Assembly: GCA_029821755.1 (NCBI GenBank) | Contig: JALGSV010000017.1 | Coordinates: 7,429 to 71,428, forward strand | Length of the DNA stretch: 64,000 nt | Direction of reading: 5' to 3' | Source of the DNA: Candidatus Zipacnadum vermilionense | Lineage (GTDB): Bacteria > Armatimonadota > Zipacnadia > Zipacnadales > Zipacnadaceae | Part shown: one piece after another, positions 1 to 64,000 of the stretch | Layout: every line of letters begins with the position of its first letter | Numbering within the stretch: position 1 is the stretch's first letter | Program-made: the position numbers and the translations under genes | Notes under the pieces: model-generated | Told to the model about the DNA's origin: nothing | Databases searched by the model: none | The model's input: the letters and a program-made list of their open reading frames with translations, nothing else

Positions 1-842
1 ACGATATCGACGGGCTCCTCCAGCACCGCTTTTGCCGCGCGCTCGGCCTCGGTCATGCCGGCGATCTGGACCGCGCGAGTCTCCCCGGCCCAGAGCCCGG
101 TCACTCGGCGGTCCTCGTCGAGCGTGCAGGCCACGGAGAAGTCAGCCTCCCCGGCCAGGCGGTAGGCCTCCCAGGTCTCCAGGTCAGCGGGATTGCCCCG
201 CACCCGGCCCATCTCCACCGCGGCGTGCTCGATGATTTCCGGGCAATGGAAGAGGCAGATGGTCTCCTCGGCGGCCAGGCCGGGGAGGATCATCTTGCGC
301 CCGCCGGAGTACCCGGCGAATAGGTGCGGCTCGATCAGCGAGACCAGCACGCGCAGGTCGGCCTCGAGGTAGCGGCGGTCGACCAGCACCGGGGCGCCGC
401 GAGGGGTGCGGCCTACCCAGGCATGGCTCTCCATATCCCGCGCCTGGTGGGACTCAATGCGGTAGCCGCCGCCGGCGATTTCCGGGCCGACCATCTCGGC
501 GAGGTCCTCGGGAGTCGCCTCCCGATGCAGGCCCGTGGCGACGAGGAGGAGAATATCCTCCCGGGCCAGGCCGGCCGAGGCTAGGGCCTCGAGAATCGGC
601 GGGAGCAGTCGCGACCCCGGTAGCGGCCGGGTCAGATCCGGGATGACCAGGCAGGCGTCCCGCCGGCCGCGGGCCAGCTCGGCCAGGGGCGCGGTCTCCA
701 GCGGCGCCCGCAGGGCCACAGCGGCAGCCTGCTCGACATCGGGCAGAGATGCTCCGGCGTTCAGGCGCAGGACGTGCTTGACGTTGCGGTCGGGGAGGCA
801 GACGGACAGCCCCTCGCGGCCATAGCGGAGCTTGATATCCAT
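1..842 (-). CDS. LarA-like (lactate racemase N-terminal domain, DUF2088) protein, C-terminus truncated by the window edge
   Basis: The reverse-strand translation from ATG at 842 reads MDIKLRYGREGL... It contains the LarA hallmarks DLTRPLP, ATGLHRE and AGYSGGRKMILPG. The ORF runs off the left edge, so it is absent from the ATG-to-stop track. Confidence 0.6.
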   Translation of the reverse strand, partial: MDIKLRYGREGLSVCLPDRNVKHVLRLNAGASLPDVEQAAAVALRAPLETAPLAELARGRRDACLVIPDLTRPLPGSRLLPPILEALASAGLAREDILLLVATGLHREATPEDLAEMVGPEIAGGGYRIESHQARDMESHAWVGRTPRGAPVLVDRRYLEADLRVLVSLIEPHLFAGYSGGRKMILPGLAAEETICLFHCPEIIEHAAVEMGRVRGNPADLETWEAYRLAGEADFSVACTLDEDRRVTGLWAGETRAVQIAGMTEAERAAKAVLEEPVDI

Positions 843-937
843 GGCAGAAGGCTTCGCCGCGCGCGAGCAGCAGACCTCTAGGAGGGGCCGCTCGACACGG
901 CCCCTCCGTTCGGACATCATCTCAGGAGGAATCATCC

Positions 938-1984
938 ATGTCTTTACCCTTACCTGCGCACTCCATGCGCGATTGCTTCGCGGCTCTGGCTCACGGAGGA
1001 GAGCGGCGGCTCAGCTTCGAGCGGCTACAGCCGGCGGATTGGCAACAGTGGCAGGCCGAGCTGCGCGAAGCGCTGCGCGAGCTGCTCGCCGTGGACGTCT
1101 ATGAGCCGCATGAGGTCTGTGCAGAGGTGGTGTCGGAGGAACAGAGGGACGGGTATCGGCGGCAGCTTCTGCGGGTGCAAGGGCGGGATGGGGCAGTGAT
1201 CCCGGCGTACTGGCTGATTCCCGATAACCTGGCGGCGCCGGCGGGGGTGATGATCGCCCTGCACGGGCATGGAGCGGGGAAGGTCAAGCCGGCGGCGGCC
1301 AGCCAGGACTACTGGGGGCGGCCGGTGGATATCTCCGGGGAGCGCGACTATGCAGTGCAGGCCGTCCGGCGGGGGTACTTGGCCCTGGCGCCGGACCTGC
1401 GCGGCTTTGGCGAGATGATGTTTCCTGAAGCGCTGGAGGTGGCCAAGGAGAACACCTGCACGGAGATGGCGATGCGGGCGCTGATGGTAGGGCAGTCACT
1501 GCCGGGGATGCGCGTTCGGGATATGTCCAGCTTGGTGGACTGGCTGCTCACCCAACCGCAGGTGGACCCGGCGCGGATCTTCGCCACCGGCCAGTCCGGC
1601 GGGGGGACGCTCACCGTCTGGGCCGCCGCCCTCGACGAACGGATCACCGCGGCGCTGCCCTCTTGCGGCTTGTGCACCTTCGAGCACTCGATCATGGCCA
1701 TTCACCACTGCCCGTGCAACTACGTGGCGGGCACGATGGACCTGTGCGAGTACTACGATCTGGCCGGCTTGATCGCCCCGCGGCCGCTGCTGATCATCGC
1801 CGGGGCGCTGGATTCCATCTTTCCGCTGGCGGGTGTGCGGATAGCGTACGAGAAGGCCCGGGAGGTCTACCAAGCGGCCGGGAAGCCCGAGAACATCGAA
1901 CTTTTCGTGGGCGGGGAAGGTCACCGCTATTACGCTGAACGGGTATGGGGGTTCCTGGAGGAGAAGTGGGAGGGGACGCCGTAG
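938..1984 (+). CDS. alpha/beta-hydrolase (dienelactone hydrolase / acetyl-esterase-like serine hydrolase)
   Basis: 348-aa ORF with AGGAGG 8 nt upstream of the ATG. It has a GQSGGG nucleophile-elbow motif and HGHGAGK and DxxxH elements typical of the DLH/AXE fold. Confidence 0.65.
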   Translation: MSLPLPAHSMRDCFAALAHGGERRLSFERLQPADWQQWQAELREALRELLAVDVYEPHEVCAEVVSEEQRDGYRRQLLRVQGRDGAVIPAYWLIPDNLAAPAGVMIALHGHGAGKVKPAAASQDYWGRPVDISGERDYAVQAVRRGYLALAPDLRGFGEMMFPEALEVAKENTCTEMAMRALMVGQSLPGMRVRDMSSLVDWLLTQPQVDPARIFATGQSGGGTLTVWAAALDERITAALPSCGLCTFEHSIMAIHHCPCNYVAGTMDLCEYYDLAGLIAPRPLLIIAGALDSIFPLAGVRIAYEKAREVYQAAGKPENIELFVGGEGHRYYAERVWGFLEEKWEGTP

Positions 1985-2270
1985 GCCGGCCGCCCTCAGT
2001 CGGGCGCTTTCCGACCTGCCCGCCGCCGCTGCGACGCCAGTCCGCGTGGTTGGGCGCCTCGACCCTCGCCACCGCAGTCTCATAGCCGACAGCCGGAGGC
2101 GGCGCACGGGCCTACGTCCGCGCCCCGCGTCTGCCGGACTACGGCGCCTACTAGGACTACCTGCAAATGCATCCGGAGGAGTTTGCGCAGCTTGCCAGCG
2201 CCATCCTCTTCGCGATGCCGGAGGGCGATCGGCAAGGGGTAGTGCTGCTGAAGGAAGAGATGACCACCTC

Positions 2271-5200
2271 ATGAATGACAGCCCCCATGACTGGCAGAGG
2301 CAGGAGGCGCGCCGGCTGGAGACGCGGGTTGCCGAATCGGCCCGCATCCTGGACGGCTTGATGCGCAGCTCCTTCACGCCCCTGGTCTTGCTCGACCCGA
2401 ACCTCAACTTCGTCCGCGTCAATGAGGCATACGCCCAGGCCTGCGCCAAGGAAGTGGAGGACTTCCCCGGACATAACCACTTCGTGTGGTACCCCTCCGA
2501 AGAGTTGGAGGCCACCTTCCGTCAGGTGGTGGAGAGCAAGCAGCCCTGGGAGACCGAGGCCCGGCCCTTCGTCTTTCCCGACCACTCGGAGTGGGGCACC
2601 ACCTATTGGGACTTGTCGCTTACTCCGCTCCTGGACGACCAGGGCAAGGTGGAGTACCTGGTATTCTCCCTAAAGGACGTCACCGAGCGCGTAACGGCGC
2701 AGCAGGAGCTGGAGGAACACCGGCAGCACCTGGAGGACTTGGTTAGCCAGCGCACCGGGGAACTACGCGAGTCCGAGCAGCGCTACCGGACGGTGGCCGA
2801 CTACGCCTATGGCTGGGAGTGGTGGATGTGGCCGGACGGAAGCTTCGCCTACGTTTCGCCGTCGGCGGAGCGGGTCACCGGCTACCCGGCGCAGAGCTTC
2901 ATGCTCGACCCGGCCTTCTACCACACGATCACCCACGAGGAGGACGTCGCGGGTTTGGAGGAGCACGAGCGGGAGGCGATGGCCAACGAGCGGCCGAGGG
3001 CCTACGAGTTCCGTATCGTGCGCCAGGATGGCCAGATACGGTGGCTCGAGCACATCTGCCAGGCTGTCTATGATACGGAGGGCAACTTCGCGGGACGGCG
3101 GGGCAGCAATCGGGATGTGACTGCGCGCAAGCAGGTCGAGGCCGAGCGCCAAGCTACCCTGGAACTGCTGCGTCTGGTCAACTCCGGCCAGGACCTGACC
3201 AGCCTCCTGCGGGAAGCCACCGGCTTCCTACAGAGACTCTCGGGCTGTGACGCCGTAGGGATCCGCCTACGCGACGGAGGCGATTTCCCGTACTTCGAGA
3301 CCACGGGCTTCTCGGCCGATTTCGTGGCGAAGGAGACCCACCTATGTGCCACCGATGAGCGCCTAGGGCCACTCACCGATGAACAGGGAAACCCTCGTTT
3401 AGAGTGTGTCTGCGGCGCGGTGCTCTCGGGCCGCGTTGACCCGTCCCTGCCTTGCTTCACGCCCGCAGGAAGCTTCTGGACCAACAGCACTACCGACCTG
3501 CTGGCGGGGCTCCGGAGAGATCAGCTAGGCGCCGCCTTCCGCGGCCGCTGCGTGAAGGAGGGCTACGAGTCAGTGGCGCTGGTCCCCTTCCGCGTCGGCG
3601 ACGAGGTGCTGGGATTGGTGCAGTTCAACGACCGAGGCCGGGACCGGTTCACGCTTGACGACATTTCCTGCTTCGAGCGGCTGACCTCCAACCTGGCCGT
3701 CGCGGTGGCGCAGCGCCAAGCCGAGGCCGAACGTGAGCGGCTGTTGCATGACCTGGAGGTTGAGCGGGCGCGGTTTGCCGCGGTGTTAGAGCAGGCGCCG
3801 CTGGGGATCATCGTCGGCGAGGCTCCCAGCGGCAAGCTGATCCTGAGCAACGCCGAGGTAGAGCGCATCTTCCGACACTCCTTCATCCCCAGCGCCGATA
3901 TTGGCGAGTACCGGGCCTGGCAGGGCCTACACCCAGATGGCCAGCCCTATGAGCCGGGGGAGTGGCCACTGGCGCGCGCTCTCACCTCGGGCGAGGTGGT
4001 GCGCGACGAGGAGGTCGACATCATCCGCGGCGATGACACGCACGGCACGATATCACTCAACGCCGCGCCGGTGAGGGACGCCGACGGCAAGATCGTCGCC
4101 GGGGTGGTGGCTTTCGGGGATATCACCTACCGGCGGTGGGCGGAGGAGGAGCTCCACAAATACCAGGAGCACTTGGAGGAGCTGATTGACGAGCGTACCC
4201 GAGAGCTGGAGGAGACCGCCAGCCAACTGGCAGAGCAGCACGCCTTCAGCGAGGCCGTGCTGGCCACGGTGGCGACGCTGATCATGGTCTTGGACAATCA
4301 GGGGCGAATTGTGCGCTTCAACCGGGCCTGCGAGGAAACCACCGGCTATACCTTCGAGGAGGTCGAGGGGCGCCCCTTCTGGGATTTCTTGGTCTTGCCC
4401 GAAGAGGCCGACCAGGTGCGGGACACATGGCAGGAGCTAATCAACAACTTGGCCAATCGCAATGAGAACCATTGGGTCACCAAGGACGGCGGGCGCCGGT
4501 TGATCTCCTTTAACAACACGGTGCTGGTGGGGCCGGAGGGCCTGGTGGAGTATGTCATCGCCTCCGGGCTGGACGTTACCGAACACCGGGAATTGGAGCA
4601 AGCTCTCGCCGGGAGCGAGGAGAAGTACCGGAGTCTAGTCAATGAGGCCAATGTGATGGTTCTGAGCATGAACCCAGCCGGGGAACTCACTTTCATGAGC
4701 CCATATGCCCTCAAGTTCTTCGGCTATACGGAGGAGGAAGTGCTGGGCCGCAACGCACTGGGGATCATCGTGCCGGAGACCGACAGTGAGGGCCACGACC
4801 TGTCGGGGATGGTGTCGGAGATCGCCGGGCGACCCGACGCCTACGGCTACCACGAGAACGAGAACATCACCAAGAACGGGCAGCGCATGTGGATGTCCTG
4901 GTCGAACCAGCCGCTGTACGGTGCAGAGGGGGAGGTCGTCGGACTGCTGAGTATCGGCGTGGACCGCACCGAGCAGAAGCGAGCCGAGGAGATGCTCCAC
5001 GACTACCGGGAGAGCCTGCGGTCGCTGGCCTCGGAGCTGGCCCTAGCCGAGGAGCGCGAGCGGCGGCGCATCGCCGTCGGCATCCACGACCACGTCAGCC
5101 AGACGCTGGCTCTCGCCAAGATGCGGCTGGGCTCGTTGCGCCGCTCGTCGTTAGGGCTGCCCCGGGACGAGTCGCTTGCGGAGGTGGAGAAACTGGTCGA

Positions 5201-5669
5201 TCAGGTTATTGACCACACCCGGACGTTGACCTTCGAGCTAAGCCCGCCGATCCTGTACGAGCTGGGCCTTAATCCGGCGCTGGAATGGGTGTGCGAGGCC
5301 ACCACCAGCCGCCATGGCCTGCCCTGCTACTTAGAGGGCACCCCCAAGCTCCTACCCCTGGCCGACGACGTGCGGGTGGTGCTGTTCCAGGGCGTGCGGG
5401 AACTGCTGAACAACACGGTCAAGCACGCGCAGGCCGGCCGGGCGACTGTAGCCGTGCGGCGCGAAGAGAACTGGGTCCACATCACGGTGGAGGACGACGG
5501 GGTGGGCTTTGACACCGCCGACCTCGGCCGGGCCGTGGGGGAGAAGCAGTCCTTCGGCCTGTTCAACATCCGCGAACGCCTGCAGTACCTGGGTGGCTAC
5601 GTCGAGATCGAGTCCACCCCGGGCGAGGGGACGCGGGTAACACTGACCGCGCCGCTGGTCGAGGAGTAG
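2271..5669 (+). CDS. multi-PAS/GAF sensor histidine kinase (HisKA_3 + HATPase_c, NarL-type partner)
   Basis: Long ORF. The likely start is ATG 2271 (MNDSPHDW...), just after a short upstream ORF stop. It has repeated PAS-like segments. The H-box is HDHVSQTLALAK and is followed by a C-terminal GHKL ATPase block (N, G1, G2: GEGTRVTL). Confidence 0.85.
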   Translation: MNDSPHDWQRQEARRLETRVAESARILDGLMRSSFTPLVLLDPNLNFVRVNEAYAQACAKEVEDFPGHNHFVWYPSEELEATFRQVVESKQPWETEARPFVFPDHSEWGTTYWDLSLTPLLDDQGKVEYLVFSLKDVTERVTAQQELEEHRQHLEDLVSQRTGELRESEQRYRTVADYAYGWEWWMWPDGSFAYVSPSAERVTGYPAQSFMLDPAFYHTITHEEDVAGLEEHEREAMANERPRAYEFRIVRQDGQIRWLEHICQAVYDTEGNFAGRRGSNRDVTARKQVEAERQATLELLRLVNSGQDLTSLLREATGFLQRLSGCDAVGIRLRDGGDFPYFETTGFSADFVAKETHLCATDERLGPLTDEQGNPRLECVCGAVLSGRVDPSLPCFTPAGSFWTNSTTDLLAGLRRDQLGAAFRGRCVKEGYESVALVPFRVGDEVLGLVQFNDRGRDRFTLDDISCFERLTSNLAVAVAQRQAEAERERLLHDLEVERARFAAVLEQAPLGIIVGEAPSGKLILSNAEVERIFRHSFIPSADIGEYRAWQGLHPDGQPYEPGEWPLARALTSGEVVRDEEVDIIRGDDTHGTISLNAAPVRDADGKIVAGVVAFGDITYRRWAEEELHKYQEHLEELIDERTRELEETASQLAEQHAFSEAVLATVATLIMVLDNQGRIVRFNRACEETTGYTFEEVEGRPFWDFLVLPEEADQVRDTWQELINNLANRNENHWVTKDGGRRLISFNNTVLVGPEGLVEYVIASGLDVTEHRELEQALAGSEEKYRSLVNEANVMVLSMNPAGELTFMSPYALKFFGYTEEEVLGRNALGIIVPETDSEGHDLSGMVSEIAGRPDAYGYHENENITKNGQRMWMSWSNQPLYGAEGEVVGLLSIGVDRTEQKRAEEMLHDYRESLRSLASELALAEERERRRIAVGIHDHVSQTLALAKMRLGSLRRSSLGLPRDESLAEVEKLVDQVIDHTRTLTFELSPPILYELGLNPALEWVCEATTSRHGLPCYLEGTPKLLPLADDVRVVLFQGVRELLNNTVKHAQAGRATVAVRREENWVHITVEDDGVGFDTADLGRAVGEKQSFGLFNIRERLQYLGGYVEIESTPGEGTRVTLTAPLVEE

Positions 5670-5791
5670 GCGCGGGAGGGGCCGGATACTTCGCCCGCTG
5701 GCGTGGGCTCGTATGCGGCCCCCAGGTGAACCGTTGCGCCGCGTGCGTAGCCGGCCCCCCCCGGCGGACCCGCTGCCCAAGGAGAAGCACC

Positions 5792-6445
5792 ATGAGCATG
5801 AAGGTAATCATCGTAGACGATCACCAGCTATTCCGGCAGGGCCTCCGGGCACTGCTGGAGGGCGAGTCGGACATGGAGGTCGTGGGTGAGGGGGAGAACG
5901 GCCACGAAGCGGTACGGCTGTGCAAGCAACTCAAGCCCGAGGTGGTGGTGATGGACGTGGGGATGCCGGAACTCAACGGCATGGAGGCCACCCGGCAGTG
6001 CCTGGCGGAGCACCCGAAGGTCAAGATCCTGGCGCTGTCCATGCACGCCGACCGGCGCTTCGCTTCCGGCATGCTCCGGGCGGGTGCCTCCGGCTACCTG
6101 CTCAAGGACGCGGCCTTCGACCAGCTCATCGAGGCCATTCGCGCCGTGGCGGCGGGCCAGATCTACCTGAGCCCGGCCGTCACCGAGGTGGTGGTGGATG
6201 ACTACGTCCACCGCCTGGCGAGCGGCGCGGAAAGCGCCTTCTCGGTGCTTTCCGCCCGCGAGCGCGAGGTGCTCCAGTGCCTGGCCGAGGGTCTCAGCAC
6301 CAGGGAGATCGCCGAGGCCCTGCATGTAAGCGCCAAGACCATCGAGACCCACCGGCAGCAGGTAATGAACAAGCTAGACATCCACAACGTCGCTGAGCTA
6401 ACGAAATATGCAGTGCGCGAGGGGCTGACTTCGCTGGAGCCGTAG
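5792..6445 (+). CDS. response regulator, NarL/LuxR family (REC + LuxR HTH)
   Basis: MSMKVIIVDDHQLFRQGL... receiver domain with the phospho-acceptor Asp context VVVMDVGMPELNG, and a C-terminal LuxR-type HTH (REREVLQCLAEGLSTREIAEALHVSAKTIETH). AAGGAG sits 7 nt upstream. It lies immediately downstream of the kinase. Confidence 0.9.
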   Translation: MSMKVIIVDDHQLFRQGLRALLEGESDMEVVGEGENGHEAVRLCKQLKPEVVVMDVGMPELNGMEATRQCLAEHPKVKILALSMHADRRFASGMLRAGASGYLLKDAAFDQLIEAIRAVAAGQIYLSPAVTEVVVDDYVHRLASGAESAFSVLSAREREVLQCLAEGLSTREIAEALHVSAKTIETHRQQVMNKLDIHNVAELTKYAVREGLTSLEP

Positions 6446-6513
6446 ACGAGGGCGCCGGACCTCTAATCGCAGGCGGGCGTCGCACTCGGGACGCACCGCC
6501 GGGAGTTCGCGGG

Positions 6514-7179
6514 ATGATCAAGGGGCAGCAACAGACACGGGTGGAGCCGGTCGAGATCACTGTGGACGGGGCTCGGTTACAGGGAGACCTCTCCCTGCCA
6601 CCGCAGGCGTCCGGTCTGGTGCTATTCGCGCACGGCAGCGGCAGCAGTCGGCATAGCCCCCGCAACCAATATGTCGCTGAGACCCTCCAGCAAGAGGGCT
6701 TGGCGACGCTCTTGTTGGATTTGCTCACCACCGAAGAGGAGGCGGTGGACGCGTACACCCGCCACTACCGCTTCGATATCCCCCTCCTGGCCGGCCGGTT
6801 GGTGGGAGCCACCGACTGGGCGGCCCACGACGTGCGCACGGTCTCCCTGCCGGTGGGCCATTTCGGCGCCAGCACCGGGGCGGCGGCGGCACTGGTCGCG
6901 GCCGTAGACCGTCCGGAGGTGCTCCGCGCTATCGTCTCTCGCGGCGGCCGGCCGGATCTGGCCGGCGCGGCACTCTCTCAGGTCATAGCCCCCACCCTCC
7001 TGATCGTAGGCGGCTACGACACCCCCGTCATCGCCCTCAATCAGGAGGCCTACAACCAGTTACCCGACGGTAAGGAAATGATGATCGTCCCCCGCGCCAC
7101 GCACCTGTTCGAGGAGCCCGGCGCCCTGGAGGAGGTCGCGCGGCTGGCCGGCGAGTGGTTCCTGCGGCACCTGAAATAA
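6514..7179 (+). CDS. alpha/beta hydrolase (dienelactone-hydrolase-like)
   Basis: 221 aa. It has the LVLFAHGSGSSRHSPRN and GHFGASTGAAAAL (GxSxG) motifs and the conserved C-terminal His region RATHLFEEPG. Confidence 0.7.
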   Translation: MIKGQQQTRVEPVEITVDGARLQGDLSLPPQASGLVLFAHGSGSSRHSPRNQYVAETLQQEGLATLLLDLLTTEEEAVDAYTRHYRFDIPLLAGRLVGATDWAAHDVRTVSLPVGHFGASTGAAAALVAAVDRPEVLRAIVSRGGRPDLAGAALSQVIAPTLLIVGGYDTPVIALNQEAYNQLPDGKEMMIVPRATHLFEEPGALEEVARLAGEWFLRHLK

Positions 7180-7202
7180 AGAGAGAACGCAGCGGCTGGC
7201 CC

Positions 7203-7242
7203 CATCCCCCCGACCCCCCTTTCCCCTTGTGGGAGAGGGGGG
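7203..7242. repeat. GC-rich hairpin repeat, family 1, copy 1 (CCCCCCTTTCCCC-TTGT-GGGAGAGGGGGG)
   Basis: Near-perfect 12-bp inverted repeat with one mismatch. Its upstream flank CATCCCCCCGACCCCCC resembles the other copies at 16672, 42266 and 43717. It lies between the hydrolase gene and folC. Confidence 0.6.
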
Positions 7243-7367
7243 TCACTACTAACGGTGGCCTTGGCCCCGGGGCGGCGACGGGCGAGGGGTATTTGCCCCG
7301 CGGGAAGGAAAGACGAGTCGAGAGCGCGAATGCCTCTTGTTCGGAACTACCGGGGACGAGATATACC

Positions 7368-8738
7368 GTGGACGATCTGACTACCTTCGACCAAGCCAAG
7401 GACTGGCTCCACTCCTTCGTGGACTTCGAACGCCGAGGCTTCCGGCGGCACTTTGCCGACGTGGTCAACCTCGACACCATCCGCGCCCTGCTGAGCATGC
7501 TGGGCAGTCCCCACGAGCGCTTCCCCAGCCTGCACCTGGCCGGCACCAAGGGCAAGGGCTCCACGGCGGCGCTGTGTGAGGCGGCCCTGCGCGCCGCGGG
7601 CTATCGCACGGGCCTGTACACCTCCCCGCACCTGCTCAGCATGCGTGAGCGCATCCGCCTGAACGGTGTCCCGGTGAGCGAAGAGCAGATTGTGGCCCTC
7701 GTCCGTCAGGTCCAGTCGGCCGCCGAAAGCCTCCGCGAGCGTCCGGACCTCAACCCGCCCACCTTCTTTGAGATACACACCGCTATGGCCTTCCTGGCCT
7801 TTGCCGAGGCGGGGGTGGATATCGCGGTGGTGGAGACCGGTCTAGGCGGACGGCTGGATGCCACCAACGTCATCGTGCCCCTGGTGACCGCGATCACTAC
7901 CGTGGGGCGCGACCACACAGACATCCTCGGGGATTCCCTGCCCCAGATCGCACGGGAGAAGGCGGGTATCATCAAGCCGGGGGCGCCGGTGTGCCTGGGT
8001 GAGCAGGAGCCGGAGGTGGAGGACGTGATCCTGGCGCGCGCGGTGGAGGTGGGGGCCCCGGTGCGGCGAGCCCCGCGGGTGCGGGCGGTGGGGCGACCCC
8101 GTCCCCTGGAGCCGCCGGATGACGGCGAGCCCCTCCCCTGCGCGGCGCAGACAGTGGCTATCGAGACGGGGGGCGGGGACTGGCGCGTGCGGTTGCCCCT
8201 GGCGGGGCGGCACCAGTGGGGCAACCTGGGGCTGGCCTGGACGGCGGTGGAGGCTCTGGGCGAGCAAGGCTTTCCGGTCAAGCGGCGACAGTTCGTAGCG
8301 GGGGTGAAGAGCCTGCGTTGGCCAGCGCGGCTGGAGGTGGTCCAGGCGCGGCCCTGGGTGGTGCTGGACTGCGCCCACAACGTGCCCTCGCTGCGTGCCC
8401 TGGCCGCTGCCTTGCCGGCCTCCCTGCGCTACCGGCGGTTGATTTTGGTCTACGGGCTTTCTGCCGATAAAGAGATTGAGGCTGCTACCCAGGAGATTGC
8501 CCCGCTGGCGGAGGCCGTGGTGCTGACCCAGGCGATGGTGCACCGCGCCCTGTGGGTCAGCGAGTTGGCCCGGGCCACCTGGGGCGCCTGGCGCGCCACC
8601 CCGCACCTGGCCTGGACCGTCGAGGAGGCTCTCCAGCGGGCGCGCGCCCTGGCCGACCCGGAAGACTGCATCTGCGTGACCGGATCGGTGTTCGTAGTCG
8701 GTGCGGCCTTGCAGGCGCTGGGGATGGAGGTCCGGTAG
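7368..8738 (+). CDS. folC: folylpolyglutamate synthase / dihydrofolate synthase (Mur ligase family)
   Basis: P-loop LHLAGTKGKGST. The Mur-ligase middle and C-terminal domains are present, including VVETGLGGRLDATN and the DCAHN motif. The start is taken as the in-frame GTG at 7368 (VDDLTTFDQAKDWL...); the track ORF from 7155 overlaps the upstream gene and the hairpin. The alternative TTG at 7293 cannot be excluded. Confidence 0.8.
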   Translation: MDDLTTFDQAKDWLHSFVDFERRGFRRHFADVVNLDTIRALLSMLGSPHERFPSLHLAGTKGKGSTAALCEAALRAAGYRTGLYTSPHLLSMRERIRLNGVPVSEEQIVALVRQVQSAAESLRERPDLNPPTFFEIHTAMAFLAFAEAGVDIAVVETGLGGRLDATNVIVPLVTAITTVGRDHTDILGDSLPQIAREKAGIIKPGAPVCLGEQEPEVEDVILARAVEVGAPVRRAPRVRAVGRPRPLEPPDDGEPLPCAAQTVAIETGGGDWRVRLPLAGRHQWGNLGLAWTAVEALGEQGFPVKRRQFVAGVKSLRWPARLEVVQARPWVVLDCAHNVPSLRALAAALPASLRYRRLILVYGLSADKEIEAATQEIAPLAEAVVLTQAMVHRALWVSELARATWGAWRATPHLAWTVEEALQRARALADPEDCICVTGSVFVVGAALQALGMEVR

Positions 8739-8837
8739 GCCGCGGCGATGTCGGACACCTGCTTCATCGCCCCCTCGCACTGTCTTTCAGGGCGTGCTTC
8801 CTCATATTACGGCCGCCAAACAGGAGGCGCTGTTCCA

Positions 8838-10579
8838 TGCTGATCCGCTGCCTTGCCTGTCTCTGCCTGCTGCTGCCGGCATCGCTGGGGTGGGCCGCCG
8901 AAGGCCAGCCCGTACCCGCCATGACCCCCGAAGCCGCCGCCACGGCCGAGAATCCCCCCGCCCCCACCGGCCCGACTGGCCTCACGGACGCCCAGAAACT
9001 CTACGAGCAGGTCAACGCTCTCCTGATAATCCGCGGCCTGGGGATCACCGACGAGCAACTGGAGCAGCTCCTGCCGATTCTGGAGAACCTGCGGGACAAC
9101 CGGACCTACGCGCTGCAGACGACCGCCCGGGCTTGGCAGCAGGACAGCGAGAATCTCCAGGCGGCGATTGAAGCGGCGGTGACCGGACGGGCCGCGGGGG
9201 AGGCCTTGGCGCCCGCGCAGAAAGCGCTGGCCGACTTTCAGGAGGCCGCCGGGGGGCTGCTGCAGGCCAACCAGAACGGGGCCACCCAACTCGCGGCGGT
9301 GCTGAGCCCGGCCCAGGAGTCGTTGTACGAGTCGTTACCTCAGTACCTGGTGCGCCAGCAGTCCGAGGCGCTGCTGGGCGGCGCGCCCAGCGTGCAGGAC
9401 TACTTCGTCAGCCAGATCGACCTCCTGCGTTCCCTGTCCCTGGACGAGTACCGTCTGGTGCGCTACTGGGAGGCCGAGCGTCTGGCCAGTCTGCTCCGCC
9501 CGCCGGACACCCCGGGATTCGCCTACCTGCAGTCGCGTCTGCTGGACGCCATGGACACCATGTACCTGAGGTCCGACGGGGATTACCTCTACCAGCGCGC
9601 CAACCTGGCCCGGCAGATCGCGCAGTACCTGGGTCTGCAGGAAACGGTGCGCTCTACCTACTTCCGATGGAGCGAGATCGCGCTGTTGCTGACCAGTGAC
9701 CAGACGCCGCAGGTGATCCAGCAACTGCTGGGGCAGACACCGCAGCCGGTGCCGACGGTGGATCCCGAGGTGCAAAGGCAGGCGCGGGAGATGCGGGATG
9801 CGGCGGCCCAGGCGCAGGTGCTGCTGCTGGCGCGCAGCATGGCTCTGACCGCGGGCCAACTGGCGGTCATGCAGCCGCTGGTGCAGCAGGCAGCGACGGC
9901 AAGGGGGGAGCCGGGCAAGGCGAGGGCGACCCAGATCGCTCGGCGACAGGCGGCGTTGCACGAGATGCGGGACAGTCTGCTGGCCGGGCCGGAGGCGCCG
10001 CCGGGCCTGGACGAGGCCTGGACGGACCTGCAGCAGGCTATCCAGGAGGAGCGGCAGATCGCCCTGGGCACGGCTACGGAGAAGCTGGTGCAGACTCGGG
10101 ACTATCTGACTGCCGACCAGGTCGCTCTGCTCCACTGGCCGCTGGCCCTGGCCGGCGGGGCCGGTCGGCAGGCGCAGCTAGAGGAACTGCGCTACATTGC
10201 CGTCCAGATGTCCATCGGCTACACCTTGTTCGACCACCGCTACGCCGCCGCCGGGCGGGTGGCGCGCAGGATGATGCGCCCTGCCCGCACGCTGAACGTG
10301 CTCAATGAGTACGTGCCGCAGGACTCACCCTACCGCCGGGCGGCGGAGCAGTACCTGCTCGACATGGTGCGCCAGGCGCGCGCGGTGCCTGCGGCGTCCT
10401 GGGAGGCGACCTGGCCGCGGCTGGTCACGGAGATGATGGTCGCGCTGGGCGCGGTGCCGGGTCCGGGGGTGGTGTTCTCCAACGCGCCGCCGGAGGCCTG
10501 GGACGACTACTTCACCACCCTCACCGACCCGGTGGCTCCGGATCTGCTGGAGAGAATAGCGGTCGCGCGAGGAGGGTAG
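8838..10579 (+). CDS. secreted hypothetical protein (Ala/Gln/Leu-rich, predicted all-alpha)
   Basis: AGGAGG precedes ATG 8838. The N-terminus MLIRCLACLCLLLPASLGWAAEG is a signal peptide. I recognise no catalytic motif. A REP-type hairpin sits immediately downstream. Confidence 0.5.
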
Positions 10580-10598
10580 CGGGGGGAGGACCTGACGG

Positions 10599-10905
10599 CT
10601 GTAGGGCGCGGGCTCGTACCGCGCCCCATAGATATGCGGCGGACAGGGCGGGCTAGAAAGCCCGCCCCACGCGGAAACGACTTTCTAAGAGCGTGTACGA
10701 AAAGCCCGGCCGCTTCGTAGGGGCGAGGTCGTTTCCCGCGAAACATCCGCCCGCGCGTGCCGCAGACCGTGAGAATAGTCAGGTTCTCAGCACTCGCGGG
10801 CGGATATTGACGAGCGAGTACGCTCGCCAATATCCGCCCCTACAAAGCCCAGATTCGACTTCTCGTACACGCTCTGAACACAACCCTCGTACCGCGCCCT
10901 ACAGC
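10599..10905. mobile_element. foldback / MITE-like palindromic element (~307 bp) with 13-bp terminal inverted repeats CTGTAGGGCGCGG ... CCGCGCCCTACAG
   Basis: The termini at 10599-10611 and 10893-10905 are exact reverse complements. The interior carries nested inverted repeats: ACGACTTTCTAAGAGCGTGTACGA vs TCGTACACGCTCT, and AAACATCCGCCCGCG vs CGCGGGCGGATATT. It embeds a REP-type hairpin (10604-10626) and a family-2 repeat copy (10631-10675). No transposase-like ORF is present. It is intergenic. Confidence 0.5.
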
Positions 10906-10943
10906 GGACCGGGCCGGCGTCAGTGCCGGCGTCTGTCCCCCGG

Positions 10944-10972
10944 TTGACTCCCCCGCCCCTGCCCGTTAGACT
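10944..10972 (+). promoter_or_regulatory. candidate sigma70-type promoter for the CE7 esterase gene (TTGACT-17-TAGACT)
   Basis: TTGACT at 10944-10949 and TAGACT at 10967-10972 are separated by a 17-nt spacer, about 40 nt upstream of ATG 11011. Confidence 0.3.
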
Positions 10973-11010
10973 CGAAGCTCCGACGTACCCTGTCTCGAAA
11001 GGCCTCCCCT

Positions 11011-12399
11011 ATGACCCGCCATTCTACCCTCCTGGTGATGGCCCTCACTCTTGTCCTGCCCGGAGTTGTGCTTGCCATGACCTCGAACGTGGCCGTGCCC
11101 TACAACCCTGATCCCTCCCCCCCGCGGTCACATGACGTGACCTTCTACACCGAGCGGCCCTCCGATTTCCTGTTCGACAGCGGAGACGAGATAGTCATCA
11201 TCTGCCAGTCATGGCGGCGATGCCTGGACCTGGACTGGGCGCTGTGCCGCAACATGGTGCGCACGCCGGTGCGCACCGGCCACGTTGCGCCGCTGCCCGG
11301 CAACTGCTACCGGATCGCAATCCCTACGGCGGGTCTTCTGCCGGGCTTCTACGACCTGCGGGTGAAGGTGCGCTACTCCGACAGCGACACCGGCGAGGGG
11401 GTCACCACCTTCGGTTGGCGGATCAACGAGGAACCGATCGTGGAGTACAAGCCAGACGACTTCGAGGCCTTCTGGGCGCAGGCGGTGGCGGACTTGCACC
11501 AGATCCCGCTGGACCTGCAGGTGGAACTGCAGCGGACGTTGGAGGGGCCGGAGATCGGCAAGTACAACTACGAGCATGCGGCCCTGCCCGAGCATCCCGA
11601 CCCCGTGGGGGAGAGGTACAATAGGGTAGAGGTCTACAAGGTAGACTTCGCCTCGTGCGACGGCAAGCGGGTGTACGCCTGGTTCACCAAGCCGGTGGGG
11701 GAGGGGCCGTTCCCGGGGCTGCTGGTGCTGCCGGGAGCGGGGACGGGGCCGCGGCCGGCGCCGGTGGAGCATGCGGCGCAAGGCTTTGCGGCGATGGATA
11801 TCCAGGTCCATAACCAGCCGGTAGACCTGGAGCGCTCGGCCTATCCGCCCTACCCGGCGGAGGACCTCAGCGCACCGGAAAAGATGGTGCATTACTACGT
11901 GTATCTAAACGCGCTGCAGGCGGTGAGCGCGCTGGCGGCCTGTCCGGGAGTAGACGCGGAGCGGCTGGCTTGCGCCGGGGGAAGCCAGGGCGGGCGGCTG
12001 AGCATCGTCGTTCCGGCGCTCGATCGGCGGATCAAGGCCACGGTCCCGGCCATCGCGCATTATGCCTACCTGCCGTGGCTGCACTGGACCGAGCGGATGA
12101 ATAAGCAGAAGAAGAGCGGCGCGGCGGGCTTCGCCCCGCGCGCCCTGCGGCCCACACAGACCACGGTGACGGAGAGCTACTTCGACATCGTCAACTTCGC
12201 GCCGCTGGTGCGCTGCCCGGTGCTGATGAACGCGGGGCTGATCGACCCGGTCTCGCCGGCCACGGGCGTCTTTGCGACCTACCGCAGTCTGACCTGCCCC
12301 AAGGAGATAGTCCCCATGCCCACCTGCGGCCACGACATCTCCTTTGCCTTTGACCGCCACGCCTTCCGGTGGCTGGAGGAGAAGCTGGAGGTGAAGTAA
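11011..12399 (+). CDS. secreted CE7-like acetyl-xylan esterase / cephalosporin-C deacetylase family serine hydrolase with an N-terminal extension
   Basis: Signal peptide MTRHSTLLVMALTLVLPGVVLA. The CE7 signature GGSQGG is present (CAGGSQGGRLSIVV). The C-terminal region DIVNFAPLVRCPVLMNAGLIDPVSPATGVFATYRSL resembles the CE7 block YFDxxNFAxR...GLxDxxCPPS, and the catalytic His is in CGHD. Confidence 0.65.
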   Translation: MTRHSTLLVMALTLVLPGVVLAMTSNVAVPYNPDPSPPRSHDVTFYTERPSDFLFDSGDEIVIICQSWRRCLDLDWALCRNMVRTPVRTGHVAPLPGNCYRIAIPTAGLLPGFYDLRVKVRYSDSDTGEGVTTFGWRINEEPIVEYKPDDFEAFWAQAVADLHQIPLDLQVELQRTLEGPEIGKYNYEHAALPEHPDPVGERYNRVEVYKVDFASCDGKRVYAWFTKPVGEGPFPGLLVLPGAGTGPRPAPVEHAAQGFAAMDIQVHNQPVDLERSAYPPYPAEDLSAPEKMVHYYVYLNALQAVSALAACPGVDAERLACAGGSQGGRLSIVVPALDRRIKATVPAIAHYAYLPWLHWTERMNKQKKSGAAGFAPRALRPTQTTVTESYFDIVNFAPLVRCPVLMNAGLIDPVSPATGVFATYRSLTCPKEIVPMPTCGHDISFAFDRHAFRWLEEKLEVK

Positions 12400-12638
12400 G
12401 GGCGGCCACCTTCGGCGCCGGGCCGCTCATCCGGCTCCGCCTCCGAGTCGTCGCTGCCCATGAGGACAGGTCCCGCCGGGACGAAGACCATCTCGACGGG
12501 AGGTGGCGTATAGAGGGCCGTCTCCAGTCGATGCCGCACCCAGGCCCGCCCGGCAAGCAGCGCCAGTAGCAGAGCGGCGAGCAGCAGCAGGACCGGCCAG
12601 GCCCAGCGGCGAAGCGTGTTTGTATTCTGAGTGCGCAA
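12400..12638 (-). pseudogene. N-terminal remnant of an FGE-sulfatase (SUMF1/formylglycine-generating-enzyme-like) gene
   Basis: The reverse-strand frame reads (TTG) RTQNTNTLRRWAWPVLLLLAALLLALLAGRAWVRHRLETALYTPPPVEMVFVPAGPVLMGSDDSEAEPDERPG. This is a TM/signal segment plus the characteristic MVFVPAGPFLMGSDD...ERP opening of FGE-sulfatase domains. Homology ends where the CE7 gene 3' end begins, and the rest of the domain is absent. Confidence 0.4.
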
Positions 12639-12864
12639 GTCTGAGAGGCTCCTTCCCGATGGTAGTCCTTCCCTTTGACTGCCGCGGGCCGCAAGAGTTC
12701 CCTGGGCGGCAAGGATTATCTGCGTTATGTGACACCTGTTCGATCTGCTGGGTGGCACCGTCTGCCACCAGCTCCCCGACCGTTGCCTGCCGTTTGTCTT
12801 TAGTCGTCCCCTCAGATGTGGTACACTGCCTCGACATCCCTGTGAGCGTCGGAGGTGACTTGTC

Positions 12865-14589
12865 GTGACTCAGCGTCTCAATGATGGTTCGATCGCAAAA
12901 TCATTCGTAATCACCCCGAAAGTTGATGAAAGGCGAGAGTTCCTCGAGATCTCTCGTGACTTCGGCAACCCGCTGGAACTGGTGCGGGAGGCCGTCAGCA
13001 ACTCATACGACGCCGGCGCGGAGGAGATACAGATCCTCTTCGACATGGTGCAGAGTGCCGGAGAGGACGTTCTCCGCATTTGCATCAACGACGACGGCGA
13101 GGGCATGGACGAAGGGGCATTGCAGGCTTTTTTTGACCTAGGAAACTCGCCGCGCAGAGAGCAGCGCCTCCAGGACCCGACCGTGATCCTGATCGGAGAG
13201 AAGGGGCACGGGACGAAGGTCTACTTCAACAGCGCCAGGATAGAAGTGACAACGTGCCGCGGGGCGGATCAAGACGAGTACAAGGCGGTCTTCGACAAGC
13301 CCTTCGCTCGCCTGAACGATTCCGAAAGCTCGCTGGAAGTGCAGGTCACGAGCAGACAGCCTCCGTCATGGTGGCACGGAACGAGAATCGAGATACTGAA
13401 CTACAACAAGAGCCGGCGCGGGCGTTTTTCTCACGCTCAGTTGCGGGACTATGTGCTGTGGTTCACTAGGTTCGGGTCTGTCCGAGACGAGCTCACCGAC
13501 GAACGGGACCCGACGGTCATGCGCTTGAAGGGCCTGGACCGCGAGGAACCCGAGAAGCTTGTGGCCGGTCACGTCTTTCCGAAGGAGAGCCCACCGACGA
13601 GTAAGCTGCTCGACGACTACATGGTCAAAGCGCCCGACCACTACGCCCGCCGCCTCAGGCGGCGGGGGCACTTGCCGGACTCTCCTGACATTGCTTACGA
13701 TGCGAGCTTCTGGGTGGAGGGGGACGGTATCAAGAGCGAGTACAACCCTATGATCCGCCGGCAAGGAAAACCGAGGCAAGAGGGTTCCTACCAGGTCCAG
13801 GAAAGGTACGGACTTTGGCTGTGCAAGGACTTCGTGCCTATTGAGGCTAGGAACGAGTGGATCATCACCAAGGGCCGTGAGTTCACAAAATTCCACGCAT
13901 TCTTCAACTGCCAGGCGTTCAACCTGACGGCAAACCGCGGGTCTGTGCAGAACACGCCGAGCGAGATTCTCGCCGAGGCCGAGAAGGTGTGCAAGGGCAT
14001 CTATCACGAGATTCTCGGGTCCACGGAGTGGACCGACCTGGAGTACCTCGACGAGCAGGCGGGAGCCTACACGACCTTGAAGAACGAACGGCGCGGGCTC
14101 GAGAGGCGGGTGAAGCACATAAAAAACGCACCGCGATGCGAGTACAAGGGGCGGACAATCCTAGCACCCAAGCAGGAGGCGGGGGTCTACTCGGTGTTCC
14201 TCATTCTGTCCATTCTCGAGCCGGACCTGTTCCCCTTCGAGGTGCTGGACTATGACACGCACCAGGGCATCGACATAGTCGCTCAGCCAAGAGGCGATAC
14301 GCCGATGACTGAGACCAAGCTCCGGTACGTGGAGTTCAAATATAGGTTAAGCGCCGGCTTCAACCACACCTTCGACAACCTGCACTCCATCGTTTGCTGG
14401 GAATTGGGACGCCAAGTCGATGAGGAGGTGCAGGACGCAGCCCAAAACCGACGTACACTCCAGAAAGCGCCACCTGGGGACGGTGAGCCAACGAAGTACT
14501 TCCTTGACGATCCAAAGAGTCCTCGTAAGATCGAGGTCCTCCTCCTACCTTTGTTCATCGATGAATGTTGCGGTATCAGATTCCAATAG
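12865..14589 (+). CDS. orphan GHKL-superfamily ATPase (HATPase_c_3-like Bergerat fold) with a long uncharacterised C-terminal region
   Basis: GTG start with GGAGGTGA upstream. The N-terminal ELVREAVSNSYDAGAEEIQI...ICINDDGEGMD matches the N-box and G1 of GHKL ATPases. The remaining ~400 aa carry no motif I recognise. GC is about 55%, against about 67% for the surrounding genome. Confidence 0.7.
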   Translation: MTQRLNDGSIAKSFVITPKVDERREFLEISRDFGNPLELVREAVSNSYDAGAEEIQILFDMVQSAGEDVLRICINDDGEGMDEGALQAFFDLGNSPRREQRLQDPTVILIGEKGHGTKVYFNSARIEVTTCRGADQDEYKAVFDKPFARLNDSESSLEVQVTSRQPPSWWHGTRIEILNYNKSRRGRFSHAQLRDYVLWFTRFGSVRDELTDERDPTVMRLKGLDREEPEKLVAGHVFPKESPPTSKLLDDYMVKAPDHYARRLRRRGHLPDSPDIAYDASFWVEGDGIKSEYNPMIRRQGKPRQEGSYQVQERYGLWLCKDFVPIEARNEWIITKGREFTKFHAFFNCQAFNLTANRGSVQNTPSEILAEAEKVCKGIYHEILGSTEWTDLEYLDEQAGAYTTLKNERRGLERRVKHIKNAPRCEYKGRTILAPKQEAGVYSVFLILSILEPDLFPFEVLDYDTHQGIDIVAQPRGDTPMTETKLRYVEFKYRLSAGFNHTFDNLHSIVCWELGRQVDEEVQDAAQNRRTLQKAPPGDGEPTKYFLDDPKSPRKIEVLLLPLFIDECCGIRFQ

Positions 14590-14655
14590 ACGCGCTGAGC
14601 GGGGCCGTTTCTCACCGGGAGCGCTCCAGGTACATTGACGCGAGGAGAAGAGCCA

Positions 14656-17223
14656 ATGTCGGACCGATACGATTTTCATGCCCTCGAGCCCAAGTGGCAG
14701 CAGCGCTGGGCGGAACGGAAGCTGTTTACTACCGTCACCTCCACGGAACGGCCCAAGTTCTACTACTTGGACATGTTCCCCTACCCCTCCGGCGACCTGC
14801 ACATGGGGCATGTGCGCAACTACATCATCGGCGATGTGATTGCGCGGCATCGGCACATGCAAGGGTTCAACGTCATGCACCCCATGGGCTGGGACGCCTT
14901 CGGCCTGCCCGCCGAGAACGCGGCCATCGAGCGCGGCATTCATCCCGCTATCTGGACCCAGGCTTCTGTGGTGAAGATGAAGGAGCAGTTCGACGCGCTG
15001 GGGATCACCTATGACTGGGCCCGCGAGGTCAACGCCGCCGCGCCGGACTACTACCAGTGGACCCAGTGGCTGTTCCTGCAGCTCTACCAGGCCGGTCTGG
15101 CCTACCGCGGGGAGGCCTCCGTGAACTGGTGCGGGTCGTGCAACACTGTGCTGGCGCGGGAGGAGCTGGAGGGCGCGGTCTGCGAGCGCTGCGGGACGCC
15201 GGTGGAGATCCGCCGCGTCCCGGGCCAGTGGTTCTTTGGCATCACCAAGTACGCCGAGCGCCTGCTGGAGGATATCGCCTTGCTGGGCAAGTGGCCCGAG
15301 CGGGTGCGCGTTATGCAGGAGAACTGGATCGGGCGCTCCACGGGCGTCCAGTTCCGGCTGGCGCTGGAGAACCGCCAAGGCCGGGCCGCCGGCCAGGAGA
15401 TCGAGGTCTTCACCACCCGCATCGACACCATCTATGGCATCACCTTCATGGCCGTGGCCGCCGAGCACCCCCTGGTCAAGGAACTGACCGCCGGGACCGA
15501 GCAGGAGGCGGCGGTGGCGGAGTTCGTGCGCCAGGCGGCGGTGGAGGCGGCTACCGACCGCGAGGCCGCGGCGGTGGAGAAGAAGGGGATGTTTCTGGGC
15601 GCCTACTGCCTGCACCCGCTGACCGGCGAGCGCGTGCCGATCTACGTGACCAACTACGTGCTGATGGAGTACGGCACCGGCGCGGTCATGGCCGTCCCCG
15701 CCCATGACCAGCGCGACCTGGAGTTCGCGCGGGAGTATGGGATTCCGGTGAAAGTGGTGATTCAACCGGAAGGGGAGAGCCTCGATCCCGCCACCATGAC
15801 CGAGGCGTACGTGGATCCCGGCGTCATGGTCAACTCCGGCTCCTACGACGGCATGACCAGCGCGCAGTTCACGGAGGCCATCGCTGACTTTCTGGAGGCT
15901 AACGGAATCGGGGAGCGGCGGGTCAACTACCGGCTGCACGACTGGCTGATCAGCCGCCAGCGCTACTGGGGCTGCCCCATCCCCATCCTCACCTGCGAGA
16001 ACTGTGGCGACGTGCCCGTGCCGGAGGAGCAGCTCCCGGTGCTGCTGCCGGAGCAGGCCGACTTCACCCCCACCGGGGAGTCGCCGCTGGCCCGCGTGCC
16101 CGAGTTCGTCAACACCACCTGCCCCCGCTGCGGCGGCCCGGCGAAACGCGAGACCGATACCATGACCACCTTTGTGGACTCGTCGTGGTACTACCTGCGC
16201 TACGCCAGCCCCGAGGCGACGGACGTGCCCTTCCGGCGTAGCGAGGCGGACTACTGGCTGCCGGTGGACAAATACGTGGGCGGGGTGGAGCACGCCGTAC
16301 GGCACCTGCTCTACTCGCGCTTCATCACCAAGGCGCTCCATGACCTGGGTCTCATTTCCTTCGTGGAGCCCTTCACGGAACTGTTCACGCAGGGGATGAT
16401 CTACAAAGACGGCGCGAAGATGAGCAAGTCCAAGGGCAACGTGGTGCGCCCCGAGGAGATCAGCGACCGGTACGGCACCGATACCGGGCGGACGTTCATC
16501 CTCTTCGTTGGTCCGCCCGACCAGGACGCGGAATGGAGCGACCGCGGCGTAGAGGGCTGCCACCGCTTCCTGCAGCGGGTGTGGCGGGCGGTGGTGGAGA
16601 ACGAGGAGCTGTGGCTGCCGGAGTGGGCGGAGGCGCTCTCTCCCGGTGGCGCCCGCGTCTCGCCCGCCGATCCTACCCCCCTGCCCCCCTCCCTAAAGGG
16701 AGGGGGGAGTGGAGGGGAGGCGTGCCGCGCCCTGCGCCGCAAGACCCACCAGACCATCGCCCGCGTCACCGACGATATCGCCAACATGCGTCTGAACACC
16801 ATGATCAGTGCCATGATGGAACTGACCAACGACCTGCTGCCCTTTGCGGCGCAGTTGACCGCCGAGGACACCGCCGGGCGGGCGGCGTTCAGCGAGGGTG
16901 TGGCTACGCTGCTGCACCTGCTCTCCCCGACCGCCCCGCACCTGTGCGACGAGCTGTGGGAGCGCCTGGGCCACGAGGGCAGCCTCTACGAGCAGCCCTG
17001 GCCGGAGTACGACGCGGCCATCGCCGCCGCCGAGAAGATCACCATCGTGGTGCAGATCAACGGCAAGGTCCGCGATCGTCTGGAGGTCCCTGCCGACACG
17101 CCGATGGAGAGGGTCCAGGAGCTGGCGCTGGCCCGCCCCACCATCCAGAAACAGGTGGAGGGCAAGACGATGCGGAAAGTGGTTGCGGTGGAGGGGAAGC
17201 TGGTGAACTTTGTGGTGGGGTAG
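14656..17223 (+). CDS. leuS: leucine--tRNA ligase
   Basis: The HMGH (HIGH-class) motif is present in YPSGDLHMGHVRNY, and KMSKS is present. The CP1 editing domain and a zinc-binding CxxC region are both present. GAGGAG sits 7 nt upstream of ATG 14656. Confidence 0.95.
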   Translation: MSDRYDFHALEPKWQQRWAERKLFTTVTSTERPKFYYLDMFPYPSGDLHMGHVRNYIIGDVIARHRHMQGFNVMHPMGWDAFGLPAENAAIERGIHPAIWTQASVVKMKEQFDALGITYDWAREVNAAAPDYYQWTQWLFLQLYQAGLAYRGEASVNWCGSCNTVLAREELEGAVCERCGTPVEIRRVPGQWFFGITKYAERLLEDIALLGKWPERVRVMQENWIGRSTGVQFRLALENRQGRAAGQEIEVFTTRIDTIYGITFMAVAAEHPLVKELTAGTEQEAAVAEFVRQAAVEAATDREAAAVEKKGMFLGAYCLHPLTGERVPIYVTNYVLMEYGTGAVMAVPAHDQRDLEFAREYGIPVKVVIQPEGESLDPATMTEAYVDPGVMVNSGSYDGMTSAQFTEAIADFLEANGIGERRVNYRLHDWLISRQRYWGCPIPILTCENCGDVPVPEEQLPVLLPEQADFTPTGESPLARVPEFVNTTCPRCGGPAKRETDTMTTFVDSSWYYLRYASPEATDVPFRRSEADYWLPVDKYVGGVEHAVRHLLYSRFITKALHDLGLISFVEPFTELFTQGMIYKDGAKMSKSKGNVVRPEEISDRYGTDTGRTFILFVGPPDQDAEWSDRGVEGCHRFLQRVWRAVVENEELWLPEWAEALSPGGARVSPADPTPLPPSLKGGGSGGEACRALRRKTHQTIARVTDDIANMRLNTMISAMMELTNDLLPFAAQLTAEDTAGRAAFSEGVATLLHLLSPTAPHLCDELWERLGHEGSLYEQPWPEYDAAIAAAEKITIVVQINGKVRDRLEVPADTPMERVQELALARPTIQKQVEGKTMRKVVAVEGKLVNFVVG
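16672..16720. repeat. GC-rich hairpin repeat, family 1, copy inserted in-frame inside leuS (CCCCCCTCCC-TAAA-GGGAGGGGGG core)
   Basis: The core is a perfect 10-bp stem with a TAAA loop. The extended arms are CCTACCCCCCTGCCCCCCTCCC and GGGAGGGGGGAGTGGAGGGGAGG. The element encodes ...PTPLPPSLKGGGSGGEA... within a variable linker of LeuS before the anticodon-binding domain. The same family occurs intergenically at 7203, 42266 and 43717. Confidence 0.6.
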
Positions 17224-17237
17224 GGGGCAAAGAAGGT
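17183..17237. repeat. direct repeat A (leuS 3' end), left boundary of the R-M cassette
   Basis: The sequence TTGCGGTGGAGGGGAAGCTGGTGAACTTTGTGGTGGGGTAGGGGGCAAAGAAGGT is about 95% identical to 19233-19284. Confidence 0.8.
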
Positions 17238-17240
17238 ACC

Positions 17241-18302
17241 ATGGCAGTCCAACATGCGCTCTTCTCTGAGGTCTTGCCCGCCTTTCCTTCGACGCGTTAC
17301 CAAGGGAGCAAGTCTAAACTGGTGGATTGGATCTGGCGCCAGATCGCCGACCTCAGTTTTGACACGTGCCTTGACGCGTTCGGAGGAACGGGGACAGTTG
17401 CCTATAGATTCAAGCAGGCAGGCAAGTCGGTCACTTACAACGACTCGCTGCGCTTCAACTACTACATCGGACTTGCGCTCATCGAGAACAGCCAAGTTCG
17501 GCTTTCGCCCGACGAGGTCGAAGGGCTCCTGCACAGGCATCCCGGTATCGAGTACCCCAGCTTTATCACCGACACCTTCCACGATGTCTATTTTACTGAT
17601 GCTGAGAACGCGTGGCTCGATCAAACCATCACCAACCTTCGTCGTCTAGATGACGAGTGCAAATTCGCCCTTGCCTCCTTCGCCCTGTGCCAGGCTTGCA
17701 TCATCAAGCGACCCTACAACCTCTTCCACCGAAAGAATCTGTACATGCGACTGTCGAAGGTGCAAAGGTCCTTCGGGAACAAGGTGACATGGGATCGGCC
17801 TTTCGAGGACTGGTTTCGCGTCTTCGTCGCTGAGGCCAATGAGGCGGTATTCGACAACGGGCGACTCAACCACGCCGCTAACTTCGACGCGGTGGAGATC
17901 GAGCAGCCATACGACCTGGTCTACGTCGACCCGCCGTATGTTTCCAGCCGCGGCACTGCCGTGGATTACCGGGACTTCTATCACTTCCTGGAAGGCTTGA
18001 CAATGTATGACGAGTGGCCAGAGCACATAGACTGGCACTCGAAGCACCGACGACTGGTCCCCAAACGGACGCCGTGGGCCGATAAGCGTGCCATTCTGAG
18101 CGCCTTTGACCACCTCTTCGCGAGATTCCAGGACAGCATCATCGTTGTCTCGTACCGGACCGACGGCATTCCGTCCGAGCAGGAACTTGCCTCGGTTCTT
18201 CATCGCTATAAGAAGAATGTTCTCGTGGAACACTACGGCCACTACAAGTACGTGCTATCCAGGAAAGGGGACTCCAAGGAGATGTTGCTCGTAGGGACAT
18301 GA
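17241..18302 (+). CDS. N6-adenine DNA methyltransferase, D12 class (Dam / M.EcoRV family)
   Basis: Motif I is LDAFGGTG. The motif YQGSKSK matches the Dam (Y/W)xGxK motif. Catalytic motif IV is DPPY, in DLVYVDPPY. GC is about 55%. The gene overlaps the downstream endonuclease gene by ATGA. Confidence 0.85.
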   Translation: MAVQHALFSEVLPAFPSTRYQGSKSKLVDWIWRQIADLSFDTCLDAFGGTGTVAYRFKQAGKSVTYNDSLRFNYYIGLALIENSQVRLSPDEVEGLLHRHPGIEYPSFITDTFHDVYFTDAENAWLDQTITNLRRLDDECKFALASFALCQACIIKRPYNLFHRKNLYMRLSKVQRSFGNKVTWDRPFEDWFRVFVAEANEAVFDNGRLNHAANFDAVEIEQPYDLVYVDPPYVSSRGTAVDYRDFYHFLEGLTMYDEWPEHIDWHSKHRRLVPKRTPWADKRAILSAFDHLFARFQDSIIVVSYRTDGIPSEQELASVLHRYKKNVLVEHYGHYKYVLSRKGDSKEMLLVGT

Positions 18303-19120
18303 GTCCGCATACAGGAGGCAGAATGATTGCCGAACAGTTTCGGAGCCAATTGATGGACTACTGCGCGAGGTTCAGGGAGGCCCTATCAACCGAAGCTGGC
18401 GACTGGGCCGTGAAGGGCTTCATAGATGTGTACCGCAACATCTACACCATCTCCGCAGACACCAAGGTCATCTCGAAGATCATCGAACTGATGCTCTTTC
18501 CCCTCATTTCCCTTTTCGCCGAGGAGAACGGCTACAAGATGGTTCTTTCCGAGTATCAGAACCACTACCCTGACGTGACTTTCGTGGCCCAAGACGGAAC
18601 CAAGATCGCCCTAGATCTAAAGAGTACCTACCGGACGGATGAGAACACTGTGAACGGTTTTACGCTTGGGTGCTTTACTGGCTACTTCCGTGACCGGGAG
18701 AGCGAGAAGAATATCACTTTTCCTTACGGGGATTACGCGTGTCACCTCGTGCTGGGTGTCATTTACTCCCGAACCGAGGAGTACCTGGATGAGCGTCATG
18801 TCTATCCCATCGAGGACCTACCGAACATTCTCTCGGTCGTCAAAGATTTCGAGTTCCTGGTGCAGGGGAAATGGTGCATCGCCGGAACGCGACCGGGTAG
18901 TGGGAATACCAAGAACATCGGTTCAGTGAATCGGGTCGCTGATCTGACTGGCGGCACAGGCCCCTTTGCACGACTCGGGGAGGAAGTCTTCGACGATTAC
19001 TGGACCAATTACCTCACGAAGGACATGGCGCGGGCCATTGACTCCAAGGTGCCATACCGGAATCTGCAGGAGTATCTCGCCTGGCGGAAACCCAGCAAGC
19101 GGGCGAGGTCACCCCGATAA
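18299..19120 (+). CDS. type II restriction endonuclease, EcoRV family (PD-(D/E)xK)
   Basis: There is block-by-block similarity to EcoRV. SADTKVISKIIELMLFPLISLFAEENGY aligns with GSDTKVLSTIFELFSRPIINKIAEKHGY. QNHYPDVTF...KIALDLKSTY aligns with QQNHYPDFTL...KIAIDIKTTY, which carries the catalytic D/D/K. GFTLGCFTGY, KWCIAGTRPGSGNTKNIGS and DDYWTNY align with KFTLGGYTSF, KWVIAGDLAGSGNTTNIGS and LDYWRNY. GC is about 52%. Confidence 0.85.
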   Translation: MSPHTGGRMIAEQFRSQLMDYCARFREALSTEAGDWAVKGFIDVYRNIYTISADTKVISKIIELMLFPLISLFAEENGYKMVLSEYQNHYPDVTFVAQDGTKIALDLKSTYRTDENTVNGFTLGCFTGYFRDRESEKNITFPYGDYACHLVLGVIYSRTEEYLDERHVYPIEDLPNILSVVKDFEFLVQGKWCIAGTRPGSGNTKNIGSVNRVADLTGGTGPFARLGEEVFDDYWTNYLTKDMARAIDSKVPYRNLQEYLAWRKPSKRARSPR

Positions 19121-19168
19121 CGCCATGCAGCTACAGCACTAGCTGTTGGCGGAAAGCCCGTGCAAGCC

Positions 19169-19273
19169 ATGAAGACCCTCTTCACCGGCCAGAAGAACCA
19201 CGACTGGAAGCGATCGACGCCCTTTGGCGAGATTGCGGTGGAGGGGAAGCTGGTTAACTTTGTGGTGGGGTAG
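19169..19273 (+). other. chimeric junction remnant: 63 bp homologous to the thuA-like 5' end, fused to a second copy of the leuS 3' end (direct repeat B, 19233-19284)
   Basis: It reads MKTLFTGQKNHDWKRSTPFGE-IAVEGKLVNFVVG*. The first part is about 78% identical to the start of the gene at 19412 (MQTIKTLLLTGQNNHDWQRSTPF). The second part duplicates the leuS C-terminus. Confidence 0.7.
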
Positions 19274-19411
19274 GGGCAGAAGGTGAGGCTAGGGTGACCC
19301 AGGCCGGGGTCGTGCAGGGAGACACTCCCCCGCGGCCTCAAGAAGCAGCCGGACGGGGGTTGAACACGCCCTAAACGCAACTGGCTCACACCATTTCCGA
19401 AGGAACCAAAC

Positions 19412-20125
19412 ATGCAAACTATCAAGACCCTCCTGCTCACGGGCCAGAACAACCACGACTGGCAGCGCTCGACGCCCTTTGTGCGGGACTTGCTGGAGGC
19501 CACCGGGAAGTTCTCGGTGGACGTGGCTGACGACCCCAGCCGGACGCTGTCGTGCTCGGCGGAATTGGCGCAATATAGCCTGATCTTCTCCGACTACAAC
19601 GGGCCGGAGTGGGACGCCCTGGCTCAGGAGAACTTCGCCGCCGTGGTCGGGAACGGGACCGGGCTGGTGATCTTGCACGCCGCGGACAACACCTTCCCCG
19701 GCTGGGTGGAGTACGAGAAGATGGGCGGGATCATGTGGCGGGAAGGCGCGGGGCACGGGGCCTTCCACGAGTTCCCCGTGACCATCCGCGACCACGAGCA
19801 CCCCATCACCCGCGGCGTGGGGGACTTCCTGATCTGGGATGAGCTGTACGCCAACCTCAGCCACATGCACGGGGTGCCGTACGAGGTGCTGGCCACGGGC
19901 TTCTCCGCCACCGAATCCGGTGGTACGGGTAAAGACGAGCCGGTGATGGTCACTACCCAGTACGGCCAGGGCCGCGTGTTCCACATGGTGCTGGGGCACG
20001 TCTGGCCGGTAGGCGAGGATCCCACCTACAAGGGCTCGACGATGATCACCTTCGAGAACGCCGGCTTCCAGACAACGCTCGTGCGAGGGTGCGAGTGGGC
20101 GGCGACGGGTGAGGTGGCGGACTGA
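19412..20125 (+). CDS. ThuA-like (trehalose-utilisation / class-I glutamine-amidotransferase-like) protein
   Basis: 237 aa. The ThuA family pattern is LLLTGQNNHDW...FSDYNGPEW...GLVILHAADNTFPGW...GHGAFHEFP. Confidence 0.65.
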   Translation: MQTIKTLLLTGQNNHDWQRSTPFVRDLLEATGKFSVDVADDPSRTLSCSAELAQYSLIFSDYNGPEWDALAQENFAAVVGNGTGLVILHAADNTFPGWVEYEKMGGIMWREGAGHGAFHEFPVTIRDHEHPITRGVGDFLIWDELYANLSHMHGVPYEVLATGFSATESGGTGKDEPVMVTTQYGQGRVFHMVLGHVWPVGEDPTYKGSTMITFENAGFQTTLVRGCEWAATGEVAD

Positions 20126-20603
20126 GCGCGAGCACGGCCGGCGCCATCCTTCCCGGTACAAGCTGCGCCAGGGAGGGGGGCTGGCAGTGGGCATGGGGGA
20201 GATACTGGACGGGAAGCCGATGGAGCAACTAGGCGGGATGGCGAAGCGCTGGCGCCAGGGCCTGGCCCGTCCCCCGATTCCCCGGGGGCTGTAGTACCTC
20301 ATGGGGAACTGGGGCTGGAAACGTGAGGCAAAGAAGCACGGCGCCCGGCGGCGGCTCTATCGCTGCCCCTTGCCATACTCTGACGGAAGAGGTGTCCTGG
20401 GAGTAGGTCCTCGCCTTCCACGAGGCAATGGAGGAGTACAGAGACTATCCGCATCCCGGAGGGGCCGCATAGGTGGCTCACGCGGAAGGCGCGAGACGCA
20501 AGTTCGCACGCGAACTCAGCCTATGCGGCTCACGCTCGCCCCGAAGCACCGACCAGGCGTTGCTCCAACTAACGCGCGCTTCGCGCGCTTGAGGTGATTA
20601 CCC

Positions 20604-21614
20604 ATGCCCGGCAATCCCACTATCGTCTTCGCCGCCCCCTGCGAGGTCGTCATCGAGGATCGTGACGTCCCCTCCCCCGGCCCCGGTGAGTTGCTCATCC
20701 GCACCCGGCTGACCCTCATCAGCACCGGCACCGAGCTAACCATCCTGGAGGGCAAGTACCCGCCCGGCTCCGCCTGGGCGCGCTACGGCAAGTTCCCCTT
20801 CGCCGCCGGCTACAACAACATCGGGGAGGTCGTCGGGGTCGGACCGGAAGTAGCCGAGGAGTGGATTGGCCGCCGGATTGCCACCCAGGGGAACCACGCA
20901 CAGTACCTGTGCCTGCCGCCCGCCCTCGCGCGGCCGATCCGGCCGGAGGTTGCCGACGAACAGGCGGTCTTCTTCACCATCGCCGAGATCGTGATGAACG
21001 GCATGCGCCGCGGCGGGGTGACCTGGGGGGAGGCCGCGGTGGTCAATGGCCTGGGGCTGTTGGGGCAGCTCGCAGTGCGCCTCTGCCGCCTGGCCGCAGC
21101 ACGCCCGGTCTTCGCCGTGGACCCCGCCGGCCCCCGGCGGGCGTGTCTGCCCGAGGATCCCGGCATAGTACCCGTCAACCCGCTGGAGCAGGACCTCGCG
21201 GAGCTCGTGGCGACCATGACCCGCGGGCGCAAGGCCGACGTGGTTTTTGAGGTCACTGGCAACCCCGACCTGATTCCGGGCCAGGTCTCCGCCTTGCGTC
21301 GCCAGGGGCGATTCGTGATACTCAGCAGTCCCAAGGGCCCCTCGCTGTTCGACTTCCACGACCTGTGCAACAGCCCCAGCTTCACCATCATCGGGGCGCA
21401 CAACGGCTCGCACCCGAAGTGCGAAGAAGGCGATAATCCCTGGACCATGCTCCGCCACGCGGAGCTGTTCTTCGACCTGCTGGCCCAGGGCGCCCTGGAC
21501 ATGACGCCGCTCATCAGCCACCGGGCCCCCTACACCGACGCTCCCATGCTCTACCAGATGCTGGTGGAGGACCGCTCTCAGGCGATGGGGGTGCTGCTGC
21601 GCTGGGGGGAGTAG
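20604..21614 (+). CDS. medium-chain (zinc-type) dehydrogenase/reductase family oxidoreductase
   Basis: A GroES-like N-domain (GPGELLIRTRLTLISTGTE) is followed by a Rossmann domain (VVNGLGLLGQLAV). It is paralogous to the gene at 57184-58200 (about 50% aa identity by eye). Confidence 0.7.
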   Translation: MPGNPTIVFAAPCEVVIEDRDVPSPGPGELLIRTRLTLISTGTELTILEGKYPPGSAWARYGKFPFAAGYNNIGEVVGVGPEVAEEWIGRRIATQGNHAQYLCLPPALARPIRPEVADEQAVFFTIAEIVMNGMRRGGVTWGEAAVVNGLGLLGQLAVRLCRLAAARPVFAVDPAGPRRACLPEDPGIVPVNPLEQDLAELVATMTRGRKADVVFEVTGNPDLIPGQVSALRRQGRFVILSSPKGPSLFDFHDLCNSPSFTIIGAHNGSHPKCEEGDNPWTMLRHAELFFDLLAQGALDMTPLISHRAPYTDAPMLYQMLVEDRSQAMGVLLRWGE

Positions 21615-21647
21615 GCACGCGCAGGTGCAGAGGACTGGACCGCTCCC

Positions 21648-22274
21648 ATGCTCAAAGACCTCACCACCGTCCAAAAGGCCGTCCTCGTCACCCTGGTGGC
21701 AGTGATCGTGCTCTCGGCGGCGGCCGTGGCCTTTCGCCGGGGCCAGTCGCTGCCACCGGACGAGACCGCACCTACTGCCCGCGCTGCCTCGCCCGCGGCC
21801 GCGCGCCCCGTGACCGTGCAGGTCACCGGCGCGGTGCTGCATCCGGGCGTATACATCTTGCAAAATGGTGACCGAGCCGGCGAGGCCATCGAGGCGGCCG
21901 GAGGAGTGACGTCGGACGCGGACGCCGCGGGGGTCAACTTCGCCCGGCGTCTGCGCGACGGTCAACACCTGCAGATCCCCCACCGGCGTTCGACGCCTCC
22001 CGCCTCCCCAAGGGCCCCGGTCTCCACCTCTTCTACGTCCCGCCCGCCGCGCCCGGCGCCGCCTCCCCCTTCCGCCGCGCCCTCTCCGGTCAACCTCAAC
22101 GCCGCCGACGCGGCGCAGTTGGCCCGCCTCCCCGGCCTGTCCCGCGCCCTGGCCGAACGTCTCGTCGCCTATCGCACCGTCCACGGTCAGTTCCGGCGTC
22201 TCGAGGAAACGCTCCTGGTGAAGGGTATGACGCCGGCGATTCTGGAGCAGGCGCGGCCATATCTGAGCCTCTGA
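21648..22274 (+). CDS. comEA: competence protein ComEA (SLBB + tandem helix-hairpin-helix)
   Basis: N-terminal TM segment. SLBB domain: VTVQVTGAVLHPGVYILQNGDRAGEAIEAAGG. C-terminal HhH: VNLNAADAAQLARLPGLSRALAERLVAYRTVHGQFRRLEE. Confidence 0.75.
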   Translation: MLKDLTTVQKAVLVTLVAVIVLSAAAVAFRRGQSLPPDETAPTARAASPAAARPVTVQVTGAVLHPGVYILQNGDRAGEAIEAAGGVTSDADAAGVNFARRLRDGQHLQIPHRRSTPPASPRAPVSTSSTSRPPRPAPPPPSAAPSPVNLNAADAAQLARLPGLSRALAERLVAYRTVHGQFRRLEETLLVKGMTPAILEQARPYLSL

Positions 22275-22299
22275 GCGATGCGCCCACCGCGGCAACGAC

Positions 22300-22327
22300 G
22301 AGAGCCTCCCTACTGAGGGAGGCTCTC
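22300..22327. terminator. bidirectional hairpin terminator between convergent genes (GAGAGCCTCCC-TACT-GAGGGAGGCTCTC)
   Basis: 11-13 bp GC-rich stem with a 4-nt loop, flanked by comEA (+) and the gene at 22357 (-). Confidence 0.6.
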
Positions 22328-22356
22328 GACTCTCTCTGCTACTATTCCTCTTCGCC

Positions 22357-24519
22357 CTACCTTCCCACGCCCGACGACACCGCCGCCAGCAGGGCCTCCG
22401 CGGTCAGCGGATTGGGCGACTCCACTACCCACAGCGCTTCCTGCCCGCCCAGCAGCCCGGCGGTGGCCGACTCTCCTAGCGGGACGCGCGGCATCTCCAC
22501 CTGCCGCATGTAAGTGCGCACGGTTGCCCCCGCCGGGATGGCCAGGAGTTGCTGCTGGAAGTGCCGCGACAGGTTCACCACCCAGACGAGCGCTTTACGT
22601 CCGCCCGGCTCCACCAGCGCCGCCGCGGCTCCGTGGGTGAGCGCCTTCACCTGCACCTCGCCCTCCGCGGTCGCCGGGCGGATGATCGTCGCCACGTAGG
22701 CATAGTCCCCGGCCTGCCAGGGCGCGCCCCGCTCCAGCGTCGGGTACCAGGAGGCGCGGGGAGCGGGCTCGTCCTGGCCCTCGGCAAAGTAGAAGCCGCC
22801 CTGTTCCTCCAGGCGTTCCAGAGTCACCGCCAAGTCGCCGTAGTTGAAGGCCCAATACCGGTCGGTGCGCTCGGCCTGGTCCAGCGGGCGCTCCTGAGGC
22901 GACAGGCGCCAGCGCATCCGCGCTACGTCTTGTCCCTCGACTGCGCCCCCGTCCGCATGGCAGTGGAGCGCGGTCAGACCGATCAGATGGTCCCGCCAGA
23001 CCGCCCAGTGCTGCACCTGGTCCCAGTCGGCGTACTGATTGGCCCCGCCCTCGCCGCCCAAGAAGGGCATATCGCCCCAGTACGGCACGCACAGCCGCGA
23101 TACGCAACTGACCGCCGCCAGCCCCTGGGCCTCCGTGAAGGTCACGGTCGGGTCCCAGTCCACGCAGGCGAAGCGCGTGCGGTAGCCGGCGGGTTGATTC
23201 TCCGCCGCCTCGCGGAAGTCGCGCATGACCTCCAGATACACTCCGTCCACCGCCGCCCCCAACGGGGCCAGCGGCTCGCGGGGGTCGCACAGGTACGCCC
23301 CGGCCAGGCTGTCGTTCATCTGCCGGGTGCCCACCGCCGCGGTGAAATCATCCCAGTGGGAGCGTACGCCCCGGAAGGAGCCGTCCACCATCACCCGCCG
23401 GTCCGGCAGCGGGGTAGGTTCAGGCAGCGTGTTCCTCTCCAGCAGCCGCAACGCAGCGGCATCGAAGGTGGTCAAGTGGTAGTTGTACCAGTGCCAGCCG
23501 GTGTCGGAGAAGGTGGGCACGCGGTTCTCCACATTGTCCGCCTGGAGCAGCACGGCCCGATCTGCCACCGTCCGGTTGGCTCCGTCGCCAGTGGAGGCCG
23601 CGATCATCACCCCTACGCCGGGGACGAGGAAGTTCCAGAAGGTGTGCTTGACCCAAGACTGCTCGGCGTCGGTCTCCCAGCCGCTGCGGTGCTGGACGGC
23701 GGGGAAGTAGGGGGCCATTCGCTTGAGCATGTCCAGCGCGTAGTCGTCGCCGGTTACGTCCCAGTACAGGGCGACCGACTTGACGACCATGTGCTGGTAG
23801 CCGTGCTGGGGCTGGGAGCGGCAGAAGTACGCCATGCCCCCGCCCGGGTACAGCCAGTCGCCATACCGCCGGATCGAGAGCGCCGCCTCCTGCTTGTACT
23901 TCTCGTCGCCGGTAACCTTCCACGCCGCAGCCAGGCCGGAGAGGTAGTACATCTCCGGGTTGGCGTACTGTCCGGCCAGCGCGCTGGGCTGGTAGGGGCC
24001 GAAGTGCTGGGAGATCATGGTGTGGTCGGCGATCTTGACGACGGCTTCCCGCCAGGCCTGCGCGCGCGCCGCGTCCACGTCCCCCGTCTCCAGCCACGAC
24101 AGGGCCGCCCAGGCGTACGATTGGAGCATGAACTGCGCCCCTAGGCCGCCATCGTCCCAGTTGCCATCAGGCTTGATCTTGGGCAGCGCATCCATCATGG
24201 CGAAAGCCCGCTGGCGCAGGACCTCGTTCTTGTGAAAACGACTCCAGGGGTACTGGTAGGCCGCGGCGCCGATCCAGGCGACATTGGCGTCTTCGGCGTT
24301 GCCGTAGATGACGATCTTGGCCGGATCGGTCTCCTCCGTATTCACCCGGTTAAGCCCCTCGGCCGCCCGGAGCTGGATGACGTGCCGCATGAAGGGCTCC
24401 ACCAGCCGCGGGCAGGGGCCGAAGTCGGTAGGGAGTTTGGGGATAGGTTCGGCGGCAAGAGGCAGGGCCGCCAACGCCAGCAAACTCAGGCACAGTGCAA
24501 CGTAGGTCAGCCAAGTCAT
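22357..24519 (-). CDS. secreted hypothetical protein (720 aa), possible polysaccharide lyase / glycoside hydrolase-like
   Basis: Signal peptide MTWLTYVALCLSLLALAALPLAA. The protein is large and Trp/Tyr-rich. I recognise no diagnostic catalytic motif. The function call comes from the neighbourhood only. Confidence 0.45.
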   Translation of the reverse strand: MTWLTYVALCLSLLALAALPLAAEPIPKLPTDFGPCPRLVEPFMRHVIQLRAAEGLNRVNTEETDPAKIVIYGNAEDANVAWIGAAAYQYPWSRFHKNEVLRQRAFAMMDALPKIKPDGNWDDGGLGAQFMLQSYAWAALSWLETGDVDAARAQAWREAVVKIADHTMISQHFGPYQPSALAGQYANPEMYYLSGLAAAWKVTGDEKYKQEAALSIRRYGDWLYPGGGMAYFCRSQPQHGYQHMVVKSVALYWDVTGDDYALDMLKRMAPYFPAVQHRSGWETDAEQSWVKHTFWNFLVPGVGVMIAASTGDGANRTVADRAVLLQADNVENRVPTFSDTGWHWYNYHLTTFDAAALRLLERNTLPEPTPLPDRRVMVDGSFRGVRSHWDDFTAAVGTRQMNDSLAGAYLCDPREPLAPLGAAVDGVYLEVMRDFREAAENQPAGYRTRFACVDWDPTVTFTEAQGLAAVSCVSRLCVPYWGDMPFLGGEGGANQYADWDQVQHWAVWRDHLIGLTALHCHADGGAVEGQDVARMRWRLSPQERPLDQAERTDRYWAFNYGDLAVTLERLEEQGGFYFAEGQDEPAPRASWYPTLERGAPWQAGDYAYVATIIRPATAEGEVQVKALTHGAAAALVEPGGRKALVWVVNLSRHFQQQLLAIPAGATVRTYMRQVEMPRVPLGESATAGLLGGQEALWVVESPNPLTAEALLAAVSSGVGR

Positions 24520-24581
24520 GTAGAAGCCTCCCGGCTAGTAGTATGCGAACGAGGGGGCGGCCACACGCGCAGCGCTGCCCT

Positions 24582-25166
24582 CTATTCCTGGGGGCCTTGC
24601 GCCTGTTCGTCCGCGACCATGTGGGCTATCCTAACTCTTTCCCCATAGTCGGGCATATCTCGCGCGTCCCGCCCGGCTACTGCCCTCCAGAGGGCCGTCG
24701 CCTCTGGTCCCTGACCAAGCTCTGCCGCCGCCAGGTACTCCTCGAGCCCGCCCTCGGGGTTGTGCCAGCGAAACGCCAGCATCTCCGAAAGATGCGCGTA
24801 GAATTCCTCCGTCTTCTCCTCGTCGCCGCCGTAGAAGACGATGTGCGCGTGGGCGACCTCATGTACCAGGACGTACGGGCGCACTGGCGCCTGAAGGATG
24901 ATCAGCGGCGGTTCGCCCAATTCGGCCACTGCGCGCTGATAGCTCTGAACCTCCTTGGCGGGGTCCCCGGAGCGTCCAAGGTACTTCCCGAGAATGCACT
25001 CTTCGTCCGGCTCGCAGTACCGGAGAAAGCTTTCGCCCTCCAACTCGAACACGGGGGGGTCGACCCACCTGGTGTTGGGCGACGGCCATATCGCCGGCCA
25101 CATCGCCGCCAGGAACTCCATCGAGAAGTGCTCCTCGAGCAGGCTGCGCAGGTCTCTGATAGCCAT
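24582..25166 (-). CDS. hypothetical zincin-like protein with an HExxH motif (HEVAHAH)
   Basis: 194 aa. The segment VLVHEVAHAHIVFYGG is consistent with a minimal metallopeptidase-like fold. I cannot place the family. Confidence 0.4.
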   Translation of the reverse strand: MAIRDLRSLLEEHFSMEFLAAMWPAIWPSPNTRWVDPPVFELEGESFLRYCEPDEECILGKYLGRSGDPAKEVQSYQRAVAELGEPPLIILQAPVRPYVLVHEVAHAHIVFYGGDEEKTEEFYAHLSEMLAFRWHNPEGGLEEYLAAAELGQGPEATALWRAVAGRDARDMPDYGERVRIAHMVADEQAQGPQE

Positions 25167-25208
25167 CGTCCTCCTATCAAAGCGGGCGCCCGGAACTCAG
25201 ACCGCTCA

Positions 25209-25742
25209 CTAGTGGAGCGCAATTCTGGGCACGAGGGCAGCGGCCGCGCAACCTGCCGCGAAGAAGAGCACCGCTACGAAGGGAACCGCGCAAACCCAAC
25301 GCGCAAGGGATTCCAGCGGCACGGTTCTTCCCCCAAAGTCGAACGTGGGTTGCTGGCCGAACGCGACCATCCCGTACGCCATGGTCAGCGGTATCGCGCA
25401 TAGCACGATCGCGACAAACACGGCCCGCGTGCCGCACTCTCCAGTCAGGAGAGCCCCCAGTACCACGACCACAAGACCACAAAGAACAAGTGTTCCGATG
25501 GCTGCCAGAACTGGTGGCCAGACAAAGGACCAGTCGCGCTGCGCCTCCTCGCCAATCTCGGCCAGCTTGCGGCGAAGGAGTTCGAGTTCGCGGCGCGACG
25601 CCCAAGCATGACACGATGCGAAGCAAGCGATCCCGATGAAGACCCCAACGGCTACCCCCACGAAAAGCAGTATCACCGGCAGGCCCAAAAACCCGGCGAA
25701 GAGCCAGAAGATGCCCTCGAAGAAGTCCAGAATGACGTGCAA
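25209..25742 (-). CDS. hypothetical integral membrane protein (4-5 TM)
   Basis: 177 aa with multiple hydrophobic helices. It has the same orientation as the flanking small genes. Confidence 0.45.
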   Translation of the reverse strand: MHVILDFFEGIFWLFAGFLGLPVILLFVGVAVGVFIGIACFASCHAWASRRELELLRRKLAEIGEEAQRDWSFVWPPVLAAIGTLVLCGLVVVVLGALLTGECGTRAVFVAIVLCAIPLTMAYGMVAFGQQPTFDFGGRTVPLESLARWVCAVPFVAVLFFAAGCAAAALVPRIALH

Positions 25743-25870
25743 CGTGTTGGCTCCTTCATGTCGCTAGATTAGGGCTTCAGCCCTTGGCCGGTTGCGTCCG
25801 TCTGGGGCTCTTGCGCCGCACGCCACAAAGGATCGCCTCCACGGACGGCGGGATGAAGCCCTTGCACAAG

Positions 25871-26206
25871 CTACGTCCAACGACCCCTGAATAGCCCGCG
25901 GCTCAGCAGCACGGTCAAGAGCGCGGATAGCCCCACGCCTGCCATCCAACCGATGGCACCCAGAACGACCGCTCCAATGAAGAGGCCAAGCAGCCAACCA
26001 AGGACGGCACCGGTGATCGCTCCCAGGACCCCGCCGACTCGCGTAGCAGTCGCGAACCTCCGCCCGGGAGGATATCGGAAGCCACATCTTCTGCAGTCAT
26101 AGCCGTTGGCCGTCGCCTCCATAGACAAGAGGCACCGGGGACATACCCCCCTCATCGCCAACTCCAGCCGTTCCTGGTCAGATTCAGGGAGTTCCGGGGA
26201 CACCAC
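25871..26206 (-). CDS. zinc-ribbon (CPRC...CRRC) protein with C-terminal TM helices
   Basis: 111 aa. It has a CxxC-x15-CxxC motif followed by a Gly/Ala/Leu-rich membrane segment. Confidence 0.45.
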   Translation of the reverse strand: MVSPELPESDQERLELAMRGVCPRCLLSMEATANGYDCRRCGFRYPPGRRFATATRVGGVLGAITGAVLGWLLGLFIGAVVLGAIGWMAGVGLSALLTVLLSRGLFRGRWT

Positions 26207-26353
26207 ACTAATCCCCCCCTTTCCGCCCCGCGTTCAGGCGTACATCAGCCGGCCGCGGGGGACGGGGATTTCTCGGCCTAGCTCTTGGGCGGACTCGATC
26301 CGCTCGGTGATCGCCACCCGCGCCCATCCGCCCGGCGTGCTGCCGGGCGCTCT

Positions 26354-26890
26354 CTAGTCCCCGAACCTCGCCGCGAAGTCCTCATCCGCGACGGTGCGCA
26401 GGATTTCGCCGAAGTAGCAGCGGTGGAAATCACCTGCGGGGTAGGCGCCGGTGATGATCTCGGGCGCCAGGTGCTCCGGGATTACGTCGTTGTGGTGCAC
26501 CACGTTGCACTCGTACACCAGCCCGCACTCGGCGATGCCCGGCGAGGTCACAGTCGCGCTGGGCAGCGGGGTGAAGCCGCACTCGGCGTACTTGTCCAGG
26601 TCCCGCCCCGACCGGGTGCCACACGTCAGCACCTCCTGGGCGTGGATGGGGTACGGTATGTTCACCGTGAAGTCGCCGGTCGCCTCGAGGCATCCGTAGG
26701 TGTAGCGCGAGGGCCGGACCAGACACATGTAGATCGGCTTCCCCCAGATCACGCCGATGGTCCCCCAGCCGATTGCCATGGGGTTGGGCCGTCCGTTGGC
26801 ATCCGACGAGACCAGCAGCGCCCCGTCGCGCGTTAGCGCCGCCGTCGCCTCCCGCAGATACAGGTCAAACGGGACCTCGAGCTTGGCCAT
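26354..26890 (-). CDS. flavin reductase-like (FMN-binding split-barrel) domain protein
   Basis: LLVSSDANGRPNPMAIGWGTIG... is typical of the flavin reductase / HpaC-like domain. Confidence 0.65.
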   Translation of the reverse strand: MAKLEVPFDLYLREATAALTRDGALLVSSDANGRPNPMAIGWGTIGVIWGKPIYMCLVRPSRYTYGCLEATGDFTVNIPYPIHAQEVLTCGTRSGRDLDKYAECGFTPLPSATVTSPGIAECGLVYECNVVHHNDVIPEHLAPEIITGAYPAGDFHRCYFGEILRTVADEDFAARFGD

Positions 26891-27070
26891 TCGTCATCCC
26901 TCCTGAGCAGGTATGGTCGGCTCCCAAGTCGGTATAGGGTCCTATTCGCTTGGCCGCTTTGGTCTTCCTGCGCAGGGAAGGAAGGTCCCTTGCGGAATTC
27001 CCCAGCAAGAGGGCCGCTGGCGGCTCAGCACCGTCCCGCCCTCTTGCAGCGGCCGCTCAGCCCGCCGTCG

Positions 27071-27349
27071 TCAAGGCACTCGCTTCGTCTCCACCCGTCC
27101 ATCGGCCCTCACGTAAATCAGCGACTTGACGCGGGTAGTGGACCGGCGCAGGCGCGTCTGCTCAAAGGGGTCCTGCTCATACTCCGTCTCTGAGTTGCCC
27201 ACCACTACGCTGACGATCGGGTTAGGTTCGGCGGGGACCTGGACCACCGTCCCCGTCTCCGTTCCCTCCGCCCGGGCCAGGTGCGACCACCCGAGTACTC
27301 CCCCCGCCCCCAACACCGCTATCATCACGATCACCCAGTAAGTACGCAT
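27071..27349 (-). CDS. small exported hypothetical protein (93 aa)
   Basis: AAGGAGG lies 9 nt upstream of the ATG at 27349. The signal-like N-terminus is MRTYWVIVMIAVLGAGGVLGWSHLARA. Confidence 0.5.
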   Translation of the reverse strand: MRTYWVIVMIAVLGAGGVLGWSHLARAEGTETGTVVQVPAEPNPIVSVVVGNSETEYEQDPFEQTRLRRSTTRVKSLIYVRADGRVETKRVP

Positions 27350-27432
27350 GGCATCCGTCCTCCTTAACACCTCGACCCTCAACCTTAGACTCCCTCGTTC
27401 CACCCCTCTGAGGTCTGAAGTCTCCCCTTTGT

Positions 27433-28179
27433 ATGACACTCTCCGCGACCGCAAGTTCCCCTGCGGAAGGAGGTTACCCAATCTGCGCCGAAACAGCGCC
27501 CGTGCGCGTCGCCAGGATCTTCCTCCTCGCTTTCATCACTGGCCTCTCCGGCGCCCTGATGCCCGGGCCGCTGCTGGCCATGACCATCGGGCAGGTCTCC
27601 CTGACCGGCTCCTGGCTGGTGGTGCCGCTGATGATGGCGGGCCATGCGGCCCTGGAGCTGGTCGTGGTCAGCCTGCTTATCGCCGGGCTGGTACAGGCCC
27701 TCCGCGCTCGTTGGCCGCGCGGGATCATCAGCCTCGCTGGCGGGGCCGTTCTCCTGTGGATGAGCTACGGGATGCTGCGCAGCGCGGGCGGCATGGCCTT
27801 GGGAGCGGGCAGCGCCGAACGCGTCCTGTCCGCCTGGGAGTTGGTGCTGGCCGGCGTCGCCATTTCCGCGCTCAACCCGACCTTCCTCCCCTGGTGGGCC
27901 ACGGTTGGCGCGGGGGGCCTGACTCAGCTCGCCCCCCGGACCATCCCGGAGTACCTGTCCTTCTACCTGGGGCACGAGCTGTCCGACTTCGGCTGGTATG
28001 GGGTAGTCGGCCTGGCCCTGATTAGCGGCCGCGGCTTGCTCAGCCCCCGCGTCTACGGGGCCCTGGTGCTGCTGTGCGGCTGGGCGGTAGTCATCCTGGC
28101 CTTGTGGTTTATGTACACCGGCGTACAGGTATTGCGCGGGAAGCCTGAGAAAGAATCAACCCGAAATGCTGAACGATGA
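27433..28179 (+). CDS. LysE/RhtB-family amino-acid exporter (start uncertain)
   Basis: FITGLSGALMPGPLLAMTIG matches the LysE-type translocator N-terminal signature. There are 6 predicted TM helices. The true start may be the downstream GTG near 27502. Confidence 0.6.
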   Translation: MTLSATASSPAEGGYPICAETAPVRVARIFLLAFITGLSGALMPGPLLAMTIGQVSLTGSWLVVPLMMAGHAALELVVVSLLIAGLVQALRARWPRGIISLAGGAVLLWMSYGMLRSAGGMALGAGSAERVLSAWELVLAGVAISALNPTFLPWWATVGAGGLTQLAPRTIPEYLSFYLGHELSDFGWYGVVGLALISGRGLLSPRVYGALVLLCGWAVVILALWFMYTGVQVLRGKPEKESTRNAER

Positions 28180-28285
28180 TTGATGAGTCAAGGAGGAGAC
28201 CGGAACGGCCGACGGGGAGGTCTCTCGGTTCGCCGATCACCAAGCATCGATCATCAAGCATCGATTACCATAGGAGGTCCCTTCC

Positions 28286-29308
28286 ATGTCCCGACCCACC
28301 GCTCCTCTTCGCCTGGGCTTCATCGGCCTCGGCGGCATTGGCCACGGTAGCCTCAAGCTGTGCTTAGAGGACGAGGTCTTCACCCCCGTCGCGGGTACCG
28401 ATACCAGCCCGGAGGCGCTGGACCGCGCCGCCGACCTGCTCCCCCGCGAGGCGCTCTTTACCGACTACCGGGAAATGATTGGGCAGGTCCCCATGGACTG
28501 CATCTTCATCGCCACCCCCAATGTCTACCACGCGCCTACGGCGATTGCCGCGATGCGCGCGGGGCTGGACGTGTGCTGCGAGAAGCCGATGGCCGACAGC
28601 CTGGCCGGAGCCAAGAAGATCCTGGCCGCGGCGCGCCAGACGGGGCGGCTATTCATGGTGGCACAGAACCAGCGCTTCCGCGCCGACACCCAGTGGCTCC
28701 GGAGCCGCATCGAGGCCGAGTTGCTCGGCGAGGTTTACGCTATCCACACACGCTGGGTGCGCCGCCATAGCCTGTGCGGCGACCGCTGGTTCCGTTACAA
28801 GGCCCTTTCCGGCGGCGGGCCGCTGATTGATCTGGGCGTGCACGTCATGGACCTCGCCCTGTGGCTGGTCGGTTTCCCCGCCCCGCTGCGGGTCTCCGGC
28901 GCCTGGGGCCAATACTTCTGCCCCGGCGACACGGAGGACTGGGCCTATGGCACGGTTCGCCTGGAGGGCGGCGCGGTTCTCACCTGCGAGGTCTGTGAGC
29001 AGGCGCATCTGGAGAGCGAAAAGATCCAGGTGGAGATCCGCGGCACGAAGGCCGGCGTCATGATCGACGGCCACACCGGCACCACCATCTTCACCACCAC
29101 CCACGGGGCTCCCGCGGACGAAAAGCCGATCCTCGACGCCGACTGGATCGGCAGCCGCCGCCGCGAACTGCATCACTTCGCCGAGAGCGTGATCTCCGGC
29201 CGACCGACGGTCATCCCGCCGGAGCAGTCGGTGCAGATCATGGCTATTATCGACGGGATTTACCGGTCGGGAGTGTCAGGGAAGGAGGTGGCGCTGGGGA
29301 AGGTTTGA
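28286..29308 (+). CDS. Gfo/Idh/MocA family oxidoreductase
   Basis: The N-terminal Rossmann fold is LRLGFIGLGGIGHG. The family-typical EKP motif (CCEKPMA) is present, followed by the C-terminal alpha/beta domain. Confidence 0.8.
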   Translation: MSRPTAPLRLGFIGLGGIGHGSLKLCLEDEVFTPVAGTDTSPEALDRAADLLPREALFTDYREMIGQVPMDCIFIATPNVYHAPTAIAAMRAGLDVCCEKPMADSLAGAKKILAAARQTGRLFMVAQNQRFRADTQWLRSRIEAELLGEVYAIHTRWVRRHSLCGDRWFRYKALSGGGPLIDLGVHVMDLALWLVGFPAPLRVSGAWGQYFCPGDTEDWAYGTVRLEGGAVLTCEVCEQAHLESEKIQVEIRGTKAGVMIDGHTGTTIFTTTHGAPADEKPILDADWIGSRRRELHHFAESVISGRPTVIPPEQSVQIMAIIDGIYRSGVSGKEVALGKV

Positions 29309-29403
29309 CCTCGTGAGACGGACGCCGGCGGCGTCGGCGGCTGGTACTACGGCAGCAGGGCTCACTAGGCCCGCATCCCCTCTCCGTGACTGTGGCTGCA
29401 CCA

Positions 29404-29436
29404 GGGCGGCCCGGATTCCGGGCCGCCCCTTTTTCC
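29404..29436 (+). terminator. rho-independent terminator (GGGCGGCCCGG-ATT-CCGGGCCGCCC + CTTTTT)
   Basis: Perfect 11-bp GC stem with a 3-nt loop and a T-tract, located after the Gfo/Idh/MocA gene. Confidence 0.75.
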
Positions 29437-29541
29437 TGTCTCCGCCTGGAAGGACTTCCCCCATCCCTCGGCGAAACTCGTCCCATACGACTCACCCACC
29501 CTTCCCGGCGCTTCACCCCGGGTGAAGGAGAAAGATGTCCC

Positions 29542-30843
29542 ATGATCTGGGACCCCTATTATGAGTGTATGGACCTCGAGCAACGGCGCGAGCTGCAACT
29601 GCGCCGCCTGCGCGATATGGTGGCTCGCCTGGCCGTCAACGTGCCCTACTACACCCAGGCCTTTGCGGAGATTGACTTCCAGCCAGCCGATCTGCGATCG
29701 CTGGACGATATGGCTCGCTTGCCCTTCGTGGACAAGCATGCCCTGCGGGATAACTACCCGCTGGGCCTGCTGGCCGTGCCCGAAAGCGAGGTCGTCCGCA
29801 TCCACGCCTCCAGTGGCACCACCGGGCAACCCATCATCGTCGGCTACACCGCCGAGGACATCAACACCTGGTCCGAGACTATCGCCCGCACCCTGTGCTG
29901 CAGCGGCGGCACCCGCCACGACATCCTCCAGATAGCCTACGGGTACGGCCTGTTCACCGGGGGCCTGGGGCTGCACTACGGCGGCGAGCGCCTGGGCTGC
30001 ATGGTCATCCCCATGTCCGCGGGCAACACGGCCAAGCAGCTCATGATGATGCGGGACCTGAAGACGACCATCCTCGCCTGCACCCCCTCCTATGCCCTCA
30101 CCCTGGCCGACGCCATGGCTGAAGAGGGGATGACAAAAGAGGACCTCTCCCTGCGCAGCGGCGTCTTCGGCGCCGAGGTGTGGAGCGAGTCGGCGCGGCA
30201 GGCGGTGGAGGAGATGCTGGGCCTCTCCGCGCACGACATCTACGGTCTGACCGAGATCATCGGCCCCGGCGTCTCCGCCGAGTGCGAGGTCAAAGGGACG
30301 ATGCACGTCTTCGACGATCACTTCTACCCCGAGATCATCAATCCCGTCACCGGCGAGTCGCTCCCGGCGGGCGAGAAGGGGGAGCTGGTCTTCACCAGCA
30401 TGACCAAGCGGGCCTTCCCCGTCCTACGCTTCCGCACGCGGGACCTGTCGGCGCTGCACTACGAGCCCTGCGCCTGCGGCCGCACCCACGTGCGCATGGA
30501 GCGCATCACCGGCCGCACGGACGATATGCTCATTATCCGGGGCGTCAACGTCTTCCCCTCGCAGATCGAGGAGGTCCTCGGTCAGGTGGAGGGCGTCGCC
30601 CCGCACTACCAGTTGGTCCTCACTCGCGAGGGGCGGCTGGACGCTCTGGAGGTCCGCGTGGAGGTCTCGCCGGAGATTTTCTCCGATACTGTCCGCGGCC
30701 TAGAGGATGTGCAACAGGAGATCGCCGATCGCCTGCACCACGTGCTGGGCATCCGCGCCAAGGTGACGCTGGTAGAACCCAAGTCCATCGAGCGCAGCGT
30801 CGGCAAAGCCAAGCGGATTATCGATCTGCGGGAGGGAAAATAG
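29542..30843 (+). CDS. phenylacetate-CoA ligase-like adenylating enzyme (PaaK / coenzyme F390 synthetase family)
   Basis: GAAGGAG lies 10 nt upstream. The sequence contains IHASSGTTGQP (AMP-binding P-loop), YGLTE, and a C-terminal lysine region like PaaK. Confidence 0.8.
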   Translation: MIWDPYYECMDLEQRRELQLRRLRDMVARLAVNVPYYTQAFAEIDFQPADLRSLDDMARLPFVDKHALRDNYPLGLLAVPESEVVRIHASSGTTGQPIIVGYTAEDINTWSETIARTLCCSGGTRHDILQIAYGYGLFTGGLGLHYGGERLGCMVIPMSAGNTAKQLMMMRDLKTTILACTPSYALTLADAMAEEGMTKEDLSLRSGVFGAEVWSESARQAVEEMLGLSAHDIYGLTEIIGPGVSAECEVKGTMHVFDDHFYPEIINPVTGESLPAGEKGELVFTSMTKRAFPVLRFRTRDLSALHYEPCACGRTHVRMERITGRTDDMLIIRGVNVFPSQIEEVLGQVEGVAPHYQLVLTREGRLDALEVRVEVSPEIFSDTVRGLEDVQQEIADRLHHVLGIRAKVTLVEPKSIERSVGKAKRIIDLREGK

Positions 30844-30846
30844 ACC

Positions 30847-31299
30847 ATGAACGTGGAAGAGAGAATCACCAAGCAGGTGTCGGTATTCCTGGAGAATAAG
30901 TCCGGCCGCCTGCGAGATGTCTGCCGAACGGTGGGCGACGCGGGGGTCAACATCCGTGCCCTGTGCGTCGCTGACACCTCCGATTTCGGCATCCTGCGCC
31001 TGATCCTGGACGACCCCGACCGGGCGCTCCAGGCCCTGCTGGGCCAAGGCTTCTCGGTAGGCGAGACCAACGTCCTGGCGGTGCAGATCCCCGACAAGCC
31101 AGGGGGCCTGGCCGGCGTCCTGGCGGCCCTCCCCAGCGAGGACCTCAACGTCGAGTACATGTACGCCTTTTTCACCCGTCTAGAGGGCAAGGCGGTAGTG
31201 GTCTTCCGCGTCGGCGATGACCAGATCTCCGAGGTAGCCCAGGCCCTCGAGTCCGCCGGCATCGTCATCATGCGGGCGGAGGAGGTCTACGCCATCTGA
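30847..31299 (+). CDS. ACT-domain protein (PaaK-associated)
   Basis: 150 aa with two ACT-like beta-alpha-beta-beta-alpha-beta units (VSVFLENKSGRLRDVCRTVGDAGVNIRAL...). The gene follows paaK by 3 nt. Confidence 0.7.
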   Translation: MNVEERITKQVSVFLENKSGRLRDVCRTVGDAGVNIRALCVADTSDFGILRLILDDPDRALQALLGQGFSVGETNVLAVQIPDKPGGLAGVLAALPSEDLNVEYMYAFFTRLEGKAVVVFRVGDDQISEVAQALESAGIVIMRAEEVYAI

Positions 31300-31304
31300 T
31301 TGTA

Positions 31305-31327
31305 GGGCGCGGGCTCGTGCCGCGCCC
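31305..31327. repeat. REP-type hairpin (TGTAGGGCGCGG-GCTCGTG-CCGCGCCC), second copy of the unit at 10601-10626
   Basis: The 8-bp GC stem is identical to 10604-10626 except for one loop base. Both copies sit just after a stop codon and are preceded by TGTAG. Confidence 0.65.
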
Positions 31328-31362
31328 TCGGCGTCGGCCCGGAGGATCTCTTCCTCTACGGC

Positions 31363-31731
31363 GTGCACGTCGCCGAGTTCATGCAGGCCGCCCTCGGTCC
31401 GGGCATGCAGACCGTGCGCGCCCTAGGCACTCCGGACAAGTACCACATCTTCATGGACTGGGGCGAGGGTCACACTGCCGTCTGGCTGGTAGGTCCGGCG
31501 GTGGCCCCCGGCTTCCGCATGATCCTCCTGGTCGAGAAGGCCAACCTCCCCCTGACCATCGCCGACTCCACCGGGATGTTCGGGGAGATGCTGCGAGCTT
31601 ACTGCAACCTGGTGGAGACGAGGCAGCCCGTGATCCCCTACGGGGACATGCTGGAGATAGTGCGGGTACTGGACGCCGCGCGGTGGTCCATGGAGAGAGG
31701 CGGGGAAAAGGTGAGGCTGGGCGAGATCTAG
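31363..31731 (+). CDS. hypothetical small protein (about 120 aa)
   Basis: The ORF is conserved-looking but has no motif I recognise. It is in the same orientation as paaK/ACT. The start is ambiguous between the GTG at 31363 and the ATG at 31381. Confidence 0.4.
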   Translation: MHVAEFMQAALGPGMQTVRALGTPDKYHIFMDWGEGHTAVWLVGPAVAPGFRMILLVEKANLPLTIADSTGMFGEMLRAYCNLVETRQPVIPYGDMLEIVRVLDAARWSMERGGEKVRLGEI

Positions 31732-31973
31732 GGCATGACCTCGAAGTTTGGCTCGCGAAATGGCGGACGGGGGCGAAGGCGCAAACGGCCTCTTTCCTCC
31801 AGAGGGACGCCCGCAATCAGCTCGGCTAGTTCTCCGCCAACCCCGCTGCCCGCCCCTGCCGCCCGGCTGCGTCATGCGACACGGGTGGGAGTCCCGTGCC
31901 AGCGCCGCCTCCCGGCGGGGGAGGGCTGTGGGGGTCGCGCGGCGCATAGAGAAGGAACACAATACGCTCGCCT

Positions 31974-34900
31974 GTGGAGGCCCCTATGCCGGTGCGCCGT
32001 GCCTGCCTCGCCATCGCCCTTGCGGTGTTTGCCGCGCTCGCTGCCCATGCCCAGCAACTCGGCGATCCCTCCTTCGAGGCTCTCGCCGAAAAGGACGCTC
32101 CCCGAGAGGCTGTCGCGGGTGGCTGGAGTATCCCGCCCGGACCGCCTTACGCCGACGGTATTGCCGTCCGCGGCGACGCCCAGGCGGCGCATGACGGGGC
32201 CTCCGGGTTGAGCCTGGCGGTCTCCGTCTGGGGGCGGCTGGCGGCGGTGCGCCAGACGGTGGACCTGCCCGCCGGGATGCACGAACTCAAGGTCTGCGCC
32301 AAGGGCGATGGTTTAGTGATTCTCTCGGCGGGCAGCCTGCGGCGGCGCGGCAATTTGGGGAAGGACTGGGCGCAGTACTCCCTCACCTTCGAGGCCGCGC
32401 AGGCCGGCCCCGTGGACCTGACCATTCTCGCCAACTGCAGCGCTTCCGTGGACGACGCCTCCCTGGCCCCCGCCTCCCCCGAGCGCCTCACCGCCTGGCA
32501 GCGGCAGGAGACCGCCCGCGCCGAGTACGGCTTCGTCCCCGACTACCTCTCCGCCCAGTTGCCCCAGCCGGGCGCGCCGGCGATTCCCGCGGGCGACTTC
32601 CAGGCTGGTCCGGTCACCTTCCGCGAGAAGGTCGTCTACTACGACAAGCGTTACGACTCCGTCTGGAGCGTCCACCCGGAGACCCTCGCGCAGTACCTGG
32701 CGGCCAATGACTTCCAGCAGCTTGACGCCGAGGCCTTCGGCGAGTGGATGAAACGCATCACCGCCGCCGGAGCTTACGGCACGGTCTGTGTCATGACCCA
32801 CGGCGTCTGCCCCGGCTCGGTCTGGGACGACGACCCGGAGAAGGCCCCCATCCGCCAGTACCTGGCGGCGGGCGGGCGGGTGGTCTGGGTGGGGGATGTA
32901 CCGCTGTACTACATGCAGGACGCCACCCATCCGCAGGTTTTCAGCAAGGGCGGCCCCGGCCCCATGCTGGATATCCGCGCCGGCTGGGATGTCGGCTGCT
33001 GGGGGAACCAGGGCACACCGACCGTGGCCGGCCTGGGCACGGCCTGGGGCCTTACCGACCCCGGCGGTCCGATCATTGCGGCCTACCCGGAGGACATCAC
33101 CGCCACGCTCTCCGGCTTCCATTCCGACTACGCCGGCTCCGACTTGGCAGTCTGCTACCTGAAGACCTTCAACCCCCTTTACCCGTGGAGCGGCTTCATC
33201 TTCTGCCACCGCAACTCCGACTTCAACAACCCGGCCAACCAGCGGTCGGTTTACCGAGTGGCCCTGCACGCGGGTGAGGCGGTGGAGGCTCCGGTAGGGA
33301 TCAGCGTCGGCGCCGGGCAGCAAGCGCCACTGCTGAAGGTCACGTTCGATGCACCCCGCGATCGGCGCTGCTTCTACCGGGGAGAGAACATCCCCGTGCG
33401 GATCGAGACCACGGACCAGACGCCTGCCCCCGGCCCCGTCGTCTTCTTCCTTGATCGCGCCGGCCAGAGCCTCTCGCCCCTGCAGATGGACCTGCCCATC
33501 CCGGGCCAGGCGGCGACCGCGGTGCTGGCCACCGCCAACCTCGCCTGCGGCGACTACCAAGTCCGGGTGCTGCCCCTCAACACCGACCGTGCCCGCCCGC
33601 TGTGGCAGGCTACTTTGTCGATCTGCCCTCGCCAGGAGGATCCTACCTTCTTCTTTGGTGTTTCCGGCGTCCAGGCCTCCAATCCCTACCGCCAGGAGAT
33701 GATGGTCAAGGACCTGGCCAGCCACGGCATGATGAACGGTTCGGCCACCAAGGAGTCCCCGCCGGGGATACTCGACCTGGGGATGAAATACGGCCTGCGC
33801 TTTGGGATGCGGGCGCATGGCTCGGCCAAGCTGACCGACGCCGAGCGCGAGGAAGCCCTGCGTCGCGGCCCCCATGGGGAGAAGCTCCCCGGCGCCTGGG
33901 AGGGCGGCCGGCCCATCACCGGCCTGCTCAGCGCCCGCGTCCGGGAGACCGCCGCCGCCAGTATGGCCGAGCAGGTGAAGGAATTGGCCGCCTGGCCCTC
34001 GGCCTGGCCGCGCTGTCACACCAACGACGACTTCTCCATGTACTACGGCTTCGACTGGTCCGACCTGGCCCGGCGGACCTTCAAGGAAAAGACCGGTCTG
34101 GACGCCCCCGTTCCGCCCGAAATCGCCAAACTAGGCGCAAGGTTCCGGGATGTCGGAGCCATCGCGCACGAGCCGGGGATCGTCCCCGACAACGACCCTT
34201 GGCTGCAATGGAATATCTTCTGCACCCGCGACCTCGGCGGCGCCTACAACGGCGCCCTCACCCAGGCTTGTGCGGCCGCGGTTCCCGGCATGAAAGTCGG
34301 CCCCGTCCCCGGCGGCATGCAACTCCCGCTCTGGTGCCAGGGCCAGTACCCCCCGCACGACTTCGGCCCCGGCGGCTTCAACTTGCTCCAGTACTACTAC
34401 TACCTCAATTACTGGCAGCCCACCATCGGCAACCTCTACTGGAACGAGGTCGCCCGGATCAACAACCGCGACCTGGAGCTGTGGGCTATGCCTGATTGCG
34501 CCTACCAGGAGTCGCCGGCCTACTACACCAACACCTTCTACCTCCAGGTCGCCGGCGGCGTGCAGGGCCTCAACTACTTCGCCTACACCGAGGCCAAGCC
34601 CGTGGCCTGGGAGACGCTGGGGAAGATCGGCAATACCGTGGTCAAGCCGCTCTACCCCTTCCTGGGCAAGCTCCGCCCTGCCCGCACTAGCGTTGGCCTG
34701 CTGCTGCCCTACACCCAGTGGTGTTACAACTGGCTCTACCCCACCACCGCCATCTACCCCTACGCCAACCTGCTGGGGGCCCACGTGGATGTCCAGCCCA
34801 CCTGTGAGGAGGAGGTTCTTTCCGGTGACGCTGCGCAGTACAAGGTTATCCTGCTGTGGCGGGTGCAGTACCTGCGGCAGTCGGTGGTGACGGCGCTGGA

Positions 34901-35774
34901 GAACTACATCGCGAAGGGTGGTGTGGTCATCTGCGACGCGACTACCCGGGTGCCCATCAAGGGGGCCATCAAGACCTCGGTAGACCTGGCGATGGGCGAG
35001 GGCAAGTCTGACCCCGACCCCAACGATCCCCGCCTGGGCGGCCCCGGCATCCTGGATTACCTGCACCCGGACCGGGTTGCCCTGGTACGCAAGACCCTCG
35101 ACCCCTACGCCCAGCCCTGGGCTGACTGCAGCGACTCCACCCTCATCGCTCGCCGGCATGAGTACCGCGGGGTAACCTACCTGTGGCTGGTGAACATCGA
35201 GAGCCAGGAGGAGTACGAGTATATCCGCCCGCGGGTGGCAGCCGGGGCCCGCCCCGAGGACCCTGGGAAAGCTAAACAAGAGGCGGTGGCCTACCTCGCC
35301 GAACGCACTGCCGGCAAACGCTTCCAGCCGCTGGTGACCATCCCCGCCGGCGGCTGGGCGGCCTACGATGTGCTCCAGGGCAAGCGCTTTGCCCTGCAGA
35401 AGGTGGGAGACCGGCTGGGTTTCCAGGCAGACATGGAGCGCCTGGGCGGGCAGCTTATCGCTTTGTATCCCGAACCGGTGGGGAAGATAGTGGTGGAGGT
35501 GGGCAAGCAGGTGCAGCGGGGCCAGGCGGTGACGCTGACCGTCCGGGTCCTGGGCGTGAGCGGCAAGCCGCTGGCGGGCACACAGCCACTGGCGGTGGAG
35601 GTCTTGACTCCCCAAGGGCGCTGGCTCGAGCTGACCGGCGCCCACGCGACCGAAGACGGCCTGTGGACTGCCACCTTCAACCCGGCCGCCAACGACGTTG
35701 CCGGCCAGTGGCGAATCCAGGTGAAGGAGTTGTCGTCGGAGACGCGAGCCGAGGCGACCGTGACGGTGAAGTAA
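31974..35774 (+). CDS. very large secreted protein: N-terminal CBM-like domain plus a putative glycoside-hydrolase / GATase1-like (GH42-type) core
   Basis: Signal peptide (MPVRRACLAIALAVFAALAAHA from ATG 31986). DPSFE...GGW is a CBM4/9-like opening. VCVMTHGVCPGSVWDDDPE...GGRVVWVGD looks like a class-I amidotransferase-like (trimerisation-type) domain. The C-terminus is Ig-like. No catalytic residues are assigned. Confidence 0.5.
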   Translation: MEAPMPVRRACLAIALAVFAALAAHAQQLGDPSFEALAEKDAPREAVAGGWSIPPGPPYADGIAVRGDAQAAHDGASGLSLAVSVWGRLAAVRQTVDLPAGMHELKVCAKGDGLVILSAGSLRRRGNLGKDWAQYSLTFEAAQAGPVDLTILANCSASVDDASLAPASPERLTAWQRQETARAEYGFVPDYLSAQLPQPGAPAIPAGDFQAGPVTFREKVVYYDKRYDSVWSVHPETLAQYLAANDFQQLDAEAFGEWMKRITAAGAYGTVCVMTHGVCPGSVWDDDPEKAPIRQYLAAGGRVVWVGDVPLYYMQDATHPQVFSKGGPGPMLDIRAGWDVGCWGNQGTPTVAGLGTAWGLTDPGGPIIAAYPEDITATLSGFHSDYAGSDLAVCYLKTFNPLYPWSGFIFCHRNSDFNNPANQRSVYRVALHAGEAVEAPVGISVGAGQQAPLLKVTFDAPRDRRCFYRGENIPVRIETTDQTPAPGPVVFFLDRAGQSLSPLQMDLPIPGQAATAVLATANLACGDYQVRVLPLNTDRARPLWQATLSICPRQEDPTFFFGVSGVQASNPYRQEMMVKDLASHGMMNGSATKESPPGILDLGMKYGLRFGMRAHGSAKLTDAEREEALRRGPHGEKLPGAWEGGRPITGLLSARVRETAAASMAEQVKELAAWPSAWPRCHTNDDFSMYYGFDWSDLARRTFKEKTGLDAPVPPEIAKLGARFRDVGAIAHEPGIVPDNDPWLQWNIFCTRDLGGAYNGALTQACAAAVPGMKVGPVPGGMQLPLWCQGQYPPHDFGPGGFNLLQYYYYLNYWQPTIGNLYWNEVARINNRDLELWAMPDCAYQESPAYYTNTFYLQVAGGVQGLNYFAYTEAKPVAWETLGKIGNTVVKPLYPFLGKLRPARTSVGLLLPYTQWCYNWLYPTTAIYPYANLLGAHVDVQPTCEEEVLSGDAAQYKVILLWRVQYLRQSVVTALENYIAKGGVVICDATTRVPIKGAIKTSVDLAMGEGKSDPDPNDPRLGGPGILDYLHPDRVALVRKTLDPYAQPWADCSDSTLIARRHEYRGVTYLWLVNIESQEEYEYIRPRVAAGARPEDPGKAKQEAVAYLAERTAGKRFQPLVTIPAGGWAAYDVLQGKRFALQKVGDRLGFQADMERLGGQLIALYPEPVGKIVVEVGKQVQRGQAVTLTVRVLGVSGKPLAGTQPLAVEVLTPQGRWLELTGAHATEDGLWTATFNPAANDVAGQWRIQVKELSSETRAEATVTVK

Positions 35775-35897
35775 GGACTCTATCCGCCACGGCCGGAGGA
35801 GGAACTAGCCAACCCAGCAGCGAACACCCGCGGGGAACTCGGCCGTCACGCCGGTTCCCCGCCGTGCTGTCGGTCGGCGATTCCTCTGCTGCGCGAG

Positions 35898-36242
35898 GTG
35901 TGTTCGATGGTCGCCTTCTTCCTCTCCGCCTTCTGGGCCATGCAAGTGACCGCCGTGGTGCTCATCAAGTGGGGCTCCACGGCTCCGGAGCGCTGGTGGT
36001 ACGGCTTCCTCCTCGGCAACCTCTTCGGGGCACCCAGCATGCTGCTGGCCATGAAGGTCTACCAGCGGATGAACCCCAACATCGCCCTGGCGCTGGCCGC
36101 GGGTGGCTCCTTCCTCTTCGCCCAGCTCGCCATGGCCTGGCTGTTCCACTCGCGCCCCACCTCGCTACAGTGGGTGGGCCTGGCGGTCATTGGGGCCGGC
36201 ATGGTCCTGGCCGCCGGCGCCGGGACCAAAGCGGGATCGTAG
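35898..36242 (+). CDS. small 4-TM membrane protein (SMR/EamA-like, DMT superfamily)
   Basis: 114 aa with four hydrophobic helices. It resembles the ArnE/F-type half-transporter. Confidence 0.5.
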   Translation: MCSMVAFFLSAFWAMQVTAVVLIKWGSTAPERWWYGFLLGNLFGAPSMLLAMKVYQRMNPNIALALAAGGSFLFAQLAMAWLFHSRPTSLQWVGLAVIGAGMVLAAGAGTKAGS

Positions 36243-36308
36243 CACCAGAACGGGCACGGCGCCCCGACCGTACCCGTGACCCGTCCCCTCCCCCACGTTC
36301 CACTTCCC

Positions 36309-38097
36309 CTACCGGTACATCCCCCGGATCCTCTCGGCGAACCTCTCCGCCACGGCTTTCCTGCGCACCTTCATCGTGGGCGTGAGTTCCTCTTCCTCAA
36401 TCGTCAGTTCTCGCTCCAGTAGGACGAAGCTCTTGATGCGCTCGAAGTCGGCCAGATGCTCGGTGAGCCGGTTGATCTCCCCCCGCACTAGAGCCTGCAC
36501 CCGCTCGCTTTGCGCCTGCCCCGCGCAATCCTCCGGCACGGCATGTCCGTGCTCCCGCGCCCAGGCTTGTACCCTCTCCACCGCGGGCACCACCAGGGCG
36601 GTTACGTACGGGCAGTGGTCTCCGACTAGCACCACCTGGGCGAGGTAGGGACTCGCCACCAGGGCGCTCTCGATCGGCTGCGGCGCCACGTTCTTCCCGT
36701 TGCTCAGCACGAGGATGTCCTTTAACCGGTCGGTGATGCGCAGGTGCTGCGTCTCGTCCAGTTCGCCGATGTCACCGGTGTGCAGCCAGCCCTCCTCATC
36801 CAGGGCCTCGGCGGTCTCCTCCGGCCGCTGGTAGTAGCCCTGCATCACGTTCGCGCCCCGGACCAGGATCTCCCCCTGCGGGCTCAGGCGCAGTTCGACT
36901 CCGGACAGCGCGGACCCGACCGTTCCCAGCCGGCTGCGGCCGGGCCGATTGACGGTCACCACCGGCGAGGCCTCCGTTAAGCCATAGCCCTCGAGGATAG
37001 GCAAGCCGAGGGCGTGGAAGAACCACTCCGTCGCTGGGGCCAGCGCCGCCCCGCCAGAAATAAAGTACTTCATCCGCTGAAACCCCATCGCCCGGTGCAG
37101 CCTCCGGAAGACCAGCCGGTGGGCCAGCTTCCACTGCGCCCGCAGCCCCAGCCCCGGCGTCCGCCCCTCCTGCTCCGCCTGCACCCGCCGCGTACTCACC
37201 TGTAGCGCCCAGGCAAACAATCGCTGCCGGCGCGGAGGCAGCTTCCCCACCTGGTCGAGAATCGCCTCGTGGAAGGCCTGGTACATCCGCGGCACCAGGA
37301 TCATATGGGTGGGCTGCGCCTCCCGCAGATTCTCCCGCAGCCGCCGCAGGCTCTCGGCGAAGGCCACTTGCGCTCCAGCGGCCAGCGGCAGATAGTACCC
37401 CGCCAGCCGCTCGAGGCAATGGTTGAGCGGCAGGAATGAGAGCAGTAGGTCCTCCGGGGTAAAGTGCAGCACCTCCTGGCACGAGACCAGGTTGGCCATG
37501 AAGTTGCCGTGGGTGAGCAGCACGCCCTTGGGATCGCCGGTGGTGCCGCTCGTGTAGACGATGCTCGCCAGGTCCTCCGACCGCACCACCTCGGCCTGCC
37601 GGTGGTGTTCCTCCTCGCTTCGGGGCGCTTCCGCCCCCCGCCGCAGGGACCTCCGCAAAGCTGACGACGCCCGCCTCCGGCGTCTCGGGAGCGTCCATGA
37701 CCACGATCAGGAGGTCGGGGCAAGCCTGCCGGACCTGCCGCGCTTTCTCCAGTTGCGTCCGGGTGGAGACGATCAGCATGGTCGCGCCGCAGTCGGCGAC
37801 GATGAAGGCCACCTGGACAGCGGGGAGGCTGGTGAAGATGGGGGCATCCACCGCTCCGAGCGCTAGCACAGCCAGGTCGGCGACGGCCCATTCCGGCCGG
37901 TTCTCGGCCAGCAGCACCACCCGGTCCCCGGCCTGCAGCCCGAGAGCCCGCAGGCCAGCGGCGAACTGCCGCACGCGTGCGGCCAGCTCCCCGTAGCTGA
38001 TCGCCCGGTAGCGCCCGCCCTCCCCATACAGCAAAGCCGGCCGCTCCCCATGGCGCTGCACCGACTCCAGGAACATTCGGTTGATGGTACCAGGCAT
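36309..38097 (-). pseudogene. long-chain-fatty-acid--CoA ligase (FadD-like AMP-binding enzyme) interrupted by a single +1/-1 frameshift near 37641-37660
   Basis: Two adjacent minus-strand ORFs in different frames carry the N-terminal half (MPGTINRMFLESVQRHGERPALLY...SFAEV) and the C-terminal half (...RSEDLASIVYTSGTTGDPKGV...). Removing one C from GGTCCCTG restores SFAEVLRRGAEAPRSEEEHH. The site lies in a C/G homopolymer context, so a sequencing error is equally possible. Confidence 0.55.
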
Positions 38098-38198
38098 GAC
38101 GCGCCTATTCGCCGCGGACAGCCCGGTGGCCTTCGCGAGGAGGCCTCCCACCCCTCCAGCGCGAATACCCCCCCCAAACGTTCTCGGAGGTGTCTGCC

Positions 38199-39248
38199 AT
38201 GTCAGAGGTCATGGGCGCTGCTGTTGTTGGAATGGGCTGGGCTGCGGGGGAGCACTTCAAGGCCTACCAGAATAACCCCCACACCAAGGTGCTCAATGTC
38301 TGCAGCCGGACCAAGGCCGGCGCGGAGGCCAAACTGCAGGAGCTGTGCGCGGATACGGACGTGGAGGGCGTACTGGCCTGCGAGACTATCGAGGAAATCC
38401 TGGGCGATCCGGAGATCAAGATCGTCTCTATCTGTTCCCCGCCCAGTTGCCATGTGGAACAGGTCCTGCAGGCCGCTCGGGCCGGCAAGCACATTGTCCT
38501 GGAGAAGCCGGTGGCGCTGAACGTGCCTGACTTGCGCCGCTTGCAGCAGGCCGTCGCCGAGGCCGGCGTCCGGGTAGCTGTGTGCCTGGAGTGCCACTAC
38601 AACCCGCAGGTGCAGGCCCTCAAGTCCATGCTCGACATGGGCCTGATTGGGGAGATCTACTACCTGGAGGGTGACTACTACCACGGCATCGGGCCCTGGT
38701 ACAAGCAGTGGCAGTGGAATACCCAGGTGGAGGAGGGCGGCAGCGCCTTGCTCTCGGCCGGCATCCACGCCCTGGACCTAGTCATGTCCTTCGCCGGGTC
38801 GGAGGTGGAGGAGGTTCATTCCTACGGCTGCCTGAGCCCCAACAACCCGCTGCAGTACACTTACCCCCCCACCTCGGTGACCATCCTGAAGTTCGCGAAC
38901 GGCGTGGTGGGCAAGTGCGCCTCGGACCTGCAGTACCGCGGGCCGTACTACTTCCCCTTCGAGATCCACGGTGAGGCGGGCACCATTCGCGACAACCAGT
39001 TCTTCGCCACCAAGCTGGAGGGCCAGAAGGATTTCGCCGCGGTGCCCACCATCATGCTCGACAGCGGGGATGTGACGCATCATCCCTACCAGGATGAGGT
39101 AGACGAGTTTGTCGAGTGCATCCGGGAGAACAAGCCCTTCCCGATCGATCTGGACTACGCGGCCAAAGCGCACGAGGTAGTCTTCGCTGCTGACCGCTCT
39201 GCGGCGGAGGGCAGGCCAGTGAAGCTGGCGGAGATCAAGGGGGAGTAG
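38199..39248 (+). CDS. Gfo/Idh/MocA family oxidoreductase
   Basis: GGAGGTG lies 9 nt upstream of ATG 38199. The N-terminal GAAVVGMGWAAGEH Rossmann motif and the EKP motif (VLEKPVA) are present. Confidence 0.8.
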   Translation: MSEVMGAAVVGMGWAAGEHFKAYQNNPHTKVLNVCSRTKAGAEAKLQELCADTDVEGVLACETIEEILGDPEIKIVSICSPPSCHVEQVLQAARAGKHIVLEKPVALNVPDLRRLQQAVAEAGVRVAVCLECHYNPQVQALKSMLDMGLIGEIYYLEGDYYHGIGPWYKQWQWNTQVEEGGSALLSAGIHALDLVMSFAGSEVEEVHSYGCLSPNNPLQYTYPPTSVTILKFANGVVGKCASDLQYRGPYYFPFEIHGEAGTIRDNQFFATKLEGQKDFAAVPTIMLDSGDVTHHPYQDEVDEFVECIRENKPFPIDLDYAAKAHEVVFAADRSAAEGRPVKLAEIKGE

Positions 39249-39262
39249 GGGGCGAGGAGCAA

Positions 39263-39296
39263 TGTTTCACGTGAAACAATTGTTTCACGTGAAACA
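39263..39296. promoter_or_regulatory. tandem perfect 16-bp palindromes TGTTTCACGTGAAACA-AT-TGTTTCACGTGAAACA (candidate operator)
   Basis: There are two identical, perfectly self-complementary 16-mers 2 nt apart. They sit in the about 190-bp AT-richer intergenic region upstream of the M16 peptidase operon. Confidence 0.5.
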
Positions 39297-39440
39297 CCGG
39301 GGAACTACCTGACGACTCACACGTTTGTACCTCCGCAGTCAGCCGAAGGCAAACTTCGGTGCTCGCGTCCTTGCGCGAAGGACGACGAACCGCTAACATG
39401 TACTCGCGGTTCGCCAATCGTCTCCAAGGAATAATCATCC

Positions 39441-40790
39441 ATGCGGCCAATGAATTGCCGAATCCTTGTGCTAATAGTTTTGCCCTTGCTCGCCCTTCCC
39501 GCGTTCGCGGCAGAGAGCCCCGCGAAGGTGCTGGACCTGTCCCATGTCCAGGACCAGACGCTGGGGAATGGGATGCGGGTGATCATCAAGTCCGAGCCCT
39601 ACTGGAAAGCGGTGGCCCTGGGGGTGGTGCTACGCACTGGGGCTAAGGACGATCCGGACGGCCAGAGCGGCCTCACCCACCTGGTCGAGCACCTGCTCTT
39701 TGAGCCCTCGCTCCCCGGCAAGTCCCTGTCGGTGGAGGTGGAGAACCTGGGCGGATTCGTGAACGCCGCCACTAGCGCCGACTTCACCCAGATCTCCCTG
39801 GCGGTGGCCAGTCAGTTTGCGCCGGACCTGATGCCGCATCTGGCCAACGCTGTCTTCGGGGCCAAGTTCACCGATGAGCAGGTGGAGGCGGAGAAGGTGA
39901 TCATCGAGCGGGAGATTCAGGACCAGAACTCCGAGGTACTGCCGCGGCTGGAGAGCATGATCTGGGACCTCGCCTTCACCACCCACCCTTACCGCTTCCC
40001 CATCGCCGGCACCAGCGAGAGCGTGGCCCAGCTCACTGCCGCTCAGGCGCGCAAGTTCTACCAGGAGCACTACGTTGCCGGGAACATGGCTCTGATCGCG
40101 GTGGGAGACCTGGACCCCACCTCCTTCTTTGCCCTGGCCCGGCAGCATTTCGGGGGATATCCCAAGCAGGACCGACCCGCCGAGAATCTTCCGGTCGAGC
40201 CGGAGCAGATCGCCGCTCGCACCCGCATCGTCAACCTGGGAGTGGCCAACACGGTCATCCGCTACGCCTGGCGCGTGCCGGGGATTAGCGACAAGCCGGG
40301 CGTCTGTGCCATGGACCTGATGTACACCGCGCTGGACCGGGGCGAGACCAGCCTGCTGAGCAAGGCCCTGGAGCAGAGCCGGCTGGCGCTCGACTCCCGC
40401 TGCAGCTTCCTGACCCACAAATACCCGGGGCTGTTCATGATTACGGTGATCACTCCGCCGGACAAGGAGCTGGAGGCCCGCGGGGCGGTGCTGGCGACGG
40501 TAGCCAGCCTACGCGACAAGCAGTTCTCCGACGAGGAACTGCGTTACCTGAAGAAGCTGCTGTACGCCGACTATGCTTTCTCCAACCAGAGCTACCCGGA
40601 TCAGGTGGGGTCGCTGGCCTTCTACGAGGCCATTGACAGCTACAGGTTCGCTACCAGCTACTTGACCTACACCAACGCGGTCACGGCGGAGCAGATCCAG
40701 GCCGCGGCGAGCAAATACCTGCGCGATGACAACTACAACCTGGTGATCATCCGGCCGCTGCAGCGCGAGCCGGGAGGGGAGCCGGTGTAG
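39441..40790 (+). CDS. M16-family (pitrilysin/insulinase) zinc peptidase, catalytic subunit, secreted
   Basis: Signal peptide MRPMNCRILVLIVLPLLALPAFA. The inverted zinc motif HxxEH is in GLTHLVEHLLFE. The downstream Glu (EREIQD region) is also present. Confidence 0.8.
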   Translation: MRPMNCRILVLIVLPLLALPAFAAESPAKVLDLSHVQDQTLGNGMRVIIKSEPYWKAVALGVVLRTGAKDDPDGQSGLTHLVEHLLFEPSLPGKSLSVEVENLGGFVNAATSADFTQISLAVASQFAPDLMPHLANAVFGAKFTDEQVEAEKVIIEREIQDQNSEVLPRLESMIWDLAFTTHPYRFPIAGTSESVAQLTAAQARKFYQEHYVAGNMALIAVGDLDPTSFFALARQHFGGYPKQDRPAENLPVEPEQIAARTRIVNLGVANTVIRYAWRVPGISDKPGVCAMDLMYTALDRGETSLLSKALEQSRLALDSRCSFLTHKYPGLFMITVITPPDKELEARGAVLATVASLRDKQFSDEELRYLKKLLYADYAFSNQSYPDQVGSLAFYEAIDSYRFATSYLTYTNAVTAEQIQAAASKYLRDDNYNLVIIRPLQREPGGEPV

Positions 40791-42208
40791 TGGGAGGCAG
40801 GAAACGGGAGAAATCGCGAGGCGCGAGAGGCCGGCCGGGAGGGGGGAGTGCAGCCAAGCGGGGGGTTCTGCTGGGATTGCTGCTGCTCCTGGCCTCCCCG
40901 GTCTGGGCTCAGCCGGTGGCGAGGGCGCGGCCGCCGATGGTGGTGCTTTCCAACGGGCTGCGGGTGCTGGGGTATGAGGACTGCTCTACCAGTCTGGTGG
41001 GGGTCTTTCTGGCCCTGAAGGTGGGCGCCTCGGCGGAAGGGTCGGACCTGAGCGGGGCGCGGGACCTGCTGCAAGATGCCTTCCGCTGGTCCCTAGATAG
41101 GAAGCTGCACAGCGACGCCAAGTACCTCAACCTGACCTCGGCGCTACTGGTGGGGCGGGGGCTGAGCCTGGGGACGGAGTGGGAGTACCTGTCACTAAGG
41201 GCGCTGTGCCCGCGCTCGGAACTGGGGCCGCTGCTGACACTGCTGGGGCAGGTCATCTTCCGCGATCCGCTCACGGCTGAGGCGGTAGCCGCCGCGAAAC
41301 AGCAGTTGGCGCGGCAGGGGGAGATCTACCAGACCAACCCGGCTGAGGCGACTTACTACCTCTTCCGCCGCGCGATGCTGGGGCCGGAGATACCGGCGCG
41401 ACCGGTGTATGCCGATCCGCAACGGGTGGTGGCGCTGAGCCTCCCGGCCCTGGAGGCCTTCCGGACCAAGTGGTTTGTGCCCGGCAAGGCGCTGTTGGTG
41501 CTGGCGGGGCCGGGTCAGCCGGAGCAGTTGGTGGCGGAGGCAGTGGAGGCGCTGATGGCGGCGCCCAAGACCGAGGCGCCCTCGGGGTGGCCGCCGCATT
41601 TCTCCTTGCAGCCCTCCAAAGTACAGGTGGCGACCAATCCACGGCTGCAGCAGGGCGACCGGGGCGTGAGCTCCCTGATCGTGGGCTACCGCTTGCCGCC
41701 GGCGGCCGATGCGGACTATCCCGCAAGCCTGGTGCTGTATGAGATGCTCGCCGGCAAGACGGGGATATTGCTTACCGACCAAAGGCTGCGGGAGGCGCTG
41801 ACTGCAACCACCGTGGCCCAGCCGGCCGGGGTGGCGCTGCCGCTGCAGATGCTGCCGCCGGCGCCCTCAGCGGCGCCCTACATGGCAGTGCACATCCAGA
41901 CCGACCCAGCTCGCGTCGGGGCGGTACACGAGGCGCTGAGGCAAGCCTTTGCCAGCGTGGCGACGAAGAGTAAGGACCCGGCGGCGGTGCAGCGGGGCAA
42001 GCAGCGCGCCCTGAGCGCGCAGGCGCTGGCGGGCCTGAACCAGGGCGGCCGGGCGCGGCGCCTGGGAGAATGGGCGCTGTTCGCGCCGGCGCGGGACGAC
42101 CTGCGGGGCTTGCCCAAGCGGATCGAGGCGGTGATGGCAGAGGACCTGCAGAGGGTGGCCAGGCGGTGTCTGATAAGAGAATACGTGGGGCTGCAAATGC
42201 CTGAATGA
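40790..42208 (+). CDS. M16-family peptidase, non-catalytic (inactive) subunit
   Basis: Translationally coupled (TAGTG overlap). It has the M16 fold but lacks HxxEH. It has a positively charged N-terminus followed by a hydrophobic signal segment. The exact start is uncertain. Confidence 0.65.
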   Translation: MGGRKREKSRGARGRPGGGSAAKRGVLLGLLLLLASPVWAQPVARARPPMVVLSNGLRVLGYEDCSTSLVGVFLALKVGASAEGSDLSGARDLLQDAFRWSLDRKLHSDAKYLNLTSALLVGRGLSLGTEWEYLSLRALCPRSELGPLLTLLGQVIFRDPLTAEAVAAAKQQLARQGEIYQTNPAEATYYLFRRAMLGPEIPARPVYADPQRVVALSLPALEAFRTKWFVPGKALLVLAGPGQPEQLVAEAVEALMAAPKTEAPSGWPPHFSLQPSKVQVATNPRLQQGDRGVSSLIVGYRLPPAADADYPASLVLYEMLAGKTGILLTDQRLREALTATTVAQPAGVALPLQMLPPAPSAAPYMAVHIQTDPARVGAVHEALRQAFASVATKSKDPAAVQRGKQRALSAQALAGLNQGGRARRLGEWALFAPARDDLRGLPKRIEAVMAEDLQRVARRCLIREYVGLQMPE

Positions 42209-42265
42209 CGGCAGGCCCAACGACAGGCACAGGGACAGGCACAACGGCAGCGGGAAACGGCGGGA

Positions 42266-42310
42266 GCCTCACCTCCTGCCCCCTCTCCTTGCAGGAGAGG
42301 GGGAGCCTGG
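42266..42310. repeat. GC-rich hairpin repeat, family 1, copy 3 (CCCCCTCTCC-TTGCA-GGAGAGGGGG), terminator-like
   Basis: Perfect 10-bp stem. The flank GCCTCACCTCCTGCCCCCTCTCC is shared with copy 4. Confidence 0.6.
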
Positions 42311-42369
42311 GAAGGGCTCCCAACTCCCAACTCGCGACTCGCGACTTTCGATTCCCCCGGAGGGCAGCT

Positions 42370-42825
42370 ATGATCGACGGAGTTGTCATCAAGCCACTGA
42401 AGGTGCACGCAGACGACCGCGGGTACTTAATGGAGATTCTTCGGGATGACGAGGAGCTGTTTGAGGGTTTTGGGCAGGTGTATGTGACTACCTGCTATCC
42501 GGGCGTGGTCAAGGCCTGGCATGCGCATACCCGGCAGACCGATCACCTGGCATGCGTCTCCGGGACGATGAAGGTAGGGCTGTTTGACGACCGGCCGGAG
42601 TCACCCACGCGGGGGGAGGTCATGAGCCTAGTGCTGGGGCTGGTGCGGCCGGCGTTGGTGCGGGTGCCGCCGGGGATCTGGCACGGCTTTACGGCGGTGG
42701 GGGGCGAGACGGCCATGCTGCTGAATGTGCCGACGGAGCACTACGACTACCAGCAGCCGGATGAACTACGGCGCGACCTCTTCGACCCGGAGATACCGTT
42801 TGAGTGGATCACGAAGGGAGGGTAG
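42370..42825 (+). CDS. RmlC-like cupin (dTDP-sugar epimerase / 3,4-ketoisomerase-like)
   Basis: GGAGGG lies 5 nt upstream. The sequence has YVTTCYPGVVKAWHAHTRQTDHLACVSG and the other cupin His residues. Confidence 0.6.
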   Translation: MIDGVVIKPLKVHADDRGYLMEILRDDEELFEGFGQVYVTTCYPGVVKAWHAHTRQTDHLACVSGTMKVGLFDDRPESPTRGEVMSLVLGLVRPALVRVPPGIWHGFTAVGGETAMLLNVPTEHYDYQQPDELRRDLFDPEIPFEWITKGG

Positions 42826-42860
42826 GAGGGCTGGCCGAGTCGGCTCGATCAGGCACCCGT

Positions 42861-43709
42861 ATGGCACGCAAGCGGTCCACCGACGAGACCCCCGAGGCCC
42901 TCACCCGGCTTGCCCACCTCTACCTCTACGACGAGCCGGAGGCGCCGGGGCTGGATGTGGACTACCTGGGCCGCTATCTGGCCGCGGTGCTGCCTACCTG
43001 TGAGGCCCATCCCCGCACTGACTTCCTCACCCACCACCTGGCCCGCTTCAGCGAAGAGCAGCGTGAGACACTCGGCGAGCAACTGCTGGGACAGTTCCAG
43101 CGGGCGCGGGTGGACAACCTGGCGCCGCCAGGCCTACGGAAGAACCTCCCCGCCGAAGACCCCACCGAGGCCGGCTGGGACGAGGTCTACGATGGCCCCT
43201 CGCTACAGGCTGTCCTGCACCTGCTGATCCCCCCCGAGGAATCCCACCTTAGCGAGCTGCACCTTTCCCTGACCAGTTTGCGGCTGGGGCTGTGGCCGGC
43301 TGCCGACCAATCCTTCCGCCTGAGCCCGGCCCTCTTCGGCGAGCCCAATCTCTTGTCTCTGACCAGTCTGCTCGAGGGCCCGGAGGTCTCGCGGGAGTAT
43401 GAGTTCATGCGGGCGCAGATGGCGATGTTCGGGCTGGAGGAGGGGTTGGAGGCGGTAGAGGATCGCTTCGCTCCGCGGATGCTGGCGGAGGGGGACCCGC
43501 GGTTGAACGAGGTGGTTAAGGGGTTGCTGCTGCAAGCCGTATTCTACCGGCTGTTTGGGGAGGCCTTCTGCCCGGGTCCGGCGTGTCGGCTACACAACGC
43601 GACCACGCAGGAAGAACTCCTGGAGGCGCAGACCGGTCCCGGAGCGGGGCTGTGCGAGAGGCACCGGGAGTGGCTGTGGGCGGTGGAAGGGGCGCCGGAG
43701 AGGGCTTGA
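42861..43709 (+). CDS. hypothetical protein (282 aa)
   Basis: The ORF is coherent with the C-terminal CPGPAC...LCERH cysteines. No family is assigned. It may start at GTG 42804 instead. Confidence 0.4.
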   Translation: MARKRSTDETPEALTRLAHLYLYDEPEAPGLDVDYLGRYLAAVLPTCEAHPRTDFLTHHLARFSEEQRETLGEQLLGQFQRARVDNLAPPGLRKNLPAEDPTEAGWDEVYDGPSLQAVLHLLIPPEESHLSELHLSLTSLRLGLWPAADQSFRLSPALFGEPNLLSLTSLLEGPEVSREYEFMRAQMAMFGLEEGLEAVEDRFAPRMLAEGDPRLNEVVKGLLLQAVFYRLFGEAFCPGPACRLHNATTQEELLEAQTGPGAGLCERHREWLWAVEGAPERA

Positions 43710-43716
43710 GAGGGAA

Positions 43717-43765
43717 GCCTCACCCCCTTGCCCCCTCTCCCTCGCCGGGCTCGGGAGGAGGGGGT
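43717..43765. repeat. GC-rich hairpin repeat, family 1, copy 4
   Basis: GCCTCACCCCCTTGCCCCCTCTCCC-(11 nt loop)-GGGAGGAGGGGG. It lies between convergent genes. Confidence 0.55.
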
Positions 43766-43827
43766 GTCGGGGAAGGGGAGGCAGCGGTCCGGGGCGACAG
43801 ACAGCGCCCCGGCGGACCGGGCGGGCG

Positions 43828-44628
43828 TCAGTCCCCAGAGGTCCCGACTGTATTCCTCAGAGTGCCGATCCCCTCCAGGCTGACCTCCACCACATCCCCC
43901 TGCTTTAGGAAGACCGGCGGGGTGCGTTTGTAGCCTACACCAGGCGGAGTGCCGGTCATGATGACCGTGCCGGGGCGGAGGGTGGTGATCTGGGAGAGGT
44001 AGGTGATCAGTTGGCGGCAGGAGAAGATCATGTCCTGGGTGTTGCCGTCCTGCATGGTCTGGCCGTTGAGGGTCAGGGAGACGGTGGCCTGGTCGGGATC
44101 GACGTCGGTCTCGATCCACGGGCCGAGGGGGCAGAAGGTTTCGAAGGACTTGGCGCGGGCCCACTGCCGGTCGAGGCGGAACTGGCAGTCGCGGGCGGTG
44201 ACGTCGTTGCCGCAGGTAGAGCCGAGGAGGTAGTCGAGGGCCTCCTCCTCAGAGATCTGGTGGCAGGAACGACCGATGACGAGGGCCAGCTCGGCCTCGT
44301 AGTCGACCTCGTCGGGGGCTAGGGCGGGGAGGCGGATCGCGTCGCCGGGACCAAGGACCGAGCTGGTGGCCTTGAGGAAGACAACCGGAGCGGTGGGCGC
44401 GGCCATCTCGATTTCCTGGGCATGAGCGCGGTAGTTGAGGCCGATGGCCCAGATCTCGGGCGGGGCGACGGGGGCCAACAGGCGGCAGTCGGCGAGGGGG
44501 TAGTCGGGGCCAGTCGGGTCCAGGTCTTCCCAGGGGCGACCGGGGAGGGAGTGGATGGTCTCTCCCTCTAATAAGCCATAGAGGACAGTGTCGGCAAGGG
44601 CAAAGCGGACGATCTTCAGCGGGATCAC
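43828..44628 (-). CDS. fumarylacetoacetate-hydrolase (FAH) family protein
   Basis: The FAH-domain pattern is IVRFALADTVLYGLLEG...GLNYRAHAQE...EAELALVIGR...GPWI. The start is taken as GTG 44628. The upstream part of the track ORF covers the repeat element and is probably untranslated. Confidence 0.7.
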   Translation of the reverse strand: MIPLKIVRFALADTVLYGLLEGETIHSLPGRPWEDLDPTGPDYPLADCRLLAPVAPPEIWAIGLNYRAHAQEIEMAAPTAPVVFLKATSSVLGPGDAIRLPALAPDEVDYEAELALVIGRSCHQISEEEALDYLLGSTCGNDVTARDCQFRLDRQWARAKSFETFCPLGPWIETDVDPDQATVSLTLNGQTMQDGNTQDMIFSCRQLITYLSQITTLRPGTVIMTGTPPGVGYKRTPPVFLKQGDVVEVSLEGIGTLRNTVGTSGD

Positions 44629-44680
44629 CTCGGGAGTGTGGCGGGCCTCTGGGATTGTGTCCAAGAACGCCCTTCTCTGC

Positions 44681-44760
44681 TCCGCGTGGCGCGGGCTTTC
44701 TAGCCCGCGCCCGGCAAATATGCGGCTCGGAGGGCCGGCTAGAAAGCCCGCCCCACGCGG
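44681..44760. repeat. family-2 palindromic repeat: inverted 25-bp arms CCGCGTGGCGCGGGCTTTCTAGCCC / GGGCTAGAAAGCCCGCCCCACGCGG around a 28-bp core; a partial copy occurs at 10631-10675
   Basis: The right half (ATATGCGGC..GGA..GGGC.GGCTAGAAAGCCCGCCCCACGCGGA) is nearly identical to 10631-10675. It is intergenic between divergent genes. Confidence 0.65.
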
Positions 44761-44891
44761 AGGCGGCTCCTTAGGCACATTCCTACTTCTTCCCCGTACC
44801 CCACCCCTCGCACCTCCCCGCGCAAAGGACTGCGTTGCCCCGGCGTCGAAAGAGTCCCCAAGATACATCCCAGTCCCCAGGAGGTTCCGTC

Positions 44892-47800
44892 ATGTCCCGG
44901 ATAGCGACTTGCTTACTGCTCGCGCTGCTGGTGGGGGGAGTGCAGGCGGAGGATTTCGAGTCAGGACTGCTGATGAACTGGGGCATTCCCGGCCGCAATA
45001 TGGGGGGGACGAAGATGCCGGAGGGTGGCTCCGTGCGGCTGGCCGACGCCCGGCGAGGGGAGCCCGTGCATGGGGGGCGGTTTGCCCTGCGCGCCGAAGC
45101 CGCGGACCAGACAGTGGCGCTCACACCGGTCAACCGCGTCGCCCTGAGCGACTCCCCCGACGGCCGTTGGCTGGCGGAGGGTTGGGTGCTGGTGGAGCGG
45201 GGGCAACTTTTCACCAACTCGTATCACTTCAACAGTGACGGCGGATACGTGGGGGAGTTGCAGTGGTTCTTCAAGGCGGCGCCGGAGTGGCAGCATGTGA
45301 GAATCGTGGTGGGGCCGCCGGGGAGCGCGGTTGACGCGCCGTTGCGGCCGGGCGGGGTGTCGTTCAGTTGGCCGCTGAACATCCAGCCGCAGAGCGTCAT
45401 CTACTTCGACGATTTCACCATCGAGCCGCTGGACGCGAGCGAGATCAAGGTACTCGACTCCGGTTGGAAGCGGGCGGACGGGAAAACGGCGGTCCAGGTG
45501 CAAGTGACGTTGCGGGAGGTGGGGGACTGCCCGCAGTTGGAGATGGCGGGGCCGAACCGCAATGTCTGGCCGGCGGAGGCAGAGCTTTCGGAGCTGCCCG
45601 TCGCCCCGCGGGCGGGGGTGGAGGTGGCGCTGCGGCTGGACCGACAGAACCTGGACACCGTGGAGCCGGCGGTGGCGACGACGGACGCGGAGGGCCAGGC
45701 GACCTTCACGGTGCGGGCGACGCACAGCGGTACGGTCAAGGCGCAAGCCTACTCGCCCGCCCCGGCGGGGCGACCATACGGGGAGCCGCTGAGCAGCCAA
45801 ACGGCGACGCTGACCTGGGCGGAGCCGGGGGCGGCCGTGGCGATTGAGGATCTGACGGGCCATAACTGGCCGCCGCAGTTGGTCCAGTACCGGATGGCCT
45901 GGGAGCCGGGGGCGGCGCATCCGGAGGGCGTGAGAGCGCAGGACGAAGCAGGCCAGACTCTGGCGACGCAACTGGAGGACGTAGTCAAGCATCCGGATGG
46001 GAGCTTAGCCTCGGCGCTGGTGGGGTGGATCGCGAGCGTTCCTGCCAACGGGACCGCCCGGTACACGGTAGCCGCGCAGCCGGTGAAGACGTACAAGCCG
46101 GCGCCGCAGCCCGAGACGGACCTGAAGGTCGCCCAGGGAGGAAACCTGGAGATCGCCACCGACAAGATTGCCCTGCGCCTGCCGTCGGCGCCGCTCGTCG
46201 TGGAGACGCCCCAGACGGAGGGGATACCGGCGCCGATACTGGCAGTGCGGGGGCGGTCGGGGGCGTGGTTGGGAAGGGGATGGATGGAGCTGCCGGGAGG
46301 GGTCACGCGGGTGACGCCGGAATTGCGGGCGAGCGGGCCCGTCTTCGCGGACTACCATGTGGAGTACGAGGGGCCGGCAGGGCGGTACCTGGTGGACATC
46401 CGCATGGTCACCGGGAGTGAGGTGGCATTAGTCAGCGAGCAGTACGACACCGCAGCGGGGGCCTTCAAGTTCTCCCTCTACGAGAACCTCAAACCCGACA
46501 CCGGCCGCTGGCGGGGACACAGCGCCAGCACGCAGTTCGCGCCCGACTACAAGGGGTTCTTCAGCGACCAGGAGGCGGTCTCACCGCTCAAGTACGACCG
46601 AGAGGGGGCCATCTTCGGGCTGGCCGGATGGATGACGTGGTGGCCGGACACGGGGTTCTACTGGGGCGTCTATGACAGCAATAACCCGCAGTCGGACTAC
46701 CTGGGGATCTTCCGCAGCCGGAGCGGGCAGTGGCAGAATCCGACGTGGCCGGGGGTGGAGATGGCGCAAGCCCCGGACTTGGTCGCGAGCTTCGGGCTGG
46801 GTTGCGGGAAGCGGCAGTGGGGGCTATACTCGGCAACGGCGGCGGAGGCGGTTCCGGTGAGCGGGCGGACCGCGGAATCAGGGCTGAACCGAGCGATGCT
46901 GTGCTACGGGGAGATGCCCTTGGACAAGTATAAGGACTGGATCCTGGATTGGCCGGGAGCGGACCAGGACACCTACCCGCGGATGTTCATCGCGCCGGGG
47001 GAACTGGAGGCAGTGCGGACGCGGGTACAGGCCTGGCCGGAGGGGATGAGCCGGCTGAACACGGTCTTCGGGATGTGGTCGCGGTATCTGGTAACGGAGG
47101 ATGAGAAGCTCGGGCAGGACCTGGTGAACGCGGAGGCGGGTGAGGACTACAACTGGATGGGGCTGAAGCGGCGATTGCAGTGGGATGTGACGGAATGGCT
47201 GGAAGGAGAGGGCGACTGCGGAACCGCGATGCACAATCTGCATGGGCAGATCAAGGGGCGCACCAACGCGCTGCGGTACGACGTGGTGGCCTCAGTGAAG
47301 AACATGACCCCGAAGGAGCGGCGTCAACTGCGGGCGCTAGAGGCCTTTGAATCGAGCAAGATGGCCGACCCGGACTGGGTCCCCTTCGGCACGGGTTTTC
47401 ATCTGGGCAACCCGAACATGCCGACGGCGGTGGCGGCGACGCTGGGAGTGTGCGGGGCGGCGCTGCCCTCGCATCCATATGCGCAGCAGTGGATGGACCG
47501 GGCCTACCGGTACGTGCGGGATACGGTTAACTCCTTCACGGCGTCGGGCGGAGCGTGGAACGAGTGCCCCCATTACCAGATGGACGCCTCCTTGCAGCAG
47601 ATCCTGCAACTGGCGGTGGCGCTGAAGAACGCCGGCTACGCGGACCTGTTCCAGGAGCAGAAGTTGCGCGATACCATGGCCTATGCGGCGGAGATCAGCA
47701 CGCCGCCGGACCCGCGCATTGGGATGCGGCGGCTGCCGAGCTTTGGGCACACGCCGCTCGAGTCGACCTCGCTGTGGGGGTGGATGGCCTCTCAGACGCG

Positions 47801-49169
47801 AGAGATCGACCCCAACTTCGCCGCCACCCAGCAGTGGATGTGGCAGGAGAGCGGACGGGCGCTACAGTACCCCTACGACGAGTTGGAGATAGACCCGAAC
47901 GGCGAGGCTCAAGCGCCAAGCTACACGTCCCGAAACTTCCCCGGCTTCGGCGCGGTGCTGCGCTCGGGGAGCCCCGATCCGCGGGAGACGTACTTCTGCC
48001 TGCGCGGCGGATACTGGCGCAGCCACTACGAGGCGGCGGACTGGGGCAACTTCATCCTGTACGCCAAGGGCGCGCCACTGTGCCTGGATTTCGCCAGCCA
48101 GTATGGGCCCACCGTCAACCGCTCGTACATGCACAACCGGATTTCGTTCAACCACCAGGTGAGCGCGGACAGCGGGAGCGTGACGGCGTTTGCCACGGGG
48201 GAGAAGGCCGATTACCTGCGCTGTACCACCCAGACCCAGCGGCTGTTCGAGCTACCGGAGACGCCGGAGGAGGAGCAGAAGCTGTACGAGCAGCGGGTGC
48301 TGCTGCCCAACAGTTCGCCGCCCTCAAAGCAAATCCCGACGGCGACGTGGGACCGGCGGGTGGCGCTGCTCAAGGACGCGGACGTCATGGGGCCCAACTA
48401 CGTGGTGATGCGGGACAGCTTCTCTGACCATCTGGTGCCGACGGACTGGAATTTGTGGTCGCTAGCGAGCGAGGTCAGATGGGAGGGAGGACGGGCGCTG
48501 GTGACGGCGATGTATGGTGGCGTGCTGCTGGATGTGTACATGCTGGAGCCGGCCGCGCCCCAGTTCGTCACCGGCGAGTGGGCGCACAAGTTCATGCCGG
48601 GCAACACGGGGGGGCTGTGGCAGACGCACAATCCGGGGGTGCCCTTCGAGGAACGGCAGAAGCTGCTGCGGGTCCAGCAGGGCCCGGGAGGCGGGTATCT
48701 GGCGGTGCTGTACCCCCGGACCGCGGAAGAGGCCCCCCCGCAGGTGGAGGCGCTAGCGAACGGGGTGGGGGCGAAAGTGGTGACGCCGCTGGGCACCGAC
48801 GTGGTCCTGCTGCTAGGGCAGGAGGGGACGGCTACCGCGGAGCAGGCGATCCTGGAGGGGAGCGCGGCCACGATCCGGCAGCAGCAGGGGCTGCTGGCGC
48901 TGGCGCTACTAGAGGGGACGCGGCTGGCGTGGGGGAACGACTGGGAGATTGGCCAGGAGACGGCCGGCGGCGGGGTGAACGTGGAGGCAGGGCAGACGCT
49001 ACGGATCAGCACCAGCGGGGCGAAGCGGCAGGTGACGCTGACGGTGCCGGAGGCGTGGGTGGGCGGCCAGTGGCCCGAGAACGGCGCGATCAAGCTGGCG
49101 GAGCGGCAGGGGCAGATCTGGACGCTGGAGGCGCCGGAGGGGGAGGCGGCGGTGGTCATTACGCGCTAG
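44892..49169 (+). CDS. very large secreted hypothetical protein (1425 aa), probable polysaccharide-active enzyme
   Basis: AGGAGG lies 7 nt upstream. Signal peptide MSRIATCLLLALLVGGVQA. The protein is rich in Trp/Tyr/Asn/Gly. I recognise no diagnostic motif. It is adjacent to a GH172 gene. Confidence 0.45.
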   Translation: MSRIATCLLLALLVGGVQAEDFESGLLMNWGIPGRNMGGTKMPEGGSVRLADARRGEPVHGGRFALRAEAADQTVALTPVNRVALSDSPDGRWLAEGWVLVERGQLFTNSYHFNSDGGYVGELQWFFKAAPEWQHVRIVVGPPGSAVDAPLRPGGVSFSWPLNIQPQSVIYFDDFTIEPLDASEIKVLDSGWKRADGKTAVQVQVTLREVGDCPQLEMAGPNRNVWPAEAELSELPVAPRAGVEVALRLDRQNLDTVEPAVATTDAEGQATFTVRATHSGTVKAQAYSPAPAGRPYGEPLSSQTATLTWAEPGAAVAIEDLTGHNWPPQLVQYRMAWEPGAAHPEGVRAQDEAGQTLATQLEDVVKHPDGSLASALVGWIASVPANGTARYTVAAQPVKTYKPAPQPETDLKVAQGGNLEIATDKIALRLPSAPLVVETPQTEGIPAPILAVRGRSGAWLGRGWMELPGGVTRVTPELRASGPVFADYHVEYEGPAGRYLVDIRMVTGSEVALVSEQYDTAAGAFKFSLYENLKPDTGRWRGHSASTQFAPDYKGFFSDQEAVSPLKYDREGAIFGLAGWMTWWPDTGFYWGVYDSNNPQSDYLGIFRSRSGQWQNPTWPGVEMAQAPDLVASFGLGCGKRQWGLYSATAAEAVPVSGRTAESGLNRAMLCYGEMPLDKYKDWILDWPGADQDTYPRMFIAPGELEAVRTRVQAWPEGMSRLNTVFGMWSRYLVTEDEKLGQDLVNAEAGEDYNWMGLKRRLQWDVTEWLEGEGDCGTAMHNLHGQIKGRTNALRYDVVASVKNMTPKERRQLRALEAFESSKMADPDWVPFGTGFHLGNPNMPTAVAATLGVCGAALPSHPYAQQWMDRAYRYVRDTVNSFTASGGAWNECPHYQMDASLQQILQLAVALKNAGYADLFQEQKLRDTMAYAAEISTPPDPRIGMRRLPSFGHTPLESTSLWGWMASQTREIDPNFAATQQWMWQESGRALQYPYDELEIDPNGEAQAPSYTSRNFPGFGAVLRSGSPDPRETYFCLRGGYWRSHYEAADWGNFILYAKGAPLCLDFASQYGPTVNRSYMHNRISFNHQVSADSGSVTAFATGEKADYLRCTTQTQRLFELPETPEEEQKLYEQRVLLPNSSPPSKQIPTATWDRRVALLKDADVMGPNYVVMRDSFSDHLVPTDWNLWSLASEVRWEGGRALVTAMYGGVLLDVYMLEPAAPQFVTGEWAHKFMPGNTGGLWQTHNPGVPFEERQKLLRVQQGPGGGYLAVLYPRTAEEAPPQVEALANGVGAKVVTPLGTDVVLLLGQEGTATAEQAILEGSAATIRQQQGLLALALLEGTRLAWGNDWEIGQETAGGGVNVEAGQTLRISTSGAKRQVTLTVPEAWVGGQWPENGAIKLAERQGQIWTLEAPEGEAAVVITR

Positions 49170-49307
49170 GGCGGCCCGGACAGGTAGGGGCTGGTGACGC
49201 AGCACAGAAGTACCGCGATAGTTGCGGTCTGCTAACGCCGGCGAGAGCCAGCAGACTGGTGAACGACGGGGACGGACGCCTCCGTGCCGACGCGGCAGCG
49301 CCAGTCC

Positions 49308-50480
49308 CTAGCAGATCTCCAGGTAGTCCTTGTCCGGCAGAGCCGGGAAGGGCGCGGTGGGGAGGGTTTGATACCAGTAAGCTACCGAAGCGAGGTCGTC
49401 TTGGAGCGGGAGGTAGCGGCCGCCACTGCGCCAGCCGAGGGCCTGGATGGTTACGCGCAGGTCCTGCTCAAAGCGGATGGGATCCATGATATGCCAGCGG
49501 TATAGCCCAAAGCGCTGCTGGGGCTGGTAGAGCCCGTCGGGGCGCAGCACCTGCGGCAGGCCGGCGTAGGGCGTGGTGAACTCCCGGTAGCCCCCCTGGT
49601 CCTGGCCCACGTCGAAGTTGTAGGAGCCGCAGAAGTAGTCCTCCGTCCCCGTCCCACAGATGGTGGGGAACTCGTCGTCCCCATCCAGGTAGAACTTGAT
49701 CTCCCCCTCGCCCCACCAGCCGGAGTTGTTGACCCCCCAGGCCATGTAGGTGCCCACGTATTGCCCCCAGCCTTGGATGCCGTCCACAACGGTGTAGACC
49801 TCCCGGTAGGGCAGCGGATTGACGCGCCGGAACTGCGCGTGGAAGTAAGCGGCGTCCTCGGGGACCTCGGTTAGGGTGTAGTCAAGCTGATAGTAGCAGG
49901 TGACCGGCTCGGCGTCGATATTGGTCAGGGTGACCCGGCAGGACTTGCGGAAGGGCATCTCCCAGTAGCAGTTGAGGGCGCTGCCGGGGTTGACGCAGAC
50001 GGGGAGGGAAGAGACCTGGGCGTACTTGCCCCAGCCGCAGGCGAAGAAGTCGCCGACCGGGCACTCGACGGAGGGCTGGTCCTGGCCGTCCCAGTAGAGG
50101 CGGAGAATGCTGAAGCGCCAGTTGCCGGTGACGGTGATCCAGAGGTGCTGGATCGCGCCGGGGCCGGTGATAGCGGCCAGCTCGAAGGTCTCGCCGGGCT
50201 CGACCCGCACCGAGGGGGAGACTTTCCAGCCCTGGCCGAGATCGCGAGCGCAGTTGGCGCCGGTGCCCTTGGTGGCCATGGCGGCTTTGCCCTTTTCGCC
50301 GGTGAAGTTCTCCGCGCAGATCGAGCGGGTCTGGGCGCGAGACAGACGCGAGAGGTTGCCGAGGTGGAGTCCAAGTCCGTTGAAGGGGGTCGTGATGGGT
50401 ACCTCCGAAGTTGAGAGCACAGTTCCAACAGTGTTCGGCGAGGCGCGCTGCGGGTCCTTCTTCATCTCTCTGGCGCCCAT
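49308..50480 (-). CDS. DUF2961 / glycoside hydrolase family 172 protein
   Basis: The characteristic blocks are WGEGEIKFYLDGDDEFPTICGTGTEDYFCGSYNF and GLYRWHIMDPIRFEQDLRVTIQALGW. Confidence 0.75.
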   Translation of the reverse strand: MGAREMKKDPQRASPNTVGTVLSTSEVPITTPFNGLGLHLGNLSRLSRAQTRSICAENFTGEKGKAAMATKGTGANCARDLGQGWKVSPSVRVEPGETFELAAITGPGAIQHLWITVTGNWRFSILRLYWDGQDQPSVECPVGDFFACGWGKYAQVSSLPVCVNPGSALNCYWEMPFRKSCRVTLTNIDAEPVTCYYQLDYTLTEVPEDAAYFHAQFRRVNPLPYREVYTVVDGIQGWGQYVGTYMAWGVNNSGWWGEGEIKFYLDGDDEFPTICGTGTEDYFCGSYNFDVGQDQGGYREFTTPYAGLPQVLRPDGLYQPQQRFGLYRWHIMDPIRFEQDLRVTIQALGWRSGGRYLPLQDDLASVAYWYQTLPTAPFPALPDKDYLEIC

Positions 50481-50565
50481 GCGCCAGCCCTGGTAGTGGC
50501 GATTGTCGAGGGCCGCTTACTTGCCGTAGGGGGCCTGCGCCCGCGGTCTGGTACCCATTCAATCA

Positions 50566-51918
50566 TCAATCTCCCGCTCCCCCCTCCGCCATCAGCTTGG
50601 CGGCCGCCGGGAATCGCCTTTGGACTACCTCAAAAACCTCCGTGGCCTGGCGGCGCAGAGCGCGTACCACGTCACGGATCTGGGTCCCGCCCTCGGCTAC
50701 TTCAAGCAGGGAGGGGAACACAAGCGGGAGGCGCTCCTCCGGGGTGGAAAGGACACGCGTGGCCCAGCTCAGCAGATCCACCAGGTTGCGGTAGGCATCG
50801 GTGTGGAGGTAGGCCTCGGGGCTGGCCAGCAGGTCCAGGGCGTAGACCTCGTCCGGCAGGCCGGCGGCGAGCAGCCCAATGCGCCGCAGCAGGCAGGGGA
50901 GACAGCCGCCGCACTGGCGTTGCTGGCGCCCGATGGCCCAGCAGGAGACGGTCTGGGCGATCTCCGCCGGGCTGAGCACCGGCTGCAAGAAGGCGCGGAT
51001 GACCTCGCCCTTGGTCTGGTAGGCCAGGGGATTGAGCAGGCGCACCGGCCAGCCGGCGTGGTCTAGCAGGCGGGTGAACTCCGCGAGCACCGCCGGATGG
51101 GTGCTGTGGGTGGTGAAGCTGCCGCTGCGCGCCTCGGACAGGGGGAGGGCCGAAGTGAGCAGGCAGTTGTCGCAGAGATAGACCTCATCCACGCCCTCGG
51201 CCCGGGCGGCCAGCGCCCCCAGGGTCATGAACAGGAGCGAACGACAGCGTCGGGAGGTCTCCCGCTCGGCAGGCGCGGGGAAGGGGAGGGCGCCGGTGCG
51301 GTGGGAACTGGGCGCCAGCCGCACTTGCGACAGGCAGAACTGATCCGGCCACTTGTCGGCGAAGGTCTGCGTTACCCGATCTTGGGCCTGGGCGACGGTG
51401 GGATTGCCGGAGCGGTGCATGACCAGGCGGGGGCAGCGTTCAGTGCGCAAGAGCATGGCGGCAGCGGCGGCGGAGTCGAGGCCTCCCGAGAGCAAGCAAA
51501 TGCCGTCGGTGTGCAGCCACGGTTCGCCCGAGGCGAGGGGTGTATCTTCCTCCGCTCGGGGGTAGAAACGGAAGCGGAAGCTGTCGCCGGTCATGCGCTG
51601 CAGCAGGCGCGCGAGGGCGGGCTCCTGTCCCGTCCAGAAGTCGAGCTCGCGCACCGCCAAGACCAGCTCGATCTCCCGCACCCAGGCTTCGTTCTCCCCG
51701 CGACGCACGGCCAGGTCGGCCAGGTAGACGGCGGTGGTTACGTCCAGCAGGTCCAGGGCCAGGTCCTCCGACTCACCGGCAGGCAGAGGCAGATCGGTGC
51801 AATCGAGCACGGCATTGCGCCGATCCGAGCGCCAGTCCAGCGCCCAGGCGGCGCGGCCTTCGGCCGCGGCCCGGGCGCTTTCCGGCAGACCCTCAGCTTG
51901 GAGTAGCAATACTGCCAA
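50566..51918 (-). CDS. QueC-like PP-loop ATP pyrophosphatase with about 155-aa N-terminal extension and C-terminal Cys4 zinc motif
   Basis: The PP-loop ICLLSGGLDSAAAA starts near residue 165. The QueC-type zinc ligands are SCWAIGRQQRQCGGCLPC (C-x9-C-x2-C-x2-C). The TTG start is 6 nt after the stop of the upstream gene. Confidence 0.7.
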   Translation of the reverse strand: MAVLLLQAEGLPESARAAAEGRAAWALDWRSDRRNAVLDCTDLPLPAGESEDLALDLLDVTTAVYLADLAVRRGENEAWVREIELVLAVRELDFWTGQEPALARLLQRMTGDSFRFRFYPRAEEDTPLASGEPWLHTDGICLLSGGLDSAAAAAMLLRTERCPRLVMHRSGNPTVAQAQDRVTQTFADKWPDQFCLSQVRLAPSSHRTGALPFPAPAERETSRRCRSLLFMTLGALAARAEGVDEVYLCDNCLLTSALPLSEARSGSFTTHSTHPAVLAEFTRLLDHAGWPVRLLNPLAYQTKGEVIRAFLQPVLSPAEIAQTVSCWAIGRQQRQCGGCLPCLLRRIGLLAAGLPDEVYALDLLASPEAYLHTDAYRNLVDLLSWATRVLSTPEERLPLVFPSLLEVAEGGTQIRDVVRALRRQATEVFEVVQRRFPAAAKLMAEGGAGD

Positions 51919-51924
51919 CTGCCG

Positions 51925-52680
51925 TCAACCCCCCGATAGAACGGTCAGCGAAGCTTCCACACCTTTTCGTACGAGTGGCTCCAACTCCCGGACCCGCTGG
52001 TCCCGGACCAAGGTCATGATCTCCTGCAAGTCCTGCTCGTGCCGGCGCAACACCGGCCCCGAACCTCCCTGCCGCACCAGATCGCCCACCCCCACCACCA
52101 GCCGCCCCGCGTCCTGCACGGTCGGCAGGCCCGTCTGGCCTACGAAATCGCTCACATCCCGCGTCACCAGGTAGCGGAAGGCCTGGTCCAAGCCGTTCCC
52201 GGTGTACTGGCCGGCCAGGGCCGACAGATCGCCCTCCCGGGCAAAGCGGGAGTAGCGGGCGAGCACGGTGGCGGCGGGGAAGTCGTTCCAGTCGGAGGTG
52301 GTGCTGAGACTGTCCAGGACCGTGGGGGGCACCGCATCCAGGGCCAGGGTGCCGGTTACAGAGGGTGCTCGGTCGGCAGCGATGCTTTCCAGCGCGGCGG
52401 CCCGCACGAAAACGGCGAGGTCCAGGGCGGGTATGCCACTGCTCACCGGAGGCTCCGGCAGGGCTGCGCCCGGCTCGGCCAGGGCGGCGCTGGAGTACAG
52501 GACCGCGTCCAGGCAACGCACCGTGGCCGCATCGTGTAGACGCGCGCGGGAAGCTTCATCCAGCGCGGCGACGATGCGGCCGACCACCTCACCAGGTGCG
52601 GGGTTGGGGCGCTGGTACAGCTCTCGTACCAGGTCCCACTCCCGCGTGGCCGGCGAGCGATGCGAGGTTGAGGTGCCCAT
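51925..52680 (-). CDS. hypothetical protein ending in Gly-Gly (...KGVEASLTVLSGG*), cotranscribed with the QueC-like ATPase
   Basis: The frame reads 251 aa from the ATG with GCAGGAC upstream (or 259 aa from TTG 52704). The C-terminal 13 residues resemble the MoaD/ThiS/CysO tails (..GDEVAFFPPVTGG). Confidence 0.5.
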   Translation of the reverse strand: MGTSTSHRSPATREWDLVRELYQRPNPAPGEVVGRIVAALDEASRARLHDAATVRCLDAVLYSSAALAEPGAALPEPPVSSGIPALDLAVFVRAAALESIAADRAPSVTGTLALDAVPPTVLDSLSTTSDWNDFPAATVLARYSRFAREGDLSALAGQYTGNGLDQAFRYLVTRDVSDFVGQTGLPTVQDAGRLVVGVGDLVRQGGSGPVLRRHEQDLQEIMTLVRDQRVRELEPLVRKGVEASLTVLSGG

Positions 52681-53110
52681 AGGTCCTGCCGTAAAGCTAA
52701 ACAATCAGAGTCAGCCCCTCCCCATTCCCTATCCTGCCCGCAAATCCTTCCCCACTACCAACGCTGGTATCGGCAGTCGGGCCTGCTGCCGGCAGTCGCG
52801 CTCGTGCCCATCCCGTCACCAACTCGTAACGCCTGCGCAAACATCACTCGGCAGGAAACCTCTCTTCCTCCGACGAATCACGATCCACGGGGCTCAAGGC
52901 CCGCCGGTTGTCCACGGGGAGGGGCCGGATTCACTTCGCTCATCACGGTCCCCCCAGTGATCCATCTACAGTCCTGGGTCACACTCACCCCCTGGCACTG
53001 CTGGAAAAGTACGCCTCCCGCGTGGTACACTGTCACCTAGAGGACGCGGTGGTGGACAAGCAGAGACTGACCGGAGCATGACGAATCATGCCCCTACATG
53101 GAGCACAATT

Positions 53111-54850
53111 ATGAGTGACACCTTGGGCCAATATCAACGCGGAGAGACCACCATTCCCACTACCCAGGCCGCGTGGCATGTGTATGGGGCGGGGATGGAG
53201 AACGTGGGGCGGGAGGGGAAGCCCGTCGAGATTCCTGTGAACCGTCCCGGTCCAGAGCAACTCCTGGCGCGGGTGGACGCCGCGGGAATCTGCTTCTCCG
53301 ACATCAAGATCATCAAGCAGGGCGGGGACCATCCGCGGCTGTACGGGCGCGACCTGGCCAACGATCCCATCGTGCCGGGGCATGAGGTGGCGCTGACTAT
53401 CGTGGAGGTCGGGGAGCAGTTGGCCGGGCAGTACCACGTCGGCGACCGGTTTGTGGTGCAGGCTGACATCTATGTCAACGGCAAGAACCTGGCCTTCGGG
53501 TACATGCTGCCGGGAGCGTTTGAGCAGTACGTGGTGCTGGGCGAGGAGGCTCTGCGCGGGGATGACGGGGCGTACCTCATCCCGATGCAGGACGAGACCG
53601 GCTATGCCGAGGCGGCTCTGGCCGAGCCGTGGGCATGCGTAGTGTGCGCGTATCGAACCGACTTTCGGCGGACGCTGAAGGAGGGCGGGGTGACGTGGAT
53701 AGTGGGCGGGGCAGACCGTACCGGGTATACGCTGGGCGCCCTGTCCGAGGGACCAGCGCCGGCGCGGGTCGTGCTGACCGAGGTGGCGCTGGAGCTGGCG
53801 GCCGAGATCACCGCCGCGGCGGAGAAGTGGGGCGCGACGATGGTAGCTACGCCGCCGCTGGCTGAACTGAACGTCACCACCGTCCAGGCGCAGGAGTCGC
53901 CGGAGGGCTTCGACGATATCATCGTCCTCGGCCCGCAGCCGCCGGAGCTGATCGAGGCGCTGGCGGCGGCGCTGGGCCGGGAAAGCGTACTCTCTCTGAT
54001 GACCGACCAGCCGCTGGCCCGGCCGGTGGAGATTGACCTGGGGCGGGTGCATTACGACTACACGCGCTACTACGGGCACGCGACGCCGGACCTGGCGGCG
54101 GCGTACCGGGAGACGCGCGCGCCGAACTTCACGCCGGGCGGGACCGCCTGGATCATGGGCGGGGCGGGGCCGATGGGGCAGATGCATACGCAGATCGCCG
54201 CGCAGGCCAGCGAGGGGCCGGGGACCATCGTGGTCAGCGATCTGGACGACGACCGCCTGGAGCTGGTTCGGGAGCGGCTGGAGCCGGTGGCCCAGGCGCG
54301 GGGGCGGCGGATGATCCTGCTCAACCCGAAGGCCCTGGGGCAGGAGGCCTTCGAGGCGCGGCTGCGGGAGATCGCGCCGGAGGGCTTCGACGACATCCAC
54401 GTGCTGGTGCCGGTCCCGGCGCTGATCGCCAGCGCCGTGCCCTTCGCGGGGAAGAACGGGTTGGTGGAGATCTTCGCGGGGATTCCGCGCGGGTCGGTGG
54501 CGGCGACGGACCTGTCGCCCGTGGCGCTGCACGGGGTGCGCTTCCAGGGCACCAGCGGCTCGGCCATCGAGGACCTGCGCACCACGCTGCACATGACCGA
54601 GGCGGGCGAGATAGACACCAACGCCTCGGTGGCGGGTATTGGGGGGATTGAGGCGGTGCACGAGGGGCTGGAGACGGTGCTGGCGATGGGCCTGCCGGGC
54701 AAGATAGTCATCTACCCGCAGATCAATGGCCTCCCCCTGACGCCGCTGACGGAGTTGGCGGAGAAGATGCCAGCGATAGCGGCGCTGCTAGGGCCGGGAG
54801 GGATTTGGACCAGGAAAGCGGAGAAGGCGCTGTTGGAGAGGTATTTGTAG
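53111..54850 (+). CDS. zinc-type alcohol-dehydrogenase-like protein (GroES-like N-domain) with a long C-terminal region
   Basis: GGAG lies 8 nt upstream. GICFSDIKII...PIVPGHEVALTIVEVGE matches the ADH_N fold, and a Rossmann-like GGAGPMGQMHTQ follows. About 580 aa. Confidence 0.6.
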   Translation: MSDTLGQYQRGETTIPTTQAAWHVYGAGMENVGREGKPVEIPVNRPGPEQLLARVDAAGICFSDIKIIKQGGDHPRLYGRDLANDPIVPGHEVALTIVEVGEQLAGQYHVGDRFVVQADIYVNGKNLAFGYMLPGAFEQYVVLGEEALRGDDGAYLIPMQDETGYAEAALAEPWACVVCAYRTDFRRTLKEGGVTWIVGGADRTGYTLGALSEGPAPARVVLTEVALELAAEITAAAEKWGATMVATPPLAELNVTTVQAQESPEGFDDIIVLGPQPPELIEALAAALGRESVLSLMTDQPLARPVEIDLGRVHYDYTRYYGHATPDLAAAYRETRAPNFTPGGTAWIMGGAGPMGQMHTQIAAQASEGPGTIVVSDLDDDRLELVRERLEPVAQARGRRMILLNPKALGQEAFEARLREIAPEGFDDIHVLVPVPALIASAVPFAGKNGLVEIFAGIPRGSVAATDLSPVALHGVRFQGTSGSAIEDLRTTLHMTEAGEIDTNASVAGIGGIEAVHEGLETVLAMGLPGKIVIYPQINGLPLTPLTELAEKMPAIAALLGPGGIWTRKAEKALLERYL

Positions 54851-55035
54851 GGGTACGTTTCAATACGCAGAGCGTTTAGTAACGCACATGACAAGCGCGG
54901 CTTTCGCAGAAGAAGGCCGCGTTTGCGCTGTGCTTGCACTCCTATTTGAGCGCATATTGGCGTGCGGGCATATGAAAACACTGCCATGTTCGCTGTGCAT
55001 GCCTTTGGCATGTGTGGCAGATGGTGCGCTGTCGC

Positions 55036-55064
55036 TTGACATTTCTGCATGAATATGCTACCAT
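55036..55064 (+). promoter_or_regulatory. strong sigma70-like promoter: TTGACA-17 nt-(TGc)TACCAT, driving a low-GC two-gene cassette
   Basis: Exact -35 hexamer TTGACA, with an extended -10 TGcTACCAT. GAGGAGG follows 8 nt before ATG 55096. Local GC is about 48%. Confidence 0.6.
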
Positions 55065-55095
55065 AGAGATAGCATATTAAGAGGAGGAAAGTGAA

Positions 55096-55491
55096 ATGCC
55101 CTTTGAGCGGTTTACGAGAGGCGGCAGGAGATACAGGCCTACGGTGTCCATCAACAAGGGGGGGATAATCGGGTTTAGCAGGGGTTCGTACCACAGATTC
55201 TCTCTCGGGAGATACACGCACGTGGTCTTGTTCTACGATGCGGAAACTCGGCGAGTTGGCGTCATGCTTGCTGTAGATTCGGAGGAGCCAGGAGCCATTC
55301 CGCTCCGGCCCAGGCCAGCGGAGAGTGGCGCAGACGTGTCAGCCAAGAGCTTCTTGGACTTCTACGGGATCCCCTACCAGCACGGAACTGAGCAATACGA
55401 TCCGGAGGTAGTTGACTTCGATGGACAGAAGATGGTAGTATTCACTCTCGCAGAGGAGCCTCCGGCGGGGGAGGACTTCTTCAATGATTGA
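55096..55491 (+). CDS. hypothetical small protein (131 aa), possibly AbrB/swapped-hairpin-like
   Basis: Strong SD. GC is about 55%. PTVSINKGGIIGFSRGSYHRFSLGRYTHVVLFYD is reminiscent of looped-hinge / AbrB-type DNA-binding barrels. This assignment is tentative. Confidence 0.45.
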   Translation: MPFERFTRGGRRYRPTVSINKGGIIGFSRGSYHRFSLGRYTHVVLFYDAETRRVGVMLAVDSEEPGAIPLRPRPAESGADVSAKSFLDFYGIPYQHGTEQYDPEVVDFDGQKMVVFTLAEEPPAGEDFFND

Positions 55492-55542
55492 GTGTGTGGT
55501 GGGCTGATAGAGATTCATGCCCAGAGGAGGTGAGAAAAGCAA

Positions 55543-55941
55543 ATGGCACAATGTTCGATAGTAGAATGGAAACCGACGGTCCCGATACACATCGTGATCT
55601 GGATCATTCTCACCGAGCGGGCTCTGGGCCCTAATCGTCCTGTTACCGCAGCGGTAATCGCCGACTTGGCAGGAATTCGGGACAACGCGCAGCAAACGCT
55701 GACGCGCCGGATTATCCGGGAGATGGTTCGCCTAGGCGCGCCGATCATCGGATCGTCTCGGGGGTTCTTCGTAGCAACCGACCCTGAGCAGGTCTTTCAC
55801 GGGGGGTATTGCCTCCTTGATCGCGCTGCCGAGGTTGAGGCACATGGCCGGGATCTGCTTCAGATTCACCAGAATCTCGGGGAGCACGGCCCCAACGACG
55901 AAAACGGAGAGACCATGCGCATGCGCATGGTCTCTCCCTGA
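55543..55941 (+). CDS. hypothetical winged-HTH protein (HTH_36-like, phage/plasmid-type)
   Basis: AGAGGAGGTGA SD. ILTERALGPNRPVTAAVIADLAGIRDNAQQTLTRRIIREMVRLGAPIIGS fits the wHTH pattern found in replication/regulatory proteins of mobile elements. Confidence 0.45.
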   Translation: MAQCSIVEWKPTVPIHIVIWIILTERALGPNRPVTAAVIADLAGIRDNAQQTLTRRIIREMVRLGAPIIGSSRGFFVATDPEQVFHGGYCLLDRAAEVEAHGRDLLQIHQNLGEHGPNDENGETMRMRMVSP

Positions 55942-55944
55942 ACT

Positions 55945-55982
55945 GGCGGGCGACCGTTTCTTGATGGGGGCGGTCGCCTGCC
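55945..55982 (+). terminator. hairpin terminator GGCGGGCGACCG-(13 nt)-CGGTCGCCTGCC
   Basis: 12-bp stem with one mismatch, immediately after the stop of the 55543 gene. Confidence 0.5.
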
Positions 55983-56221
55983 GCATTATGTCAGACCAAT
56001 GGCCTGGTGTCAATGTTCCGGAGAGCCCTCCCCTCTCCTCCTCCTCGGACCCTCCTCCATGCCACCTCCCCTCCCAACCACCTCTACTTCAGCGACGATC
56101 TTGACACCCTTCGTCGGTATGTCGCCTCCGAGTCGGCAGATTGGGGCCTTTGACGACTTCTGGCAATGGGGGAGCATACCGCTGGCGTCGGGATGAGCCC
56201 CCGATCAGTCTCCCTCCTCCT

Positions 56222-57040
56222 CTACTTCACCACCTTGTTGTCCTCGTCCGTTCCGTACCACCTTGGGATCTGCACGCCGGGTTCGCCCTTGTCGAAGCCG
56301 GGGGCGTTTAGGGTGAAGTGGCCGCCGAAGGGGTCTACGAAGACCTCGCACTTGGTGTCGGCGGGCAAGGCGTTGATGGCGGTGAAGATGCCCTCCGCCG
56401 GGGCGCAGAAGTCGAACAGGCCCAGGGCCAGGCGCAGCGGGGAGTGAATGCGGTGGGCGAAGTTGGCTGGGTCGAAGTACTCCACCACCTTGGCGATCTT
56501 CTGGGGGTCCTCGCCCGCCGGCGCGTGGGGGCCCCACTCCGCGTAGCCCAGGACGGTCCAGTCAATGCGGCACAGGGCGATGGCTGCCCCGGCGGCATCG
56601 GTAAGGGGGCGCAGGCCGGCAGCGACCAGGGTCAGCCCCGCGTAGTGCCCTCCGGAGTACCCGAATAGGTGAGGTCGATGGTGTCCGGGCCGAAGGTGTA
56701 AGACAGGTTCCAGCCGTGCCCGTCGGCAGTGACCACGTTGTCCTTCACCGTAGGGGCGCCGGGCATGGAGGCGACGATATACCACTGGTTCATAGGCGAG
56801 GCGAAGACGCCGGTGGCGGTGCCTCCCTTCTCGGCCCAGACAACCTCGGTGGGCGGGGCCATGAACTCCTGCCCGGCGATGACCAGGGAGGACAGGGCAC
56901 CCTGTCCGTCCACCTGGGCAGTGTAGACGTCGGTCTGCACGGAGAAGCCGTCACCGGCGGGGGTGGACGGGTGCGGCGGTGCAGAGGGCCGCGCAGGCGA
57001 GCAAGAGCATGACAGCAAGCAGTACTGAGAGCTGGTTCAT
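56222..57040 (-). pseudogene. secreted CE7/AXE-like esterase disrupted by two frameshifts
   Basis: The signal peptide (MNQLSVLLAVMLLLACAALC, frame 0) stops after 29 codons. A believable domain continues in frame +1 (AGDGFSVQTDVYTAQVDGQ...NLSYTFGPDTIDLTY). The rest returns to frame 0, with GYSGG and the CE7-like C-terminus KVVEYFDPANFAHRIHSPLRLALGLFDFCAPAEGIFTAINAL. The shifts lie near 56960 (G5 run) and 56665. Confidence 0.5.
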
Positions 57041-57183
57041 AGGACACCTCTCCTGGCAGGGGCGGAAGATTCTGTTCTTAGGGGGGCGATACATCGCGCC
57101 CGGAGGTGGTCATGTGGGGGAATCCTCCGCCTCGCCAGCCCCGACCGGGGGCGGCAAGCCGCACCCCTACATGGCGCGCGTAG

Positions 57184-58200
57184 TCAGTTCCCTGTTCGCC
57201 AGTCCAACACTACCCCCATCGCCTCCGAGCGGTCCTCCAGTAGCATCTCAAAGAGGGCCGGGCCATCTTCCCACGTGCCCCGATGTGTGATTAGCGACCC
57301 CGTCTCCACTTGCCCCGCGGCCAGCAGGTCGAGGAACAGCTCGGTGTGGCGGGCGAAGGTCCACTGGTAGTCGCCGGTCTCGACTGCGGGGTGAGAAAGC
57401 GTGTGCATGCCGATAATCGAGATACTGGGGTAGTGGCACAGATCACAGAAGCTGAAGTCGGTGTTGCCGCGGGGGCTGCTCAGGATAGCGAAGCGGCCCT
57501 GGCGGCGGACGGCCTGGATCTCCTCGGGGATGAGCGAGGCGACCCCGGTCAGCTCGAAGGCGCAGTCGGCGAGGCGACTACGAGTCAGTTCGCGAATGGC
57601 CTCGAGAGAGTCGGTCTCCTGCGCGTTCACCGTATAGACACCGGGGTCCTCGGGGAGCATCGCCAGGCGCTTCGGGGCTACGTCCACGCCGATGACCGGC
57701 CAGGCGCCGGACAGGCGGCTGTAGCGGACCGTGAGTTGGCCGAGCAGGCCCAGGCCGTACACGACTACGCTGTCACCCCACCGCACCTTCGCCCGGCGCA
57801 CCCCGTTCATGCAGATGCCGGAGATGGTGAAGAAGGAGGCGTCCTTATCCGCCAGACCCTCCGGGACGCGGGTGAGGGAGGAGGCGGAGATGACGTTGTA
57901 CAAGGCGTGCCTGCCGGTGGAGGCGACCCGCGCGCCGAGCCAGGCCTCGTCCACGCCGGGGCCGAGGCCGACGACTTCGCCAATGTTGCTGTAGCCTGGT
58001 TTGACGGGAAACTTACCCCAACGGGTGTCCCACAGGGAGCCCTTCGGATAATCCCCGCTGAGCGTGGTAAGCTCGGTGCCGGTGCTGATGAGAGAGCAGC
58101 GGGACTTGATCAGTACCTCGCCCTCGGCGGGTACGGGCATAGGGGAGTCCTCCAGGATGACCTTACGGACTTCCGGGAAGATGATCTGCGGGTTGTTCAT
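57184..58200 (-). CDS. medium-chain (zinc-type) dehydrogenase/reductase family oxidoreductase (paralog of 20604-21614)
   Basis: EGEVLIKSRCSLISTGTELTTLSGDYPKG...GYSNIGEVVGLGPGVDEAWLGARV parallels the 20604 protein block for block. Confidence 0.7.
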   Translation of the reverse strand: MNNPQIIFPEVRKVILEDSPMPVPAEGEVLIKSRCSLISTGTELTTLSGDYPKGSLWDTRWGKFPVKPGYSNIGEVVGLGPGVDEAWLGARVASTGRHALYNVISASSLTRVPEGLADKDASFFTISGICMNGVRRAKVRWGDSVVVYGLGLLGQLTVRYSRLSGAWPVIGVDVAPKRLAMLPEDPGVYTVNAQETDSLEAIRELTRSRLADCAFELTGVASLIPEEIQAVRRQGRFAILSSPRGNTDFSFCDLCHYPSISIIGMHTLSHPAVETGDYQWTFARHTELFLDLLAAGQVETGSLITHRGTWEDGPALFEMLLEDRSEAMGVVLDWRTGN

Positions 58201-58265
58201 GGGAGTAGACCTCAGACCTCAGATTCGGAACTCGAGTCGCGAGTCGGGTGACGGGAAGGCGGACG

Positions 58266-60173
58266 CTAGAAGTCGTCATCGGCGTCGGTTTCGACCGGCG
58301 AAGTAGAGGAGAGCTTCGTGCGGCGTTCGTACCAGAGCACTACCGCCCACACCACCAGCCCGATCACCAGGCCGATCCAGAGGCCGTGGAAGGAGCGGAC
58401 CAGGGAGACGGTCAGGGGGGTGTGCAGGTGGCAGAAGGTGTTGAAGAGGGAGACCTGGCCGATGACGCCGGCGGTGAGGCCGAGCCAGAGGCCCCGGCGG
58501 CTACCGCGAAAGAGTAAGGCCAACGACAGGAAGAGCAGTGGGTGGCCGAAGAGGATCTCCTTGGTGCGCGGGCGCACCCAGAGCAAATGGTCAAGCAGCG
58601 AGCGGAACTGGCGCTCCAGACCCGAGGCCCCTACCGGGGTCTCGTTGCCCGAGCGCAGCAGCAGCAGAGCCACCAGCACCAGGCCGAGCAGGACGGCAAT
58701 AGCGTGCCAGTAGCGCACGGCGAAGTTCAGCGCTTGGGCTAGGCCCGCTCGCAGGGAGAAGGCCTCGGCGCGCGCCTCGCCTACCTCCAGGCGGGTCTCG
58801 CGGTAGGCCGGCATACTTCGTCCCAGGACCACCGTCGCCACCAGCAACAGCGGCAACAGCGCGGCGGGCTTGACCCCGAAGAAGGCGGCCAAACCCAGCA
58901 GGTGCGGCTGGTCGGCGAGCAGAGAGGAAGCGAGTAGCCCTCCGACCAGGGTGACCCCCGAAATCGCTAGGAAGGCCACGACGGCGCGCCGGAGGGGCTG
59001 GCCGAGAGGGCGCTCGGGCCAGCGCAGGAACAGAATTCCCAGGGCGGGGAAGACTACTGCCGCGAGCAGACCGGTGAGGTTGGTCAGTAGCCGCAGGTGA
59101 GCCGCGCCCTGTGCCACCGCGGCCAACACCATCAGCATGTACAACCCCCAGAACCAGGGGAGGCTCAGGGAGAAGAAGGCCTGCGCCAACCCCAGAGCCG
59201 CCGCGCCGATGGCCGCGTAGAGCAGGATGCTCAGCAGGGGAGGGGACGTGGGCGGGGTGTAGAGGGAGGGCGCGCCGAGGGTGTAGCCCTGGCCCTGGAG
59301 AGTCTGGGCGATCTGGCTGAGGTACTCCAGGTTGGCGGTCAGGGGATCGGTGCCCTGGTTGAAGAACAGGCGCAGGTAACAGACGCGGACCTTGCGCTCG
59401 CGCACGGCCAGGGAGTAGCGGTCCACGGCGGCATTGGGCGCGACCCTCTCGGCCATTTCCGTCTCACTGATAGAGTGGACGCGGACCAGGTCGTAGCCCA
59501 CGGCCTGGGCCAGGGCTGAGGCGCCCTGCTGGGGGACCAACTCAATAAAGCCCCAGGTGAGGCCGCGCTGGGCCAGGCCGGCGGCGGTCTGGCCCAGCAG
59601 GCCGCTATTGCCCAGGACCGCGGTGCCCTCGAAGACGACGATGTGCGCCTCGGTGGCCCGCGCGGCATCCAGCGAGACGCCTACGGCGCCGGAGGTGAGA
59701 CAGTACTCCGGCCGAGGGCGAGCGACGACCTCCAATCCGGCCGCGCGGATAGCGTCGCGCGCGGTATAGTCGTACCCGACCCCCAACTCCGGCATGCGCG
59801 CCGCCGCGGCGGACAGGGCAAAGCCGGTGGAATCGGTAGCCGCGCCGGATTCGGGCAGCTTGTGCTTGAGTTGCCACAGAACGTTGTCCGGCAGACGGTA
59901 GGGCGTGGGGTAAGGCAGCGACCGGACGACCTCGTCCAGGCTCAGTTCGGTGAGGGCGACATGGGTGACGCCGTGGGTCTTGAGCTGCTGGAGGACGGTG
60001 GGCAGGGGCTGGCCGTCGAGCTCGGCGAGACTGGCAACCTCGCTGAAGTCTACGGTCAGAGCCACGGTGTTATTGATGCGCTCGATCGCCCAGCGCTGAA
60101 CGCAGATGTAGAGCGCGCTGAAAAGGCCGAGGGCGGCAAGGAAGAGAAGAGTGCGGCGTTGGAGTTGCGTCAT
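58266..60173 (-). CDS. large integral membrane protein of unknown function (N-terminal TM + periplasmic domain, about 9 C-terminal TM helices)
   Basis: 635 aa. Signal/TM segment MTQLQRRTLLFLAALGLFSALYICV. The C-terminal half is very hydrophobic. Confidence 0.5.
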   Translation of the reverse strand: MTQLQRRTLLFLAALGLFSALYICVQRWAIERINNTVALTVDFSEVASLAELDGQPLPTVLQQLKTHGVTHVALTELSLDEVVRSLPYPTPYRLPDNVLWQLKHKLPESGAATDSTGFALSAAAARMPELGVGYDYTARDAIRAAGLEVVARPRPEYCLTSGAVGVSLDAARATEAHIVVFEGTAVLGNSGLLGQTAAGLAQRGLTWGFIELVPQQGASALAQAVGYDLVRVHSISETEMAERVAPNAAVDRYSLAVRERKVRVCYLRLFFNQGTDPLTANLEYLSQIAQTLQGQGYTLGAPSLYTPPTSPPLLSILLYAAIGAAALGLAQAFFSLSLPWFWGLYMLMVLAAVAQGAAHLRLLTNLTGLLAAVVFPALGILFLRWPERPLGQPLRRAVVAFLAISGVTLVGGLLASSLLADQPHLLGLAAFFGVKPAALLPLLLVATVVLGRSMPAYRETRLEVGEARAEAFSLRAGLAQALNFAVRYWHAIAVLLGLVLVALLLLRSGNETPVGASGLERQFRSLLDHLLWVRPRTKEILFGHPLLFLSLALLFRGSRRGLWLGLTAGVIGQVSLFNTFCHLHTPLTVSLVRSFHGLWIGLVIGLVVWAVVLWYERRTKLSSTSPVETDADDDF

Positions 60174-60262
60174 GGCTTTGCTGTCCTCAAGGGTGGGCCC
60201 GGTACTTCGCGCCGCTCGTACCGAGCGGCACTCGTACTCGGCCCTTCCGGGGGCGGCGGAGG

Positions 60263-61399
60263 TTACTCAGCCAACCCGTACTCCTTGTCCACCAGCTCAC
60301 TGATCGCCTCGATGCGCTTGATATCTCCTACCCCGCTGATCTCGTCCGATACTCCCAGGATCAGGCGGGGGGTGAACAGGTCCATGACCCGCTGGGCAAA
60401 GTCGAGGCACTCCTGCAGCGAGTAGTGCGGCAGGAAATGCGTCGCCGGGATCAGGTCCAGCACGACGATGTCGTCGCCCACGGCCGCCTTGATCTCCTCC
60501 AGAGTCATGTCGCCCATCGGTAGGGGCGGCAGAGCCTCCACCCCGTGCAGGCCGGTCTCCTTCAGGTACGGCAGCATCGTTTTCGAGTTGCCGTCCCAAT
60601 GGGTGTGCACGAAACGGCCGTGCTCCCGCATGATCCTGCTGATCTTCTGCCAGCGCGGGAGCAGATAGCGCTTCAGGACCGGCGGCGGGGAGAACTCGTT
60701 ATTGGCATGATCGCCCAGATTGAAGATCCGGCAGGGCAGTTGCAGGGCCGCCTCCAGGGAGCGTTCATCGCGTCGGTCACAGGCCTCCAGGTGTTCCTCC
60801 ACCGCCTCCCGGTGGTCGGTGAGCAGATAGTAGGTGCCGGGCAGGCCGGCCCAAGACTTAATCAGTTCGGTGAAGCCGCTACTGGGGAGGAACACAGTTG
60901 GCTCGCCGCGGATGCCCATGTGCTCCGCTGCCTGCGCGAAGGCCTCCTGGTTCACTTGATACTGCTCGGCATTGACGATGTCCGTGGCCACCTGCAGGTC
61001 AGCGACGGTCTTGACCGGAAACTCGCGGATGCGGTCGTTCCAGATATTCTCGCCCTCGCGGACGAACTGCCGCACCGTGCGGATCTCCCCGCTGCTGGTG
61101 CGATGGCAGGTGGCCTGGTGGTTCTCGTCGAGCGGCTCCTCCCAGGTCACCACCGCACCCTCTTCCGAGGAGCACTCTACACCGCAATGTGAGAAGGTAC
61201 TCACCACACCGGTACTGGCAGGGTAGCGCACGGAGCAGCGTAGGTCGTCGTAGATCTGCAGGTAGTCGCACTCCCGCCACTGCTCGGGGATGGTCCCCCG
61301 GCGGCGGCTGTAGGAAATCCACTCCTCCAGGCGCGGCTGCCACAGCGGTCGGTCGGCGGTACCTTCGTAGATAGCCAGGTTGAGTTCGCGGCGAGTCAT
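60263..61399 (-). CDS. uroporphyrinogen-decarboxylase (URO-D) superfamily protein (MtaA/CmuA-like)
   Basis: 378 aa. The URO-D-like TIM-barrel pattern is FLPSSGFTELIKSWAG...HTHWDGNSKTMLPYLKETGLHGVEALPP. Confidence 0.55.
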   Translation of the reverse strand: MTRRELNLAIYEGTADRPLWQPRLEEWISYSRRRGTIPEQWRECDYLQIYDDLRCSVRYPASTGVVSTFSHCGVECSSEEGAVVTWEEPLDENHQATCHRTSSGEIRTVRQFVREGENIWNDRIREFPVKTVADLQVATDIVNAEQYQVNQEAFAQAAEHMGIRGEPTVFLPSSGFTELIKSWAGLPGTYYLLTDHREAVEEHLEACDRRDERSLEAALQLPCRIFNLGDHANNEFSPPPVLKRYLLPRWQKISRIMREHGRFVHTHWDGNSKTMLPYLKETGLHGVEALPPLPMGDMTLEEIKAAVGDDIVVLDLIPATHFLPHYSLQECLDFAQRVMDLFTPRLILGVSDEISGVGDIKRIEAISELVDKEYGLAE

Positions 61400-61479
61400 G
61401 GGACCTCCGGAAGGGGAAAGCGATGCGCGGGAGAGGTATTCGGCGGAGGGGAGGGGGGGACCTGCGTGGGAAGGGGAGG

Positions 61480-61827
61480 CTACAGGTCAAGCATGATGCG
61501 CAACGTCTTCTCGACCGTGGCCATCGCCGGCTTGGGGATGATGCTCACGCGGCGCTCCAGCCGATCGTGGGAGATGACGCGGATCTGCTCGCACATTGCG
61601 AAGGATTTGCGCGGCAGGCCAGCGGCGGACGACTCCAGAGGGACGTGCGCCGGGTAAGGGCGTTCGGTACTGGTGAGCGGCACGACTATCGCCAGCTCTA
61701 CTGGTGTGGCATTGAAGTGATCGGCGGAGACCACCAGGACAGGTCTGGCCCCGGACTGCTCGTGCCCGTGCGTCTCGCCCAGGTCCGCGTACCAGATCTC
61801 ACGACGGCGCGGCGCGCGCCCGGTCAT
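61480..61827 (-). CDS. mazF: MazF/PemK-family endoribonuclease toxin
   Basis: MTGRAPRRREIWYADLGETHGHEQSGARPVLVVSADHFN...VPLTS matches the PemK/MazF fold (R-x-[DE]-[IV]-W, G-x-E-Q, RP-x-[LV]-V[VL]S). The ATG overlaps the stop of the upstream gene (ATGA). Confidence 0.8.
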   Translation of the reverse strand: MTGRAPRRREIWYADLGETHGHEQSGARPVLVVSADHFNATPVELAIVVPLTSTERPYPAHVPLESSAAGLPRKSFAMCEQIRVISHDRLERRVSIIPKPAMATVEKTLRIMLDL

Positions 61828-62114
61828 TCTTCCTCCCAAGGCCATTCGGCCAGGCCATCCGCGACAGGACCTGCTAGCGAGTTGCTTTCAGCCTTGTAGT
61901 CCGCGAGCGCTTCAGGGCTGTCCCGCAACTCCGCGTGGTAGGCGTCCATGGCTTCCCAGAACCTCTGGCGCTCCGCATCCTCGACCAGCTTGTCCACGGT
62001 CGCCGTCAGCGAAACTCCGGCAGTAGCGGCCCAGCCCTGAAGGGCCTCGTGGCTCCCCACGCTCACCCTTATGGTTCGGGTTCGGGTCTCGGTTGCTTGC
62101 TTTCTTGCAGCCAT
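61824..62114 (-). CDS. antitoxin (RHH / MazE-type) partner of MazF
   Basis: About 96 aa with an acidic C-terminus (AEWPWEEE) typical of antitoxins. The N-terminal TIRVSVGSHEALQGWAATAGVSL is RHH/AbrB-like. Direct repeats TAGAATG x2 sit just upstream. GC is lower than the genome. Confidence 0.65.
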   Translation of the reverse strand: MAARKQATETRTRTIRVSVGSHEALQGWAATAGVSLTATVDKLVEDAERQRFWEAMDAYHAELRDSPEALADYKAESNSLAGPVADGLAEWPWEEE

Positions 62115-62182
62115 TCTAGTGTACATTCTACGCTACAAGCTTGTCGCAGTCAAATGTCTGGACGGCCAAAGGCCAGCCGAGA

Positions 62183-62914
62183 TCAGACTCTAGCCTGCGG
62201 TGGGAGTCTCAGGCCGTGGTCTCTCAGGAGGCCCTCCTCGCTGAGCACCACGCGCGTCTCGCCCTGCGTTACCACTTGGCCCTTCTCCATCAGGACCACC
62301 CGGTCGCACATGTCCCAGACCATCTCCAGGTCGTGCGTGGCAAGGAACATTGTTTGAGGGAGGGAGGCGAGGAGGGCGAGGAAGTCCTCGCGGCCGGCGG
62401 GGTCCAGGCCGCCGGTGGGGTCGTCAAGGGCAAGCAGGCGGCAGTCCATCACCAGGACGGTGGCCAAGGCGACGCGCTTACGCTGGCCCAGGCTGAGGTG
62501 GTACGGGGGGCGGTGGGCGAAGGCGGACATGCCGACGGCCTGGAGAGCGGCCTCGGTACGAGCGCGGGCCTCCGACTCGGGGAGACCGAGGTTGAGCGCG
62601 CCGAAAGCCACATCATCGAAGACGGTGGGCATGAAGAGCTGGTCGTTGGGGTCCTCGAAGACCAGCCCGACCAGGCGGCGGATCTCGCGCAGATTCTTCT
62701 CGTTCAGGGGCAGGGCGCAGACCTCCACCGTGCCGGCGCCGCGCAGGATGCCGTTGAGGTGCAGCATGAGCGTGGACTTGCCCGCGCCGTTGGGCCCGAT
62801 GAGCGCGACGGTCTCCCCTTCGGCCACGTCGCAGGAGACGCCAGCCAGCGCCGGCTGGCCGTCAGGGTAGGAGAAGGAGAGGTCGCGGAGACGGAGGCAG
62901 GGGGTGCCGGTCAC
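62183..62914 (-). CDS. cbiO: ECF/cobalt transporter ATP-binding protein (CbiO/EcfA-like ABC ATPase)
   Basis: Walker A GPNGAGKST, ABC signature LSLGQRKRVALA, Walker B LLALDDPTGGLD. The GTG start overlaps the cbiQ stop (GTGA). Confidence 0.8.
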   Translation of the reverse strand: MTGTPCLRLRDLSFSYPDGQPALAGVSCDVAEGETVALIGPNGAGKSTLMLHLNGILRGAGTVEVCALPLNEKNLREIRRLVGLVFEDPNDQLFMPTVFDDVAFGALNLGLPESEARARTEAALQAVGMSAFAHRPPYHLSLGQRKRVALATVLVMDCRLLALDDPTGGLDPAGREDFLALLASLPQTMFLATHDLEMVWDMCDRVVLMEKGQVVTQGETRVVLSEEGLLRDHGLRLPPQARV

Positions 62915-63660
62915 GCGATCACCATGCTTACCGTGCCGGCAAGTATGAGCGCCAGGACCAGCGCATCCGCCCATCGCCAGCGATTGGAGGTCAAGACCGG
63001 GAGGGTGCCGGTGAAGCCGCGGGCGGTCATGGCCTGGCCCACCCGCTCGGCGCGCTCCCAACTGCGCAGGAAGAGAGAGCCGATCATGGCTCCGGCCACG
63101 CGGGCCCGGCGGCGGAGGGTGGGCGGCACGCCGCGGGCGTCGCGGGCGCGCATCATGTGCGCGGCCTCCTCCTGCAGCAGCGCCAGGTAGCGGAGGGTTA
63201 GCGACAGCACCGTCACCAGTAGGCCCGGCGCCCGGAGCGTCCGGAGGGCGGCCAGCAGATCGTGGGGCGGAGTCACGGCCGCGAGCAGGCTCAGCGTCAG
63301 CAGGCAGACCCCGGCCTTGGCGAGTACGGACTCAAAGGCCAATATGCCCTCCCGGGTGACCGTCAGAGGACCCCACTGCGCCAGGGCGTGGGCCTCGGGG
63401 TGAGCTAGGAAGGGTAGGGACAGGGCAGCGAGGAGCACAAAGGGCAGGGCCAGACTGAGGCGCCGCAGGAGCACCCCGGGCGAAAGCCCGGCGGCTAGCC
63501 ATATCAGGAGCAGTACCCCGGCGGGCCAGAGCAGGCGGGGTAGCTCAATCGAGGGCAGAGCCAGCGCTCCGACCACCAGGGCCAGACAGCCGAGTACCTT
63601 ACCGGCTGGGTGGAGGCTCTCCAGAGACACGCGAAGACGGTTAGCTCGGGGAGTCGGCAT
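62911..63660 (-). CDS. cbiQ: ECF transporter transmembrane (T) component CbiQ/EcfT
   Basis: About 250 aa with 5 TM helices. The CbiQ-type ARxxR motif is in MRARDARG. Confidence 0.7.
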   Translation of the reverse strand: MPTPRANRLRVSLESLHPAGKVLGCLALVVGALALPSIELPRLLWPAGVLLLIWLAAGLSPGVLLRRLSLALPFVLLAALSLPFLAHPEAHALAQWGPLTVTREGILAFESVLAKAGVCLLTLSLLAAVTPPHDLLAALRTLRAPGLLVTVLSLTLRYLALLQEEAAHMMRARDARGVPPTLRRRARVAGAMIGSLFLRSWERAERVGQAMTARGFTGTLPVLTSNRWRWADALVLALILAGTVSMVIA

Positions 63661-63955
63661 GGCGGCGGACGGCCACGGCGGTGAGCAGCCGGGCGGCGGC
63701 GTAGAGGAGGACGAAAACCAGGAGGGTTCCCAGAATCCCTGCCAGGGCCGTGGACAGGCCGGATTGGGCGACTCCGGGGACCTGGTAATCGGGCAGGGGA
63801 GCGGCCACCGAAGGCGTAGCCTGCGCGCGGGAGGCGAAGCCGAGGTGCTCGGCCACCTTCTCCAGGCCATCCGGCCACGAGGAGGCGAAGGGAGCCGCCA
63901 GGGCGGCTACCGCTAGCGCGGCGACCATGATCCAGACCCAGGAGCGCGCTCTCAT
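63641..63955 (-). CDS. PDGLE-domain small membrane protein (CbiN-like cobalt transport accessory)
   Basis: Contains the literal PDGLEK motif flanked by two TM helices. It overlaps the cbiQ start. The cbiM-like gene presumably lies beyond the window edge. Confidence 0.6.
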   Translation of the reverse strand: MRARSWVWIMVAALAVAALAAPFASSWPDGLEKVAEHLGFASRAQATPSVAAPLPDYQVPGVAQSGLSTALAGILGTLLVFVLLYAAARLLTAVAVRRHADSPS

Positions 63956-64000
63956 TCCGTCACCCCTACTGGGCGCTGCGCGGGCCACAGATCCGGGCGC

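Follow-up and report, generated by a model that had tools for sequence, protein, structure and literature searches.

The GHKL gene and its surroundings

The window, that is, the whole stretch of 64,000 nucleotides that was analysed, contains a gene for a GHKL ATPase with a nuclease-like C-terminal domain. The features relevant to this analysis are as follows, with the basis of each assignment in parentheses.

11011-12399: AXE1 esterase gene, directly upstream (Pfam)
12393..12758 (ORF 12279..12758), minus strand: remnant ORF, a transmembrane helix followed by the FGE-sulfatase-like N-terminal motif 'EMVFVPAGPVLMGSDDSEAEPDERP' (weak PvdO match)
12851..12855, plus strand: ribosome-binding site GGAGG (Shine-Dalgarno), 9 nt before the GTG start (read off the sequence)
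12865..14589, plus strand: GHKL ATPase-nuclease-like gene, 574 aa (intact ORF with GTG start)
12952..13464, plus strand: Bergerat-fold ATP-binding domain, aa ~30-200 (Pfam HATPase_c_3; invariant columns in a 40-sequence alignment)
13465..14019, plus strand: middle, transducer-like domain, aa ~200-385 (AF2 model and Foldseek; invariant QERYGLW and LTANRGS, the latter with R358)
14023..14127, plus strand: aa 387-421, a long helix between the ATPase module and the C-terminal domain (DSSP on the AF2 model)
14128..14586, plus strand: family-specific C-terminal domain, aa 422-574, with a putative PD-(D/E)xK-type active site (conservation, AF2 topology)
14656..17223, plus strand: native leuS (Pfam; GC3 and comparison with L097)
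17224..19411, plus strand: insertion of ~2.2 kb with a D12-class N6-adenine methyltransferase and an EcoRV-family restriction endonuclease (REase; 18299-19120) (Pfam, PADLOC)

The 574-aa reading frame at 12865-14589 proposed in an earlier note on this DNA was confirmed and is complete, and all family-invariant residues are kept in its product, as judged from the ORF translation and the homolog alignment. The GC content of the gene is 58.1%, not the approximately 55% given previously, and its GC3 is 75.7%, compared with 84-91% in the flanking native genes. This composition falls within the lowest 2% of same-size windows. Neither target-site duplications around the gene nor tRNA genes acting as integration sites were found in the window.

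The remnant ORF is truncated on meeting the 3' end of the AXE1 gene. The encoded peptide matches the beginning of PvdO, an FGE-fold protein, with E = 2, and no Pfam match was obtained. The truncated FGE gene described earlier at this position is a weakly supported assignment. Downstream of the GHKL gene lies leuS, with a GC3 of 0.905 and a product 81% identical to that of the closest relative, L097. In L097, leuS abuts a ThuA-like gene, the counterpart of the one at window position 19412, and the restriction-modification (R-M) pair is missing. Because leuS and the ThuA-like gene adjoin directly in that relative, the R-M pair is recognised as a separate insertion of ~2.2 kb, in which the D12 methyltransferase is paired with the EcoRV-type REase beyond leuS. 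Upstream of leuS, synteny with L097 is wholly lost, and the GHKL gene is missing from the L097 leuS region. The earlier view that leuS is flanked on both sides by foreign DNA is thus upheld, with the GHKL gene upstream and the R-M insertion, shown through L097, downstream.

Domains of the protein and comparable systems

The window protein is a member of the GHKL (Bergerat-fold) ATPase superfamily, as indicated by its motifs, its Pfam score and its transducer domain. The N-box (E42-xxx-N46-S-x-D49-A) and the G1 motif (D76-D-G78-E-G80-M), both named in the earlier note, are present, together with a G2 motif (G111-E-K-G-H-G116) that it did not mention. E42, N46 and D49, D76, G78 and G80, as well as G111, G114 and G116, are invariant across the 40-member alignment. 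The ATPase and middle domains together carry every residue needed for binding and hydrolysing ATP. The Pfam model HATPase_c_3 (PF13589) is matched with 41.8 bits (cutoff 25; E 1.3e-10). In the AF2 model (pLDDT 86), residues ~10-430 form an ATPase plus transducer of the Hsp90/MORC/MutL type, and Foldseek aligned 405-470 columns to HtpG/TRAP1/Hsp90, MORC3/4, SMCHD1, MutL and TopoVI-B at E-values of 1e-12 to 1e-9. For the N-terminal and middle parts, the top fold matches belong to the Hsp90 chaperone family. The middle domain on its own matches no Pfam family at E <= 10.

With Hsp90/HtpG, MORC, MutL and TopoVI-B, the window protein has the ATP-binding motifs in common as well as the fold of its residues ~10-430. 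However, it lacks the Hsp90 C-terminal dimerisation domain and the MutL C-terminal endonuclease domain, and its scores are far below the respective cutoffs; an Hsp90 or MutL identity was rejected. For MutL, TIGR00585 matches only aa 36-88, with 25.5 bits (cutoff 180), and PDB matches to MutL have E >= 0.04.

The C-terminal domain was encountered solely at the C-terminus of GHKL proteins, and never without the ATPase, in a search of 1.84 billion representatives. Across 47 diverse members, D470, E490, K492 and H501 are conserved in every sequence and E438 in all but one (46/47); D462, G468 and N500 are also near-invariant. E438 opens the helix 438-451, D470 opens the strand 470-475, and E490 and K492 lie within the strand 487-495 (DSSP on the AF2 topology). 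In this predicted topology, E438...D470...E490xK492 sit on an alpha-beta-beta-beta core at canonical PD-(D/E)xK positions. The motif and the predicted topology point to a putative PD-(D/E)xK-like nuclease. The earlier note had found no motif in the roughly 400 residues beyond the ATPase; this statement needs revision, since an Hsp90/MORC-type middle domain is predicted for residues ~200-430 and the last ~150 carry the invariant E...D...ExK. The note is supported in describing a GHKL ATPase that stands alone and has a C-terminal module of non-standard type.

Sequence and fold searches with the C-terminal domain gave little. There was no Pfam match even at E <= 10 for this part of the window protein or of 40 close and 10 distant members, and a PDB profile search returned noise. 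The Foldseek check that had been proposed for this region was run: against PDB and BFVD, the model of the domain alone reached a best E of 0.2-0.3, which is not significant, and no known metabolic domain was matched. A second GHKL-nuclease family (NucS_C-type, ~655 aa), found beside the homolog in L002, was used as a stand-in for a Shedu-type comparison. The window protein is ~80-90 aa shorter. The nuclease domain of the stand-in family gave one match when used alone as a query, and the comparison alignment was obtained with the full-length query. With hhalign, the two families align with 97.4% probability over aa 33-244, the ATPase only, while the C-terminal domain and the NucS_C-type nuclease domain give 0.4-2%. 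In this weak alignment, D470 and E490xK492 are paired with the D and the ExK of the NucS-like nuclease.

Two described groups are close in architecture. VcSduA of Vibrio cholerae combines a GHKL domain with a PD-(D/E)xK nuclease, and E27A and K557A each abolish defence (PMC12137116). Shedu type I-D, to which a GHKL ATPase and a DUF4263 PD-(D/E)xK nuclease are ascribed (PMC12137116; Gu et al. 10.1101/2023.08.10.552793), resembles the window family in being encoded by a single, sporadic, partnerless gene with an N-terminal GHKL domain, an Hsp90/MORC-like middle part and a C-terminal E/D/ExK-type domain. When the proteins are compared by published description, the N-box glutamate E27 of VcSduA corresponds to E42 and the ExK lysine K557 to K492. 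In contrast to Shedu, the C-terminal domain matches neither Pfam DUF4263, Pfam NucS_C nor the PADLOC models, and DUF4263 (PF14082) is not matched by the window protein or by any of the 40 close or 10 distant members. [quoted passage not shown] Their architecture, E-D-ExK motif and stand-alone state are all found in the window family, again by description, whereas profile searches with this family recovered no RecB or NucS-like nuclease. The architecture may thus be said to match that of paraMORC3 and VcSduA at the level of published descriptions, family membership being a separate matter. Stand-alone GHKL-nuclease fusions were predicted in 2008 (PMC2292703), and VcSduA is the only one known to have been tested.

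Three further candidates were considered and rejected. The best NCBIfam match is BbrUII/HgiDII (NF050001); it spans aa 40-188 and scores 42.5 bits, where the cutoff is 550. These enzymes (NF050001; PADLOC REase_II PDLC03419/03485) likewise fuse a GHKL N-terminus to a nuclease, but the match covers only the N-terminal ~150 aa, and no methyltransferase is adjacent in the window or in the homolog loci. The Mza or MORC affinity raised in the earlier note did not hold: the MzaB model NF041932 scores 10.9 bits against 850, PADLOC reports no MzaB match, and there are no conserved neighbours. The MORC S5 motif GhXhhpXXRhl (taken from Iyer et al. 2008) was found by a regular-expression search in 0/40 members.

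A different reading of the C-terminal domain is that it is not a nuclease and that the protein acts as an ATP-dependent sensor, a chaperone-like factor or a toxic effector, for example in abortive infection through binding of a phage or host protein. The conserved D/E/K/H residues would in that reading serve other chemistry or a ligand. It draws on the failure of all homology and fold searches with the domain, on the Hsp90-family chaperones as the best fold matches of the remaining parts and on the suggestion of Gu et al. (10.1101/2023.08.10.552793) that the GHKL N-terminal domains of Shedu might sense misfolded proteins. Against it stand the E...D...ExK spacing on an alpha-beta-beta-beta core, which is the PD-(D/E)xK signature and is invariant in the 47 members, the pairing of D470/E490xK492 with the NucS-like D and ExK even in the weak hhalign alignment, and the fact that the architecturally analogous proteins are nucleases. 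We regard this alternative as rather unlikely.

Spread of the family and its phage copies

Full-length homologs, about 565 aa long, number more than 1,300 and come from more than 12 bacterial and archaeal phyla. They show 41-57% identity to the window protein, and the earlier label of an orphan gene no longer applies. Throughout, the homologs are annotated merely as "ATP-binding protein". They occur in 213 GTDB species out of 185,579 species representatives, scattered over many phyla; this count is a pattern-limited lower bound. Homologs are also present on plasmids and phages, and none is carried in the cultured-phage GenBank records. At E <= 0.01, the window protein matched nothing in PADLOC, and the homolog P0037 matched a REase_II model only, at E <= 1. 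Taken over the window protein and its distant relatives, PADLOC matches are marginal and confined to the ATPase region. This large and highly conserved family, with its very wide phylogenetic spread, is matched by no curated family model or defence-finder model among those searched.

The neighbourhoods of the homologs are variable. No conserved partner gene was found in 80 + 10 homolog loci (with de novo ORF clustering in the 80), no conserved methyltransferase or REase partner among about 90 loci, and no terminal repeats or non-coding ends bordering the gene that the loci have in common. The single-gene, partnerless state seen in these about 90 loci is a trait common to Shedu and the window family. 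Genes of mobile elements and of defence recur nearby; the neighbours include tyrosine integrases (7 loci), serine recombinases (4), IS transposases, a group II intron RT, a WYL regulator, a TOTE-type helicase, GajA/GajB of Gabija, and anti-restriction and toxin-antitoxin genes of plasmids. Around several homologs, the neighbouring genes are ordinary metabolic ones and no defence gene is seen. The check proposed in the earlier note, co-localisation with R-M or other defence genes, gave recurring defence neighbours at some loci and no conserved R-M partner. Two contrary findings that it had named, uniformly housekeeping contexts and a metabolic C-terminal domain, were looked for and did not occur. 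The GHKL gene looks horizontally acquired because of its composition, its sporadic spread over more than 12 phyla at a flat 41-51% identity and the mobile and defence neighbours of its homologs elsewhere.

In the P0085 phage lineage, the homolog forms an insertion of ~2.08 kb at the terL/portal junction, with a 5-bp repeat, TATGA, on its flanks. It is a present/absent polymorphism, since sister phages whose TerL is 98% identical do not have it, and both ORFs bordering it are preserved. In more distant phages, the homolog has co-diverged with TerL and portal. By eye only, a -10-like TATAAT could be made out upstream of the phage copy and, downstream of it, a hairpin with a T-run behind it. Judged from the sequence, the P0085 homolog qualifies as a phage moron, its transcription signals being putative and belonging to the phage copy rather than to that of the window. 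Because 19/71 related phages carry other cargo, of 0.45-1.9 kb, at the terL-portal junction, this junction is taken to be a general accretion site. The TerL of some of the gene-carrying phages also contains a LAGLIDADG intein.

Such insertions raise the question of whether the gene is a selfish, homing-endonuclease-like element, whose nuclease cuts empty sites and which is copied in during repair. This would explain the clean, integrase-free single-gene insertions in phage and cellular genomes: the precise terL/portal polymorphism between phages with 98% identical TerL, with its preserved flanking ORFs and 5-bp repeat, and the lone genes inserted beside conserved genes in bacteria, namely leuS in the window, RNR/TSCPD in L179 and purE in L004. 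The intein in the TerL of some of the same phages would indicate that the region attracts homing elements. However, the insertion sites differ by lineage, no common target or terminal sequence was found, the same phage junction holds other cargo in 19/71 relatives, and the TATAAT and the hairpin with T-run, read by eye, fit a moron expressed in lysogens. To our knowledge, a ~565-aa ATP-driven clamp is unlike any known homing endonuclease. Homing is accordingly judged improbable as the explanation of the family.

Proposed function and its implications

The best reading of context and architecture is the single-gene defence role suggested in the earlier note, and we lean slightly towards the gene being a self-contained, horizontally mobile, single-protein defence nuclease that is gated by ATP. 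In the proposed mechanism, ATP binding would dimerise the N-terminal domains, as in MutL, MORC, TopoVI-B and Hsp90. The middle domains would then form a clamp that closes, probably around DNA, and this movement would license the C-terminal nuclease to cut invading DNA, after which ATP hydrolysis would reset the clamp. Since no methyltransferase or other partner is ever linked to the gene, the discrimination of self from non-self would be built into the protein, and the cue could come from a phage protein, from a modification of DNA, or from an end or structure in DNA. A broader proposal, for which our confidence stops just short of an even balance, is that the ~565-aa family represents a distinct, unnamed single-protein immune system, apart from DUF4263 Shedu and missed by Pfam and PADLOC. 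Its clamp-gated nuclease would have diverged beyond recognition or would be a new fold variant, and the family would travel through bacteria, archaea, plasmids and temperate phages as a cassette of a single gene, in temperate phages as a moron at the terL-portal junction.

A housekeeping role in DNA repair or as a chaperone, with the gene as a MutL or HtpG paralogue, could be suspected from the weak MutL sequence matches, the Hsp90/MutL-like fold and the several homologs among metabolic genes. It is very improbable in view of the occurrence in only about 213/185,579 species representatives (a lower bound) in scattered phyla, the atypical composition, the absence from the L097 leuS region, the 25.5 bits against a MutL cutoff of 180 and the presence on plasmids and phages. 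That the GHKL gene works with the EcoRV-type R-M pair, either as part of one island split by leuS or as an ATP-dependent accessory of the kind seen in MORC/paraMORC R-M operons, is hardly credible: the two low-GC patches lie no more than 3 kb apart, R-M operons that include GHKL proteins have been described (Iyer et al. 2008, PMC2292703) and BbrUII/HgiDII is the best NCBIfam match, but the intervening leuS is native, comparison with L097 marks the R-M pair as an insertion of its own between leuS and the ThuA-like gene, about 90 homolog loci show no conserved methyltransferase or REase, the BbrUII match is limited to the ATPase N-terminus and far below cutoff, and the GC contents differ (58% for the GHKL gene, 54-56% for the R-M genes). 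With the native leuS in between and no R-M partner in those loci, the idea of a single incoming island was abandoned, and nothing points to the anti-restriction role that had also been considered.

For the genome of the window, the result is a modest one: leuS lies between two independent, small, foreign cassettes, each with a single function. The present/absent polymorphism at the terL-portal junction provides a natural isogenic pair for the effect of the gene on a prophage. Should the protein confer protection against phages, the defence catalogues would gain a new single-gene system, and there would be a second and independent example of an immune nuclease controlled by an ATP-driven GHKL clamp. 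Such a second case, if true, bears on the origin of the MORC/SMCHD1-type proteins in eukaryotic genome defence.

The GHKL gene at leuS

The GHKL gene lies directly upstream of leuS, beyond which a restriction-modification (R-M) pair is found:

12865-14589, plus strand: GHKL gene, GTG start, 574 aa
9 nt upstream of the GTG start: GGAGG, read in the sequence
14656 (ATG) to 17223: leuS, starting 66 nt past the GHKL stop codon
17224-19411: R-M pair (D12-class N6-adenine methyltransferase and EcoRV-family restriction endonuclease), a ~2.2 kb insertion beyond leuS

Both GHKL motifs quoted in the earlier note are found in the protein, namely the N-box (E42-A-V-S-N46-S-Y-D49-A) and G1 (D76-D-G78-E-G80-M), and a G2 box (G111-E-K-G-H-G116) is also present. 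Pfam HATPase_c_3 exceeds its gathering score (41.8 vs 25 bits). Model scores for the MutL, MzaB, sacsin and TopoVI-B identities fall far under their cutoffs, and the best NCBIfam match, the BbrUII/HgiDII restriction enzyme, covers only the ATPase N-terminus (42 vs 550 bits). By composition the gene ranks among the lowest 2% of windows of its size, with a GC3 of 75.7% against 84-91% in native flanking genes. It is therefore atypical, as had been stated, but its GC content of 58.1% is less deviant than the ~55% given at that time.

The closest relative found in metagenomes, L097 (LeuS 81% identical), allows the two flanks of leuS to be compared. Downstream, leuS in L097 directly precedes a homolog of window 19412-20125 (ThuA family, 80% identical), with homologs of the window genes at 20604 and 21648 coming next; the R-M pair was consequently inserted as a discrete unit in the window genome, as judged from this sequence comparison. 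This insertion (about 17.25-19.4 kb) has a GC content of 54-56%, and its endonuclease matches Pfam Endonuc-EcoRV with an E-value of 3.6e-99. Upstream of leuS, synteny between L097 and the window is entirely lacking: no homolog of the GHKL gene, the AXE1-type esterase gene directly upstream of it, or genes further upstream occurs within 10 kb in L097, and none of the upstream L097 ORFs is present anywhere in the window. The view that leuS is flanked on both sides by foreign DNA is borne out, the R-M insertion lying on one side and the low-GC3 GHKL gene on the other. The suggestion that both belong to a single incoming island did not hold. The GHKL gene and the R-M pair are independent acquisitions, because native leuS (GC3 0.905) separates the two cassettes, their compositions differ, and they never occur together at the other homolog loci compared (about 90).

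A short minus-strand ORF between the AXE1 and GHKL genes, previously read as a truncated FGE remnant, encodes a transmembrane helix followed by EMVFVPAGPVLMGSDDSEAEPDERP. Since this peptide aligns to the start of PvdO, a protein of the FGE fold, at E = 2 only, and Pfam gives no match for the ORF, a remnant is plausible but not proven. The last part of the GHKL gene holds a promoter-like TTGACG-16 nt-TAAGAT (14504-14531), some 125 nt ahead of where leuS begins, and the spacer separating the two genes includes a perfect palindrome of 10 bp, GGAGCGCTCC, within 14614-14631. The leuS transcription signals may now be supplied or overlapped by the inserted GHKL gene. Elsewhere in the window, a third low-GC patch (0.56-0.58) occurs at ~54400-56600; the only ORFs in it are small (55096-55491, 55543-55941 and 54712-55221) and have no Pfam match. 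Two window genes, 57199-58212 (minus) and 20601-21605 (plus), are paralogous; the protein of L097 ORF 14207-15304 is 79% identical to window 20604-21614 and 53% identical to 57184-58200 (minus strand).

Family and domain architecture

The gene had been called an orphan; its protein has 1,342 matches among 5.8 billion proteins. All of the best 120 are 534-592 aa long, cover 93-100% of the query at 46-57% identity and, where named, are described as 'ATP-binding protein' or 'hypothetical protein'. An alignment of 40 family sequences has a mean column identity of 63% and more than 100 invariant columns spread over the full length, and the AlphaFold2 model built from it is confident (pLDDT 86, pTM 0.72). 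Foldseek aligns residues ~10-430 of this model with HtpG, TRAP1, Hsp90, MORC3/4, SMCHD1, MutL and TopoVI-B in the PDB (405-470 columns, E 1e-12 to 1e-9), and on the basis of these matches the region is modelled as a Bergerat ATPase with a transducer/middle domain. A search for the S5 motif specific to MORC finds it in 0 of 40 family members.

The C-terminal ~150 residues form a compact domain (pLDDT 88 when modelled alone) with the following modelled elements:

aa 387-421: long helix preceding the C-terminal domain
aa 438-451: helix starting at E438
aa 470-475: strand 'GIDIVA', starting at D470
aa 487-495: strand ('YVEFK') holding E490-F-K492

Among 1.84 billion representative proteins, a search with the domain profile and no word filter finds only 250 clusters, and in every full-length match the domain is the C-terminus of a protein of 556-706 aa. 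Of ten distant carriers checked, nine match a family of GHKL ATPases, with scores over the Pfam gathering threshold in eight, and the tenth has a sub-threshold HATPase_c match only; DUF4263 or NucS_C is found in none of the ten. D470, E490, K492 and H501 are kept in all 47 members compared, distant ones included, E438, G468 and N500 in 46, and D462 in 45.

In the model, E438, D470 and E490-F-K492 adopt the canonical PD-(D/E)xK nuclease layout. The domain has no significant match in Pfam (E ≤ 10), in a PDB profile search, or with Foldseek in PDB or BFVD, and a comparison by hhalign with the nuclease domain (NucS_C type) of a different GHKL family gives a probability of 0.4%. One weak hhalign alignment (2% probability) pairs D470 and the ExK with the D and ExK of that nuclease. 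Because no significant homology or fold match backs the active-site layout, the domain is regarded as probably a nuclease, which is a well-motivated inference and not a result.

Distribution and the phage-borne copy

Neither the annotated neighbourhoods of ten homologs, one of them plasmid-borne, nor de novo clustering of all ORFs at 80 loci from GTDB species representatives revealed a common partner gene. Recurrent neighbours include a tyrosine integrase (7 loci), a serine recombinase (4 loci), IS3 and IS256 transposases, a group II intron RT and a WYL/WCX regulator. In four related Lachnospiraceae (L040, L042, L051, L055), a TOTE-type AEP primase-helicase-PLD protein of 985-988 aa is encoded ~110 nt downstream; it is a conflict-system gene whose linkage is confined to this lineage. 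The plasmid copy is surrounded by anti-restriction, toxin-antitoxin and methylase genes, and locus L002 adjoins Gabija (GajA/GajB) and a second GHKL-NucS_C protein; other copies stand alone among metabolic genes. Beside the homolog and Gabija pair, L002:9938-13038 forms a two-gene unit encoding a 307-aa STAS-like/HATPase protein and a 727-aa DUF4325-GHKL-NucS_C nuclease.

Bacterial hosts belong to Dehalococcoidia, Acidobacteriota, Bacteroidota, Bacillota, Spirochaetota, Chlorobiota, Nitrospirota, Verrucomicrobiota, Pseudomonadota, Thermodesulfobacteriota and Zixibacteria, and archaeal hosts to two classes. Identity to the window protein is 41-51% for every one of these copies, a star-like pattern of the kind that horizontal spread combined with strong purifying selection typically gives.

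More than 129 contigs share an identical copy of the phage-borne member P0085, which sits in an HK97-type head module with the large terminase gene on one side and the portal gene on the other. In IMG/VR contigs whose TerL is 77-82% and whose portal is 72-83% identical, a GHKL copy of 72-75% identity occupies the same place; given this parallel divergence, these sequences indicate that it is inherited together with the phage. The gene was found in none of 80 phage contigs recovered with the TerL of the P0085 phage, and terL and portal abut or overlap in 52 of them, eight having 98% identical TerL. Other cargo (0.45-1.9 kb) occupies the junction in 19 of 71 related phages, which makes it an accretion hotspot. 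The sites are:

Filled: L180-L185, L091-L093
Empty: L187-L195 and others

Alignment of a filled site with an empty one delimits an insertion of ~2.08 kb with a TATGA duplication at its borders, which leaves both the stop codon of terL and the start codon of portal whole. Reading by eye shows AT-rich sequence with a -10-like TATAAT element on the upstream side of the insertion and a hairpin followed by a T-run on its downstream side. Such an arrangement is classic for a phage moron, and many morons defend the lysogen from other phages. No terminal sequences common to unrelated GHKL loci were found, nor was the gene found in GenBank phage isolates. In some P0085-type phages the large terminase is 888 aa rather than 549 aa and contains a LAGLIDADG-type (intein-like) insertion (L180:1747-4413, L183:532-3198).

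Proposed mechanism and related systems

The established features are intact ATPase motifs, a modelled Hsp90/MORC-type N-terminal and middle fold, an invariant acidic/lysine/histidine cluster in a private C-terminal domain that is never found apart from the ATPase, and a solitary, mobile gene. By analogy with MutL, MORC, TopoVI-B and Hsp90, ATP-driven dimerisation of the N-terminal domains would close a clamp, and the closed clamp would capture DNA and license the putative C-terminal nuclease, in keeping with the established GHKL mechanism. More speculatively, R358 of the invariant 'LTANRGS' may act as a γ-phosphate sensor, like the Hsp90 middle-domain arginine. Because no methyltransferase is linked, a modification-dependent, end-/structure-sensing or trigger-activated mode is favoured for the sparing of self DNA.

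By analogy, the protein would work like GHKL-type Shedu (type I-D), although DUF4263, the defining Shedu domain, was not found in the window protein or in the 40 close and 10 distant members checked. The only tested analogue is VcSduA of Vibrio cholerae, in which E27A and K557A each abolish protection, and this protection persists at all MOIs (PMC12137116). By its published description, paraMORC3 fits the family in architecture, and the 'E-D-ExK' pattern reported for its C-terminal domain (PMC2292703) matches the E438/D470/E490-F-K492 layout. The widespread ~655-aa NucS_C-type family, matched by PADLOC type II REase models and including the 727-aa L002 protein, is separate and has only the ATPase in common: by hhalign, the match reaches 97.4% probability over aa 33-244 and does not extend further.

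Sequence and model together suggest a large, unannotated family in which the known logic of a GHKL clamp and a putative nuclease is combined with a private C-terminal domain. The clamp-nuclease concept itself is not new. The family is nevertheless big, clean and experimentally tractable, and the presence/absence polymorphism in phages provides a useful handle on it.

Follow-up and report, generated by a model that had tools for sequence, protein, structure and literature searches.

The locus lies between leuS, encoding leucyl-tRNA synthetase, and a gene for a ThuA-domain protein (thuA), both on the forward strand of the window, i.e., the whole 64-kb stretch of DNA analysed here (Table 1). The leuS product is 83% identical at the amino-acid level to LeuS of the related contig L003, and the product of the intact thuA gene is 86% and 80% identical to its counterparts in L004 and L003, respectively. 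Between these anchors lie a methyltransferase gene (M), an endonuclease gene (R), a 5' fragment of thuA (thuA') and a second copy of the leuS 3' end, in the order leuS3'-M-R-thuA'-leuS3'-thuA. An earlier sequence-only reading had described these features, including an intact EcoRV-family restriction-modification (R-M) pair behind leuS; all of them are present, nearly where it had placed them, and the order is real. Near the cassette, a relic of a URO-D gene is found at 20317-20466.

Table 1. Features of the leuS-thuA locus (positions in the window)
Feature	Position	Strand	Description
leuS, upstream anchor	14635..17223	+	Leucyl-tRNA synthetase ORF; Pfam tRNA-synt_1_2, tRNA-synt_1, Anticodon_1
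Direct repeat, copy A	17183..17237	+	leuS 3' end (38 nt), its stop codon and the next 14 nt
M	17241..18302	+	D12-class (alpha-type) N6-adenine DNA methyltransferase, 353 aa, intact
R	18323..19120	+	EcoRV-family type IIP restriction endonuclease, 265 aa, intact
R-thuA' spacer	19121..19159	+	Homologue of the spacer between R and thuA in the scar-free allele
thuA'	19160..19232	+	5' fragment (~codons 1-26) of a diverged thuA allele
Chimeric small ORF	19160..19273	+	37 aa (GTG start, 19160) or 34 aa (ATG start, 19169); spans thuA' and copy B
Direct repeat, copy B	19233..19284	+	Non-functional second leuS 3' end and 11 nt past the stop
Putative illegitimate joint at microhomology	19233..19244	+	TTGCGGTGGAGG in leuS (17183-17194) vs TTGCTGGAGG in thuA (19490-19499)
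M-gene relic	19285..19346	+	leuS-M spacer and first ~16 codons of an L001-type M gene
Remaining intergenic region upstream of thuA	19347..19411	+	Last ~25-40 nt weakly resemble the L004 thuA upstream region
thuA, downstream anchor	19412..20125	+	ThuA-domain protein, intact; Pfam PF06283, 1e-27

The R product matches Pfam PF09233 (Endonuc-EcoRV) over its full length (3.6e-99) and EcoRV in the PDB at 2e-41, with the catalytic and recognition residues aligned. As had been proposed, it resembles EcoRV down to its catalytic residues: it is 38% identical to the enzyme of the E. coli plasmid pLG13 (2e-47), and the equivalents of E45, D74, D90 and K92 are conserved, together with a GSGNT.N recognition loop and the DNA-recognition residues Q69, N70, N185, T186 and N188. 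The start assigned to R is preceded by an AGGAGG ribosome-binding site and gives a length that agrees with that of homologues; a second possible start is the ATG at 18299, which overlaps the M stop codon. The M product matches Pfam PF02086 (D12 class, 5.3e-17) and PADLOC MTase_II (6.3e-63), and its DAFGGTG motif lies upstream of DPPY. The assignment of M to the M.EcoRV class holds at the level of the broad class only (D12, motif I before DPPY): M is no orthologue of M.EcoRV, similarity being confined to the catalytic motifs. The organization of the genes differs as well, since M is here followed by R on one strand in a module that has no controller gene, whereas M of pLG13 diverges from a C-R operon; in addition, the system is chromosomal here, while that of EcoRV is plasmid-borne.

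Both genes have the same lengths as their counterparts in the related contig L001, to which M is 88% identical at the amino-acid level with a dN/dS of 0.15; the dN/dS for R is 0.08. At the level of sequence, these lengths and ratios show an intact pair under purifying selection, predicted to be a working type IIP R-M module in which a D12-class m6A methyltransferase precedes a same-strand EcoRV-family PD-(D/E)XK endonuclease. A foreign base composition of the pair is supported by its low GC content, already pointed out in the earlier reading (55.8% for M and 54.4% for R, against 66.3% for the window), and by GC contents at third codon positions of 73% and 71%, respectively, against 90% for leuS and thuA. 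The ORF list has no integrase or transposase ORF within the cassette. M starts 17 nt past the leuS stop codon, and neither a consensus promoter nor a terminator was found between the two genes, so that M and R are probably transcribed by read-through from leuS. The predicted target of the module is probably GATATC. The window holds 15 such sites for 5.7 expected; since they are not avoided, long-term restriction pressure gets no support.

The coding part of the direct repeat is identical at 40 of 41 nt (17183-17223 vs 19233-19273), and a search of the window for this 41-nt sequence returned only these two matches, with 0 expected. If two short indels are allowed, the repeat reaches as far as 17237 and 19284, with 51/55 positions identical, making "about 52 bp, about 95%" a fair description; its uninterrupted identical runs are 22 and 18 nt long. 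Upstream of copy B, thuA' does resemble the 5' end of the window's thuA as had been noted, at a slightly higher identity (58/70 positions, 83%) than the 78% first given. It matches the thuA genes of relatives at 50-56 of 70 positions, has GTG in place of the ATG start and bears substitutions of its own, as well as a clean deletion of one codon that is absent from every thuA compared. The R-thuA' spacer matches that of the scar-free allele at 27 of 39 positions; taken together with the final 21 nt of R (60 nt in all, up to thuA'), it scores 22 in a right-anchored alignment with L001 (null -9.0 ± 3.5; 0/1000 shuffles). At the thuA'/leuS3' joint, only 4 identical bases are shared (10/12 with an indel). 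The predicted chimeric ORF that spans this joint (MKTLFTGQKNHDWKRSTPFGEIAVEGKLVNFVVG) has a ribosome-binding site that is degraded compared with L001, and is probably a by-product of the fusion.

The sequence that follows copy B provides a new finding, namely a ~55-nt M-gene relic that corresponds to the 5' end of the L001 type, with the equivalent of the M start codon at position 19291. In a left-anchored alignment with L001, the relic scores 8 (null -10.6 ± 3.6; 0/2000 shuffles), and its coding part taken separately scores 6 (null -8.75 ± 3.5; 0/5000 shuffles). The similarity, carried by ~55 nt of sequence, is significant only in this position-anchored test; when the intergenic region was scanned locally and without bias against the complete cassette, no significant match emerged. 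In unrelated contexts, the M stretch that the relic matches lies inside the R-M module. No significant similarity was found between the relic and the window's own M 5' end; relic and L001 agree against the window's M at 11 sites, the window's M and L001 at 12, and relic and window's M at only 3. Such a relic behind copy B would mean that the partner allele once carried an R-M pair and was thus not an empty site. Further downstream, the similarity of the region upstream of thuA to that of L004 is reached by 19/1000 shuffles, and this region shows no significant similarity to the R-thuA spacer, nor any significant match in unbiased local scans. The upstream sequences thus differ in type, that of thuA being L004-like and that of thuA' L001-like.

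The same site was compared in short metagenome contigs from lineages that are 12-20% diverged at the nucleotide level. L001 and L002 have the arrangement leuS-17 nt-M-R-38 nt-thuA without a scar, with thuA running on beyond the position of the joint; a related lineage of the kind postulated earlier as donor does therefore exist. An empty leuS-thuA site, which the sequence-only reading had suggested looking for, is found in three more distant relatives (L003, L071 and L078). Elsewhere, the site holds a DUF4145-like gene (L076) or a sulfatase gene (L081-L085), and a different ORF lies upstream in L004. The leuS-thuA site hence varies between lineages; a same-species genome with the pre-event state was not found among these contigs.

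Altogether, the locus consists of two versions of one chromosomal segment placed head to tail: a first unit (17183-19232) made of leuS3', spacer, M, R, spacer and the thuA 5' fragment, and a second one (from 19233 onward) made of leuS3', spacer, the M relic, ~65 nt and intact thuA. These adjacent segments have diverged very unequally, with differences at 1/41 positions in the repeat (2%), 12/70 between thuA' and thuA (17%) and 34/56 between the relic and the window's own M (~60%), although the contrast between repeat and thuA' is modest (Fisher p = 0.03). Such a pattern is at odds with one duplication event in place but agrees with a junction of different alleles. Gene conversion, repeated between the two repeat copies, could also maintain their likeness.

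The best reading, to which we assign a probability of about 0.7, has two diverged alleles of the locus fused head to tail via one illegitimate and one homologous exchange. We infer the order of events and the form of the incoming DNA as follows. Both alleles would have been present in one cell, the first with an intact R-M pair beside its own thuA, and the second long since deprived of an older R-M pair of L001 type. The illegitimate exchange would have taken place at the microhomology TTGC(GG)TGGAGG, linking ~codon 27 of thuA to the final 41 nt of leuS, and the homologous one within the near-identical leuS 3' end or farther out in the flank. The incoming DNA may have entered as a circle, by Campbell-type integration, or in linear form, by homology-facilitated illegitimate recombination, and either allele, R-M-bearing or relic-plus-thuA, could have been the resident one. 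Illegitimate joins at microhomologies of 3-10 bp have been described (PMC6382021).

A narrower route had been put forward in the sequence-only reading, in which a circle carrying leuS3'-M-R-thuA5' from a related donor is inserted by a single crossover at the leuS 3' end, the leuS-thuA site being empty beforehand. The topology agrees, the donor-type allele occurs in L001 and L002, relatives with empty sites exist, and the identical runs of the repeat are near the minimum homology of 25-35 bp for RecA (PMC6382021). However, copy B borders the spacer and ~16 codons of an L001-type M gene, arguing that the target was not empty, and the leuS-thuA gap is 138 nt in the window but 23-28 nt at the empty sites. 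Moreover, nothing in the sequence requires a circle: linear DNA that recombines once by homology and once illegitimately yields the identical product, and so do reversed roles, with the R-M allele resident and the relic-plus-thuA allele incoming. A circle is hence a possible route, neither a necessary intermediate nor the sole direction, and its entry into an empty site is unlikely.

A tandem duplication on the spot appears quite unlikely. A 2-kb leuS-M-R-thuA unit would have been doubled by slippage at the thuA 5'/leuS 3' microhomology, as in R-M amplification, and the second R-M pair mostly deleted later. This would explain why the copies stand head to tail, why they meet at a microhomology and why an M relic follows copy B; repeat-flanked R-M units are documented to amplify (cited in PMC2853133), and the URO-D relic points to a relic-leaving deletion nearby. 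Against it stand the unequal divergence of segments that should have arisen simultaneously, the site patterns that place the relic with L001 rather than with the window's M, and the different types of sequence upstream of thuA' and thuA. As for a metagenome mis-assembly or a chimeric read joining strain variants with and without the R-M pair, the organism of origin is apparently uncultured and both allele types occur in nature, but this is very unlikely, since the homology at the joint is far under any assembler k-mer and would not produce a graph mis-join, thuA' has private substitutions and a codon deletion seen in no thuA, and a strain mixture would yield a hybrid thuA, not a doubled leuS end.

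The head-to-tail joining of two alleles shares with homology-plus-microhomology integration (PMC6382021) an exchange by homology at one end and at a 3-10 bp microhomology at the other, with foreign DNA beside a conserved anchor. The classic cases usually delete recipient DNA, whereas ~55 bp are duplicated here, where the process is read back from its product alone.

The scar had been called unusual for a type II R-M system, but a class of R-M units that lack a mobility gene and have direct repeats of >30 bp on either side has been described (Furuta et al. 2010, PMC2853133). The locus fits this known class, "R-M insertion with long target duplication" (Furuta, Abe and Kobayashi 2010, PMC2853133; Nobusato et al. 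2000). As in that class, the ~2-kb insert is made of R and M only, without integrase or transposase, its GC content is below that of the host, and direct repeats of >30 bp reach into the 3' end of an adjacent gene, like the 46-bp repeats in H. influenzae; empty sites are likewise present in related genomes, which are here distant ones and not of the same species. Two features differ: the right repeat is fused to a 5' fragment of the other flanking gene, and it is followed by the older M relic. Both suggest that the "target duplication" is here the overlap of two head-to-tail alleles and not the trace of entry into a virgin site. While the kind of insertion was already known, the scar at this locus would thus record the joining of two diverged versions of the same locus.

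The methyltransferase gene (M) and the endonuclease gene (R) of the restriction-modification (R-M) cassette lie between leuS and thuA, in a layout that was described correctly from the sequence alone; the ORF map, the sequence, a repeat finder and GC content required only slight corrections to its numbers. Besides frame-shifted overlaps, the only sense-strand ORFs between the two repeats are M, R and a small chimeric ORF, and no transposase or integrase match was found in the cassette in the ORF map or with Pfam and PADLOC. The GC content of the cassette is 55.3% versus 66.3% for the window, and its third-codon-position GC is 71-73% versus about 90% in leuS and thuA. Scanning for consensus promoters and terminators between leuS and thuA returned none, which, together with the 17-nt leuS-M gap, suggests that M and R are probably expressed by read-through from the essential gene leuS. 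The fold of the intergenic RNA is not unusual (z = -1.1).

Features of the leuS-thuA region in the window
Feature	Position or length	Strand	Basis or remark
leuS	14635-17223	+	ORF map and sequence
Spacer leuS-M	17 nt	+	ORF map and sequence
M ORF, 353 codons	17241-18302	+	ORF map and sequence
Alternative upstream R start (ATG)	18299	+	Overlaps M stop
R ORF, 265 codons	18323-19120	+	AGGAGG ribosome-binding site; length as in homologues
Chimeric ORF, 37 codons (34-37)	19160-19273	+	ORF map and sequence
Intergenic region before thuA	138 nt	+	ORF map and sequence
thuA	19412-20125	+	ORF map and sequence

R, a type IIP endonuclease by family, matches the EcoRV family of Pfam over its full length (PF09233, 3.6e-99, 331.6 bits, cut-off 25; residues 29-264 on profile positions 2-244 of 244), and also matches the EcoRV chains of the PDB (2e-41) and the EcoRV of plasmid pLG13 (38% identity, 2e-47). 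Equivalents of the catalytic PD...(D/E)XK residues E45, D74, D90 and K92 of EcoRV are kept (R/EcoRV blocks iiELm/ifELf, nhyPDvt/nhyPDft and iaLDlKst/iaIDiKtt), and the earlier assignment of R to this family is thereby borne out. The Q69/N70 loop (YQNHYPD aligned with QQNHYPD) and the G182-N188 recognition loop (GSGNTKN aligned with GSGNTTN, T187 -> K being the sole change) are conserved as well; with the catalytic residues, they make GATATC the likely target of R. Avoidance of GATATC, which would have pointed to long residence, was tested for and rejected: the window holds 15 sites versus 5.7 ± 2.5 expected, a count reached by 2/100 shuffles, with 10 sites in the first 16.8 kb and none in 16780-26070, cassette included. 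The motif is not avoided, so that composition gives no hint of prolonged restriction pressure.

M is an N6-adenine methyltransferase of the D12 class (Pfam PF02086, 5.3e-17, 62.8 bits, cut-off 22; PADLOC MTase_II, 6.3e-63). This class corresponds to the alpha-group, Dam-like enzymes, in which motif I (FxGxG) is N-terminal to motif IV (DPPY), and M carries DAFGGTG at about residue 45 followed by VDPPY at about residue 229. M had been described as a Dam/M.EcoRV-class enzyme; the class stands, but M is not an M.EcoRV orthologue, as BLASTP against the pLG13 methylase aligns nothing beyond two short stretches at motif level (E = 1e-4 and 0.002). Gene order differs too: in the EcoRV operon of pLG13, M and R lie on opposite strands and R is preceded by an HTH regulator (controller, C), whereas the window has M followed by R on one strand, 20 nt apart, with no further ORF. 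No NCBIfam model matched M or R.

The direct repeat that bounds the cassette consists of two copies of the leuS 3' end. The repeat finder aligned 17183-17226 with 19233-19276 as an ungapped block (43/44 positions), the starts being 2,050 bp apart, and with two small indels the repeat reaches 17237 and 19284 (51/55 positions); the window contains the 41-nt leuS end at these two places only, with zero occurrences expected. Fused to the second copy is thuA', a diverged 5' fragment of thuA (19177-19226 versus 19432-19481, 88%), the start of which coincides exactly with the thuA start codon (ATG -> GTG) and which, apart from the loss of one codon, tracks thuA to about codon 26. The joint falls at TTGC (19233-19236), a motif found in leuS (TTGCGGTGGAGG, 17183-17194) and in thuA (TTGCTGGAGG, 19490-19499). 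Counted either as TTGC or as 10/12 positions of TTGC(GG)TGGAGG, this short microhomology is as expected for an illegitimate join (see PMC6382021 for background).

Related metagenome contigs hold several other versions of this site. The closest R (86% amino-acid identity) belongs to L001 and L002, both short contigs with the order leuS 3' end - 17 nt - M - R - 38 nt - thuA, where thuA runs normally beyond the point at which thuA' is cut off; the occupied, scar-free donor allele predicted by the sequence-only reading therefore exists. The 39-nt spacer behind R in the window agrees with the R-thuA spacer of L001 at 27/39 positions. Empty sites, each with one leuS 3' end and a leuS-thuA gap of 23-28 nt, occur on L003, L071 and L078, which are 15-25% diverged from the window. 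Other relatives carry other genes: in L076 a DUF4145-like gene begins 18 nt after leuS, in L004, which has the closest thuA, a different ORF ends 12 nt before thuA, and in L081-L085 a sulfatase gene lies between leuS and thuA (L081:580-1989). Given these scar-free, empty and differently occupied states, the leuS/thuA junction is a variable hot spot.

An empty target site in the window itself, as implied by the earlier proposal, is not supported, as a relic of an L001-type M directly follows the second leuS copy. When anchored at the repeat, 19285-19346 aligns with the leuS-M spacer and the first ~16 M codons of L001 (score 8, null -10.6 ± 3.6, 0/2000 dinucleotide shuffles), as does the M-coding-equivalent part taken separately (score 6, null -8.75 ± 3.5, 0/5000 shuffles). 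The corresponding M stretch (A-[IVY]-Q...FP.TRYQGSK) is common to homologues in unrelated contexts and is therefore part of the module, not native spacer; nothing comparable is present at the empty sites of relatives. The relic has no significant similarity to the 5' end of the window's own M, and in a three-way alignment it agrees with L001 against the window M at 11 states and with the window M against L001 at 3 only. It is detected solely by the position-anchored test: unbiased local alignment of the 126-nt intergenic region with the whole cassettes of the window and L001 was not significant, its best match being a chance 22-mer inside R. Comparisons of the intergenic region with the R 3' end plus spacer, for an R relic (117/1000 shuffles), and with the upstream ORF of L004 were not significant either. 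The anchored match and the L001-like states indicate that the second unit is, as far as can be read from sequence, a decayed occupied allele of L001 type rather than an empty site, so that the empty sites of relatives probably do not represent the immediate precursor.

The history that fits best is a head-to-tail joining of two diverged leuS-thuA alleles by two exchanges, one of them illegitimate and the other homologous. Circular incoming DNA, as first proposed, and linear DNA would leave the same sequence, and the resident allele may have been either the R-M-bearing or the relic-bearing one. Homology-facilitated illegitimate recombination is recognized by 3-10 bp of microhomology at the joint plus a homologous anchor, both of which are found here, the anchor being 41-55 nt of leuS 3' identity or leuS itself; the product is compatible with this process and says nothing on its having occurred.

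A single tandem duplication on the spot, followed by loss of the second R-M copy, would predict equal divergence of the three duplicated segments. These differ, with 1/41 differences in the repeat, 12/70 between thuA' and thuA (Fisher p = 0.03 versus the repeat) and 34/56 between the relic and the window's own M, and across lineages conservation is, in general, no higher at the leuS 3' end than at the thuA 5' end. Moreover, the 60 nt upstream of thuA', a query that includes the last 21 nt of R, are clearly L001-like (right-anchored, score 22, null -9.0 ± 3.5, 0/1000 shuffles), whereas the 60 nt upstream of thuA are marginally L004-like (right-anchored, 19/1000 shuffles) and do not significantly match those upstream of thuA' (117/1000 shuffles); we thus consider such a duplication highly improbable. 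An assembler mis-join is unlikely because only 4 identical bases are shared at the joint. Site-specific integration of an integrase island was rejected, as there is no recombinase gene in or beside the cassette and the fusion of the right repeat to thuA' would stay unexplained.

R-M systems that lack a mobility gene and are bounded by direct repeats of more than 30 bp, often overlapping the 3' end of a gene, form the class "insertion with long target duplication", which covers all R-M types and many phyla and whose mechanism is unresolved (PMC2853133). The defining features are R and M inside an insert of less than 20 kb without other mobile-element genes, a direct repeat of more than 30 bp, and a related empty site with a single repeat copy (Furuta et al. 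2010). The window locus belongs to this class by its features: homologues of both R and M lie inside an insert of less than 20 kb devoid of other mobile-element genes, and the flanking direct repeat exceeds 30 bp. To our knowledge, the class has so far been described from end products only. The window locus keeps more history than usual, adding three details to the class: a piece of the old right-hand neighbour that was carried along (thuA'), the microhomology at the joint, and what is left of M from an earlier copy. These speak for exchange between alleles of a hot spot and not for insertion into a virgin site; scar-free, empty and differently occupied versions are still present in relatives. 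Taken together, the scar and these versions show that an R-M pair can vanish and then return at one hot spot of the chromosome when diverged alleles recombine under the guidance of the flanking housekeeping genes. The locus is a useful and unusually readable worked example bearing on an open question of the field, namely how R-M genes move without transposase or integrase, and it leaves knowledge of R-M systems unchanged.

Head-to-tail joining could also be the trace of a self-propagating leuS3'-M-R-thuA' package instead of a one-off accident, an idea that we hold to be rather doubtful. In such a package, the conserved leuS 3' end would serve the R-M pair as a homology arm of its own, and a circle would loop out via the repeats and re-enter related genomes at the leuS/thuA hot spot. 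thuA' is 71-83% identical to every known thuA, versus 77-90% for thuA genes among themselves; next to a near-perfect repeat, this divergence hints, on small numbers, at a long-carried passenger whose repeat would be renewed at each integration. A virus-like life cycle of R-M systems has reportedly been put forward by Kobayashi's group, its "release and reinfection" steps being said to be unproven. The package, if real, would lend these steps sequence-level support and would explain mechanistically how insertion with long target duplication comes about.

Divergence between the window and L001
Segment	Nucleotide identity	dS	dN/dS
leuS 3' end	83%	0.48	0.27
M	88%	0.41	0.15
R	83%	0.94	0.08
thuA 5' end	80%	0.67	0.28

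Both R-M alleles, that of the window and that of L001, are under purifying selection, and by their divergence they are about as old as the split of the two host lineages. The R-M system has a long history at leuS-thuA in this group of organisms and is not a fresh arrival from a distant source. Between the two alleles (window 17241-19120 versus L001:415-2294), dS is uneven (0.62 in the N-terminal half of M, 0.24 in its C-terminal half, 0.94 in R) and the first 12 codons of M have almost nothing in common (MAVQHALFSEVL versus MAIQQRIITETL), possibly as a result of recombination within the cassette. For the original insertion in L001, a 4-nt "ACAG" target duplication was weighed and discarded, being too short to tell from chance.

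On a wider scale, the M-R pair behaves as a mobile module. At E <= 1e-10, metagenomes yielded 4,351 homologues of R, among them many with 65-72% identity and from several phyla, and a metagenome scan with M returned modules that were 56-69% identical only, in unrelated contexts; in the GTDB genome scan with ThuA, the closest match had 65% identity. The same M-R module also occurs elsewhere, for example adjoining an IS110 transposase gene. The next-closest module (R 72% identical; L072:2715-3968 and L074:3905-5158) has an IS110-family transposase gene some 500 nt away and lies in a context that lacks both leuS and thuA; the same two genes therefore also travel with insertion sequences.

Several observations concern the neighbourhood. 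The L076 gene directly behind leuS (L076:668-1075) is of zinc-ribbon/DUF4145-like type, and the L004 ORF (L004:1-341), which has an R-x4-H (HEPN-like) motif, is possibly the same kind of gene. The sulfatase gene of L081-L085 has a native GC content, and the thuA start codon of L081 has apparently changed from ATG to ACG. Downstream of thuA, the 478-nt thuA-ADH spacer (20126-20603) contains a C-terminal relic of URO-D (uroporphyrinogen decarboxylase) at 20317-20466, with 73-84% amino-acid identity to residues ~261-312 in tblastn (E ~1e-18); the reference gene sits between thuA and ADH in L003 and L080, is mostly deleted in the window and is fully absent in L004 (72-nt spacer). Upstream of leuS, L003 carries TldD/PmbA genes, and its TldD had no tblastn match in the window. 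In the window, leuS is preceded at a distance of 46 nt by a 574-aa ORF (12865-14589, + strand) that contains a GHKL/HATPase_c_3 domain and weakly matches the BbrUII/HgiDII restriction-enzyme family (3e-11, well under the family threshold); its GC content is 58% (76% at third positions) versus 67% (90%) for leuS. Given this composition and the weak match, foreign, defence-like genes may lie on both sides of leuS.

Follow-up and report, generated by a model that had tools for sequence, protein, structure and literature searches.

How did a perfect G:C hairpin come to lie, in frame, inside the gene for an essential enzyme? We address this question for the leucyl-tRNA synthetase (LeuRS) gene in a 64-kb stretch of genomic DNA (64,000 nt, the window), where a short palindromic repeat, family A, interrupts leuS next to the remains of a second hairpin family, family B. 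The features within the gene are as follows:

14635..17223, + strand: leuS (leucyl-tRNA synthetase), 862 aa from TTG 14635 in the ORF list
16641..16668, + strand: decayed family B remnant (core GGCGTCTCGCC), encoding ..GGARVSPA.., recognized by DNA alignment and folds of relatives' inserts
16672..16720, + strand: family A copy, 49 bp, supported by sequence, fold, pattern statistics and a cross-phylum profile (E 2e-4)
16672-16683, + strand: 5′ tail of this copy, CCTACCCCCCTG
16684-16693 paired with 16698-16707, + strand: its stem, closing the loop TAAA
16708-16720, + strand: its 3′ G-rich segment, which forms an imperfect outer stem

A database protein (P0001) matches the window LeuRS at 100% and starts at M8, corresponding to ATG 14656 and a length of 855 aa. 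The protein carries the Pfam domains tRNA-synt_1, tRNA-synt_1_2 and Anticodon_1 and matches PDB 1H3N with E 7.5e-256. The family A copy within it, with the letters CCTACCCCCCTG-CCCCCCTCCC-TAAA-GGGAGGGGGG-AG-TGGAGGGGAGG, is in frame and is translated as PTPLPPSLKGGGSGGE (the peptide is also cited as PLPPSLKGGGSGG); its tail, CCTACCCCCC, has one C fewer than the family A consensus. The stem consists of 10 perfect G:C pairs, extended by the imperfect outer stem, and the 71 nt around the copy are predicted to fold as RNA at −43.9 kcal/mol (z = −3.1). In the AlphaFold2 model, whose mean pLDDT is 88.8, codons 672–692 (16648..16710, + strand) are the sole internal segment with pLDDT below 50. This segment is predicted to be a loop joining helices 664–668 and 694–716 of the anticodon-binding domain, and it aligns to a loop of the Thermus thermophilus LeuRS, residues ~700–718.

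The general layout of family A is a tail plus a hairpin, CCTCACCCCC-nn-CCCCTCYCC-loop-GGRGAGGGG. Three further copies lie in the window:

7203..7250, + strand: intergenic copy with tail CCCATCCCCCCGA and a 14-bp stem GACCCCCCTTTCCC/GGGAGAGGGGGGTC; profile E 6e-3; 3′ of an alpha/beta-hydrolase gene whose stop is at 7179
42266..42320, + strand: intergenic copy, GCCTCACCTCCTG plus CCCCCTCTCC-TTGC-AGGAGAGGGGG; profile E 6e-6; between a stop at 42208 and the probable ATG 42370 of a dTDP-sugar isomerase-like gene
43717..43782, + strand: intergenic copy with a long loop and outer stem GCCTCACCCCC ... GGGGAAGGGGAGGC; profile E 0.012, the match covering tail and 5′ arm; between convergent genes

The copy at 43717 is the weakest of the four, because its fold is no better than those of shuffled sequences. 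The four have diverged from each other and are therefore not recent copies. The preliminary description, made from sequence alone, had listed copies at 7203, 16672, 42266 and 43717, one in frame inside leuS and three intergenic, and had noted the perfect 10-bp G:C stem; all of this held by sequence, ORF positions and fold prediction. Its proposal that the hairpin could affect leuS translation remains a suggestion only. Its label of terminator-like for the intergenic copies is true only in the sense that they are hairpins: no T-run directly follows the hairpin at any of the four window copies, and without U-tracts they are not canonical terminators, so that we reject a terminator function.

Chance does not explain the window copies. 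The genome has a G+C content of 66%. We defined family A by a 5′ tail C(C/T)CACCCCC, a spacer of 1–6 nt, a stem CCCCTCYC(C)/(G)GRGAGGGG and a loop of 3–9 nt, and the leuS copy, with its 5-nt spacer, qualifies. The pattern ACCCCC-N1-6-CCCCTCYC-N3-9-GRGAGGGG matches the leuS copy alone in the window and nothing in 100 shuffles, whereas the patterns CCCCCTC-N4-24-GAGGGGG and CCCTCYC-N2-12-GRGAGGG give 3 and 2 window matches, respectively, each against 0.09 expected. An nhmmer profile was then trained on 148 copies taken from unrelated genomes of other phyla, using a structured alignment because MAFFT left-aligned 80 hairpins and left their 3′ arms unplaced. This profile recovers exactly four window sites, at 42266 (6e-6), 16675 (2e-4), 7209 (6e-3) and 43717 (0.012), and at a cut-off of E = 10 no others in the 64 kb apart from reverse-strand matches to the same four palindromes. 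The window's own leuS copy escapes the exact pattern of the genome scan, because its spacer is off by a single base, which shows that the pattern had not been fitted to the window.

Comparison with relatives shows that the leuS copy occupies a loop with a longer history of insertion. LeuRS orthologues of at most 68% identity have ~30 residues fewer at the insert point, and the closest relative (L001, 83% identity) has unrelated sequence at the position of the element. The preliminary description had taken the linker to be shorter in typical LeuRS, which held, and had accepted that finding the same peptide in relatives' LeuRS would refute an insertion; orthologue alignment did not find it, because the more distant orthologues lack the segment and L001 has unrelated sequence there. 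The view that the whole segment is the insert held only in part: the family A element accounts for only ~16 of the ~30 extra residues, and the loop already had an older family B insertion. At this same loop six relatives (68–84% identity, DNA examined) have different sequence, with the second hairpin family in most of their inserts and none recognizable in one, and the intact hairpins that relatives have at this position are homologues of the family B remnant in the window. The strict family B core does not occur in the window, and a search for family B in unrelated loci gave 3 matches, the chance level. Loop length and sequence vary between relatives, and inserts persist at the loop across the whole lineage. 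DNA alignment of the leuS copy with relatives revealed neither a target-site duplication nor a clean insertion boundary, ruling out a clean insertion with target-site duplication. Family A also occurs in intergenic DNA in the contigs of four relatives, and one relative (L006) has a family A module in frame at another leuS site, an independent insertion.

Family A is not lineage-specific. We found it in Sphingomonas, E. coli, Prevotella, Bacteroidota, cyanobacteria, CPR bacteria and Armatimonadota-like MAGs, and its 5′ flank is conserved across phyla although the search pattern did not demand one. E. coli has a median of 5 family A-like copies per genome at the stringency used, one of which adjoins ycjD, a DUF559 gene.

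Copies of the module are scattered through the source genome and its relatives, and in many phyla the module shows physical linkage to DUF559 genes. First, a DUF559 ORF lies at most 100 bp away in 12 of 120 hairpin-selected loci, and when all ORFs up to 700 nt from 150 copies (the 120 loci) were clustered, DUF559 was the sole recurrent neighbour family, with 11 loci versus at most 2 for any other. Second, in a reciprocal test of loci selected on DUF559 alone (found with a 5-sequence alignment), 29 of 80 have a hairpin within 250 bp, 17 of these on both sides, against a background of just 12 hairpins in the rest of the DNA of these loci (~309 kb in all). Allowing loops of up to 12 nt adds five DUF559 loci, and ~60% of DUF559 loci have no hairpin under the pattern used. 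In the full element, a DUF559 gene of ~0.5 kb sits between inverted modules (5′-CCTCACCCC-nn-hairpin ... DUF559 ... hairpin-nn-GGGGGTGAGG-3′), the terminal inverted repeats (TIRs) sharing the tail-hairpin module with gene-less copies. Family A also often forms inverted doublets 50–150 bp apart, and the arrangement around DUF559 is not uniform: the tails may point outward or inward, and some flanks are long direct repeats instead. A regular expression for the 3′ tail matches only 4 of 149 single copies, which are thus mostly one-ended; we dropped the idea that single copies generally carry both tails.

The DUF559 protein is Vsr-like with a PD-(D/E)XK fold, its profile matching PDB 3HRL and the homing endonuclease I-Bth0305I (3R3P). 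DUF559 is not known to act enzymatically on family A hairpins, and we found no paper in the searchable literature linking it to hairpin repeats or in-frame insertions. Neither the 64-kb window nor the relatives' contigs (L001–L006, ~78 kb) contain a DUF559 gene; what connects this genome with DUF559 is therefore membership of the sequence family alone.

Conserved genes harbour full elements as well as single ends in frame, and where comparison with orthologues places the ends of an insertion, the tail-hairpin modules sit precisely there. Pfam-confirmed hosts of in-frame DUF559 are LeuRS (4 loci), a type ISP restriction–modification protein, MetH, DegT, HisF, TsaB, a helicase, DNA methylases, GlgB and a Hint domain; those of single hairpins are AlaRS, IleRS, PriA, PurL, E2, M19, M16, FtsJ and glycosidases. 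In LeuRS, family A occurs at four different loops, and it lies inside about a dozen other conserved proteins. Mobility of the family, past or present, had been proposed at the outset and is supported; the accompanying claim that in-frame insertions into essential genes are rare failed for family A, for which they recur across phyla.

The structure of these insertions is informative in several respects. For the LeuRS full elements, orthologues lack the whole unit including its ends, and no hairpin-only state was seen at one of the sites (site 0). The flanks of full elements are complete hairpins with both arms rather than half-sites, and one locus (L179) has a single end exactly at the position of the full element in another (L108). 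Host-embedded DUF559 copies retain all invariant residues. No target-site duplication is visible at the four LeuRS insertions. An intein or self-splicing intron was rejected as an explanation: Pfam finds no Hint domain in LeuRS, MetH or the other hosts except L186, which alone has Hint_2, and Rfam gives 0 hits in the window at the gathering threshold (at a lax threshold, generic miRNA-type hairpin matches only). Among copies, the three forward frames are stop-free in 88–97% of cases and the reverse frames in 72–75%.

We therefore consider it likely, with a probability of roughly 0.75, that leuS carries a single, non-autonomous end of a Bacteria-wide mobile element whose full form bears a DUF559 gene. 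We infer that leuS acquired the copy only after this lineage and its nearest sampled relative had diverged, and that the insertion point was a surface loop in the anticodon-binding domain, already enlarged by another hairpin repeat. It may have been kept because the C/T-rich and G/A-rich arms are usually stop-free and because a flexible peptide rich in Pro, Ser, Leu, Gly and Glu would leave the fold undisturbed as a harmless loop; the apparent LeuRS hotspots would, by the same inference, mostly reflect the tolerance of these loops for insertions. Movement or copying of the ends might be the work of DUF559, whether it cuts in the manner of a homing nuclease or recognizes the hairpin as a structure-specific nuclease; this is inferred and has not been shown. 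Several observations count against this reading: the varied arrangements flanking DUF559 are not predicted by a single simple transposition mechanism, and target-site duplications are missing from the full elements as well as from leuS, which also lacks a clean boundary. To these are added the lack of DUF559 in the window and the relatives' contigs, the divergence among the four window copies, the majority of DUF559 loci without a hairpin under the pattern used, and the fact that no activity of DUF559 on these hairpins is known to us.

Among the alternatives, the one that survives best, while remaining unlikely, is that pre-existing hairpins serve as the target site of DUF559, on this view an invading homing endonuclease gene, with the hairpins spreading by other means and the leuS copy being independent of DUF559. 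In its favour, the association between hairpin and DUF559 is far from obligatory, the variable flanks with their long direct repeats resemble a split repeat-rich site, one DUF559 is placed within a Hint domain as classical intein endonucleases are, and DUF559 is related to I-Bth0305I. Against it, the flanks are whole hairpins and not half-sites, and LeuRS orthologues are without the entire unit, a hairpin-only state being unseen at site 0; the single end of L179 at the L108 site fits gene loss equally well.

Less probable again is that family A is an ordinary REP/REPIN moved by a RAYT (an IS200/IS605-like Y1 transposase), with DUF559 a bystander. The short G:C-rich palindrome with its asymmetric 5′ tail, the REPIN-like spacing of the inverted doublets and the mostly intergenic position of the window copies, 3′ of genes, would fit. 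However, a GTAG or CGTC head is absent, the head being CCTCACCCCC in the 148 copies and the window copies; no recurrent transposase was found among the ORFs within 700 nt of the 150 copies, only DUF559 (the window ORFs were only partly Pfam-scanned); and family A has nearly the same sequence across many phyla. REP families are typically lineage-specific.

The remaining two alternatives are very unlikely. In the first, which is already largely refuted, template switching or slippage would have produced the segment locally, the loop being hypervariable and G+C-rich, and the segment would resemble the family only by convergence. This could draw on the variability of the loop among relatives, the missing insertion boundary and the G+C content of the genome, but tail, spacer and stem match the profile from other phyla without false hits in 64 kb, shuffles give zero matches, and the same module sits elsewhere in leuS in L006 and between genes in four relatives' contigs. 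That the hairpin is instead a selected leuS feature, a regulatory mRNA structure or functional peptide, can point to the very stable RNA structure and the persistence of loop inserts across the lineage, but is opposed by a loop unconserved in sequence and length and occupied in relatives by a different repeat family, a peptide predicted to be disordered, identical modules in intergenic DNA and unrelated genes, and the absence of an Rfam family match.

Returning to the mobile-element reading, a bolder version, towards which we lean slightly less than away, holds that the tail-hairpins are the ends of an undescribed DUF559-driven mobile class that enters conserved genes in frame all over the bacterial domain, returns repeatedly to aminoacyl-tRNA synthetases and to LeuRS in particular, and leaves behind large populations of hairpins without the gene, among which E. 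coli BoxC may belong. If true, it would give DUF559 a function, explain a cross-phylum repeat and show how, in general, essential proteins can gain new loops and a nuclease domain. Linkage to a widespread nuclease-fold DUF makes several matters testable: the role of DUF559 proteins such as E. coli YcjD, the spread of REP-like repeats without RAYT, and the share of selfish DNA in lineage-specific insertions of essential enzymes. In practice, such inserts are a possible source of error in gene calling, orthologue alignment and phylogenies based on aminoacyl-tRNA synthetase genes, and they create spurious ‘PSPxPLPxxGEG’ hypothetical proteins.

Several known systems share parts of this behaviour. 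BoxC, a catalogued G:C-rich repeat of E. coli (56 bp, about 22–32 copies; PMC2267715), is similar to family A in size and might correspond to the family A-like E. coli copies; the literature searched reports no function or associated gene for it. REP/REPIN sequences with RAYT (PMC3733652) are likewise short, G:C-rich, mostly extragenic hairpins with an asymmetric tail and inverted doublets, copies of which flank a protein gene. By contrast, family A has no GTAG/CGTC head, flanks a PD-(D/E)XK DUF559 gene rather than an HUH Y1 transposase gene, enters genes in frame and is conserved in sequence across phyla. MITEs and their parent insertion sequences (PMC10969869) also combine a gene-bearing full element between terminal inverted repeats with many gene-less derivatives. 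For family A, however, neither a DDE transposase nor target-site duplication was seen, the derivatives are mostly single ends rather than paired TIRs, and the full element is in frame with its host.

Vsr-like homing endonucleases such as I-Bth0305I (PDB 3R3P) and the ‘fractured gene’ endonucleases (PMC2677866) belong to the same PD-(D/E)XK Vsr-like clade (PMC3424549) and insert into conserved genes, and the ShiLan element (PMC11855218) resembles ours in the in-frame read-through of an endonuclease without intein or intron. Known Vsr-like cases lie in group I introns, between split inteins or out of frame in phage genes, whereas DUF559 is itself in frame in bacterial chromosomal genes, bracketed by hairpins and accompanied by a large gene-less hairpin population. 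The hairpins of ‘fractured genes’ are translational regulators of phage-type endonuclease genes, and we rejected them as members of family A.

Finally, the Rickettsia palindromic elements (RPEs; Ogata et al. 2000, 2002, as summarized in PMC10969869), 100–150 bp long and confined to Rickettsia, although a few endosymbionts have analogues, are likewise palindromic selfish repeats that occur between genes and in frame in unrelated housekeeping genes, where they are translated into extra surface segments that the host fold accommodates. The resemblance is in behaviour only; no sequence similarity is claimed. RPEs have no known enzyme gene, whereas family A is shorter (~35–50 bp), G:C-rich and linked to DUF559. 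In-frame ‘protein-coding palindromes’ have so far been treated as a peculiarity of Rickettsia; the family A module spans many phyla.

leuS, the leucyl-tRNA synthetase (LeuRS) gene of this 66% G+C window, carries one of four local copies of family A, a short tail-plus-hairpin repeat.

Features of leuS and of the repeats in the window
14635..17223, forward strand: leuS; 100% identity to its database twin P0001, usual LeuRS Pfam domains
16672-16720, forward strand: family A copy in leuS; CCTACCCCCCTG CCCCCCTCCC TAAA GGGAGGGGGG AG TGGAGGGGAGG
16641-16668: decayed remnant of family B, a second hairpin family, just upstream of the leuS family A copy
7203, 42266 and 43717: further family A elements, all intergenic

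The leuS copy has a perfect 10-bp G:C stem within an imperfect outer stem, and its 71-nt RNA folds at −43.9 kcal/mol (z = −3.1). Hairpin patterns of the family A type occur three times in the window against 0.09 expected, and a second pattern twice against 0.09. Of the intergenic copies, one comes after a stop codon, another is in what is probably a 5′ leader, and the third separates convergent genes; none of the three is followed by a T-run, and they are therefore hairpins, not canonical terminators. The preliminary description had placed four copies at these positions, one of them in frame in leuS, which is upheld by sequence, fold, pattern statistics and profile; it had also called the other three intergenic and terminator-like, of which the second part is true only insofar as they form hairpins.

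The leuS segment is an insertion relative to orthologues. In an alignment of 120 LeuRS homologues, about 30 residues between the helices ...RFLQRVWR... and ...RRKTHQTI... are missing from every protein at ≤68% identity except P0009. Each of the eight closest relatives (P0002-P0009, 67-83% identity) has an insert here, differing among them in length and sequence, and in L001, the nearest relative with DNA (83%), flanks common with the window enclose unrelated sequence of about 25 nt where the window has the 49-bp element. The same peptide in orthologues, which would have refuted the original proposal, was looked for in the LeuRS homologues and not met, because the inserts differ and the L001 sequence is unrelated. 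The segment occupies a disordered surface loop that has received insertions more than once: the site aligns with the T. thermophilus LeuRS loop at about residues 700-718, between two anticodon-binding-domain helices, and in an AlphaFold2 model of the window LeuRS (mean pLDDT 88.8) the sole internal stretch predicted below pLDDT 50, residues 672-692, is exactly the inserted residues.

The DNA of this loop was read in the six relatives for which it could be retrieved (L001-L006). In most, the insert is a family B hairpin with the core GGCGTCTCGCC or its complement, reaching a 25-bp stem in L003 (GGCACCGGCGTCTCGCCGGTGTC...GACACCGGCGAGACGCCGGTGCC), with shorter versions in L001, L002 and L005; the L006 insert is a different G:C hairpin, and that of L004 shows no clear hairpin. 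No intact family B core was found in the window. In L003, family B doublets occupy two leuS sites and four intergenic places within 22 kb. Intergenic family A copies are also present in L002, L003 and L006, and L004 has a more distant hairpin. The leuS of L006 further carries family A in frame at a different place, a CP1 editing-domain loop (window residue ~372), encoding PHPLPPPLAGEGVG; here family A entered leuS independently, again keeping the frame.

The L003 doublets of family B (GGCACCGGCGTCTCGCCGGTGCC) are REPIN-like and inverted, at 10997-11100, 11942-12035 and 12917-12980, and also at 1413, 5581 and 19120. One doublet, with a GACGGGCGAGACGCCCGTC hairpin after it, is inserted identically at two different leuS loops of this one genome, both insertions encoding SGTGVSPVSG..GDTGETPVPPG, and a similar doublet is intergenic nearby.

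Beyond these relatives, the leuS segment belongs to a dispersed, cross-phylum tail-hairpin family. A scan of one genome per GTDB species with the pattern ACCCCC-N1-4-CCCCTCYC-N3-9-GRGAGGGG (22 specified bases) returned at least 120 stretches, spread over Sphingomonas, Hymenobacter, Prevotella, Bacteroidales, Chloroflexota, Gemmataceae, cyanobacteria, Pseudomonas, Xanthomonas, Clostridia, Chthonomonadaceae and CPR bacteria, with genomes of 33-45% G+C among them. In nearly all 150 copies the four unspecified bases 5′ of ACCCCC read C(C/T)C or related, so the unit is CCTCACCCCC-nn-hairpin. The exact pattern misses the leuS copy by one spacer base; with the spacer widened to up to 6 nt the copy matches, and shuffles give zero. 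Searched with an nhmmer profile of 148 foreign copies, the window gives the four known sites and no others (E = 6e-6, 2e-4, 6e-3 and 0.012), all further window matches up to E = 10 being reverse-strand matches to those sites; the profile also recovers the L002, L003 and L006 copies. A family A-like 45-mer is present in 4,427 of 5,426 complete E. coli genomes.

Tandem arrays of family A also occur: three copies with a 78-bp period (L016 60-247), five copies (L099 445-801) and three in-frame copies in PurL (L039 ~5370-5470), encoding GEGSGVGSCPGEGSGVGSCPGEGPGVG.

Family A is physically tied to genes for DUF559, a Vsr-like PD-(D/E)XK endonuclease domain. First, between pairs of family A copies 400-500 bp apart there recurs a small ORF with a common motif, found by tblastn ≤100 bp from the hairpin in 12 of 120 hairpin-selected loci and identified by Pfam as DUF559 (PF04480; E down to 7e-39). 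Its profile matches PDB 3HRL ('endonuclease-like protein', E 3e-33) and the homing endonuclease I-Bth0305I (3R3P, 5e-5), in agreement with the grouping of Vsr, DUF559 and I-Bth0305I in one PD-(D/E)XK clade (PMC3424549). Second, in an all-against-all comparison of ORFs ≤700 nt from a hairpin, DUF559 was the sole recurrent neighbour (11 loci versus ≤2 for others). Third, in the reciprocal test, 80 metagenome loci (~309 kb in total) were chosen solely for a DUF559 relative; a CCCTCYC-loop-GRGAGGG hairpin lies ≤250 bp from the DUF559 match in 29 of them, on both sides in 17, and only 12 such hairpins occur elsewhere in these loci. Allowing longer loops qualifies five additional loci. A decayed hairpin closes ycjD, the DUF559 gene of E. 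coli K-12; after it come a second copy of the ycjD 3′ end and a hairpin whose tail is GGGTGAGGGG.

At that E. coli locus (L208, NC_000913.3; 11195-11430, record 1351194-1351429), the decayed hairpin encodes the last codons of ycjD. The duplicate of its 3′ end lies ~60 bp downstream, followed by CCCCTCGCCCCTCTGGGGAGAGGGTTAGGGTGAGGGG, an arrangement that looks like what is left of a second element copy.

Flank architecture around DUF559 is variable. In L130 (2780-3470), L201 and L189, an embedded DUF559 has on its flanks not simple inverted ends but long direct repeats (35-55 codons), each with hairpins, which a simple TIR model does not explain.

Family A resides in frame in conserved proteins, with or without the DUF559 gene. 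Many copies lie in long open frames, low-G+C genomes included. Single in-frame hairpins have as Pfam-identified hosts AlaRS, two IleRS, PriA, PurL, an E2 acyltransferase linker, M19 dipeptidase, M16 peptidase, FtsJ, a fucosidase, a large glycosidase and a MacB-type permease. For the complete hairpin-DUF559-hairpin unit, the in-frame hosts identified by Pfam are LeuRS (L026, L150, L179 and L108), a type ISP restriction enzyme, MetH, DegT aminotransferase, TsaB, an Upf1-like helicase and two DNA methylases; with HisF and GlgB the unit is on the N-terminal side. Among the 80 loci chosen for DUF559, no fewer than 20 show an open frame that continues ≥250 codons past the match, and embedded DUF559 copies keep all invariant residues. 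Alignment of the LeuRS hosts gives four separate insertion sites.

Insertion sites in LeuRS
Site 0, catalytic core/editing domain junction: full elements in L026, L150 and L179
Site 1, editing-domain loop: family A in L006; family B in L003, P0006 and P0003
Site X, before ..RETDTM..SSWYYLRY: full element in L108; single right end in L179 at exactly the same place
Site 2, the window's loop: also a weaker hairpin in L108 (Bacteroidota-type LeuRS), with mismatched stem and no tail, encoding DPSPSEKGRG

In the DNA, the insertions are bounded by the modules, 5′-CCTCACCCC-nn-hairpin ... DUF559 ... hairpin-nn-GGGGGTGAGG-3′, and no target-site duplication was seen at the LeuRS insertions. Across 149 copies, any one forward frame is free of stops in 88-97% and any one reverse frame in 72-75%, the products being Pro/Ser/Leu/Gly/Glu/Arg-rich peptides.

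In L186 (1474-3558), Hint-domain segments of an FAD-binding protein enclose an in-frame DUF559 domain, which apparently acts as the endonuclease of an intein-like insert; family A hairpins lie upstream here too. Additional hairpin families are in frame in Bacteroidota-type genes, among them CCCCCACCGGGGGAGATTTAGAGGGGG, which encodes SPTGGDLEGAG in the LeuRS of L150 (~5150-5200), and those giving PSGGDLEGA / SPKSSPEGKDL around DUF559 in DegT genes (L138 and L151); the ends of DUF559 elements may therefore be of several kinds.

The window has other features around and beyond leuS. Lower-G+C islands (0.54-0.60 versus ~0.67) bracket the gene at 17247-19120 and 12865-14589, with a D12-class N6-adenine DNA methyltransferase and an EcoRV-family restriction endonuclease (E 4e-99) downstream and a 574-aa HATPase_c_3 protein upstream. 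In L002 and L003, ThuA and URO-D genes follow leuS instead, so the islands look like inserted defence or R-M islands. Also seen were a perfect 34-bp palindrome at 39263-39296, two overlapping copies of TGTTTCACGTGAAACA with the appearance of a tandem operator for a dimeric regulator; a perfect 16+16 nt palindrome without spacer at 55904-55939 (GGAGAGACCATGCGCA/TGCGCATGGTCTCTCC); and, unrelated to families A and B, a hairpin at 10798-10839 whose 19-nt arms, 95% complementary, enclose a loop of 4 nt, GGGCGGATATTGACGAGCG-AGTA-CGCTCGCCAATATCCGCCC.

We infer that the leuS copy would be a non-autonomous end or remnant of a DUF559-type element and that DUF559 may be the enzyme behind the spread of family A, for which no biochemistry is available; the LeuRS 'hotspots' would reflect mainly loop tolerance of insertions. 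Against this reading, the window copies have diverged from one another, no DUF559 gene was found in the window or the relatives' contigs, and flank architecture varies. A serious alternative on mechanism is that DUF559 is a homing gene targeting pre-existing hairpins. A RAYT-driven REP family is unlikely, as the GTAG/CGTC head is absent and no recurrent transposase was found among neighbouring ORFs. Local origin of the segment by slippage is all but excluded by the lack of shuffle matches and the recovery of the window sites with foreign copies. The preliminary reading of a mobile in-frame repeat rests on a real finding and is essentially right. Taken alone, the leuS copy would be an RPE-like in-frame repeat; the added interest comes from its setting, an element found across Bacteria that is associated with DUF559 and recurrently lives in frame within genes.

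We found no description of the DUF559-hairpin association in the literature searched, whose coverage was incomplete, so prior description is not excluded; the family A repeat may equal E. coli BoxC (PMC2267715), an identity that remains unverified. Related to the DUF559 elements are Vsr-like homing endonucleases (PMC2677866; 3R3P) and ShiLan, an in-frame non-splicing endonuclease insertion (PMC11855218). Like REP/REPIN-RAYT and IS/MITE pairs, family A has a gene-bearing form and gene-less copies, but what it encodes is a PD-(D/E)XK nuclease, and complete elements keep the reading frame. Rickettsia palindromic elements (RPEs), selfish palindromes that lie in frame within housekeeping genes (PMC10969869), are alike in behaviour, whereas they differ in size, sequence and host range, and only family A has a candidate enzyme.
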